Source of the DNA: Xylanibacter ruminicola 23
GTDB lineage: Bacteria > Bacteroidota > Bacteroidia > Bacteroidales > Bacteroidaceae
Direction of reading: 5' to 3'
Assembly (NCBI RefSeq): GCF_000025925.1
Contig: NC_014033.1
Coordinates: 1,650,001-1,682,000, forward strand
Length of the DNA stretch: 32,000 nt
How positions within the stretch are numbered: position 1 is the stretch's first letter; each line of letters opens with the position of its first letter. The notes under the pieces were generated by a model that saw only the letters and a list, made by a program, of their open reading frames with translations, made no database searches and was not told where the DNA came from. Below, one piece after another: positions 1-32,000 of this stretch. Both the position numbers and the translations under genes were made by a program.

Positions 1-670
1 TGAAGCCAAAGAAAATAACCAGACAAATCATAAGAACAGGTGTCTTATCAAGAATTGTCTGAACCATATTAAAGTGCTTTCTGAATAATGTACCGATCGT
101 AAAGAAAAGGAAATACCCCCACTTCTCCATTGACAGAAGGTCCTTTATGTCATTTTCTATTGGCAATTTCGAGAAGACAGACGGTACATAAAACAACAAA
201 AAGAACAAAGCGCCCACTGAAAGAATGATGATATCAGTATATATGCTTTTACAATGAATAAGATATAAAACATATCTACAAATTGCATATACACAGAAGA
301 ACAAATACAAACTCAAAGTGAACCAATAGCCCAGTTTCGAATCTGTATACAAGCCTTCCATAACACCAATATGGTTGATTATAAGAAAAACAAAGAAGAA
401 GATGGACGTAGTAATAATTTGTGCGGAAAATTTCATTACAAATAGAAATTTCGTAGCATAACTTGCATTCCATATAGTTTCTTCCTTATATAGAACAAAA
501 CCGCTGATAAAAAAGAAAAGAGGCATTCTGAATTCGCACAGGACAGGATGAATCGAAGGAACGTAGTCACCTATACCTAAACAAAACGCTGCCACATGAT
601 GCGCAACAACCAACAACATAGTAAAGCCACGCATGGCATCAATATACTCTATTCTCTTACTGTCATTCAT
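1..670 (-). CDS. Acyltransferase family 3 (integral-membrane O-acyltransferase), 3' end cut by window edge
   Basis: Absent from the ORF track because no stop codon lies in the window. Manual translation from the ATG at 670 gives MNDSKRIEYIDAMRGFTMLLVVAHHVAAFCLG...EFRMPLFFFISGFVLYKEE and stays open down to position 2. It has the same N-terminal R..D..(R/K)G....V...H and PLFF.ISGF motifs as the acyltransferase at 1769-2767, followed by many hydrophobic helices. Confidence 0.8.
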   Translation of the reverse strand, partial: MNDSKRIEYIDAMRGFTMLLVVAHHVAAFCLGIGDYVPSIHPVLCEFRMPLFFFISGFVLYKEETIWNASYATKFLFVMKFSAQIITTSIFFFVFLIINHIGVMEGLYTDSKLGYWFTLSLYLFFCVYAICRYVLYLIHCKSIYTDIIILSVGALFFLLFYVPSVFSKLPIENDIKDLLSMEKWGYFLFFTIGTLFRKHFNMVQTILDKTPVLMICLVIFFGF

Positions 671-702
671 AATGCAGATAAAAATATTAGTTTAACTAGA
701 TA

Positions 703-1749
703 CTATTCAAAACTCAAAACAAACTTCGTACTCTTGTCAATACCTTTCGTCACTCGACTAGAAATATAATTGCATACTATACCATATAAAACCGATACTA
801 TAAAAGTAATAAATATAACAACTAAAATTAGGATCAAATACATGGGATAGCTTTTTGTGTCCAGAAGATTCCTATCCACCGTCTCCAGAATGGATTGTAT
901 GCGGTTTGTTACATGTATGATATAAACGGCCAAGGTTCCGCTGGCAATCCAGTTAATGGCCTTATTATGGAACGTTTTGTAAAGGAATGGCAGGAAAGTA
1001 CAGACAGATGAAAAAACGACAATAGGACTAGAGTAGTTCCAACACCACTTCACACCTGCCACAAAACTGAATATAATGATAATGGTTGAGAGCAGATACC
1101 CCAACACCCAAACCCAAGGTTTTATCTTTTTAATATCATCTTCATAGAGTTTGATGCATCGAGCAATCATATACATGAGTACAAAATGAACAACCGAATA
1201 GCCACGATTATATCCCAGTTCCTCTACTTCCATAATGCAATCAAACCAGAACTCCAGCCCCCAGAAAAGAAGTATCCATTTTAAACTGGCCCTTCCATAA
1301 TTATCTACAAATGCATTAATCACAGGTGATAATATCATCAGCATAAAATAGCACTGAATAAAATAACCTGCGTAGGAGATAACAAAGCATCTCTCAATAA
1401 ATTCAGTCAATACGAATTCATGATCACTGAAACATTTCACAATATACAATGGTACATATATTAAGGCTAGGTAAATAATTAATTTCAGGATCGAACTGAG
1501 TTTTAACCTTATACCGAAGTAGCCCGATATAATAACAAACATATTCACGCAGATTATCACAGCAGCACTGATGATCATCTGTCCAGTCCTAAATAATGTC
1601 GGATTGCTTATATCATAGGTAGGTAGAGGTCAGTCCCCCAAGAACCACCCATTAAAATGAACAATCAGCACAGCAAATGTTGCAATAATCCGGTATAATT
1701 CAATACTGGAATTCCTTGGAGAGCGATTAGCATTCTTATCTTTCAACAT
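703..1749 (-). pseudogene. Acyltransferase family 3 interrupted by an in-frame TGA (codon 40, bases 1630-1632)
   Basis: The track ORF 703-1578 (291 aa, polytopic membrane protein) starts at an internal Met. The same frame continues upstream to the ATG at 1749 (MLKDKNANRSPRNSSIELYRIIATFAVLIVHFNGWFLGD*), which is the typical acyltransferase_3 N-terminus. 1749-1578 = 171 nt, so the two parts are in frame and separated only by the TGA. Confidence 0.7.
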
Positions 1750-1768
1750 AATAGCAAAAATTTCGTTC

Positions 1769-2767
1769 TTAACCATTACTTGATTTTATACGGTACTTCC
1801 CTGCCATAAGAGGAAAATATTTTTCTGTAGCGATAATAAACGGAATGAACAGTAGTAAGACCAACACAGCAAAGACAACATCCGTAACAGATGGCGCTGC
1901 GAATACCCATACCAAATCTATCAGTATCTTATGTAATCCGAGTATGATAATAGTTCCTCGCGAAAAAATGGCAATAACCTTCGGGGCACATCCGAATAAT
2001 ACAGACAAGGCCCATATCATCACAGTACCTGCGACACCTCCTACCAAGAACAAGAAAATGTTACCGCCGTAATCACAACAGAACATACCTACGTAACCAT
2101 TATACATAAAACACAAAGCAACAAGAAGAAGTCCGCCAACAAACGCAGCAATAAGCACCACCTTGTTATTTATGGCGTTTATCACCTCCTTGTAATTGCG
2201 CAACAGCACGCCAATGGCAAAGAAAGGATAAGCCGTACATACATCTACAACAGCATTCGGTTCTTTCAGGAAGAAAGGAAGTCCGGAAAGGTCACTATGA
2301 TTATAATCGTATGCTAATACCATCATAACGACTGATAAAGAATAGAACAACTTCTTGGAGAAACAATACTGGAAAATAATCTTAAGCATCATCAATGTAA
2401 ACACAAACCACAGTGTATCATATCCAGAAACCATTCCAAATGCGACATTACGTACAAACCAATAAGCATCTGCAGGAGAGAATGATCCATTGAAGAAATG
2501 CAAGATGCTGTGATAGGCAAAATTGATAACTGCCATCAGCAGCATTGGAACAACCAGGTTATACCATAGCTTCTTCCAAAACACCCGTCCATCAACTTCC
2601 TTCTTGTTCAGGAAGCCAGAGATTACAAAAAACAAAGGAACGTGAAAAACATAGATAGACTTTTCACCTACAGAATAGAAATGCCCAAGAACTATCAGAT
2701 AAATGCCTAAGGCCTTCATCCAATCTATCCATTCTAATCTTTTTTCTCGCACTATTGTCTCTGTCAT
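1769..2767 (-). CDS. Acyltransferase family 3 (polysaccharide O-acyltransferase-like)
   Basis: 332 aa. Contains REKRLEWIDWMKALGIYLIVLGHF...HVPLFFVISGFL and about 10 hydrophobic segments. Lies 16-20 nt from both neighbouring genes, consistent with an operon. Confidence 0.9.
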   Translation of the reverse strand: MTETIVREKRLEWIDWMKALGIYLIVLGHFYSVGEKSIYVFHVPLFFVISGFLNKKEVDGRVFWKKLWYNLVVPMLLMAVINFAYHSILHFFNGSFSPADAYWFVRNVAFGMVSGYDTLWFVFTLMMLKIIFQYCFSKKLFYSLSVVMMVLAYDYNHSDLSGLPFFLKEPNAVVDVCTAYPFFAIGVLLRNYKEVINAINNKVVLIAAFVGGLLLVALCFMYNGYVGMFCCDYGGNIFLFLVGGVAGTVMIWALSVLFGCAPKVIAIFSRGTIIILGLHKILIDLVWVFAAPSVTDVVFAVLVLLLFIPFIIATEKYFPLMAGKYRIKSSNG

Positions 2768-2783
2768 TACGAATTATGTCATA

Positions 2784-3758
2784 TTACACTTTAGGCAGAC
2801 GAATCCTATCACCTATCATGAGTTGGAACTCCCTGGATAAATCGTTGTTCATGCCAGATGCCGAGAAAAATGTCATCTCACCGAAATATATTTTCCCATT
2901 CACATTGTAAAGATCAACACGAACTTGCGGGAAGCCCTGACTAATCTTCCCGGCTATTTCTATCATTCTCTCCAAGTTCTGGGGTCGAGGTATATCCCGG
3001 AAGTGATCGGTTAAGTTTGTTTTATATTGACGCATCGGCTGCCAAGTATAGATGTCATAGAGGTCGAATACCGCATGGTTTGAGCCTCCATCACTCTTCA
3101 ATTGGCGACCATAGATAACCTCTACATATTGAGGTTTGCCATGAATACAATTGATTTTATAGTCGATAAGGTCCTCTACATTATCTCCCAACTCTATCAG
3201 ACTCTCTGCGATTACCCTGGGTTTAATAGTGGTGTAATGGAGTTCACACCATTCATAGCCATAGTTTACATTCAAATGTGCCTGTAAGAAATCAATAACT
3301 TCTTGCTTATTCATCTTACTTTTATCACGTATGACTATTGTACTACCACAATCATGAGTACACTTAACGACAAACTTATCCGGAAGACTGTCGAAATCGA
3401 TATCCTGAGCCTTATCCCACACACCATAGCATTCTGTCAGGATATCTTTCAAACCAAGACTCTCTATGTATTTACGCACTTCATATTTGTCTGAAAACTC
3501 CGTCCACTTTGAGGTATCTGACATAACAGAAAGCCATGTCATCTTTTCATCCAACGTCCGTGGATTTTTCCATGGAAACTTCTCCCTATAGAACCTGTTC
3601 CACTTCATGTCAATTGCCTTTCTAGGATTATTTTTCTGTATATCAATCCATTTGTCTGTGGGATGGATATAGTGAATAAAATACAATGCCTTTAGCGTCC
3701 TGATAGGATGCAGAAATGATCTGGCACGTAACCTTAGCTTATAAGAGATATTAATCAT
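2784..3758 (-). CDS. ATP-grasp fold amidoligase, TupA-like (teichuronopeptide-type)
   Basis: 324 aa with blocks DKYEVRKYIESLGL, LPDKFVVKCTHDCGSTIVI, LIDYKINCIHGKPQYVEV and FPQVRVDLYNVNGKIYFGEMTFFSASG. I recognise these as the ATPgrasp_TupA family pattern. Confidence 0.8.
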   Translation of the reverse strand: MINISYKLRLRARSFLHPIRTLKALYFIHYIHPTDKWIDIQKNNPRKAIDMKWNRFYREKFPWKNPRTLDEKMTWLSVMSDTSKWTEFSDKYEVRKYIESLGLKDILTECYGVWDKAQDIDFDSLPDKFVVKCTHDCGSTIVIRDKSKMNKQEVIDFLQAHLNVNYGYEWCELHYTTIKPRVIAESLIELGDNVEDLIDYKINCIHGKPQYVEVIYGRQLKSDGGSNHAVFDLYDIYTWQPMRQYKTNLTDHFRDIPRPQNLERMIEIAGKISQGFPQVRVDLYNVNGKIYFGEMTFFSASGMNNDLSREFQLMIGDRIRLPKV

Positions 3759-3770
3759 ATCAATCTACAA

Positions 3771-4670
3771 TTACCATGTAAAAAACTTGAGCGAGGACTT
3801 TAGTCCGATATATTTCAAATAGCCGGATTTCATAGCACGCCAGAAAACCGCAGGTTTATCCTTATATGGAACGAAGTGACCAGTGTAGAACACCTTGCTA
3901 AGCGTATAACGCAGAAACTTATGAATTATCGGATTCTGGCTGAAACGTAACAATTCGTCGGCCACGGTGAGATAGCAATCCATATTACGGCGGGTGAATT
4001 TTGTTCCCACCGTTGACGCAGACCTGACGCGATGCTTCACAAAAGACTGCTTCAGACAGTATATGGAACTACTACTTAACATAAGAACTGTTGTAAACAA
4101 TTCATCTTCATGAATAATGCCAGGATAGAATTCCAAACCAAGACGTTTCAGATGATCATGTCTGATTAGCAGGAGCCATACCACACAATTATAAGATGTG
4201 GTGTCAAGCAACTGATTAAGCAGACTCTCACCATCATATGCCTTGTTTTCTTCTACATACTTTGTACTATGCAACGACACTGAAAAATCCGTTTTGTCTT
4301 CCAGTAGCCAATCCCTGTCGAAGAAAATAAAATCGGCATGGTTCTTCTCAGCATATTCATAGCATGTCAGCAGAACGTCAGGACCAGTCAGCACATCATC
4401 AGAATCCATCATATAGATATATTCTCCTGTTGCATGCTGTAACGCCAGATTTCTTGCTACAGACTGTCCCTGGTTTTTCTGAGAGAAAGAGATAATCCGC
4501 GCATCCTTTTGCTGATACTTCTTGATGATTTCCTCGCTATTGTCTGTTGATCCGTCATTCACCGCAATAACCTCTATATCCTTTAATGACTGATTCAGGA
4601 TAGAGTCAAACGCTTCCTCCAAATAAGGGGCAACGTTATAAATTGGCATTATGACGCTGACTTTTACCAT
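3771..4670 (-). CDS. Glycosyltransferase family 2
   Basis: The N-terminus VSVIMPIYNVAPYLEEAFDSILNQSLKDIEVIAVNDGSTDNS plus YIYMMDSDD (DxD) is the canonical GT2 signature. Confidence 0.93.
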   Translation of the reverse strand: MVKVSVIMPIYNVAPYLEEAFDSILNQSLKDIEVIAVNDGSTDNSEEIIKKYQQKDARIISFSQKNQGQSVARNLALQHATGEYIYMMDSDDVLTGPDVLLTCYEYAEKNHADFIFFDRDWLLEDKTDFSVSLHSTKYVEENKAYDGESLLNQLLDTTSYNCVVWLLLIRHDHLKRLGLEFYPGIIHEDELFTTVLMLSSSSIYCLKQSFVKHRVRSASTVGTKFTRRNMDCYLTVADELLRFSQNPIIHKFLRYTLSKVFYTGHFVPYKDKPAVFWRAMKSGYLKYIGLKSSLKFFTW

Positions 4671-4691
4671 TTGTTATTATCTAATAGATTG

Positions 4692-4722
4692 CAAAAATAA
4701 ACATATTTTTCGATATGACAAA
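4692..4722 (-). promoter_or_regulatory. Bacteroidetes sigma-A type promoter for the GT2/ATP-grasp/acyltransferase operon
   Basis: The minus strand reads TTTG (4719-4722), a 19-nt spacer, then TATTTTTG (4692-4699). The -7 box ends 21 nt upstream of the ATG at 4670 and matches the TTTG / TAnnTTTG consensus. Confidence 0.55.
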
Positions 4723-4751
4723 AATTTCATGAACATTTTTACAGACTTGTA

Positions 4752-5579
4752 TTATTCTAGATTTCTATTACGCAGCCAATTCGACAAATCATCCAACGCT
4801 TGTATTCGGTATTCTGATCTAAGGTGACAAACGAAGCCATGTCCTCCTAAAGGATAAATATGGAGCTCTGAAAGACGGTTCTTACCATGCATCTCTTTGT
4901 CAAAGATTATTGAATTCCGAGGACTAACACATTTGTCATCACTTGCAACCGCGATAAATGCAGGAGGGGTCTTTTCTGAAACATGCAGTTCATTGCTAAA
5001 CTGGTTTTCTAATTGGTCAGAAGCGTCACTTCCCAACAATTGATTATGAGAATCAATATGAGTCAGTTCTTTCTTCATAGAAATAACAGGATAAAAAAGA
5101 ACCCCAAAGTCAGGACGAACAGAATCATTATCCAACACCATCATCGTTGATGCAAGATGTCCACCAGCAGAAAAGCCAACAAATCCTACGTTATTTTCTT
5201 CAAAATGCCATTCTTTGGCACACTTTCTCATCATTTGAATTGCCTCTGTTCCATCAGTCAAAGGTCCATAGCAATCATGTATTGGCATTCTATATTCCAA
5301 CATAGCGGGTATATATCCTCGTAAATAGAAGTAAGGGAACCAATAATACCCTTCAAACCATTTTTCCAAATAACTATACCCCCCACCAGGGCATATAATA
5401 ACAGCACCATGCACTTTATTATCTAAAGCTGGCAAAACGTGTAACGTAGCCCCATGAGGTAATTTAACATGAACAATTGATCTCACGAAAAAAATTGCAC
5501 TCACCAGCACTACAATTAGTAACAAGACAAATGCATAAATCAATAATTTTTTACACCAAGATAATGATATAGAAATCAT
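4752..5579 (-). CDS. Alpha/beta-hydrolase (esterase/lipase-like) with N-terminal membrane anchor
   Basis: 275 aa. N-terminal hydrophobic helix LLIYAFVLLLIVVLVSAIFFV, oxyanion-type CPGGGY, nucleophile elbow GFSAGGHLA, and later SDD and GGHGF candidates for the acid and His. Confidence 0.85.
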   Translation of the reverse strand: MISISLSWCKKLLIYAFVLLLIVVLVSAIFFVRSIVHVKLPHGATLHVLPALDNKVHGAVIICPGGGYSYLEKWFEGYYWFPYFYLRGYIPAMLEYRMPIHDCYGPLTDGTEAIQMMRKCAKEWHFEENNVGFVGFSAGGHLASTMMVLDNDSVRPDFGVLFYPVISMKKELTHIDSHNQLLGSDASDQLENQFSNELHVSEKTPPAFIAVASDDKCVSPRNSIIFDKEMHGKNRLSELHIYPLGGHGFVCHLRSEYRIQALDDLSNWLRNRNLE

Positions 5580-5602
5580 TTTACTTCATATTATTAACAC
5601 CG

Positions 5603-5610
5603 CAAACATA
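5603..5610 (-). promoter_or_regulatory. Candidate -7 box (TATGTTTG) for the hydrolase gene
   Basis: The minus strand reads TATGTTTG 23 nt upstream of the ATG at 5579, downstream of the terminator of the preceding operon. Confidence 0.45.
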
Positions 5611-5639
5611 GAGATTTCTAGAAACAAAAGAAATTAGAG

Positions 5640-5675
5640 AAAAAAAGTCGTACAAAGCATCTACTTCACACGACT
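5640..5675 (-). terminator. Rho-independent terminator after the LruC-lipoprotein operon
   Basis: The minus strand reads AGTCGT(gtgaagtagatgctttgt)ACGACT followed by TTTTTTT. It starts about 20 nt after the TAA at 5694-5696. The stem is 6 Watson-Crick pairs plus 2 possible wobble pairs. Confidence 0.6.
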
Positions 5676-5693
5676 TTTTATAAGGATAAAGTT

Positions 5694-7562
5694 TTACTTA
5701 GAATAAACCTTTCCTTCTACAGGTTTGGTGTACCAGTTGGTAGAGAGGATTGGATTGCTGCCCCAGTTATTAAATTCTGTATAGGCATCCTTAATACAAA
5801 CTTTCTCTGTGGGATACTTAAAGTCGAAAGGAATCATGATTCCATGAGGATCCTGCCCCTTTGTCGACAGTTTAATAGCCAGATTGGTTGTCAAGTCGTA
5901 AATAAACGGCTGATTCTCGGCATCCAAGAAACTGAACGATTCACTAACAGTCTTCTGAGCGGTGATAGCAGCATGTTTCTCTGCGCCGCTTTCAGTATTC
6001 ACAAACTGCTTAGCACCCACGCCAAAGAGCGAATGGATCTCTACATTGTCCTGAATAACACCTGCATTAATGTTTCTAACGCAAAGTTCATCGTATGCAC
6101 CACACGCCACAATCGAATACTCTACGGTTGTTTTATTAATACGTTTTGCCTTAATCACAATGTCGTTCAAGTCATAATCACCTTTCTTAGTATCCTCGAA
6201 ACAGAAAGTATAGGTATTATACTCAAACTCGTGAGTTGTATAAATAGGCTCAACACTCCCTTCAACTTCCAAAAGGATATCATTAAAGTCTCTATCAGTA
6301 CCAGATTCCCAACACATCAAAACGCGGTCGTTAATCTTTAGCCACGTGGCACGAGGATCAGTTGGATTGAGTTTATTGAAGTTTGGCCATGTATTAATCT
6401 TGTTATTTAGACGACCATCAAAATATAACTCGCCTTGTTTTTTAGGTGCCTCTGTAACAGTCTTGGCCCGTATCATAAAACCAATCTTATAGCCTTTCGG
6501 GAATTTAAACGTACCTTCAGTTCCGATAGTTGGCGTTTTGCTATCACCAAAATAAAGCGCAGCAAAGGATGCTTTCTTTGCAAGGATATCATCTTCTTTA
6601 TATTCAAAACACAAATTAAATGGAATCAACTTATATTTTGGCAGACTCTTCAGGAAGGCTACTTGTTCATCTGCCGTGCTTGGCATATCAGCAGGGTTGA
6701 AATAATAATAGTACAAGTCTGAATTATACACCTCATTACCATATTTATCTGCACCATCTTGCTTATATATTGGCGATACAACAATTGGTCCCTCCTCACC
6801 TGTTGTAATACGATACGCATCATCATCCGTATAACCAGCCGCCATAATCTGAATCAAGTTGTTTTCTTGTTTAGTTGGAGGCAAGTATGCGAAAACCAAG
6901 TCTCGAACTAAGGCCTTATATTCATCAGAGTATGGGTCTGCAGCAATCTTCATACGGTCATAATCGGCATCAGAAAGCATATATAGTCTCTCATCAGGAA
7001 TCCAGCCACGTTTAGCTGCAAACGAAGTATCAATCTTACTAATGGCGAAAGTACCAGAAGGAGCCGAAACGGTGCGGGTTACAGCTCTGGTTTTAGCTGC
7101 AACCTGATCAAACGTAACACTATTTCCTTCTACCTTTTTATAATAGCAACCTTTTTCGGTATAGAAAGCTACATATAATCCTTCGTTCTTTTTGGGAACA
7201 TCATAATTCAAGGTAACAGACGACTGATTATTGGTTTCGGCCTGATTCAATATGGTCATTGAATTATAAGTCTCACCCTCTTCGTCAGTCTGAGCTACCA
7301 TAGCCATCACAGATACCTTTGTAACTGCCGAGGTGACATTGATTGTAATAGTGCCGCTTTCGGTAGAAATCCAATCCTGATTGGCTGGAATTGTAATACC
7401 CAAAACGCCTTCAGCATGCTGCTTAATCTCCTCATCAGTTACTTCTGGATCCGTAGGAGTCGTTTCTGGCGTTGGTTCTTGAATTGGCTCCGACCCATCA
7501 AAGCCTTTTACACAGCCTGATAACACTAAACCTAAAAGTGCTAATGATAGTAACTTTTTCAT
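5694..7562 (-). CDS. LruC-domain (DUF4842-like) surface lipoprotein, paralog 1
   Basis: 622 aa. Signal peptide and lipobox MKKLLSLALLGLVLSGC, then the Pro/Thr/Glu linker EPIQEPTPETTPTDPE. C-terminal blocks are DLYYYYFNP, GYKIGFMIR, YTFCFEDTKKGDYDLNDIVIK and PHGIMIPFDFKYPTEKVCIKDAYTEFNNW. Confidence 0.85.
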   Translation of the reverse strand: MKKLLSLALLGLVLSGCVKGFDGSEPIQEPTPETTPTDPEVTDEEIKQHAEGVLGITIPANQDWISTESGTITINVTSAVTKVSVMAMVAQTDEEGETYNSMTILNQAETNNQSSVTLNYDVPKKNEGLYVAFYTEKGCYYKKVEGNSVTFDQVAAKTRAVTRTVSAPSGTFAISKIDTSFAAKRGWIPDERLYMLSDADYDRMKIAADPYSDEYKALVRDLVFAYLPPTKQENNLIQIMAAGYTDDDAYRITTGEEGPIVVSPIYKQDGADKYGNEVYNSDLYYYYFNPADMPSTADEQVAFLKSLPKYKLIPFNLCFEYKEDDILAKKASFAALYFGDSKTPTIGTEGTFKFPKGYKIGFMIRAKTVTEAPKKQGELYFDGRLNNKINTWPNFNKLNPTDPRATWLKINDRVLMCWESGTDRDFNDILLEVEGSVEPIYTTHEFEYNTYTFCFEDTKKGDYDLNDIVIKAKRINKTTVEYSIVACGAYDELCVRNINAGVIQDNVEIHSLFGVGAKQFVNTESGAEKHAAITAQKTVSESFSFLDAENQPFIYDLTTNLAIKLSTKGQDPHGIMIPFDFKYPTEKVCIKDAYTEFNNWGSNPILSTNWYTKPVEGKVYSK

Positions 7563-7576
7563 AATTTCTATATAAT

Positions 7577-7584
7577 AATCGATT
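7577..7584 (-). promoter_or_regulatory. Degenerate copy of the conserved palindromic leader motif (core AATCGATT)
   Basis: AATCGATT lies 14 nt upstream of the ATG at 7562, the same spacing as at 11806-11813 relative to the ATG at 11791. The flanking arms are partly degenerate (TTGAATCGATTATT). Confidence 0.4.
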
Positions 7585-7588
7585 CAAC

Positions 7589-9655
7589 TTACTTATCAAA
7601 GACCTTACCACTTACGGGATTCAGATACCAATCTGTTGATGTCACAGGGTTCTCACCCCAGCTATTAAATGTGGTATAGGCATCTTTAATACAGGTCAAC
7701 TCTGTGGGATACTTAAAGTCGCAAGGAATCATGATGCCATGTGGTTCCTCGCCCTTTTGCGACATCTTCACATCGTAATTCTGAGTCTTATTGTAGATAT
7801 AAACCTGTTTAGAGAAATCGGTAAAGCTGAATGATGGATCTACTGTTACCACCTCTGATACAGACTCGTAGTTTTTAGTCTGGGTGTTGATAAAGGTTGA
7901 GAGATTATCAACGCCAAACAACTTGTGGATCTCTGTGGTAGTATTCAATGTCTTACCATCGATGTTGCGCAGATAGAGTTCATCGTTAGCGCCACATGCT
8001 GCCACCGTGTACTTTACTTGTGAGATATTCAGGCGCTCAGCCTTAATCACCACGTCGTTCATATCATAGTCGCCCAAGTTACGGTCCTCAAAGCAGAAGG
8101 TATATACATTGTTGTTAATCTCATGAGCAGCATCAACTGCATACAAACCGCCATTAACCTCAACAATAATATCAGCATAATTCACATCGGCACCTTCCTC
8201 AAACATAAGATAGGTTCTTTGATTAGCTCCGAAGATAGCAACACGGGGATCGTCGTCCAACATTCCTTTATCAAGCGCATTCATAAAGTCTGGATAATGA
8301 TTAATCTGCTTATTCAAACGACCATCAGCATACACCTCGCCATTAACCGCTTTATTATACGACTTCTTTGTATAGCCAGTTCCCTTATTGATGTCATTAT
8401 CAGCAGAAAAAGAATCTGACCAATCAGTAGTGGTCTTTCTTAACATAAAACCAATACGGGTACCTTCTGGGAAGATAAAACCCTGAGCAGTCACATCACC
8501 TGTCTCATCACTCGAAACATCACCAAAGTATGGTAACAGATACTCATGAGCCTTAAAGTATTCGCCATTTCCCTTTCCTAAACCGCTTGCAGTCTTTGTT
8601 AACTTGCTATCAACGCATTTAAACTTAGGCAGGTTCTTCAAGAAAATCACCTGCTCTTCTTCTGATTTACCTTCCAACTTTTTGGGGTCAAAATAGTAAT
8701 AGTACAGAGAAGTATTGTCAATCTCGGTAGAAAGCATCTGAACTGGTGTTACCGTGATAGGTCCTTTTCCATCTGCCACCAAATAGTTCTTTGTCAACAC
8801 GTAAACGGGAGATGTTCGGATGGTTGTGAGATTCATTTGCTTATATTTACTATCTCGTGCTTTTTTGCCACCAACAGCATCCAGGACGGTTTCCAGACTC
8901 TTTTTCTCAGCATCTGTGATAGTCACCGTACGGTAAATAGCAGATTTCTCAACTTTCCAGGTACTATTACCACCAGCATTGTCAAGCATCCAGATACGCT
9001 CCTTTTCCCAATTGGTATTCTTCCATGCCTCAATGCTATTCTCTTTATCACCAAGTGTTCCTTCAGCATCAGCATTAGCCTTAATGGTACGGATAGCATT
9101 GTAAGTTAAATAAGAATTCTTGTATTTCATTTTAAGATTGCCAGCATCAGGCATATCTGGCAAATCGTAGGCAGCTCTTGTGCGAGTTTGGGCTGCATTC
9201 TGGAAATTCACCTGAGCATCACCAGCCTTAAAACCAGTAACATAGTACACTCCCTTACTATCCACACATGCAGCAACAAGTTCTGTGTATTCAGCTGGGC
9301 AATCATATGTCAGCGACACCGATTGTCCTTTACTGGTCGTAGCTTCATTGAGCACACGAGCATCGTCGTTAAAATAAGGAGCCTCTGTTAGAATCTGCAC
9401 CTTAGCAACGTCGCTCAAAGGAGCGTCTGCAGCAATAGTAACAGTATGCTTAGTAGTAGAACTCCAATCCTGATTGGGACTGAAGGTTGTTCCAAAAACT
9501 TTTGCAACATTGGCATCAATCTCCTCTTGAGTTGCCTTGTTATTTGTTGGCGTTGGCTCTGGACTCGGCGTTGGCTCTGGCTCCACACCATCTATTCCTT
9601 TTACACAACTTGATAGAACTAAACCTAAAACTGCTATTGATAATACTTTCTTCAT
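7589..9655 (-). CDS. LruC-domain (DUF4842-like) surface lipoprotein, paralog 2
   Basis: The track ORF starts at a TTG (9664). The ATG at 9655 gives MKKVLSIAVLGLVLSSC, colinear with the other two paralogs. Linker EPEPTPSPEPTPT. Blocks SLYYYYFDP, GTRIGFMLR, YTFCFEDRNLGDYDMNDVVIK and PHGIMIPCDFKYPTELTCIKDAYTTFNSW. Confidence 0.85.
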   Translation of the reverse strand: MKKVLSIAVLGLVLSSCVKGIDGVEPEPTPSPEPTPTNNKATQEEIDANVAKVFGTTFSPNQDWSSTTKHTVTIAADAPLSDVAKVQILTEAPYFNDDARVLNEATTSKGQSVSLTYDCPAEYTELVAACVDSKGVYYVTGFKAGDAQVNFQNAAQTRTRAAYDLPDMPDAGNLKMKYKNSYLTYNAIRTIKANADAEGTLGDKENSIEAWKNTNWEKERIWMLDNAGGNSTWKVEKSAIYRTVTITDAEKKSLETVLDAVGGKKARDSKYKQMNLTTIRTSPVYVLTKNYLVADGKGPITVTPVQMLSTEIDNTSLYYYYFDPKKLEGKSEEEQVIFLKNLPKFKCVDSKLTKTASGLGKGNGEYFKAHEYLLPYFGDVSSDETGDVTAQGFIFPEGTRIGFMLRKTTTDWSDSFSADNDINKGTGYTKKSYNKAVNGEVYADGRLNKQINHYPDFMNALDKGMLDDDPRVAIFGANQRTYLMFEEGADVNYADIIVEVNGGLYAVDAAHEINNNVYTFCFEDRNLGDYDMNDVVIKAERLNISQVKYTVAACGANDELYLRNIDGKTLNTTTEIHKLFGVDNLSTFINTQTKNYESVSEVVTVDPSFSFTDFSKQVYIYNKTQNYDVKMSQKGEEPHGIMIPCDFKYPTELTCIKDAYTTFNSWGENPVTSTDWYLNPVSGKVFDK

Positions 9656-9667
9656 ACGCGTCAAAAT

Positions 9668-9683
9668 ATTTAATAGATTAAAT
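9668..9683 (-). promoter_or_regulatory. Conserved palindromic leader motif ATTTAATCTATTAAAT
   Basis: Arms TTTAAT/ATTAAA around a CT centre (minus strand), 12 nt upstream of the ATG at 9655. Near-identical to 11802-11817. Confidence 0.45.
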
Positions 9684-9700
9684 TATTTCTACATAATACA

Positions 9701-11791
9701 TCATCTGAGATACCAATCCTGCTTTTTGGTTCCTTTTGAAGTAGACCACTCCAGGAAATCCGGGAAGAACTCATCAATGCGTTTACTCTCGTTTTCACGT
9801 TTCAGGATAGTATTTTCAAATACACTGATGTTAACACCATGCAAATAGAATGCAAATGGATAATTACCCTCGCGAACGAAATACAATCCCTTACTTGGAT
9901 CAGAGCAGTCGTCGCCTGTACCAAAATAACTGGTATTCATCTTTGCTGTAGGAGCCTCCATAGGGATATGCACCTCCCAATTCTTATCACCCACTACACG
10001 ATAGATGAAAGGCTTTATCGACGCCATATCAGCTGACGAGCCTAATGGAGTATCATACGACAGTTCCAGAATATATGTGGTTCCAAGTTCGCCCTTGAAG
10101 TCTGACGTTAGATAATACACATTACCATCCTTAGTAAACGAGGCCTCTTCGGCAACCGTTGCACCTTTGGCCATCTTCTTCATCACAATCGACTTAGGAG
10201 CAGTCTTTGTTTCCAAAGTCAGGGCCAAGCCACTTGTTAACTCTACATAATTCTGATAGGTGGTAAGATAGAATGTTTCCTTAATGATTTTTCCACTCTC
10301 ATTAAACTCTTTCTCATGCTTCGCGTTTACAAGAGCGTCGTTAAGATCATAGTCACCAGCACTTGGCCATAAATCCTCGAAAGCATATACACCATTGGTT
10401 GAGGATTTTTTGTTTTCAATCTCTGGCAAAGCAGCAAAAACATTCACTGGCTTAAGAGCGAAAATCAAGTCATCAAAATCCTGGTCGTCGAGGGCATCCT
10501 CAAACGATACGATAGTGAAGGTTTGACCATCAGATGTCTTGTAGCTGAACTTGGCACCACGACTCTCGCCATTAGGATTAGGGAATTTGCCTGTATCGCT
10601 AGAGTATGACAAGCCGTCGGTCGTAGCACACCACGTATTATACTTTTTATTGTAATAATTTTCATTTTTACATTTAATTGAGTAGTCATTACCCTGCTTT
10701 GCCCATCCCTGGGTTCTCAAGATAAAACCGATTCTTGTGCCTTTAGGGAACACCTTTGTAGCACCGCTCTTATCATCATTGGCGATATTAGGATAATACA
10801 TTAACTGAACCGCTTCTCCTCGGTTAACACCTATGTTTCCATTATAAGTCTCCAATCCTTTTTCTTTTGCTCTTGGCCAATTACCATCCTGGGTATTGGG
10901 GAACACCATAATGATATTAATATCCATAGGTTTTGTAGGCTTATTATCATCTGTATAATAATAGTAACCCAATGAAGAGTTCCAGCATGTACCACTACCA
11001 AGAACAGTAAACGAAACCTCTGAATCCTGCTCAAGCAACAGATCTGGAGATGAACAATACTCCTTGTTCATTGCACTTCCAGACGTAAATGCCTTACCTA
11101 CAACTGAGTAAAGGTCTTGCATCTCTGCATCGCTGAAAAACAGATTCTTATTGGCAGTAGATTTATCGATGAGGTAATCAGGACGTCCCGAAGCCGAATT
11201 CCAAGTACCAAGCCAGTTCTTCCAATCCTGATAGATTCTAGTCTTGCCATCAGTCTTAAATTCCATTTTAAGCTTTGCAATATCATCTGTCGATACTCCA
11301 GGTCCTTCAGCACGTGTAGCAGCACGCGTTGAGGCGACATTTACATTTTCGGCAACCACAGATGCTGCCCCATTCTGCACATCAGCCTCCATCAAATGCA
11401 TTCCGGTAAAGAAGTTACCAGTTGCGATATAAAGATGCTGGGCATAAGTGGGCAACTCGATAGTTGCGCTATACTTGCCGTTTGCATCTGTATAATCCTC
11501 AAAAATGGGAGTAACAGACTCGTTCCACGAATCATCTGGCGCATCTTCAACAGTCACGAACGGATTTTGAGTATATACGCCAAAGAAAACAGAACCATAA
11601 GTTTTTATTGCAGAATAGTCAACATTGAGCTTAACCTTCTGAACAGTTGAGAAATCAAACGAATTTGGAACTTTCGCTGTCGGGGTTGGCTCAGGTGTTG
11701 GTGTAGGCTCTGGCTCAGTACCATCAAAGCCCTTTACACAACTGGTTAGTAGTGCAGTACCTAAAACTGCTAATGTCATCAACTTTTTCAT
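9701..11791 (-). CDS. LruC-domain (DUF4842-like) surface lipoprotein, paralog 3 (most divergent, first in operon)
   Basis: 696 aa. MKKLMTLAVLGTALLTSC lipobox and linker EPEPTPTPEPTPT. Blocks LGYYYYTDD, GTRIGFILR, YAFEDLWPSAGDYDLNDALV and NYPFAFYL...DEFFPDFLEW...DWY, the classic LruC-domain pattern as I recall it. Confidence 0.85.
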   Translation of the reverse strand: MKKLMTLAVLGTALLTSCVKGFDGTEPEPTPTPEPTPTAKVPNSFDFSTVQKVKLNVDYSAIKTYGSVFFGVYTQNPFVTVEDAPDDSWNESVTPIFEDYTDANGKYSATIELPTYAQHLYIATGNFFTGMHLMEADVQNGAASVVAENVNVASTRAATRAEGPGVSTDDIAKLKMEFKTDGKTRIYQDWKNWLGTWNSASGRPDYLIDKSTANKNLFFSDAEMQDLYSVVGKAFTSGSAMNKEYCSSPDLLLEQDSEVSFTVLGSGTCWNSSLGYYYYTDDNKPTKPMDINIIMVFPNTQDGNWPRAKEKGLETYNGNIGVNRGEAVQLMYYPNIANDDKSGATKVFPKGTRIGFILRTQGWAKQGNDYSIKCKNENYYNKKYNTWCATTDGLSYSSDTGKFPNPNGESRGAKFSYKTSDGQTFTIVSFEDALDDQDFDDLIFALKPVNVFAALPEIENKKSSTNGVYAFEDLWPSAGDYDLNDALVNAKHEKEFNESGKIIKETFYLTTYQNYVELTSGLALTLETKTAPKSIVMKKMAKGATVAEEASFTKDGNVYYLTSDFKGELGTTYILELSYDTPLGSSADMASIKPFIYRVVGDKNWEVHIPMEAPTAKMNTSYFGTGDDCSDPSKGLYFVREGNYPFAFYLHGVNISVFENTILKRENESKRIDEFFPDFLEWSTSKGTKKQDWYLR

Positions 11792-11801
11792 AATTCGTTC
11801 T

Positions 11802-11817
11802 ATTTAATCGATTAAAT
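11802..11817 (-). promoter_or_regulatory. Perfect 16-bp palindrome ATTTAATCGATTAAAT in the leader of the LruC operon
   Basis: Perfect inverted repeat 10 nt upstream of the ATG at 11791 and downstream of the predicted -7 box. Confidence 0.5.
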
Positions 11818-11830
11818 TGTATTCTTTCTG

Positions 11831-11859
11831 CAAAAATACAAAAAGTTCTCCTAAACAAA
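11831..11859 (-). promoter_or_regulatory. Candidate promoter of the LruC-lipoprotein operon
   Basis: The minus strand reads TTTG (11856-11859), 17 nt, then TATTTTTG (11831-11838), about 40 nt upstream of the ATG. The intergenic gaps between the three paralogs are only 26 and about 45 nt. Confidence 0.5.
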
Positions 11860-11914
11860 AAGAAAAATACTACAAATCAGCAACAATTAACCTTTATTAA
11901 CCATCCAGCATCAT

Positions 11915-14071
11915 TTACTCACGCAATTTCGCCCAATACACAGTTCCAGTCATTTTATGCTGACTCTTAAAGCGGTATTCTGGACGATTCAAGAAGGCAC
12001 CTATTTTACGGAAGGTATTACTTTCTTCCTTGTAGCCTTTAAACGATTGTTTCAAGATGGCGGAGATATCCTTAAGCGACATCCATTGAGCATCAGAATC
12101 GTTGTCTACAGGACGCTGCAACACTGCCATCAACATCTCGCCAAGACCACTAAGTTGCTGATAACTAAGGTTTCGCTGTATCAGTTGCTGTTCCTGTTCG
12201 CGAGTTGGCCAATAGCGTTCGCCGTTATGAATTTCGTGTAGTAATTGAGCGTAGAGCTGAGGGTAATCCACAGGTGTTCTAAAGTCAACATCACCCTCAA
12301 CCATCACACAGATAAAACGGCGGGCACCACTAGGATCGGTCAGCGGCATCATCTCGTTAGTGGTTCCAATGAACGATGCAAAACGTCGATGTTCCGAATA
12401 AGCCTTTCCGTACGGAGGACGATATTTCAAATCGGCTGTAGATACTAAATATTTTAATACAATCTGTTGACGCTGGGTTATCTTATCAAACTCGTCGAGA
12501 TTAATCAAGCCAAACGACGTCAGACCTAAGTTCAAATCGGTCTCGTTCTTAAAATTGATGCGATCATTATAGTAATCGCGCAACTGCTGGGGAAGTAAAA
12601 TTCTACAGAACGATGATTTACCACATCCCTGGCGACCAATCAACAGTGGCACCAACGAGTTACCTGTAAGTTGACCTTTACCCATCCACATGGCCACCAT
12701 CGAACGCATCCACAGATGGAACAGTGCAGGCCATTCCTCGTAACTGGTGGGGATGCGACGAGCCAAGACCTCTACCCTATCCTTGCCATCCCATTTTGGC
12801 AGACTATCCAGATACTCGTTCATGGGATCGTAAAGCTCAATATCATCCGAGTTCACATAACGACGGATATCTTTATCCCAACATTTAATGCCTTGACGTA
12901 ACGCTCTCATTGTAATAGAGTTACGAGCCTCCTCTGTTAAGTCACGAAAAGAGAATCCGATGCCAGTACGCTCTCTAAATTCAGCCACGCCACGCATCAC
13001 ATTTTTACGAATCTCGTAGTTCTCGTTCAGAAACAAATCTATCTTCATCGTCAACAGTGTTTCCTGTGGTATATTCTTCTCTGGTTTATAGCCATTACGC
13101 TCCTGGTAGCGTTTCACAGCCTGAGGACGATATACATTATCGAATACCTTATTAATTAGCAGGTCATCGTCGCCAATAGCGTAAGTACGATAACGAGCCA
13201 TACGCTTAGCTATAGCCATCGGGATGCCTGTTTCCAGACAATGGACAGCCAATCTAGTTAGCAGCTCGTGCTCCAAATCCTCACCTTCCAATCCTTCGCA
13301 TTCATCGTAGGCCTTACTCAGATTAAACTCAAAGATATGGTGCATGGTAAAGTAACGACTCTGTCCCAATTGCTCGTCATCTTTTTCTAACGTCGATGGG
13401 CGTACCAACGACAGCGTCAGATTAGGCTTTTCGGCACGGGCATAAAAGGGAATAGCCATCGGATTGAAAACCACATCGGCATCAGTACTTATATAACAAG
13501 TACGATCCATACGTGGTTCCAGTTTCTCAATCATCACACCCAACTGAGCATTATAAGCCAAACGGGCTCGCTCATACAGATTCTCATGAAAATCGGCTAT
13601 CTCATTGGGCTCCGTTGGCAACGGATAATTGGTGTCTTTGTTGCGATCACTGGGAAACAGTTCACCCTTACAAATGATTTTTACGCTACGCCCAGAAGCG
13701 CCCACAAATGCCATCAGTGTTTGAGGCACTTCGCCTGCACCAGTTCGGATAGCATCAGCCTCATCATAACCTGTTAGGTTATTTACTTCCAACAGTACCA
13801 TGCCGGTATAACCCAAGGTTACACGCTGATGATTACGATTCTCCATTTCTGTAGCAAAACAGATACGTGGCAGCTTGGCTATAGTCATATCGGCACCGCT
13901 CACCGAGCCATCAGGCTGTCTGGTCAGGTCGAACACAGGATATAGACGACGAAGCTCATCTACTGTATGGCGATATTCATTGCCAACAATCATTTCTACG
14001 ATATCCGTCAGTTCAAGCACACGCAGTGTTTCGGTCTGGCGATAGTTTTTTATAAGGGTTATCTTTGTCAT
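11915..14071 (-). CDS. VapE/VirE-family P-loop NTPase (primase-helicase-like, BT4734-type N-terminal region)
   Basis: 718 aa. Walker A is LIGRQGCGKSSF and Walker B is GLINLDEFD. Overall size and layout match the Bacteroidales VirE_N + VapE + C-terminal DUF proteins I recall. No integrase or other mobility genes are visible nearby. Confidence 0.8.
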   Translation of the reverse strand: MTKITLIKNYRQTETLRVLELTDIVEMIVGNEYRHTVDELRRLYPVFDLTRQPDGSVSGADMTIAKLPRICFATEMENRNHQRVTLGYTGMVLLEVNNLTGYDEADAIRTGAGEVPQTLMAFVGASGRSVKIICKGELFPSDRNKDTNYPLPTEPNEIADFHENLYERARLAYNAQLGVMIEKLEPRMDRTCYISTDADVVFNPMAIPFYARAEKPNLTLSLVRPSTLEKDDEQLGQSRYFTMHHIFEFNLSKAYDECEGLEGEDLEHELLTRLAVHCLETGIPMAIAKRMARYRTYAIGDDDLLINKVFDNVYRPQAVKRYQERNGYKPEKNIPQETLLTMKIDLFLNENYEIRKNVMRGVAEFRERTGIGFSFRDLTEEARNSITMRALRQGIKCWDKDIRRYVNSDDIELYDPMNEYLDSLPKWDGKDRVEVLARRIPTSYEEWPALFHLWMRSMVAMWMGKGQLTGNSLVPLLIGRQGCGKSSFCRILLPQQLRDYYNDRINFKNETDLNLGLTSFGLINLDEFDKITQRQQIVLKYLVSTADLKYRPPYGKAYSEHRRFASFIGTTNEMMPLTDPSGARRFICVMVEGDVDFRTPVDYPQLYAQLLHEIHNGERYWPTREQEQQLIQRNLSYQQLSGLGEMLMAVLQRPVDNDSDAQWMSLKDISAILKQSFKGYKEESNTFRKIGAFLNRPEYRFKSQHKMTGTVYWAKLRE

Positions 14072-14281
14072 ATTGCTATTGATGATTAATTACGGATGCA
14101 AAGATAATAAATAAAAATATGATTTCCAAAAGAAAATAATAAAAAATAATGTCATAACGTCATATTACGTATAATTTACTGATTTCCAAGATGTTAATAT
14201 ATGATATCATGATGTCATAACAATAATTATGATGTCATATACCAATCACACTGATAAGTGTTAGAATATATTTCTTCGGCA

Positions 14282-14318
14282 GAAACACAGTGTTTCCAAT
14301 GGCGAAACACTGTGTTTC
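14282..14318. promoter_or_regulatory. Twin perfect 15-bp palindromes GAAACAC-N-GTGTTTC, centres 22 bp apart
   Basis: GAAACACAGTGTTTC (14282-14296) and GAAACACTGTGTTTC (14304-14318) are separated by caatggc. Each has 7-bp perfect arms, and the second is the exact reverse complement of the first. Confidence 0.6.
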
Positions 14319-14465
14319 GATTGATGGGACATAGTGTACTGATAATTAGAATAATGATAGCAGGCCTAAATATGACGTTAAGAAAAATACAATCATATAA
14401 TATCATCATTTATAAATCACTAAATATCAATAAGTTATTTCAGAAATGACATTATGAAATTAAAA

Positions 14466-14497
14466 TTTGGATATTTCACAGAAAATTTGTAACTTTG
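14466..14497 (+). promoter_or_regulatory. Promoter of small Cys-rich paralog A
   Basis: AAAATTTGGAT with TTTG at 14466-14469, a 20-nt spacer, then TAACTTTG at 14490-14497. The ATG follows at 14521. Confidence 0.6.
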
Positions 14498-14520
14498 CAC
14501 CAACAAAACAACCATACTAT

Positions 14521-14955
14521 ATGAATAAAGAAGAATGCCTCCGTGCGCAAGCCGCACATAACTTACCGTGTTTTATACACGAGTGTCCACTACACCAGAC
14601 CTGTCTGCACTGGCTAACAGGTCAATACTATGGTAGCGACTTCCATGTAGTTACCAGTGTTAATCCTTACTACCCCAACGTGAACTCACTGCAATGCACC
14701 TTGTATCAAAAGGATGAGATTGTTACCTACGCCATCGGCATTAAGCACATTTTTGATGACATTCCCTATCCTATTGCACGTATTGTTAAGAAACGCCTCA
14801 TCGCACTCTTTTCGCGTAAGCGTTTCTACGAGTATCGCAACGGCACACGTCCCATTCCTCCAAAAGACCAACAGCACATTGCCCGTATCTTCCACGAAGA
14901 AGGTTGGGATGGAGAAATCCGCTACGACGATTGGAAAGAAGACTATCAGTGGTAA
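14521..14955 (+). CDS. Small Cys-rich protein of unknown function, paralog A (about 145 aa)
   Basis: The track ORF begins at a TTG (14467), which lies inside the predicted promoter, so the ATG at 14521 (MNKEECL...) is preferred. It aligns by eye with the 143-aa ORF at 28385-28816 on C-x4-CP-x4-CL, VNP, C.(L/F)Y, F.R..(Y/F)E.R.G.R...PKD, and Y..Y.W at the C-terminus. Confidence 0.75.
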   Translation: MNKEECLRAQAAHNLPCFIHECPLHQTCLHWLTGQYYGSDFHVVTSVNPYYPNVNSLQCTLYQKDEIVTYAIGIKHIFDDIPYPIARIVKKRLIALFSRKRFYEYRNGTRPIPPKDQQHIARIFHEEGWDGEIRYDDWKEDYQW

Positions 14956-14985
14956 GCTCTACTTTATTAGTTTTTCAGATCAAAA

Positions 14986-15017
14986 TTTGGATGTATAAAA
15001 AATAATCACTACATTTG
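14986..15017 (+). promoter_or_regulatory. Promoter of the BACON/Big_2 lipoprotein gene
   Basis: AAAATTTGGAT with TTTG at 14986-14989, a 20-nt spacer, then TACATTTG at 15010-15017. The ATG follows at 15050. This is the same 11-mer and the same spacing as the promoter at 14466-14497. Confidence 0.6.
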
Positions 15018-15049
15018 CAGCATGTAAAAAACAAACATCGTTTTATAAT

Positions 15050-17080
15050 ATGAAAAAGAATAAATTGTACTTAATGTACATAGCTCTTGCGACATCTCTT
15101 ACAAGCCAAGTATCATGTTTAAAAGCCCCGGATTTTGGCGGCATGAAGTCAGAGGTAGAGGTACCCAATGGAGCAGTAAATTACTTTAAAAACGACATGG
15201 ACTTTGATTTTGACGGCGGTTCAAAGATTGTAGCTTTCTCTGCCAACCTCAGATGGTCTATGGAAAAAACGAACACTCAAAATGGCGTAGATTGGCTCAC
15301 CATCGATCCGACTGTCGGCGGTTCAGGTAATAGCAAGGTAACATTTACAGCTGCAGAGAATAACACATATGAAGACCGCAACATGGTAGTACGCTTTATT
15401 TGTGGCGACACCATCCGCAATATCCGAGTAAACCAGAAACGCCTGGAGGCCATCACTCTAACTTCCGACGTATTCGAGGTTCCTGCTTCAGGAGGCTATG
15501 TTCATGTCGTCGTTAATCACTCGAAGGATTTTGAATTCACCATTCCTGAGAACTATAAAGGTTGGATACACCAAGCAACAGCTTCAACACGAGGTTTGTT
15601 AGACCAATCTGTTATCTCCTTCACAATCGATCCCAGCGAGGAATACGAAAAACGCGAAGGCAAGATTTACTTTACTGCAGGAGACGAGCAAGAAGTTGTA
15701 ACCGTTTATCAAGCTGGCGAGGGACAATTGGTTCTGTCGCAAAACGAATACAATCTTACTGCAGCAGAACAGGAATTTACCGTTGACGTAAGCAGTAACT
15801 ATGATTTCAGCATTGAAATGCCAAAGGTAGAATGGCTGAAAGAGAATATCAGTCAGACGCGTGGCATGTCATCGCATACACTGAAGTTCAAGGTTACTCA
15901 AAACGATGACTATAATACCCGTTCGGCTAAAATCAAGATTTACGACAAGAACAGCAATCAGTCTGAAGATATAGTTATTAATCAAGCATCAATTGGTGCA
16001 AAACTCATTTTGGACACCAAAACGTTTAGTATCAATAGCGAAAAGCAGGATCTTGACATCGACGTAATGAGTAATTTTGATTATAATGTTGACTTCCAAG
16101 GTGCCAACTGGCTCAGAAAACGCCAAAACAACACCCGTGGCATAACAAACAGGGTATTAATGTTATCAATTGACGAGAATAAGAACAATGATGCTCGTAC
16201 AGCCCAAATCAAACTGTCTGACAAGAACAGTGAAGTTGCAGAAATAATTACTATTACCCAGGGAGCAAAGAGCGGTATTGAGGTTCCAACCAAGGAGTTT
16301 GCTGTAGATGAACTTGGCGGCACCATTACCATCAAGGTAAATGCCAATGCCGATTACAAGCTGACCTCTAATAACGATTGGATTTCGATAGCAGCAAACA
16401 CTCGTGCTCTTACACCTCACGAGCATCAGGTAACCATTGCTGCACTTGGCGATGCCGAAGACAGAGATGGTACTATCACTGTATCGAACGACGCGCTGAA
16501 CTATAGTGCCACCATCACCATCAAGCAGCGTAACACCTTCTATTTCGAGACTAAGAGCATGGACATCATGGTTGGCAAGGAAAAGATGCTGTCTGTAAAG
16601 AACACCACGAAGCAGAACGTGGAATGGAGCAGCAGCAACACTGCGATTGCAACAGTTACTGACAACGGCTATGTAAAGGGCATTAACAAAGGTACAGCCA
16701 CAATAATAGCCAAGACGGCTGATGGCAAGCATACAGCAACCTGTAAGGTAAGAATTTGCGAGATTCCTGATATGATTACCATCAAGAGTGGCGGTACCGT
16801 ATCAAAGGAGGGTGATCTCCTCAAGAACGGAAGCCAGATCAAATGGGCCATCAAAAACAACAGTCCTGTTAAGATTACCCTCAAGAGTATGCAGCTCGAA
16901 GGTAAGGCATCTGGCGAACTGGGAAATGAGTATTATGCCAACGAAGATATTGCAGCCGGCAGTACTGTTACCAAGACCACAAAGATTGAAGCTGCGGCTG
17001 GGTATCACCTACCAATCACCTGTCACTTCGTATTTGTATATGACAATAAGGAATCTGAAATAGATGCCACTTACGAATAA
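15050..17080 (+). CDS. Surface lipoprotein with about five BACON domains, one Big_2 (Ig-like) domain and an uncharacterised C-terminal domain
   Basis: Signal/lipobox MKKNKLYLMYIALATSLTSQVSC. Five ~85-aa repeats follow the pattern F.v...gg......v.sN.d(F/Y)......WL.......R......l.f.v..N....(R/A)...I........e.i.i.Q, which is BACON-like. Then NVEWSSSNTAIATVTDNGYVKGINKGTATIIAKTADGKHTATCKVRI (Big_2). Confidence 0.85.
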   Translation: MKKNKLYLMYIALATSLTSQVSCLKAPDFGGMKSEVEVPNGAVNYFKNDMDFDFDGGSKIVAFSANLRWSMEKTNTQNGVDWLTIDPTVGGSGNSKVTFTAAENNTYEDRNMVVRFICGDTIRNIRVNQKRLEAITLTSDVFEVPASGGYVHVVVNHSKDFEFTIPENYKGWIHQATASTRGLLDQSVISFTIDPSEEYEKREGKIYFTAGDEQEVVTVYQAGEGQLVLSQNEYNLTAAEQEFTVDVSSNYDFSIEMPKVEWLKENISQTRGMSSHTLKFKVTQNDDYNTRSAKIKIYDKNSNQSEDIVINQASIGAKLILDTKTFSINSEKQDLDIDVMSNFDYNVDFQGANWLRKRQNNTRGITNRVLMLSIDENKNNDARTAQIKLSDKNSEVAEIITITQGAKSGIEVPTKEFAVDELGGTITIKVNANADYKLTSNNDWISIAANTRALTPHEHQVTIAALGDAEDRDGTITVSNDALNYSATITIKQRNTFYFETKSMDIMVGKEKMLSVKNTTKQNVEWSSSNTAIATVTDNGYVKGINKGTATIIAKTADGKHTATCKVRICEIPDMITIKSGGTVSKEGDLLKNGSQIKWAIKNNSPVKITLKSMQLEGKASGELGNEYYANEDIAAGSTVTKTTKIEAAAGYHLPITCHFVFVYDNKESEIDATYE

Positions 17081-17084
17081 GGCA

Positions 17085-17126
17085 TAAAAAAGATGGGAAT
17101 CGTTTTTGATTCCCATCTTCTTTTTT
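17085..17126. terminator. Bidirectional rho-independent terminator shared by the convergent surface-protein genes
   Basis: Perfect 12-bp stem AAGATGGGAATC (17090-17101) / GATTCCCATCTT (17108-17119) with loop GTTTTT. It is flanked by an A-run on the left and CTTTTTT on the right, and sits in the 44-nt gap between the two stop codons. Confidence 0.85.
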
Positions 17127-20100
17127 ACTTCACCATCACCTTCTTGCCATTCACGATGTAAACTCCCGCTGGCAATCCGCTGAATGTCGTCGTATTTGCT
17201 TTCACTTTGCGGCCTTGCAGATTGTAAACATCAAACGGCTTACCTTCTGATACCACAATGCCATTGATAGCATTCGTACCGATAGCATAGATTTTCTTGA
17301 AATCTTTCCATCCTTCGGCCTGCTTATAGGCATCAATACTTTCTGCTGGCACGTAGAGTATGCAAGTTTCCTTATTGACACCCTCGAATACCGAAGAACT
17401 GCCTCCAGCCCTCGTCAAAGCCCTGCGTGTAGCTGCGACTGCTGACAGATTGATGGGGGTTACGCAGTAAACAGTTATCGACTTCAAATTCGTACAACCA
17501 GCAAATGCTGATGCACCAATCGAAGTAATACTACTTGGGATAACAATACTGGTCAGATCTGTATTACTATCATAAGCGTTAGCTGCAATACCTGTTACTT
17601 TATAATCCGAACCATTCAGTTCAACGACCTCAGGAATAACGACGTCGCCCGACGCATCAAGTCCACTCCATATTTCCACCTCAGGAGTAGCATCTCCACC
17701 AGCAGGAACAATAATATTGTAAGCTCCAGTAGGATCATCCTCTACCGAAGTCGTAATTCCGAGAATGTTATTCGCAAACGGCTTCCAATCGGGATGATTC
17801 TTATAGGTATTAACAGCATCGTTAGGCACATTCACCGTCACATTAGCAGACGGGAACGCATCTGCGCCCAACTTGGCAGGCGATGAGCCTTCACAAGTAA
17901 TTGATACCAGGTTAACGCAACCTTCAAAGGCATTGGCTCCAATATTCTCAATACTCTTGGCAATGGTCAGCGCCTCAATATTCGACTTGCCCTTAAACAC
18001 GGCATCTCCAACCGAAGTCACAGTATATTCATCCTTGCCAATCTTGAATGTGCCATTGATTGTTACATTCTTGCCAACATTACCGACCCTTGTCAGCACA
18101 GCTTTCTTATCACCAGTCGAATAAACATAAGTCCATCCATCCACATCAGTTTGTTTACGTTCTCCCACAAATACATTCAGGAAATTCCACCCCCTGGCTT
18201 TATAATCACTTACATTATTAGAAGAAGGTATAAACAAAGTGGCATTGGTGTTGGCAAATACATTTGAAATAGAGATTGGATTCACAATTTTGCTCTCTAT
18301 CCACTTCAGCTTACTGCAAGCACTGAATACATCAGCATCGATATTCTCTACCCCAGCAGGAATAATCAGACTTGTAATAGTGTTTTTGTTAGCAAAAGCA
18401 GACTTACCAATGATTGCAACTGTATAGTTCTCACCAAGTTTAACCGAGCTAGGGATAACAACATCATTTGATGAAGCCGCGTACTTTCTTAGGATAGCCT
18501 TACACTTCCCGTCTATTTTCAGGCAATCGTAAGTGTTTCCATTGTCCACACAAACATCAACGAATTCTCCTTCTGCGACATACGAGACATTGTTCCATCC
18601 ACTTACATTATACTTTTCTTTTGCACCCTTTGGTATATATAATGTTGCATCATTGGGGAAGTAATTTGCCTCATTTTCGACAGGGTTCTCTATACTACTT
18701 GACACACGAGTGATAGCTTTACATCCGTCAAAAGCCTTCTGGCCAATGGTTGTCAACGTTGATGGTAGCCATACCGTCTTCAGATTACTGCAACTCTGGA
18801 AGGCATAGGCACCGATGGTGGTGATATTCTTAGCTATCTTCAGTTGCGTCATCTTACCCTTATTGGGGTTATTTTTAAATACCGACTCTGAAATTGTAGT
18901 AACTTTATATGATTCACCTTCAAACTCAACAGTTCCATCAATAGTAACAACTTCTTTGTCAACAGTTGTTCCAATCAAAGTGGCTGTACCAACGCCCTTC
19001 AGAAATTCGTAAGTCATACTGCCCACGGGAGCTGTTTTCTTTTCACCTTGAGCCCAGTTATCAAAATACATCCATCCTTCAGTATTCTTATACTCAGCCT
19101 TAGTAGATCCATCCTCGTCGTAAGGTATATATACCGTTGCATTCTCATAGATAGCCTTAGGGAATACATTCTTCTTAAAACTGAACAGATTATCTTTCGA
19201 TATTTTACTTGTAATGATTAATAGTTTTGTACATTGAGCAAAAACATTATCTGCAATACTCTTTAAAGATTCTGGCAAGACAATCGTTTCCACATTCTTA
19301 CAGTCTTTAAATGCATCTGTGCATATGGTAGTAACCATATACTTAGCTTCGTCATTTTTCAACTGTACGATACTCGGTATATCAACATTTTTAGTTGCAA
19401 CAACCTTAACTAACTGTGCTACCGTTTCATCCTTATCATTAATCACACATTCGAATGTCAGACCATTCAGACTTCTTTCATTTACAAAAGTTCCCTCTTT
19501 TCTTATCGGACATGCTTGCCATACTTCACTTGCATTATAGTCATCTATCGTACCACAAGGAACATATAAAGTTGAGGTAGACTTAAAGGCGGGGAATGCA
19601 TCAGAGCTCACGTTAGGAGATGCTAAAGGCGTTTTACGCATGGTACATAAATAATCTATTTCACTACAACCATAGAATGCCTTACCAGCAATGCTCTCCA
19701 ATGATTCGGGAAGCCATATTTTATTCAAGCCTATGCAACCTTGGAAAGCAGAAGCTCCGATTGACTGCACCTTCTCTCCTATCTTCAATGTCCTCATATC
19801 AGTGTTACCCTTAAAGGCATTCTCAGCTATAGCAACCACATTAAATGTGGTATTATTCTCGTCATTCTCATTTACTTTAAACGCTATAGAAGGAGGAATA
19901 ACAACATCCTCATTCATATCACTAGTCTTACCCTCAATCAATATTGCGACTTTATCTCCTGTCGCACATGTGTAATACAGGCCATCTGTACTCTGATATC
20001 GAGATCTGTCGCCCACAAGGATGTATGCAACATCCCATGTTGCCTTATAATCATTATACAAACCGGCATCTGCGATAAACAATATGGCATCAGGTTTCGA

Positions 20101-23100
20101 GAATGCGATACTGCTTGGATTAGCAATCTTGCTAACGATTTCTTTCAGGTTCGTGCAACCTTCAAAAGCATTCTCACTAATCGAAACAATATTCTCTCCA
20201 ATCTTTACCATTTTCACATCTGTATTATCCTTAAACACAGAGTTAGCGATAGAAATCACATTAAACTTTTTCTTATCCTCATCTGCCTCATTAACTTTGA
20301 ACTCTATAAAATCAGGGATAGTCACTGTGCCATTCTTATCAATGGCTTTATCCTTATCCCACACACCTATCAAGATAGCCTCACTGCCACCTGCTGTGAA
20401 TGAATAAACTAATCCATCTTCAAATTTTTTCTCTTGTCTATCTCCTACATATATATGATTTGATTTCCAACCTGCATCTACATACAAATTCTTAATATCG
20501 CTATCTGGAACATATAATAAGATATCAAACTGAGAAAGGGCGTTTAAATGCTTATTATAATCTATACAAATTATTTCTGAAAGATTGCTGCAATCTGAAA
20601 AAGCATTTTCGCCAACTATCTTCAGAGAAGTCTTAATCTCCAACCTTTTCAGATTAAGATTACCTCTAAACGCATCCTTACCAACGGCAATTACATCACA
20701 TTTAGCAGCATCATTTCCTTCTCCAAGAGTAACTTTAGAAGGTATGGTTACAATACCATCCTCATTAATACCATCCTTGGCAACCCCAATCAAGATGGCC
20801 TTGTTTCCGCTCTTTTCACTTATTGTATAGGCATATTCTAATCCATCTACATCAGGTGCAAACTTATAATCACCCTCAAGAGTATACAAGAAATCCCAAG
20901 CAGAATAAAGTTCTGCTGTACCATCTGGAACATATAATATAGCATTTGGAACTGATTGCGCACTTATTTTACTAAAAACATCAGAATCCTTAGTTTTACT
21001 GATTACCTCAGTTAAGCTACTGCAACCATCAAAAATATCGACCCCAAGATTGGTTAGCGATGCAGGCAACTCAATCTTCTTAATACTGCTACAGTTCTGG
21101 AATGCTTGCTCTTTAATTTCCTTTATTCCATTTGGCAAAACCATGCTCTCAAGATTAGTATTGCCATTAAAGGCATTAACTCCAATATGTGTCAGTGTAT
21201 TGGGGAATTCAATCTGTGTCAAGCCAGCACAGCCACTGAAAGCATCGTCACCAATCTTCTCAAGGTTCTGAGAGAGTGTGATACTCTCAAGTTTATTATC
21301 TCCCTTAAAAGTAGCTGTACTAATATTCGTAAGATTCGAAGGGAGCTTGACTTCTTCCAAATTTGTACAGTTTTGGAAAGCATAAGCCCCAACAACTTTT
21401 ATTGTAGATGGCAATTCTGCCTTTGTAATATTTTTATTGTTCTCGAACGCATATTCAGCAATAGTTGTTACATTATAGTCATTATTTCCCAATGGAATTT
21501 TATCAGGGATGACTACATCATCACTCGATGATGTTAATATCGCAGATTTACCATTGACGTCCTCAACACATATATAATTAACGTCTTTATAATTAAAAGC
21601 ATCGATAAATTCGCCCTCAAATACTTGATCCCTTTCTTCTACAAACTTATGCCAATACTTATTTTGCAAATACGCATCCTTTCTTTCAGAATGTACAATT
21701 AAATATGCAGAATATTTGGGGAATGTAGATTCACTGATGATTGGGACTTTATTAGCCAAACAACCAATATGTGTAATAGAATTACATCCTCTGAAAGCAT
21801 TGTCGCCAATTTTAACCAAAGAATATGGAAGCCAGACTATCTTAAGATTATTACAGCCATCAAAAGCATTGGCACTGATTGTCTGGACACCATCCTGTAT
21901 TTCCAATTTCTTGATTTTCGACTTATCTACATTTTTAAATATATCCTGTCCAATAGTATTCACCTCATAATACTTATTATCATATTTAACCGTACCAGGA
22001 ACTTTTATCAGGCCATCTTCATCATCCACAGCCTCTATGGATGTGATGTTTGTCAAAGTCGCCTTTTTAGCACCTGTTAAAAATTCAAATACCATTGTGG
22101 GATAATCTTCAGCAGGCGTATTAGGAATTCTTCTTCCTTCAACATAATAAGCCGAATAAGCCTTCCAACCATCTTGACCCTGATAAGCAGATATTGATCC
22201 TTCCGGAACAAAAACCTCTGTTTGTGTATTGAAAGACGCAGGGAATATATTATCATTGTATTGTATCAGGTTGCCATCTATGTCTTTATCTATATCGCAA
22301 TAGATGGTCTTTAATGCCACACTGTTGCAGAATGCACCAGCGCCAATTTCAGTAAGTGACGATGGCAGTGTCAATTCTGTCAAGCCAGTACAACCACTAA
22401 AAGCATTTTCGCCGATGGTATTAACTCCCTCTGGAATAGTCAGAATTTTAATACTATTATTCTTAGTACTACTGAATGCGGAAGCTGCAATAGTCTTCAC
22501 AAACTTTCTGCCATAATCGGCATCGTCTATGAATTCATCAACATCAACACTATTACTTGTAGCTTCAGCCTTTATCAATGTGGCTTCCGATTCACCTGTT
22601 GCATATTCATAAGTCAAACCAGTAGCGGTAGTTGGCGTGATTCTTAATCCTTTATAGATTAATGGGAATTTCTTCCATTCTACGGCATTAGCGCCATCAC
22701 CAGTATAGGCTTCAAACGAAGTCTCTGGCACATAGAGTGCAGCGAGAATTTGCCCGCTCGTTGTTTTATAGAACACATTATCACTGATAGATAGTGGATT
22801 TGCAATCTTACATGAAACATTTTTCAAGTTTGTACAAGTAGCAAAAGCATTATCTCCAATAGATTCAATACGCTCAGGTATTGTAAGATTCTCAAGTTTA
22901 CTGCTACTACCGAACGCAGATTCGTCGATGATTGTTACGGTATAAGTATTACCATTAATTGAAACTGTAGGCGGAATCACTACATCTGCTTTCGAAGTAG
23001 TCGATTTAGTCAGTATTGCCGTACCAGGAACATATTCACCTTCATCATTCTTATGGTCCAAACAGATAAATGATAATGGCTGATCAGCATCATCTGTCGA

Positions 23101-26100
23101 TTTTACATTAATAAATTTTCCCTCAAAGATTTTTCTTCCACCTTGTATCCAATAGTCTTTATTCACATAGTCATTCTTAGCACCATCGGGAACTAGTAGA
23201 TAAATTGTATTGGTTGTTTGAGGGAACGAATTATCGCTAATGTCTGCAGGAGTTTCCGCCATACATCCTATATGTGTAATAGCCGTGCAGCCCTTAAAGG
23301 CTTCAGCTCCTATGCTCGTTAGAGTTGAAGGGAGCCAAATTGTTTCTAGTTTTCCACAACCATCAAATGCATTGGCATCGATGATGGTTTGAATATATTT
23401 TTGCGGATCATCTTGAGGTCTTTGTATCTCAAGTTTCTTAATCTTCGATTTATCAACATTTCTGAAAACGCTTCCACCTATCTTCTTTACTGTATAGGTT
23501 TTGCCATCATAAAGAACATTACCAGGTATTCTTACTAGACCATCCTCTGTAACATCAAGTTCAGTTACATATTTCAATGTCGCAGTATGATCACCCGTCA
23601 TAAACTCGAAGGTCATTTTTGCATAATCACCATCGGCTTTTGCTTCAGGAATTCTTCTTCCTTCTATATAATTATCAAAATAAGTTTTCCAACCATCTTG
23701 CCCCTGATAAGCAGATATTGATCCTTCTGGAATAAATATTTCAGTTTTAACATTGAATGATGCAGGGAATATATTATCATTGTATTCTATCAGTTTACCA
23801 TCTATGTCTTTATTTATATCGCAATAGATGGTCTTTAATGCTACACTGTTACAGAATGCACCAGCGCCAATTTCAGTAAGTGTCGATGGCAGTGTCAATT
23901 CTGTCAAACCAGTACAACCACTAAAAGCATTTTCGCCGATGGTATTAATTCCCTCTTGAATAGTCAGAGTTTTAATAATATTATTCTTAGTACTACTGAA
24001 TGCAGAAGAAGCAATAACCTTCACATACTTTCTGCCATAATTGGCATCATCTATGAATTCATTAACAGTAACACTATTACTTGTAGCTTCGGCATTAATC
24101 AATGTTGCTTCTGATTCACCTGTTGCATATTCATAAGTCAGGCCTATTTCTGTAGTAGGCGTGATTCTTAATCCTTTATGGATTAATGGGAATTTCTGCC
24201 ATTCCACGGCATTAGCGCCATCACCAGTATAAGTTTCAAACGAAGTCTCTGGCACATAGAGTGCTGCTGGGATTTTTCCTAATGTTGTTTTATAGAACAC
24301 ATTATCACTGATAAAAAGTGGACTCTGTATCTTACATACTACATTTTTCAAATTTGTACAAGTAGCAAAAGCTTTATCTCCAATAGCCTCAATACTCTCC
24401 GGTATTGTTAGATTCTCAAGTTTACTGCTACCACCGAACGCAGATTCGTCGATGATTGTTACATTATATGGCTGGTCATCAAAAGTAACTTTTGCGGGGA
24501 TATCCACCTCAGCAATCGATGTTGTTGACTTTGTTAATATCGCAGTTCGTGTGATATTACTTACATTTTCACCTTCATCATTCTGTGTTACTGTTTCATG
24601 TTCCAAACAAATAAAAGTCAAAGGCCTGTCATCATCGTCTTTAGCTTTCTCATTCACGAATCTGCCCTTAAAGATTTTCTTGCCCTGCTTCCAATAGGTA
24701 TTATTGGCATAGGCATCCCCTGCTTCATCAGGAACAAGCAGATAAACGGGATTAGTTGTTTGAGCAAATGAGTTTTCGCTGATTGATGGTGGAGCTACAG
24801 CATTACATCCAATATGGGTAATAGCTGTACAGCCATTAAAAGCATTAACGCCGATGTTCTCCAATGTTGAAGGAAGCCAAACTTTATTCAAGCCAGTGCA
24901 TCCCGCAAATGCACTCTCCCCAATAGATGTAATATCAGCAACAATCTTAAGATTCTTAATTTTATTTTTTTCTGTTGTATTCTTGCACGCATTATCTCGC
25001 ACTCCAATTACACGATAGTCATTTCCAAGAATAGTAACATAAGGTTGAATTTCAAGAATATCTTTACCTTCTGGGGCACGCAACACATGAGTCAATATAG
25101 CCGTGTTGTTATTTGTAAAGAACTCATATTGCATGTTTGGGTCATTATCATCAGGGCAATTATCCTTATCACCCTCAATATACTTATCCTTAAATCTTAC
25201 CCAGCCACCTTTATTCACATCGATATAATCGTCATAGGCACCCTCTGGAATAAAGAAGCTAACCAGTGGTATTGGGTTGGAGAATACGGTTGGAGCAATA
25301 ATGGGCAAATCCAAACCAGGGATTTTACTTACGATGGTAACAATAGGACACTCGTCGAATGCCATATCACCGATAGACTTGATGCTGGCTGGTAATTTTA
25401 ATTCTTTCAAATTCGTACAGCCTTTAAATGCCATCTCACCAACATAGTTTATACCATCACCAATTTCCAACTTTTTCAAAGTCGTTTTATTTGTGAGTCC
25501 ATTATTTATGAATGCTATTTTCTTTACCTCCAAATCTTTAGTTGAATTATCCGCAGGTATAAAAACTTGTATCTCATGGGGTAAAGCTATCTCTTCTTTT
25601 TTAACCTGCAGACCTATCAATTTTGCTTTTTTACCTTTTGAACCATATAGCAGGGTGTATAATTCATCTTTATCCTTTCCCACTATTTTAAGTCCTTCAT
25701 AAGTGTTTTCTTCTTTAAAATTATTCCAACCGTCAGTTGTTAAATAACCAGTCGCATTTGGAACAAACAATGAAGCTGAATAATTTGAGAATACGTCATC
25801 TGTTATAGGGAAAGGACTACTTTCTATTTCAATGTCTGTAATGTTTGTGCAACCGTTAAAAGCTTCTGCATCAATTGCTGTCAGTGTGTTTGGCAATTTA
25901 ATACTATTAATACTGGTGCATTTTTTGAAAGCCGCCACACCAATAACAGCTATTGAGTATGATTCATTACCTGAAACTGGAGAATTAATTACCAAATCAG
26001 ATTTTCCAGATACAGGTACGCCTCTTACTAAAGCGGCTGTTTTTGAGCCTTCTCTACTCCAGCCAATATAAGTACCGGCATAAGTTTCCTCGTTACTCTT

Positions 26101-28143
26101 GAAAACCTCGATTTTTTCGCCATCAAAATATTTTGTACGGAATCCCCATCCATTGTGAGAATGGTTTGCATACAAAGTGGCGTTTACATTTGTAGATGGA
26201 AAAGCATTTGAAGCAAAAACATCAGGAGATGTACTTCTACATATGATATGATTCAGAGAAGAACAACCTTTGAATGCATTTCCATATACAAATTTAAGTT
26301 GCGATGGAAGGTTTACTATACGCAAATTCAAACAATTATTAAATGCATCACTTCCGATAACAAGATAAGGGGCTGACGATTCTTTATCATCTTCGAACGT
26401 CAACGTATAACATTTTGCATTATTGAAAACACTATTATCAACAGCAACAACCTTATACTGCCCAAGAGTCTTAGGTATAACAAGATCAACAGTTTCTTTA
26501 CTACCACCAGTTATTATAGCTTCTTTTGAGTCTGTCGAATATATATACTTCCAATCACCATCACTATCAGCAACTGGAGTGCCTTCCATTGTTAAAGCGA
26601 ATCCCGTCCAATTATAGTTTCCCTTTTTACCATTAGGAACATAAAGATATCTTGCATTGTTAAATGTTCCACTATAATCGGGCTGTATTGCAGCTTTACT
26701 TACGACTCTAACAAGTCCAGAGCAGCCACTAAATGCATTCGCACCGATAGCAGTAACATTTTCAGGGATAGTCAATTCTATTATTCCTGATTGGTTTTTA
26801 AAAGCTTCCTTGTCTATACCAGTAACTTTATAAGTTTGGGGAATTTCAACAATTCCACTTGCAGTGCATCGTAACAATGTCGCCTGTTTATCAGCATCAT
26901 TAGAAGCGTTAACGCAAACAAAAGTAAATTTGTTATTACCTTTATAAACATCATCAGTTAACATATCGCCAATAAAAATTCTGGCACCGAAAAAAGTCTT
27001 CCACGTATCATTCACATAGTCTTCTTTAGGAGCATAAAGAGTCATCATTGGATTAGCAGTAGCAGGAGGAAAACTATATTTATTGTTTGATGCATCGCAA
27101 ACAATAAGTATATCTTCCGCTTTCTGAACTTTACACCACACATGTTTTAAATTGCTGCAGCCAACAAAAGCATTTATACCAATTGTTCTCAAACTCGCAG
27201 GCAATGTAAGCAGTTCCAATTGGGCACAATTCTGGAAAGCAGACTCTCCTATCGAAATTAGTGAAGTAGGGAGAGTCAAAGAGTTTAAATTTGTCCAGTT
27301 GTAAAAAGCCCGATTACAAATTGTTTCTATACCATTCTGAATTTCAAGAGTATTGAAACTTACAAATGGATTGGTATTATTGTTTTCAAAAGCATAACTT
27401 CCGATACATACAACATCATAATCTTCCTTATTATTCTCATCTAAAACTCTTTCTACTTTGTTCTTTACAGTTATCTTGCCTGGGGTTTCTATAGAATTCG
27501 CACCCGATAACAAAGTCGCTTTTTTATCAACACTTGCACCCACATATGTAGTTCCGTCTTTCGTAAAATAATTCATATCGCCCACATATATTCTATTACC
27601 AAATATATTATTCCAATCTGTAACTAACGAATATGCAGACTTCGCTTCGGATGATGGAACATAAAGTGTTGCATAATTATTATTATTAAGAGAATTGGGG
27701 AATTTTTTTAGGATAAACTCCTGTGGTGTATTCTTAGCACATCGCACATGAGTCAAACGACCACAGCCTCCAAACGCATTTGTACCAATAGATTCCAAAC
27801 TATTGGGTAAATCTAGCAATTGTAAGTTTGAATTGTTACTAAATGCATCTTTTCCTATCGTCTTGACATTTTCCTCAATCTTTAAATATCTGATAGAAGA
27901 ATTGTCTTTAAAAGCACCCTCTCCAATAGCGGTTACATCAACACCTCCTGCTACAGGGATAGTACTAGGAATCACAACTTCCCTTTCTGGAAAGCTCTTT
28001 CCATCTACCAACGTTGCCCTTGTACCTTCATTATCAGTGATATACTGATATTTAATTCCTGTATCAGGATCCGTATAATCACTTTGGGCCATAATGGTCA
28101 TCGAGGTTAGTAAACTAAGCAATAAAAAAAGACTCTTCTTCAT
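17125..28143 (-). CDS. Giant BspA-type leucine-rich-repeat (LRR_5) surface protein with T9SS C-terminal sorting domain
   Basis: Continuous 11-kb ORF, 3,679 aa from the ATG at 28164. The ATG at 28143 gives the signal peptide MKKSLFLLLSLLTSMTIMAQS and is preferred because the -7 box ends at 28172. About 22 modules have the form V..IG..AF..C..L..(I/V).LP.SL..IG..AF.GC..L, each ending in ATLYVP....Y....W. The C-terminus FDVYNLQGRKVKANTTTFSGLPAGVYIVNGKKVMVK resembles a type-A T9SS CTD. Confidence 0.93.
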   Translation of the reverse strand: MKKSLFLLLSLLTSMTIMAQSDYTDPDTGIKYQYITDNEGTRATLVDGKSFPEREVVIPSTIPVAGGVDVTAIGEGAFKDNSSIRYLKIEENVKTIGKDAFSNNSNLQLLDLPNSLESIGTNAFGGCGRLTHVRCAKNTPQEFILKKFPNSLNNNNYATLYVPSSEAKSAYSLVTDWNNIFGNRIYVGDMNYFTKDGTTYVGASVDKKATLLSGANSIETPGKITVKNKVERVLDENNKEDYDVVCIGSYAFENNNTNPFVSFNTLEIQNGIETICNRAFYNWTNLNSLTLPTSLISIGESAFQNCAQLELLTLPASLRTIGINAFVGCSNLKHVWCKVQKAEDILIVCDASNNKYSFPPATANPMMTLYAPKEDYVNDTWKTFFGARIFIGDMLTDDVYKGNNKFTFVCVNASNDADKQATLLRCTASGIVEIPQTYKVTGIDKEAFKNQSGIIELTIPENVTAIGANAFSGCSGLVRVVSKAAIQPDYSGTFNNARYLYVPNGKKGNYNWTGFALTMEGTPVADSDGDWKYIYSTDSKEAIITGGSKETVDLVIPKTLGQYKVVAVDNSVFNNAKCYTLTFEDDKESSAPYLVIGSDAFNNCLNLRIVNLPSQLKFVYGNAFKGCSSLNHIICRSTSPDVFASNAFPSTNVNATLYANHSHNGWGFRTKYFDGEKIEVFKSNEETYAGTYIGWSREGSKTAALVRGVPVSGKSDLVINSPVSGNESYSIAVIGVAAFKKCTSINSIKLPNTLTAIDAEAFNGCTNITDIEIESSPFPITDDVFSNYSASLFVPNATGYLTTDGWNNFKEENTYEGLKIVGKDKDELYTLLYGSKGKKAKLIGLQVKKEEIALPHEIQVFIPADNSTKDLEVKKIAFINNGLTNKTTLKKLEIGDGINYVGEMAFKGCTNLKELKLPASIKSIGDMAFDECPIVTIVSKIPGLDLPIIAPTVFSNPIPLVSFFIPEGAYDDYIDVNKGGWVRFKDKYIEGDKDNCPDDNDPNMQYEFFTNNNTAILTHVLRAPEGKDILEIQPYVTILGNDYRVIGVRDNACKNTTEKNKIKNLKIVADITSIGESAFAGCTGLNKVWLPSTLENIGVNAFNGCTAITHIGCNAVAPPSISENSFAQTTNPVYLLVPDEAGDAYANNTYWKQGKKIFKGRFVNEKAKDDDDRPLTFICLEHETVTQNDEGENVSNITRTAILTKSTTSIAEVDIPAKVTFDDQPYNVTIIDESAFGGSSKLENLTIPESIEAIGDKAFATCTNLKNVVCKIQSPLFISDNVFYKTTLGKIPAALYVPETSFETYTGDGANAVEWQKFPLIHKGLRITPTTEIGLTYEYATGESEATLINAEATSNSVTVNEFIDDANYGRKYVKVIASSAFSSTKNNIIKTLTIQEGINTIGENAFSGCTGLTELTLPSTLTEIGAGAFCNSVALKTIYCDINKDIDGKLIEYNDNIFPASFNVKTEIFIPEGSISAYQGQDGWKTYFDNYIEGRRIPEAKADGDYAKMTFEFMTGDHTATLKYVTELDVTEDGLVRIPGNVLYDGKTYTVKKIGGSVFRNVDKSKIKKLEIQRPQDDPQKYIQTIIDANAFDGCGKLETIWLPSTLTSIGAEAFKGCTAITHIGCMAETPADISDNSFPQTTNTIYLLVPDGAKNDYVNKDYWIQGGRKIFEGKFINVKSTDDADQPLSFICLDHKNDEGEYVPGTAILTKSTTSKADVVIPPTVSINGNTYTVTIIDESAFGSSSKLENLTIPERIESIGDNAFATCTNLKNVSCKIANPLSISDNVFYKTTSGQILAALYVPETSFEAYTGDGANAVEWKKFPLIYKGLRITPTTATGLTYEYATGESEATLIKAEATSNSVDVDEFIDDADYGRKFVKTIAASAFSSTKNNSIKILTIPEGVNTIGENAFSGCTGLTELTLPSSLTEIGAGAFCNSVALKTIYCDIDKDIDGNLIQYNDNIFPASFNTQTEVFVPEGSISAYQGQDGWKAYSAYYVEGRRIPNTPAEDYPTMVFEFLTGAKKATLTNITSIEAVDDEDGLIKVPGTVKYDNKYYEVNTIGQDIFKNVDKSKIKKLEIQDGVQTISANAFDGCNNLKIVWLPYSLVKIGDNAFRGCNSITHIGCLANKVPIISESTFPKYSAYLIVHSERKDAYLQNKYWHKFVEERDQVFEGEFIDAFNYKDVNYICVEDVNGKSAILTSSSDDVVIPDKIPLGNNDYNVTTIAEYAFENNKNITKAELPSTIKVVGAYAFQNCTNLEEVKLPSNLTNISTATFKGDNKLESITLSQNLEKIGDDAFSGCAGLTQIEFPNTLTHIGVNAFNGNTNLESMVLPNGIKEIKEQAFQNCSSIKKIELPASLTNLGVDIFDGCSSLTEVISKTKDSDVFSKISAQSVPNAILYVPDGTAELYSAWDFLYTLEGDYKFAPDVDGLEYAYTISEKSGNKAILIGVAKDGINEDGIVTIPSKVTLGEGNDAAKCDVIAVGKDAFRGNLNLKRLEIKTSLKIVGENAFSDCSNLSEIICIDYNKHLNALSQFDILLYVPDSDIKNLYVDAGWKSNHIYVGDRQEKKFEDGLVYSFTAGGSEAILIGVWDKDKAIDKNGTVTIPDFIEFKVNEADEDKKKFNVISIANSVFKDNTDVKMVKIGENIVSISENAFEGCTNLKEIVSKIANPSSIAFSKPDAILFIADAGLYNDYKATWDVAYILVGDRSRYQSTDGLYYTCATGDKVAILIEGKTSDMNEDVVIPPSIAFKVNENDENNTTFNVVAIAENAFKGNTDMRTLKIGEKVQSIGASAFQGCIGLNKIWLPESLESIAGKAFYGCSEIDYLCTMRKTPLASPNVSSDAFPAFKSTSTLYVPCGTIDDYNASEVWQACPIRKEGTFVNERSLNGLTFECVINDKDETVAQLVKVVATKNVDIPSIVQLKNDEAKYMVTTICTDAFKDCKNVETIVLPESLKSIADNVFAQCTKLLIITSKISKDNLFSFKKNVFPKAIYENATVYIPYDEDGSTKAEYKNTEGWMYFDNWAQGEKKTAPVGSMTYEFLKGVGTATLIGTTVDKEVVTIDGTVEFEGESYKVTTISESVFKNNPNKGKMTQLKIAKNITTIGAYAFQSCSNLKTVWLPSTLTTIGQKAFDGCKAITRVSSSIENPVENEANYFPNDATLYIPKGAKEKYNVSGWNNVSYVAEGEFVDVCVDNGNTYDCLKIDGKCKAILRKYAASSNDVVIPSSVKLGENYTVAIIGKSAFANKNTITSLIIPAGVENIDADVFSACSKLKWIESKIVNPISISNVFANTNATLFIPSSNNVSDYKARGWNFLNVFVGERKQTDVDGWTYVYSTGDKKAVLTRVGNVGKNVTINGTFKIGKDEYTVTSVGDAVFKGKSNIEALTIAKSIENIGANAFEGCVNLVSITCEGSSPAKLGADAFPSANVTVNVPNDAVNTYKNHPDWKPFANNILGITTSVEDDPTGAYNIIVPAGGDATPEVEIWSGLDASGDVVIPEVVELNGSDYKVTGIAANAYDSNTDLTSIVIPSSITSIGASAFAGCTNLKSITVYCVTPINLSAVAATRRALTRAGGSSSVFEGVNKETCILYVPAESIDAYKQAEGWKDFKKIYAIGTNAINGIVVSEGKPFDVYNLQGRKVKANTTTFSGLPAGVYIVNGKKVMVK
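21918..24962 (-). repeat. In-frame tandem duplication inside the LRR gene: two units of 1,524 and 1,521 nt
   Basis: Unit boundaries fall at the repeated peptide NVDKSK|IKKLEIQ (encoded at 21909-21917 and 23433-23441) and TEKNK|IKNLKIV (~24954-24962). For example, 22257-22740 aligns with 23781-24264 at a constant offset of 1,524 nt with only scattered substitutions. A more diverged partial third unit continues below 21917. Confidence 0.85.
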
Positions 28144-28171
28144 ATCTATAGCGTTTTTATACATTTGGGGA

Positions 28172-28203
28172 CAAAGGTAAGAAAAATATCGATGTTTCCC
28201 AAA
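28172..28203 (-). promoter_or_regulatory. Promoter of the giant LRR gene
   Basis: The minus strand reads AAAATTTGG with TTTG at 28200-28203, a 20-nt spacer, then TACCTTTG at 28172-28179. This is the same architecture as the promoters at 14466 and 14986. Confidence 0.6.
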
Positions 28204-28240
28204 TTTTAAATGTTAAATCTATAAATTTATATTAGTGCAG

Positions 28241-28371
28241 GTTAGTGCGTACTGCAGTGCGCAAATAAACGTACAGCAATACGCCAGTAAGCGTACTGCA
28301 GTGCGGAAGGCGGCATACTGTAGTACGGATTAGCCGCACTACATGCGGAAACATGCCGTACTACTCGTTGA
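28241..28371. repeat. Array of six degenerate ~22-bp tandem repeats with an imperfect 16-bp palindromic core (GCGTAC-TGCA-GTGCGC)
   Basis: Cores are GCGTACTGCAGTGCGC (28246), ACGTACAGCAATACGC (28268), GCGTACTGCAGTGCGG (28290), GCATACTGTAGTACGG (28312), CCGCACTACATGCGG (28333) and CCGTACTACTCG (28355). Start-to-start spacing is 22, 22, 22, 21, 22. The array is a GC-rich island in AT-rich intergenic DNA. Confidence 0.8.
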
Positions 28372-28384
28372 GACTATCTCAGCA

Positions 28385-28816
28385 CTAATCGTTCCAATTA
28401 TAAAGCTGCTCATAGGCATCGAAGCCGAGGTGCTGCATGCCGATTTCCTTCAGAACATTCTTTATGATCATTATATCCTTGGGCGAACAAAGCCTCTCCC
28501 CTCGCCTACGTTCGAAATATCCCGTACGACCGAATTTACCTTGAAGTCTGCATGAGAACGTCTTATATTGCCTTGGCAACATCTCTTCCTGCATCTTTGC
28601 AAATCCACGAGCAAATGTCTGAGGCTCGTCTGAACGGTAGAATTCGCACTTTTCCGATGGTTCCGTAAATAAGGGATTCACTATTTGCACTATCTTGTAT
28701 TTCTTGGTTAGCACATTCGTGGCCATTTGACGAAGACAGTGAGCGGCCATCGGACAGTCAGACTTGATACAAAGTGTATAATAGTCTGGTACTTCTTTAC
28801 TACTGATTGTATTCAT
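28385..28816 (-). CDS. Small Cys-rich protein of unknown function, paralog B (143 aa)
   Basis: Homologous by eye to the ORF at 14521-14955: LCIKSDCPMAAHCL, VNP, KCEFY, GYFERRRGERLCSPKD, YEQLYNW. It starts 9 nt after the stop of the upstream 280-aa ORF, so the two are probably co-transcribed. Confidence 0.75.
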   Translation of the reverse strand: MNTISSKEVPDYYTLCIKSDCPMAAHCLRQMATNVLTKKYKIVQIVNPLFTEPSEKCEFYRSDEPQTFARGFAKMQEEMLPRQYKTFSCRLQGKFGRTGYFERRRGERLCSPKDIMIIKNVLKEIGMQHLGFDAYEQLYNWND

Positions 28817-28825
28817 ATTTGTTGA

Positions 28826-29668
28826 TTATTTAAATACTTGCGGTTTACATATCGGCACCTCCATACGCCGTATTTTTAGTTCATGAGCCTCAGTTATATT
28901 TCGCTGCATAAACTTTACAGAGAAATAGTTCATAACCCATTTCAATATGGCATCACTTTCCCAGTTCTCAATACCAACTCGTCGGGCTATGTGATGCGTT
29001 ACTTTTTCGTCTAGATAGAAAAGCAAATCCTCCTTGGCGACATATTCTGGCACCCTGTACTTTCTAGCATAGGCTTGGGTAAATTCACCGAAATAACGAT
29101 TATAATAGGCTTCGTTTAAAAATAACGTCATAAATCCTTTATGTATGCGTTTAAGAGCCTCATCGCTTGCTTCTACATGAAACTTAGGCACGTTACCAGC
29201 CAATAACATATGCATATTGATACCATGACGATGTTGACGCTGATTCTCAGAGATCTTGTCGCGATCGTTATCGTTGGCCAATGCATTGGCCTTACAATCG
29301 AATATCTCGTATGGTATAGCCGGCTCTTCAATCTCCTGGCTTGGCAAAGCCACAAAACGGTCACCCACCAAGGGCGACATAAACGCATCCATCTGATGCG
29401 TTTCTCTGTTACGAACGATACGAAAAGCTTCAGCTTTCTCTATCAGTTCTATTAGTTCCGAATCTTGCTTGAACCCGAGCGCCTTGCGCAGTTTATTAAA
29501 GTGCATGCGAGTATAGGCCAACGTTACATCGTCCATATACTCGTAAGCCCCATCGAAAAGATATTTAATCTTTCCGATTTCCGACCACGAAAGTTTATGA
29601 GCGCGCCAGTGGCGATTATAGCTGCGGGCGCTCGTAGCAGCTATAGCCATATCCGTTTTATGTCTCAT
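28826..29668 (-). CDS. Hypothetical protein (280 aa), no family recognised
   Basis: Long ORF with ordinary, non-repetitive composition, no signal peptide and no TM segment. Tightly coupled to the downstream paralog B gene. Confidence 0.65.
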   Translation of the reverse strand: MRHKTDMAIAATSARSYNRHWRAHKLSWSEIGKIKYLFDGAYEYMDDVTLAYTRMHFNKLRKALGFKQDSELIELIEKAEAFRIVRNRETHQMDAFMSPLVGDRFVALPSQEIEEPAIPYEIFDCKANALANDNDRDKISENQRQHRHGINMHMLLAGNVPKFHVEASDEALKRIHKGFMTLFLNEAYYNRYFGEFTQAYARKYRVPEYVAKEDLLFYLDEKVTHHIARRVGIENWESDAILKWVMNYFSVKFMQRNITEAHELKIRRMEVPICKPQVFK

Positions 29669-29690
29669 CGATTAATTTTTATTTATTGAT

Positions 29691-29729
29691 TAGGCCCTAT
29701 TTATAGGATAGGGCCTATCGTATAGGCCT
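29691..29729. repeat. GC-rich inverted repeat TAGGCCCTAT / ATAGGGCCTA plus a third partial copy
   Basis: Perfect 10-bp arms at 29691-29700 and 29708-29717 with the 7-nt loop TTATAGG. TATAGGCCT recurs at 29721-29729. The element lies in the divergent intergenic region, 23 nt upstream of the ATG at 29668. Confidence 0.6.
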
Positions 29730-29856
29730 TTAAAGAAAAGTTCGGTATTTCCCGAAGTTGATTATCTGGCTACAAATATACACATTTTCTATGAAACCAC
29801 CAAATAATCTTCCACATTTTTTGGATAATTCAAAGAAAAAAACTACCTTTGCAGCA

Positions 29857-30735
29857 ATGATACATTATATACGACTTATACGCCCGTTGCAGTGGCTCAA
29901 AAACGTGTTTGTATTTGCGCCCATTTTCTTCAGTACCAACCTGCTGAAGCCGGAATTCTTCTGGCCCACATTGATGGTGTTTGCATCGTTCTGTTTGATA
30001 TCGAGTTCTATATACTGCTTTAACGATCTGAAGGATGTAGAGGCCGATCGTCAGCACCCAAAGAAATGTCACCGCCCCATTGCGTCAGGCAAAGTTTCAG
30101 TGATGGGAGGCTATGTGATGATGCTACTATGTACCATTGGTGCATTAGCCATTCTGCCATTGGCAGAGAGTCCTAATACGCCTTACCTCTATGCCATCAT
30201 TATTGGTTATTGGCTGATGAATATCGGCTATTGTCTGAAGTTGAAGCAGTTTGCTATCCTCGACGTATCGATTATAGCCATAGGTTTTGTGATGCGCGTA
30301 TTAGCTGGAGGTATCGCAACGGATATCTACATATCGCACTGGTTGGTGATGATGACTTTCCTAGTCACACTGTTCTTAGCCTTCACCAAACGTAATGACG
30401 ATTATCGTATCTATGAGCAGACAGGCACCAAGCCTCGCGTATCAATCACAGGCTACAACAAGACCTTTATCAACGAGGCTACAGCCATCATTGCCTCTGT
30501 AACATTGGTGTGCTATATCATGTACACCATGTCGCCAGAGGTGATTCATCGCTTAGGCACCCGTTATGTTTACCTCACGTCAGGCTGGGTATTAGCTGGT
30601 TTACTACGCTATCTGCAGAATATGATTGTGTTCGGATTGAGTGGCAGTCCTACCAAATCTTTGGTAAAAGACCATTTCGTGCAATTCTGTATCCTGGGCT
30701 GGATAGCCTCATTCTTTGTAATTATCTATCTGTAA
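29857..30735 (+). CDS. UbiA-family prenyl/phosphoribosyltransferase (decaprenyl-phosphate phosphoribosyltransferase-like)
   Basis: The start MIHYIRLIRPLQWLKNVFVFAPIFFS at 29857 is preferred over the GTG-initiated track start at 29758. NDLKDVEADRQHPKKCHRPIASG is the characteristic Asp-rich motif of this UbiA subgroup. About 8 TM helices. TACCTTTG lies at 29844-29851, just upstream. Confidence 0.85.
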   Translation: MIHYIRLIRPLQWLKNVFVFAPIFFSTNLLKPEFFWPTLMVFASFCLISSSIYCFNDLKDVEADRQHPKKCHRPIASGKVSVMGGYVMMLLCTIGALAILPLAESPNTPYLYAIIIGYWLMNIGYCLKLKQFAILDVSIIAIGFVMRVLAGGIATDIYISHWLVMMTFLVTLFLAFTKRNDDYRIYEQTGTKPRVSITGYNKTFINEATAIIASVTLVCYIMYTMSPEVIHRLGTRYVYLTSGWVLAGLLRYLQNMIVFGLSGSPTKSLVKDHFVQFCILGWIASFFVIIYL

Positions 30736-30736
30736 G

Positions 30737-31372
30737 ATGAAGAAGAAAGAAAGATACGACCTGATTCTGGAGCATTTCCGCGAGAAAATGCCGTTAGTAA
30801 CTACCGAGTTAGATTTCGGTAGTACCTTCCAACTGTTAGTAGCTGTGGTGCTGAGTGCGCAGTGTACGGATAAACGCATCAATCAGGTAACGCCCGATTT
30901 GTTTGCCCACTACCCTGACGCTCAGTCGATGGCAAAGGCTGAAGAAGAGGACATCTTTGAATGGATAAGGAGTGTATCGTATCCTAACGCCAAAGCAAAA
31001 CACTTGGTAGAAATGGCAAGGGTGCTAATGGAGAAGTTTAATGGCGAAGTACCCAGTACACTCGACGAACTGCTAACACTGCCTGGTGTTGGCCGCAAAA
31101 CAGCAAATGTGATTCAGAGTGTAGCTTTCGGCAAAGCCACCTTAGCCGTCGACACACATGTATTCCGTGTAGCACATCGACTTGGCTTGGTAAGCAAAAG
31201 CGATAATACCCCTTATAAAGTAGAAATGGCGCTCACGAAGTATATCCCCGAAGAGGATATACCTAATGCCCACCACTGGCTGCTACTACATGGACGCTAT
31301 GTTTGCACAGCGAGGAAACCTCACTGTGAGAAATGCGAAATAGAAAAATACTGTGCTAAGATTATTTCTTAG
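30737..31372 (+). CDS. nth: Endonuclease III (DNA-(apurinic/apyrimidinic site) lyase / DNA glycosylase)
   Basis: The HhH-GPD region is LLTLPGVGRKTANVI with a downstream catalytic Asp (VDTHV). The C-terminal 4Fe-4S ligand pattern is C-x6-C-x2-C-x5-C (CTARKPHCEKCEIEKYC). It starts 1 nt after the UbiA-family stop. Confidence 0.95.
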   Translation: MKKKERYDLILEHFREKMPLVTTELDFGSTFQLLVAVVLSAQCTDKRINQVTPDLFAHYPDAQSMAKAEEEDIFEWIRSVSYPNAKAKHLVEMARVLMEKFNGEVPSTLDELLTLPGVGRKTANVIQSVAFGKATLAVDTHVFRVAHRLGLVSKSDNTPYKVEMALTKYIPEEDIPNAHHWLLLHGRYVCTARKPHCEKCEIEKYCAKIIS

Positions 31373-31799
31373 GAGCGTTACGCTGCTGACCTAACTTGCG
31401 GAAAGCACGACGATGGAATTTATCCTCGGCAATAATCGTTCCAATTACTTTTGAAGCAGGCAATACACGTAAGAACTTATTATGATAGGTCTGAGCTATC
31501 TGCTTCAACTCAATCTCCAACTGGTCGCGACGCTGTACAGCACGCTTGCACGAAGCCTCATCATGGGGCAACTTAAAGAGTTCATGCATCTTATTATAAA
31601 CTACACGCTGCTTCTGTTGCATCTCACGATACAATGGAAAGAACTTAGCGGCCTCTTCGTTAGTCAAACCAGCTTCGGTAGTGATATACTGCTCTAAGTC
31701 AGCCTGGAACTTCTCAGGAGAGAACTTCTGCTGTTCCTCGGCTGAAGCACCAAGCGCAACCACAAACATCAATACTGCGAATACAAGTAGTTTTTTCAT
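31362..31799 (-). CDS. Secreted/periplasmic hypothetical protein, predicted helical
   Basis: The signal peptide is MKKLLVFAVLMFVVALGASA, followed by a charged, helix-prone sequence. The 3' end overlaps the nth 3' end by 11 nt in convergent orientation. Confidence 0.65.
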   Translation of the reverse strand: MKKLLVFAVLMFVVALGASAEEQQKFSPEKFQADLEQYITTEAGLTNEEAAKFFPLYREMQQKQRVVYNKMHELFKLPHDEASCKRAVQRRDQLEIELKQIAQTYHNKFLRVLPASKVIGTIIAEDKFHRRAFRKLGQQRNAPKK

Positions 31800-31812
31800 C
31801 TTTCAAATACTT

Positions 31813-32000
31813 TTAATTTTCAGCTAAGTAAGCATAGATTTCGTGATTATCGAGCATCATGTAGTCAACAGCCTCATCCATATATTCGCTACTGGCATCC
31901 TGTTGCTGAGGCTGAACTGCGGTCTGAGCCTGTATGCTATCAGACGAAACGGCATCATTTGCCTGCCACATCCAGACAGCACCTGCTACCAACAAAGCAC
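31813..32000 (-). CDS. Hypothetical protein, 5' end beyond window; hydrophobic segment followed by an acidic/Gln-rich tail
   Basis: The reading frame is open to the window edge (..ALLVAGAVWMW then QANDAVSSDSIQAQTAVQPQQQD...). The TTG start in the track is probably internal. It ends 13 nt upstream of the next gene, consistent with an operon. Confidence 0.45.
   Translation of the reverse strand, partial: ALLVAGAVWMWQANDAVSSDSIQAQTAVQPQQQDASSEYMDEAVDYMMLDNHEIYAYLAEN

Follow-up and report, generated by a model that had tools for sequence, protein, structure and literature searches.

Palindromic repeats have been described beside small genes in several kinds of genetic systems. The REP/REPIN-RAYT systems of Proteobacteria pair a small single-copy gene with a lineage-specific palindromic repeat, which occurs in additional copies in intergenic DNA. 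RAYT proteins carry the HUH/Y1 motif of IS200/IS605-like transposases, their repeats are organized as REP doublets, and their genes are typically flanked by repeats on both sides. In partition cassettes, the gene for a centromere-binding protein adjoins a tandem inverted-repeat array, as seen with SopB-sopC of F, ParR-parC of R1 and the omega heptads of pSM19035, where arrays are present at several sites. Iteron origins such as lambda O-ori, P4 alpha and the SaPI pri-rep-ori bring together three to five dyad repeats at a spacing of approximately 22 bp, AT-rich DNA and a primase-helicase gene. Finally, lambda CI is associated with three palindromic sites (OR1-3) that are spaced at approximately 22–24 bp within a divergent promoter region.

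The window analyzed here, a 32,000-nt stretch of Xylanibacter ruminicola 23 DNA to which all coordinates refer, encodes two small proteins that can be compared with these systems: paralog A (14521–14955, + strand, 144 aa) and paralog B (28385–28816, − strand, 143 aa). A preliminary description of the DNA had called them paralogs, and this proved correct. The two are 27% identical over 128 aa (BLASTP, E 3e-16), and both match the Pfam family PF19555 (DUF6078) from end to end, with scores of 126.3 bits for A (profile positions 17–145 of 145) and 116.6 bits for B (positions 8–145 of 145) against a gathering score of 27 bits. The profile search that had been proposed therefore did find a family, although an uncharacterized one, and both ORFs are full-length members of it. 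DUF6078 comprises approximately 1,250 clusters at 50% identity from gut and rumen Bacteroidales; it has no described function, and a literature search found no paper that mentions it.

Both window proteins fit the pattern of the family, being stand-alone, approximately 145 aa in length and of the form C-x4-CP-x4-C ... C. The motifs that they had been reported to share are real, including four near-invariant cysteines: C17, C22, C28 and C59 do not vary across an alignment of 18 sequences and are 99% conserved among 134 DUF6078 family representatives. The reported absence of a signal peptide also stands, as neither paralog has an N-terminal hydrophobic stretch. The proteins are predicted to be cytoplasmic, and the four conserved cysteines fit a putative metal site. 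Residues conserved across the family are limited to Cys, Gly, Pro, Leu, Asp and Trp; none of them is of a catalytic type, and there is no conserved His or Tyr. Members of the A lineage are not basic (pI 6.1–7.0). Neither paralog had any match in NCBIfam, PADLOC or PHROGs, nor in a sequence-profile search of the PDB. The suggested structural check succeeded in part. A model based on a shallow alignment had low confidence (pLDDT 78.5) and retrieved nothing with Foldseek, while an AlphaFold2 model of paralog A from an alignment of 146 sequences reached a pLDDT of 95.8; with this confident model, Foldseek gave no significant match in the PDB or BFVD, and only a non-significant, partial resemblance to small HTH proteins.

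The palindromic arrays that had been noted beside both paralogs were also confirmed, and they are of two types. Array A (14282–14340) lies approximately 200 bp upstream of paralog A and contains two perfect 15-bp palindromes of the GAAACAnnGTGTTTC type, GAAACACAGTGTTTC at 14282–14296 and GAAACACTGTGTTTC at 14304–14318, which are 22 bp apart and accompanied by a degenerate third unit. It is embedded in an AT-rich divergent intergenic region (14140–14460, 26% GC), where inverted short repeats of the (A/C)GTCATA type bracket the array; the inverted repeats I4 (14152–14166 / 14369–14383) and I5 (14190–14205 / 14392–14407) around it are kept in the alignment. Array B (28248–28349) begins approximately 35 nt past the stop codon of paralog B and is made up of four to five imperfect palindromes, CGYACTnnAGTRCG, at 22-bp spacing, in a region that is not AT-rich (42% GC). 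In a motif scan of the window, each motif was confined to its own array.

Work across the family shows that this linkage of gene and array is general. When an array was called by a best autocorrelation lag of 21 or 22 (range 8–40) in one flank, 46 of 50 unique DUF6078 genes had tandem palindromes at 21–22-bp spacing on one side, versus 8.8% of 2286 control windows. Similarly, TRF period-22 repeats occurred at 0.71 per kb near DUF6078 genes versus 0.012 per kb elsewhere. The genes in question derive from Prevotella/Xylanibacter, Parabacteroides, Bacteroides and Treponema, plus four human-gut contigs. The array motif is constant inside a protein clade and different between clades, and the array type of copy B occurs downstream of essentially all B-clade genes. 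Each of the 12 A-lineage loci has kept a three- to four-unit array while the intergenic DNA around it diverges in the alignment, which suggests that the array itself is under selection. Placement follows lineage as well, approximately 200 bp upstream of the gene in the A lineage and 15–60 nt after the stop codon in all others. The array stays with the DUF6078 gene whatever the neighbors may be (e.g., at loci L009 and L030/L035), and it is the palindromic arrays, rather than any cargo genes, that constitute the key conserved feature of DUF6078 loci. Mixed half-sites such as CGCACT..AGTACG are common in the arrays, and a degenerate position in protein recognition accounts for them better than base pairing in an RNA stem.

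The reading favored here, to which we would give roughly even odds, is that DUF6078 is a non-enzymatic, metal-binding protein that recognizes its cognate array of 22-bp-period palindromes. The family's conserved residues, with no catalytic type among them, argue for binding rather than catalysis. A stand-alone cytoplasmic protein with a four-Cys metal site, occupied by Zn or Fe-S, would recognize a lineage-specific tandem array; one cognate copy would always lie beside the gene, and further copies would be scattered through the intergenic DNA of at least some genomes. The window genes would then differ in specificity, A belonging to the class of GAAACAnnGTGTTTC and B to that of CGYACTnnAGTRCG. 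As a spacing of two helical turns would set dimers on one face of the DNA, the likely mode would be cooperative binding along the array, and a downstream role could conceivably lie in autoregulation or in architectural or repeat maintenance. The pairing of gene and array gives DUF6078 a concrete, testable hypothesis, namely array binding.

Two of the known DNA-binding systems offer partial parallels for such a role. Like OR1-3 and lambda CI, copy A has three palindromic sites at a comparable spacing in a divergent promoter region, and the non-significant structural hints are of a small helical DNA-binding domain. Unlike the lambda case, there is no significant HTH match, the array is downstream of the DUF6078 gene in most lineages, and orphan arrays exist. 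Partition cassettes share the adjoining gene and tandem inverted-repeat array, and in the case of omega the arrays at several sites as well. However, DUF6078 lacks an adjacent ParA/ParM NTPase (VirE/VapE helicases, p280 or unrelated genes are found there instead), its context is chromosomal, its fold is neither RHH nor ParB-like by Foldseek, and its dispersed arrays adjoin housekeeping genes.

Dispersed arrays were found in the P. distasonis TSDC17.2-1.1 assembly, where the cognate arrays of two DUF6078 genes occur at 25 and 8 places. All of these dispersed arrays are in that species, nearly all are without an annotated gene under the match, and a terminal sequence is conserved between the orphan arrays and the gene-linked one. 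In the limited data for the Bacteroides finegoldii and Treponema examples, no such scattering of cognate arrays was observed. Among metagenomes, approximately 38 of 43 site clusters of GAAACA-type arrays had no DUF6078 gene within 700 nt, so these arrays could be bound by something else. Orphan arrays adjoin housekeeping genes, not VirE genes, and are found in all orientations between genes. Given this dispersal in at least one genome, the arrays would represent a kind of intergenic repeat, present in major gut bacteria, for which no description was found, and if they influence neighboring genes, replication or genome architecture, they would have a bearing on strain variation in Bacteroides and Prevotella.

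A broader proposal can be built on these observations. DUF6078 and its arrays might form an unrecognized repeat-protein partnership in Bacteroidales, with spill-over to rumen Treponema, that serves a REPIN-RAYT-like function but relies on an unrelated protein, a Cys4 type with a novel fold. Each clade would maintain, spread or use its own dispersed arrays, possibly with help from VirE/PrimPol proteins. We regard this extension as tentative and, on balance, improbable. The likeness to REPIN-RAYT lies in the small gene beside a lineage-specific palindromic repeat with further intergenic copies; in contrast to REP doublets, the DUF6078 repeats are tandem 22-bp palindromic units.

Another possibility is that DUF6078 assists a VirE/VapE helicase (alone or with a BT4734 PrimPol domain) as an origin- or iteron-binding accessory subunit, and that the array and the flanking short repeats make up the origin of a mobile element that has become integrated or domesticated. 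The gene divergent from paralog A encodes a 718-aa BT4734-like PrimPol fused to a VirE/VapE helicase (11915–14071, − strand), with 132 bits for PF08800 (BT4734-like_N) and 113 bits for PF05272 (VapE-like_dom); PADLOC calls it PrimPol, and PHROGs a DNA helicase/primase. Replicase or helicase functions in mobile genetic elements are ascribed to BT4734-like PrimPols and VirE ATPases (PMC5862659, PMC11724360). A VirE/VapE gene is adjacent to DUF6078 in 12 of approximately 33 independent contexts, in three different orientations, and either a VirE/VapE or a p280 gene is adjacent in 19 of them. VapE-400 genes are bracketed by inverted 4 × 11-nt repeats, and at copy A the combination of dyad repeats, low GC content, bracketing inverted repeats and a primase-helicase gene recalls the iteron origins cited above. 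Against this, a VirE gene is missing from the vicinity of many DUF6078-array units, that of copy B included, orphan arrays do not lie beside such genes, and array B sits in DNA of 42% GC content rather than an AT-rich region. The window module has no integrase or other mobile-element gene at its flanks, and the copy A locus is syntenic across strains and looks vertically inherited. Among 2.9 million viral contigs (IMG/VR), a search with a narrow pattern found no DUF6078 gene of the A or B lineage and only four GAAACA arrays. We consider this origin-binding role unlikely. A phage origin was rejected, because the matches labeled 'Bacteriophage sp.' are unverified virome contigs that resemble chromosomal DNA; the DUF6078 matches labeled 'plasmid' or 'phage' are likewise unverified, chromosome-like contigs. 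If DUF6078 is instead the array-binding protein favored here, its linkage to VirE/VapE (with or without the BT4734 PrimPol domain) or p280 would point to derivation from, or joint action with, a replication-type module that descends from mobile elements.

The second partner, p280 (28826–29668, − strand, 280 aa), lies immediately upstream of paralog B with a 9-nt gap. The p280-DUF6078 pair recurs at L009, L013, L016/17, L020/23, L021, L025 and L032. The two genes are −4 to 9 nt apart in five of these loci and 139 nt apart in L009, and they overlap in L016/17. No confident match for p280 was found in Pfam, NCBIfam, PADLOC, PHROGs or the PDB; weak Pfam traces include a sub-threshold DUF6625 and, in 2 of 9 homologues, a weak PPL4, and an hhalign comparison with the BT4734 PrimPol domain was negative.

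A more direct analogy with RAYT would have DUF6078 catalyze or direct the spread of its cognate arrays, which would then be non-autonomous selfish repeats. The presence of a single gene at one copy of a lineage-specific repeat, with other copies in the intergenic DNA of the same genome, would suit such a role, as would the terminal sequence that orphan and gene-linked arrays share in P. distasonis. Unlike RAYT, however, DUF6078 lacks HUH and Tyr motifs as well as any other conserved catalytic residue; it matches no Pfam transposase and no known fold, and its array is confined to one side of the gene (46 of 50 genes). We consider active mobilization by DUF6078 decidedly unlikely.

The preliminary description had proposed a different function, in which each small protein would serve the surface protein encoded next to it as its dedicated regulator or chaperone; the array would then be an operator or upstream activating site for the cargo. 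Both paralogs do precede large surface-protein genes on the same strand, as had been described. Paralog A is followed by a BACON x5/Big_2 lipoprotein gene (15050–17080, + strand; domains by Pfam), the product of which has a lipoprotein-like start, MKKNKLYLMYIALATSLTSQVSC. Paralog B is followed, after 220 nt, by the gene for a 3679-aa BspA-type LRR_5 surface protein (17125–28164, − strand) with 23 matched LRR_5 stretches and a signal peptide; as to the T9SS targeting that had been ascribed to this giant, the sorting domain TIGR04183 at its extreme C-terminus scored 18.4 bits, below the cut-off of 23. The shared bidirectional terminator of the two convergent arms was confirmed at 17090–17119, an intrinsic terminator with a 13-pair stem preceded by an A-run and followed by a T-run, which serves the BACON and LRR genes in common. 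In addition, the B-type array often lies 60–150 nt upstream of the next co-directional promoter (in the window and at L011, L013, L025, L028, L032 and L052), and some of the genes concerned encode secreted proteins, such as DUF4842 (L011, L032) and Porph_ging (L052).

Bacteroides promoters have a −33/−7 consensus, and Bacteroidetes-type −7 boxes (TAnnTTTG), read from the sequence, are found before small and large genes alike. Paralog A has a putative promoter at 14466–14497 (+ strand), with a −33 TTTG at 14466–14469 and a −7 box TAACTTTG at 14490–14497, and it is conserved in the alignment. The BACON gene has its own box, TACATTTG, at 15010–15017, and so does the LRR gene, TACCTTTG, at 28172–28179 (− strand). 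An operon of small plus large gene was rejected because of these separate putative promoters; the operon partner of paralog B is p280 upstream, not the LRR giant.

Gene order in relatives weighs further against a cargo relationship. A 14.9-kb strain-specific segment (14956–29843) that holds the BACON gene, the LRR giant, array B, paralog B and p280 is missing from four close relatives (L001–L004), where blastn joins 14955/6 directly to 29844 and copy A is directly followed by UbiA and endonuclease III genes. Copy B either arrived on this segment or was lost with it from the relatives. At L032, DUF4842 proteins are encoded downstream of a copy B ortholog (90% identical), which has the LRR giant and BACON genes on its other side. 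Of 52 contexts in which a downstream gene was called, 19 have it in convergent orientation, and arrays persist where the next gene is a convergent tRNA synthetase. A signal-peptide-like start was present in 17 of 33 co-directional downstream genes versus 40% of background genes, and over approximately 35 independent contexts secretion is no more frequent among the products of downstream genes than in the background. Judged by the relatives' gene order, the L032 layout and these counts, DUF6078 genes are neither enriched next to surface or T9SS cargo genes nor in any conserved co-directional adjacency to secreted cargo. With the segment absent from relatives, the promoters separate and secretion not in excess downstream, the mirrored layout of small paralog plus cargo does not hold up as a system, and a dedicated regulator or chaperone is very unlikely. 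Orphan arrays beside housekeeping genes agree with this. The adjacency to the BACON lipoprotein and LRR giant is regarded as incidental, both paralogs being located in a hypervariable surface-protein region, and the tempting inference that DUF6078 proteins control the adjacent giant adhesin-like proteins is thereby corrected.

Finally, it is extremely unlikely that the transcribed array acts as a structured RNA partner or decoy, in the manner of type III toxin-antitoxin repeats or Csr-type sponges, for although the B-type array starts 15–60 nt after the stop codon, within the 3′ UTR, and that of L030/L035 precedes a terminator-like hairpin, the A-lineage array precedes the promoter of its gene, any stems would close on 2-nt loops and be broken by mixed half-sites, orphan arrays occur between genes in all orientations, and Rfam yielded no family at gathering threshold in the window or at the orphan arrays. 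A ToxIN-like type III toxin-antitoxin system was rejected because of the position of the array, upstream of the promoter (A) or after the stop codon (B), and the absence of a PADLOC match. The operon of p280 and paralog B begins with a putative promoter and a conserved 5′ leader (29695–29780, − strand), in which a −7 box, TATATTTG, occurs at 29773–29780 and conserved blocks occur at 29741–29756 (TTCGGGAAATACCGAA) and 29695–29713 (CCCTATCCTATAAATAGGG); by RNAalifold, the leader combines strong sequence conservation with little covariation.

The two small DUF6078 genes of the window, copy A (14521-14955, +) and copy B (28385-28816, −), are both adjoined by palindromic repeats, as the preliminary description had observed, and the motifs of the two arrays are confined to them within the window. 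In the A lineage, two to four GAAACAnnGTGTTTC palindromes, placed exactly 22 bp apart, lie upstream of every gene (the window and related loci L001-L009, L046 and L056), even where protein identity falls to ~40-57%. This array is kept while the intergenic DNA around it diverges, and it is also found where the upstream gene is p280, encoding a 280-aa protein, rather than the helicase. All other lineages have an array that starts 15-60 nt 3′ of the DUF6078 stop codon, with the motif CGYACTnnAGTRCG in the B clade and GCCAC/GTGGC, GGTACC, GGAACC, TTGCCA/TGGCAA and GTTTC...GAAAC types among those of further clades. When lags between 8 and 40 were considered, the best autocorrelation lag was 21 or 22 in one flank of 46 of the 50 unique genes, compared with 8.8% of the control windows, and period-22 repeats were ~57-fold denser near DUF6078 genes by TRF. 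Since arrays are present even where a convergent tRNA synthetase gene comes next, they are not simply promoter elements of the downstream gene.

The same linkage occurs in Parabacteroides distasonis (two genes, two motifs), in Bacteroides finegoldii, in four human-gut contigs with arrays of up to eight units, and in the rumen spirochaete Treponema saccharophilum, a case that suggests that gene and array moved horizontally as a unit. The spirochaete locus (L065; pTS1, 1922-2450) lies outside the Bacteroidota and carries a AAACAnnnTGTTTC array. At another locus, L022, a second period-22 repeat (11336-11410; CACTCGAGTCAAACGATCGATT, 3.4 copies) occurs ~950 nt from the DUF6078 gene, perhaps a B-type orphan array close by.

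Arrays also occur away from the genes. When metagenomes were scanned for pairs of GAAACAnnGTGTTTC units with 22-bp spacing, at least 120 contigs matched, and the matches listed formed 43 site clusters. Among these, only 5 had a DUF6078 ORF within 700 nt, and 40 were intergenic, between genes in every relative orientation. At the gene-less sites no DUF6078 remnants turned up in a sensitive search; the orphan arrays had 2-8 units and adjoined housekeeping genes such as queC, queF, mnmA and mnmG. In one P. distasonis assembly, which is deposited as many "plasmid" records, the DUF6078-linked arrays recur in 25 places for one and 8 for the other, all matches falling within that species and nearly all without an annotated gene beneath. 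Six inspected sites were genuine 4-6-unit arrays with the same 22-nt unit and a common terminal sequence, positioned between unrelated genes. The limited data searched showed no such recurrence for the arrays of B. finegoldii and Treponema. Clusters of 7-9-nt repeats flank many arrays, often inverted across the two sides (the orphans L179, L124, L129 and L077, with GTGATAG, GTGACA or CTATCAC types, and window 14140-14460, with GTCATA), which suggests a larger composite non-coding element of ~400-600 bp.

Copies A and B are paralogs, as had been proposed (27% identity, E 3e-16), and a profile search placed both, full-length, in Pfam DUF6078. An exhaustive profile search (E up to 0.001) gave 1,247 clusters at 50% identity. 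Of the 150 listed, nearly all are stand-alone proteins of ~140-165 aa, the remainder being fragment-like, and none shows a domain fusion. C17, C22, C28 and C59 (copy A numbering; C-x4-CP-x4-C...C) are invariant among close relatives, and the four cysteines are conserved at 99% in 134 diverse representatives. A confident AlphaFold2 model (pLDDT 95.8, pTM 0.82; 146-sequence alignment) has a largely irregular N-terminal Cys-bearing region and a C-terminal beta-alpha-alpha-beta unit. Foldseek returned no significant match in the PDB or BFVD; the only recurring, non-significant matches were small HTH proteins, through helix overlap. Across the family only Cys, Gly, Pro, Leu, Asp and Trp residues are conserved, which argues for a structural or binding protein and not an enzyme.

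By our own tally, a partner gene lies beside DUF6078 in 19 of ~33 independent contexts. In 12 it is a VirE/VapE-family gene of one of three kinds: it encodes a BT4734-PrimPol-helicase of 700 aa and is divergent (as at window 11915-14071, −), encodes a helicase-only protein of ~400 aa and lies directly upstream, or encodes a 700-aa protein and lies directly downstream. BT4734-like PrimPols and VirE ATPases are regarded as replicases or helicases that serve mobile elements and defence systems (PMC5862659, PMC11724360). The ~400-aa VapE gene is bracketed by four tandem 11-nt repeats and a longer inverted repeat in L014, L018, L019, L022, L024, L026, L028 and L031 (e.g., L022 ~8376-8427 and 9804-9848), with AACATATACCT upstream and AGGTACATGTT downstream, or lineage-dependent versions (GAGTGAGGTGTT in L019, CCCTCCCGTTTA in L026 and L028); the arrangement resembles iterons for the helicase, or a cassette that is invertible or transposon-like. 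In the other 7 contexts the gene immediately upstream is p280, and in most of them it overlaps DUF6078 or lies close to it. The 280-aa protein is conserved, with homologues in L009, L013, L016, L020, L021, L025 and L032, and a DUF6078 gene comes next. No relatives of known function were detectable in Pfam, NCBIfam, PHROGs, PADLOC or the PDB; two homologues match Prim-pol 4 (PF18188) weakly (E ~0.01), and profile comparison with the BT4734 PrimPol domain was negative. The 5′ leader of the p280 operon (window 29695-29780, −) contains elements conserved in at least six of the seven loci compared, namely a TTCGG-GAAATA-CCGAA hairpin and a palindrome, CCCTAT..CTATAAATAGGG, with no Rfam match and little covariation.

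All these findings are most simply explained if DUF6078 proteins bind the 22-bp-period arrays cognate to them, a reading to which we give an even chance. The gene-linked array would be the "home" site and dispersed arrays further targets, with specificity presumably encoded in variable parts of the protein. Recognition as DNA rather than RNA is favoured because of the mixed half-sites and the position of the A-lineage array upstream of the promoter. Binding could conceivably serve to autoregulate the gene, to influence nearby genes locally, to fulfil origin-like or architectural roles together with VirE helicases, or to maintain and spread the repeats in a REPIN-RAYT-like relationship; any one of these is, singly, far less probable than binding itself. 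The nearest analogies are the repeat-associated REP-RAYT proteins and array-binding centromere or initiator proteins; for each, defining features were looked for and not found in DUF6078, so it is not counted as a member of any of these systems. Pfam lists the family as a DUF already. No earlier description appears to exist of the linkage between gene and array, of the match between motif and clade, of the scattered cognate arrays or of the association with VirE and p280, and the searchable literature yielded no paper mentioning DUF6078 or tying REP-type repeats to it.

A partnership of each paralog with the downstream surface protein, as first proposed, fails when loci are compared. The surroundings had been described accurately: a BACON x5/Big_2 lipoprotein gene (15050-17080, +) and an LRR_5 giant (17125-28164, −; 3679 aa) converge on a 13-pair hairpin (17090-17119). 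The giant has a signal peptide, and its T9SS sorting domain falls below threshold. A small-plus-large operon was rejected: as read from the sequence, a separate Bacteroidetes-type promoter (TAnnTTTG −7 box) precedes each of the four genes, and copy B forms an operon with upstream p280 (28826-29668, −; 9-nt gap), not with the LRR giant 220 nt away. The window derives from a rumen bacterium resembling Xylanibacter (Prevotella) ruminicola. In L001 (strain Ga6B6), the closest genome locus at ~92% DNA identity where aligned, and in L002-L004, the alignment jumps from ~14955 to 29844, so that UbiA and endonuclease III directly follow copy A and the BACON/LRR/copy B/p280 segment is missing. In L032 a 90% identical copy B ortholog, with p280, precedes DUF4842 proteins while the LRR giant/BACON pair lies on the other side, and strain KHT3 (L011) has a lone B-type gene at the same site, ahead of DUF4842 genes. 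The downstream gene is convergent in 19 of the 52 contexts where one was called; signal-peptide-like starts mark 17 of 33 co-directional neighbours versus 40% of 427 background genes, and with orthologous duplicates removed by hand a secreted co-directional neighbour remains in ~8 of 35, roughly chance expectation. This absence of enrichment is the outcome that the preliminary description itself had named as refuting its proposal.

Because these loci differ in content there, the stretch between UbiA/Nth and the polysaccharide genes is a hypervariable surface-protein region, and the mirrored arrangement is a chance product of a 14.9-kb segment specific to this strain, not a system. At this site (window 14956-29843), bounded by UbiA/Nth and DUF4842 genes, the combination and order of LRR giant, BACON, DUF4842, VapE, p280 and A-/B-type DUF6078 genes vary by strain, as a comparison with L001-L004, L011 and L032 shows. 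Downstream of the PrimPol-helicase gene, and in the same direction, come three tandem paralogous DUF4114/DUF4842 proteins (5694-11791, −; 622, 691 and 696 aa), a place taken by an LRR giant in L004 and L006, and a polysaccharide-type cluster (1-5579, −; two acyltransferase_3, TupA-like ATP-grasp, GT2, esterase) edges the region. The mechanical start of the UbiA-family ORF (29758-30735, +; TTG 29758 or ATG 29791) probably lies too far upstream; in relatives the gene begins at MIHYIRLIRPLQW, directly behind a TACCTTTG −7 box, equivalent to ~29857 in the window.

Follow-up and report, generated by a model that had tools for sequence, protein, structure and literature searches.

A 22-bp-phased array of imperfect palindromes lies directly behind a DUF6078 gene in Xylanibacter ruminicola 23 and is one copy of a repeat family that is dispersed across the Bacteroidales; the palindromic cores are under selection in the clade that could be aligned, and copies linked to DUF6078 are kept independently of the gene that follows downstream. 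The copy was found in the window, which denotes here the whole 32,000-nucleotide stretch of DNA that was analysed. The explanation regarded as probable, although well short of certain, is that members of this family are Bacteroidales-wide 22-bp-phased arrays of dyad-symmetric binding sites, with the copy after DUF6078 as a resident one and with DUF6078 as the most likely binder.

The array behind the DUF6078 gene

A sequence-only reading of the window had described a 22-bp repeat array at 28231-28384, between a gene for a 143-aa protein and the promoter of a giant adhesin gene. The array is indeed present there and consists of strictly 22-bp-phased imperfect palindromes of 12-16 bp, whose core is the dyad-symmetric GYACT-NN-AGTRC. 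The 143-aa protein belongs to DUF6078, and its closest named relative is found in Prevotella sp. FD3004. The locus is composed of the following features, given in the order in which they follow each other on the sense strand of the DUF6078 gene, with the second DUF6078 member of the window at the end.

28385..28816, minus strand: DUF6078 gene encoding 143 aa, called paralog B in the sequence-only reading (Pfam PF19555, E = 1.5e-33)
28385-28387, minus strand: stop codon of the DUF6078 gene, which the array follows directly
28370-28380, minus strand: short hairpin GAGATAGTCTC (GAGA-TAG-TCTC) between the stop and the first unit, read from the sequence
28356-28364, minus strand (gene sense strand): unit 1, the half-unit GTAGTACGG, complementary to the left half of unit 3
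28334-28348, minus strand: unit 2, CCGCATGTAGTGCGG, in 22-nt phase with its neighbours (21 nt at this place)
28313-28328, minus strand: unit 3, CCGTACTACAGTATGC, a full unit
28291-28306, minus strand: unit 4, CCGCACTGCAGTACGC, a full unit
28269-28284, minus strand: unit 5, GCGTATTGCTGTACGT, with the most degenerate core
28247-28262, minus strand: unit 6, GCGCACTGCAGTACGC, which reads GCGTACTGCAGTGCGC on the plus strand, a full unit
28231-28241, minus strand (sense): terminal half-site CCTGCACTAAT, the end of the conserved module, with strain-variable DNA just beyond
28172..28206, minus strand: promoter of the LRR gene, TTTG ... TACCTTTG, read from the sequence, which adjoins the array and lies outside the module
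14467-14955: second DUF6078 member (paralog A), 26% identical

Periodicity of the array is supported by several measures. Base autocorrelation of 28231-28384 reaches its peak of 0.50 at lag 22, with the runner-up lag at 0.35, and none of 5000 shuffles attained 0.50 either at lag 22 or at any lag between 10 and 40. Tandem Repeats Finder returned a period of 22 at 28248-28305 with a score of 74, and a repeat search of the window yielded a three-copy family with 22/22 spacing together with many palindromes. The six unit starts given in the sequence-only reading agree with those found here within 1 nt and its spacings are right, except that its sixth unit is a half-unit only (28356-28364). With up to three mismatches allowed, the 16-mer occurs in the 32 kb only at the array, with four matches on two sites as compared to 0.12 expected, and the best cores, GCGCACTGCAGTACGC, are absent from the rest of the 32 kb. 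The 9-bp pairing of GTAGTACGG with CCGTACTAC across a gap of 27 nt was recovered as an inverted repeat of 9 nt with 100% complementarity.

The stretch from the stop codon to the first unit has a mean pairwise identity of 0.81 within one clade, and a GAT[AG][GA]T-type sequence is found at the position of the hairpin in 17 of 63 non-redundant homologous flanks. At the distal end, alignment shows one extra 22-nt unit in the window and in L010 when compared with strains L001, L002 and L141, and array indels between close strains amount to exactly one 22-nt unit. The position of the terminal half-site is occupied in related strains by CCCGTACT or CCTGTACT, beyond which unrelated sequence follows.

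In the window, the array is followed by the promoter of a gene whose 3,679-aa product contains BspA-type leucine-rich repeats (LRR). The boxes of this promoter are situated where they had been claimed, with the Bacteroides-type -7 box TACCTTTG at 28172-28179 and TTTG at approximately 28200-28203. A string from the 5' untranslated region of the same gene, CAAATGTATAAAAACGCTA, is restricted to 5 of the 272 loci fetched, and downstream of most arrays linked to DUF6078 this promoter is missing. A scan for sigma-70 promoters and terminators revealed no terminator-like site within 27900-28900, and a tRNA/tmRNA scan was negative. The 280-aa protein encoded upstream could not be assigned to a family with confidence and has no PADLOC match. 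The DNA of the window is identical to that of locus L003 (GCA_019973335.1, contig BPTT01000001.1).

Linkage to DUF6078 and dispersal across the Bacteroidales

A protein identical to the 143-aa DUF6078 protein is encoded at 10 public loci, and the array is kept directly after the stop codon in all 10. The LRR gene comes next in two of them (L003 and L010), and in the other eight the DNA past the terminal half-site is unrelated and leads into DUF4114/DUF4842 genes. Homologues with 68-77% identity, residing in unrelated contexts that include a convergent tRNA synthetase gene or glycosyltransferase genes, also carry a 22-nt-phased array immediately 3' of the stop. A metagenome scan for DUF6078 homologues returned 80 further loci, and nearly all of approximately 76 homologues (57-100% identity) have an array just after the stop codon. 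Among the DUF6078 hits, 78 have 200 nt or more of sequence past the gene, and when the 22-nt phase was scored in these, at least two phased GYACT motifs were present within 250 nt past the stop in 62 and at least three in 46, and none were detected in 71 upstream control regions. Two of the 78 hits are low-scoring second paralogues lacking arrays, most of the remaining loci were seen by eye to contain degenerate arrays or GGACT..AGTCC cores, and one locus (L163) is clearly without an array.

Copies of the same family were sought by scanning one genome per GTDB species (596 Gb) for three successive units in the form GYACT N3 GTA, N11, GYACT N3 GTA, N11, GYACT. At least 120 loci were obtained as compared to about two by chance, as estimated with equal base frequencies. 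Among the matches listed, approximately 110 belong to named Bacteroidales and include several loci from single genomes; the taxa are Bacteroidaceae, Phocaeicola, Prevotella, Paraprevotella, Alloprevotella, Mediterranea and Parabacteroides, with six loci in Phocaeicola plebeius DSM 17135 and four in Ca. Prevotella equi. In the latter, the whole 22-mer including the spacer is common to separate loci (L029, L054, L080 and L105). Inspection of four loci of one genome revealed no conserved flanks, leader, tail or terminal inverted repeats beyond the array. The longest arrays attain 10-13 units (L028 and L032), and the order-wide consensus is approximately GTACTSSAGTACTTCCNNGGAA, with two AGTACT hexamers 8 bp apart and the next pair 14 bp on.

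Dispersed arrays are mostly intergenic, and among the matches listed their flanking genes are convergent in 41 cases, tandem in 25 and divergent in 9, and the median distance from the array is 107 bp for the 3' ends and 254 bp for the 5' ends of these genes. There are 96 neighbours that face an array with their 3' end, and they represent 123 unrelated Pfam families, mostly of housekeeping function, and the commonest of them, as well as the sole enriched one, is DUF6078 (8/96). No transposase is present among the 25 listed neighbour families. Arrays abutting DUF6078 constitute 13 of the 120 matches listed and are always located at its 3' end. The pattern was also matched on 54 viral contigs of IMG/VR, most of them with Bacteroidaceae-type arrays, and some of the phage-contig arrays adjoin accessory genes (AbiC-like, DUF4747) and are situated near a tape-measure gene.

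These distributions bear on the function that had been proposed from the window alone, namely an upstream activating or silencing region of the 3,679-aa LRR gene to which the 143-aa or the 280-aa protein would bind. Such a function would agree with the location of the array, some 30-210 bp ahead of the LRR promoter boxes, and with the recurrence of the order DUF6078, array and LRR-type 5' untranslated region at 58-60% protein identity (L202, L212 and L214). However, in L202 a long hairpin and then a T-run can be seen by eye between the array and the LRR promoter, and the same repeat family adjoins the 123 unrelated gene families, so that its dispersal at many unrelated intergenic sites speaks against a locus-specific regulator. 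When orthologous intergenic regions were compared, the array was found to be kept while the downstream gene is replaced, with no co-conservation with the LRR promoter; the array follows the 3' end of DUF6078 and not the downstream promoter. Since the downstream gene is swapped in 8 of the 10 loci with an identical DUF6078 protein, and since the next gene past the array in 64 homologous loci is convergent in 29 and of LRR type in only 3, activation or silencing of the LRR gene cannot be the conserved function. On this comparative evidence the regulatory model is largely refuted, and it is considered highly improbable. Judged by the same sequence comparisons, the array is a resident copy that trails DUF6078 in Prevotellaceae, Bacteroidaceae and Parabacteroides and is not part of the LRR adhesin promoter.

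Selection on the cores and the candidate binder

Conservation was quantified in the one alignable clade, where core columns have a mean pairwise identity of 0.847 and spacer columns of 0.637 (Mann-Whitney p = 1e-5). Four-fold degenerate sites of the adjacent gene exhibit an identity of 0.676 in this clade, and hence the cores are conserved above the neutral level while the spacers drift. Successive GYACT motifs are spaced by exactly 22 in 81 of 190 pairs as compared to none of 116 in shuffled sequence. With cores conserved, spacers free and the phase fixed, it is plausible that the units are dyad-symmetric sites for a dimeric binder, placed about two helical turns apart.

The manner in which units vary provides an indication of what is recognised. 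Variation in one half of a unit is independent of that in the other (Fisher p = 0.55), and T5/A8, which would sit in the loop of a hairpin, is the most frequent combination there (120 of 187 units). Changes compatible with G-U pairing are similar on both strands (T/G 37 versus C/A 31). Dispersed copies have the same orientation as the upstream gene in 9 cases and the opposite one in 13, and neighbouring units with informative centres in dispersed arrays are direct in 43 instances and inverted in 4, the corresponding numbers in DUF6078-linked arrays being 6 and 4. Hairpin covariation within units was thus rejected due to the independence of the halves, as were a consistent orientation of dispersed copies to transcription and a BIME-like alternation as a general rule. 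Taken together, the independent halves, the prevalence of T5/A8, the occurrence in either orientation and the direct arrangement of units argue more for degenerate RYACT half-sites that are recognised as double-stranded DNA, presumably by a symmetric protein, than for an RNA hairpin as the object of selection.

DUF6078 constitutes a large family, with relatives in 1,049 clusters at 50% identity according to a profile search of 1.84 billion representative proteins, and among the best 150 of these 1,049 relatives, whose sizes are about 65-180 aa, no fused informative domain was found. Proteins of the 143-aa type have four invariant Cys residues, and in the wider family C16, C21 and C27 never vary and C57 hardly does. 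An invariant acidic nuclease site was considered and dropped because D63, E102 and D114 vary in the wider family. The B-type subfamily is distinguished by a very conserved basic segment, FGRTGYFERRRG. Searches with the sequence gave no matches in PDB, PHROGs, NCBIfam and PADLOC and only its own family in Pfam, and DUF6078 is not mentioned in the searched literature. A first AlphaFold model, based on a shallow alignment, was poor at residues 1-62 and gave meaningless Foldseek matches, and a model based on a deep alignment attained a pLDDT of 95 and a pTM of 0.83. Foldseek comparison of the DUF6078 model revealed no significant match to solved structures (best E = 2) and only weak, non-significant ones to predicted viral structures, the best being a 58-aa phage protein at E = 0.06, with several HTH_XRE proteins at E > 0.8.

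Homologues whose arrays have GGACT/AGTCC cores carry T98N, G99P and R105K within the otherwise conserved FGRTGYFERRRG in three of three cases, which are counted as one event because they belong to a single clade; this co-change hints at a matched specificity of protein and core. Co-variation of DUF6078 and its array was seen in this one clade only.

Mechanistically, the cores would serve as pairs of half-sites for a sequence-specific dimeric protein, and the fixed spacing of about two turns would allow several dimers to sit in a row on the same face of the DNA. The likeliest protein to do so would be DUF6078, encoded immediately upstream of the array. We infer that the array acts as double-stranded DNA, and the effect of any binding may lie in a boundary or insulator at gene ends or in the upkeep and spread of the arrays, both of which are possibilities. 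That DUF6078 is the cognate binder of the array is conceivable but rather less likely than not. Against the model as a whole speak approximately 90% of the dispersed arrays among the matches listed, which are located away from DUF6078, and the array-bearing phage contigs, in whose fetched stretches no DUF6078 gene was found. A broader proposal has to be regarded as rather unlikely in its entirety: DUF6078 might represent a novel class of small proteins that bind zinc or iron, recognise nucleic acids by sequence and have a fold absent from the PDB; they would read the arrays genome-wide and either maintain or propagate them or employ them as boundaries, and would thereby form a Bacteroidales counterpart of the REP-RAYT system built from unrelated parts.

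Alternative explanations, known systems and significance

The array might instead be an element at the level of RNA, a structured 3' untranslated region of the mRNA of DUF6078 and of other array-bearing genes, whose tandem hairpins would stabilise the transcript, cause pausing or termination, or bind an RNA-binding protein. The array begins 0-40 nt past the stop, and because a terminator-like site between the stop and the array was observed in none of 56 loci, it is very probably transcribed as a 3' untranslated region. Terminator-like hairpins followed by a T-run occur inside the array in 10 of these 56 loci, a classic terminator follows the array in L011 and L169, and the hairpin and T-run of L202 lie after the array when judged by eye, whereas in the window copy no terminator-like site was found. 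Compared with shuffled sequence, the window copy folds better on either strand (z = -4.2 and -6.5), but its antisense strand does so more strongly than the sense one. Neighbouring units in some arrays form perfect inverted repeats of 13-16 bp, and dispersed copies occur preferentially at gene 3' ends and between convergent genes; against this stand the absence of covariation of paired positions within units, the equal G-U-compatible changes on both strands, the preponderance of direct over inverted neighbours and the occurrence of dispersed copies in either orientation to the upstream gene. Rfam gave no match in the window at gathering score and only chance-level hits to 28100-28500 at E up to 10, and its search over the arrays of eight other loci returned a single chance-level mir-12 hit (E = 0.85, L058). 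Of the structured RNA that had been raised from the sequence alone, the 9-bp pairing thus exists, while a match in Rfam, a strand preference and covariation within units are lacking, and an RNA element is on balance an unlikely explanation. An interpretation as a selfish minisatellite or MITE-like repeat without host function, which would spread or become homogenised inside genomes, with the 3' end of DUF6078 as an old tolerated insertion site, is quite improbable as well. It is consistent with the whole 22-mer with its spacer shared by four loci of Ca. Prevotella equi, with the exact 22-nt indels by which close strains differ in unit number and with the copies on phage contigs, and such elements have precedents, since a survey found MITEs to be common to Bacteroides or Prevotella and their phages (PMC11602168) and Porphyromonas gingivalis contains the dispersed 23-nt minisatellite element BrickBuilt (PMC4596501). 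However, the spacers of DUF6078-linked arrays are at neutral divergence while cores and 22-nt phase are held above it, the linkage to DUF6078 extends across three Bacteroidales families, and neither terminal inverted repeats, a leader or a tail beyond the cores nor a transposase among the listed neighbour families was seen.

Strain variation just beyond the array could also be explained if the terminal half-site were an attachment or crossover point for cassettes or islands, making the array a hotspot of recombination or integration. Compared with L004 and L009, the window is longer by approximately 16.3 kb (roughly 11.94-28.23 kb), an extra segment starting right behind the terminal half-site. 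Its genes are a VapE-like/BT4734-N gene, DUF6078 paralog A, one with a BACON domain and that of the LRR protein. In the empty site CCCGTACT is joined to TAGTGTATT, and in the window CCTGCACT is joined to AATATAAA on one side and CTGGAACT to GTGTATTGG on the other. The arrays that lie beside accessory genes (AbiC-like, DUF4747) on phage contigs would fit such a role. Nevertheless, the junctions share only about 3-5 bp (a short GNACT core), they represent the one pair examined, the extra DNA showed no integrase gene, and boundaries between conserved and variable DNA are expected at any gene end. A hotspot is considered very improbable as the explanation of the array, and on this one case the ends of arrays may be preferred points of recombination.

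Among known systems, the closest to the findings are the REP/BIME elements, which had been listed as an alternative for the window. The present arrays resemble them in being short imperfect palindromes that are able to form a stem-loop and fold better than shuffles on both strands, in being extragenic and multi-copy at gene 3' ends or between convergent genes (at least 120 loci), and in having sequence variants that differ between genomes; as in the REP/RAYT system, one protein-coding gene, here DUF6078, is characteristically flanked by the repeats. That alternative was essentially right and at the same time incomplete. Unlike REP/BIME, the arrays are strictly 22-bp tandem-phased, composed mostly of direct units (43 versus 4) and confined to Bacteroidales, and unlike REP/RAYT, they have no regular GTAG or CGTC tag, their core being GTAC-based. 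DUF6078 itself, a 143-aa four-cysteine protein, has no detectable relation to the HUH/Y1 transposases to which RAYT proteins belong. The family is accordingly best described, as far as comparison of genomes can tell, as dispersed extragenic palindromic repeats with a previously undescribed candidate partner protein. No description of this repeat family, of its core sequence or of a Bacteroidales REP/RAYT system was found in the literature, one possibly relevant 2026 preprint being left out.

In plasmid centromeres such as sopC with SopB of F and parC with ParR of R1, phased dyad repeats lie beside a small gene whose product binds them cooperatively. The arrays are similar to such centromeres and to iterons in their phased tandem repeats, conserved cores, free spacers and fixed spacing beside a conserved small gene. 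They differ from sopC and parC in that the arrays are chromosomal with many further copies elsewhere in the genomes scanned, DUF6078 is a putative binder only, and no partition ATPase or ParA-like gene was present among the called genes of the loci examined. With an operator or upstream activating array they have in common that palindromic sites in phase with whole helical turns precede a promoter in this strain, yet conservation is with the upstream gene and not with the promoter, and the downstream gene is convergent in 29 of 64 homologous loci. BrickBuilt of Porphyromonas gingivalis likewise consists of intergenic, dispersed and variable tandem repeats of about 22-23 nt in a member of the Bacteroidales, with 19 copies in one strain, and is built from the repeat AGAYCATARTATCCTCTCRTRTG without spacer, with a leader and a tail that have IS-like terminal inverted repeats (PMC4596501). 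The arrays described here are unrelated to it in sequence and have palindromic cores and free spacers, with no leader, tail or terminal inverted repeats seen. A CRISPR array was ruled out, given the 22-nt period and degenerate units in place of identical repeats, unique spacers and cas genes, and so was the RNA of a type III toxin-antitoxin system, in which repeats of 34-36 nt precede a ToxN-like gene, whereas the 22-nt array lies downstream of a gene, and neither DUF6078 nor the 280-aa protein has a PADLOC match.

Bacteroidales dominate the human and ruminant gut, and as far as found, dispersed intergenic repeats have been described in them only for the MITEs of Porphyromonas. Members of the array family occur in many of their genera as well as in their phages and are located at gene ends and along the borders of strain-variable islands. 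For annotation, this implies that such arrays are not to be taken for promoter-specific operators. The near-constant link to an array provides a testable handle on DUF6078, a family of more than 1,000 clusters at 50% identity. Physiologically, the arrays could affect transcription boundaries, the fate of mRNA or the plasticity of the genome.

The operon leader and the 280-aa gene

The DUF6078 gene, 3' of which the array is located, is preceded in its operon by the following gene:

28826-29668, minus strand, 280-aa gene, 9 bp upstream of the DUF6078 gene

This gene is confined to the close lineage of the window, and in the homologous loci L011-L018 DUF6078 is found alone, without it. A sub-threshold match to DUF6625 was the sole family match of the 280-aa protein, and searches of PHROGs, NCBIfam and PADLOC revealed no match. 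The 5' leader of the DUF6078-containing operon carries hairpins with TATA-rich loops, located at 29675-29730 in the window (GGCCCTATCCTATAAATAGGGCC) and at ~2400-2500 in L015/L017 (AAGCCCCTATAAGGGGGCTT). Within this leader, positions 29680-29726 were also marked by TRF, and the leader of L011 (~2300-2490) contains a long, G+C-rich inverted repeat.

Variant cores and arrays in other settings

Downstream of the DUF6078 gene in the loci L210, L215 and L218, GTACT..AGTAC cores are replaced by GGACT..AGTCC, a symmetric change of both core halves, and such variant cores are also present in the array tails of L028 and L032. At the conserved FGRTGYFERRRG motif, the three DUF6078 proteins linked to the variant arrays (L210, L215, L218) have T98N, G99P and R105K in common.

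Bacteroidaceae-type arrays recur at internal positions of phage or prophage contigs (generally L219-L272), including two from one IMG/VR contig:

L230, 1100-1148, array
L243, 591-639, array

Such arrays adjoin accessory genes (AbiC-like, DUF4747, DUF2335), with a tape-measure gene close by, and no DUF6078 gene was found on the fetched stretches of these contigs. In another array-bearing locus, L070, BTnc049, a family of Bacteroides sRNAs, gave a sub-threshold match at 6693-6797 (74 bits vs a gathering score of 81.9), ~200 nt upstream of the array at 7001-7115.

The strain-variable segment beyond the array

The 5' untranslated region of the LRR gene (28150-28180, CAAATGTATAAAAACGCTA) is conserved in L202, L212 and L214, a lineage whose protein identity is just 58-60%, and there too it lies 3' of the array that trails DUF6078. 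Between the array and the LRR-type promoter, L202 has a long hairpin and, after it, a T-run.

Comparison with L004, L009 and L001 revealed ~16.3 kb (within 11900-28240) present in the window strain and missing from L004/L009, starting directly beyond the terminal half-site of the array. Besides DUF6078 paralog A, a BACON-domain gene and the 3,679-aa LRR gene, this segment contains:

11915-14071, VapE-like/BT4734-N gene

The divergent region common to this gene and paralog A contains, ~170 bp upstream of the paralog A promoter, three palindromes with a 22-bp phase (14283-14345; AAACACAGTGTTT, AAACACTGTGTTT, GGACATAGTGTAC), whose core is unlike that of the main array, and short repeats of the ATGTCATA type are found at ~14150-14240. 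In L001/L005, the BACON gene adjoins the 280-aa gene's promoter region instead. The region 11900-28240 is a highly plastic surface-protein locus.
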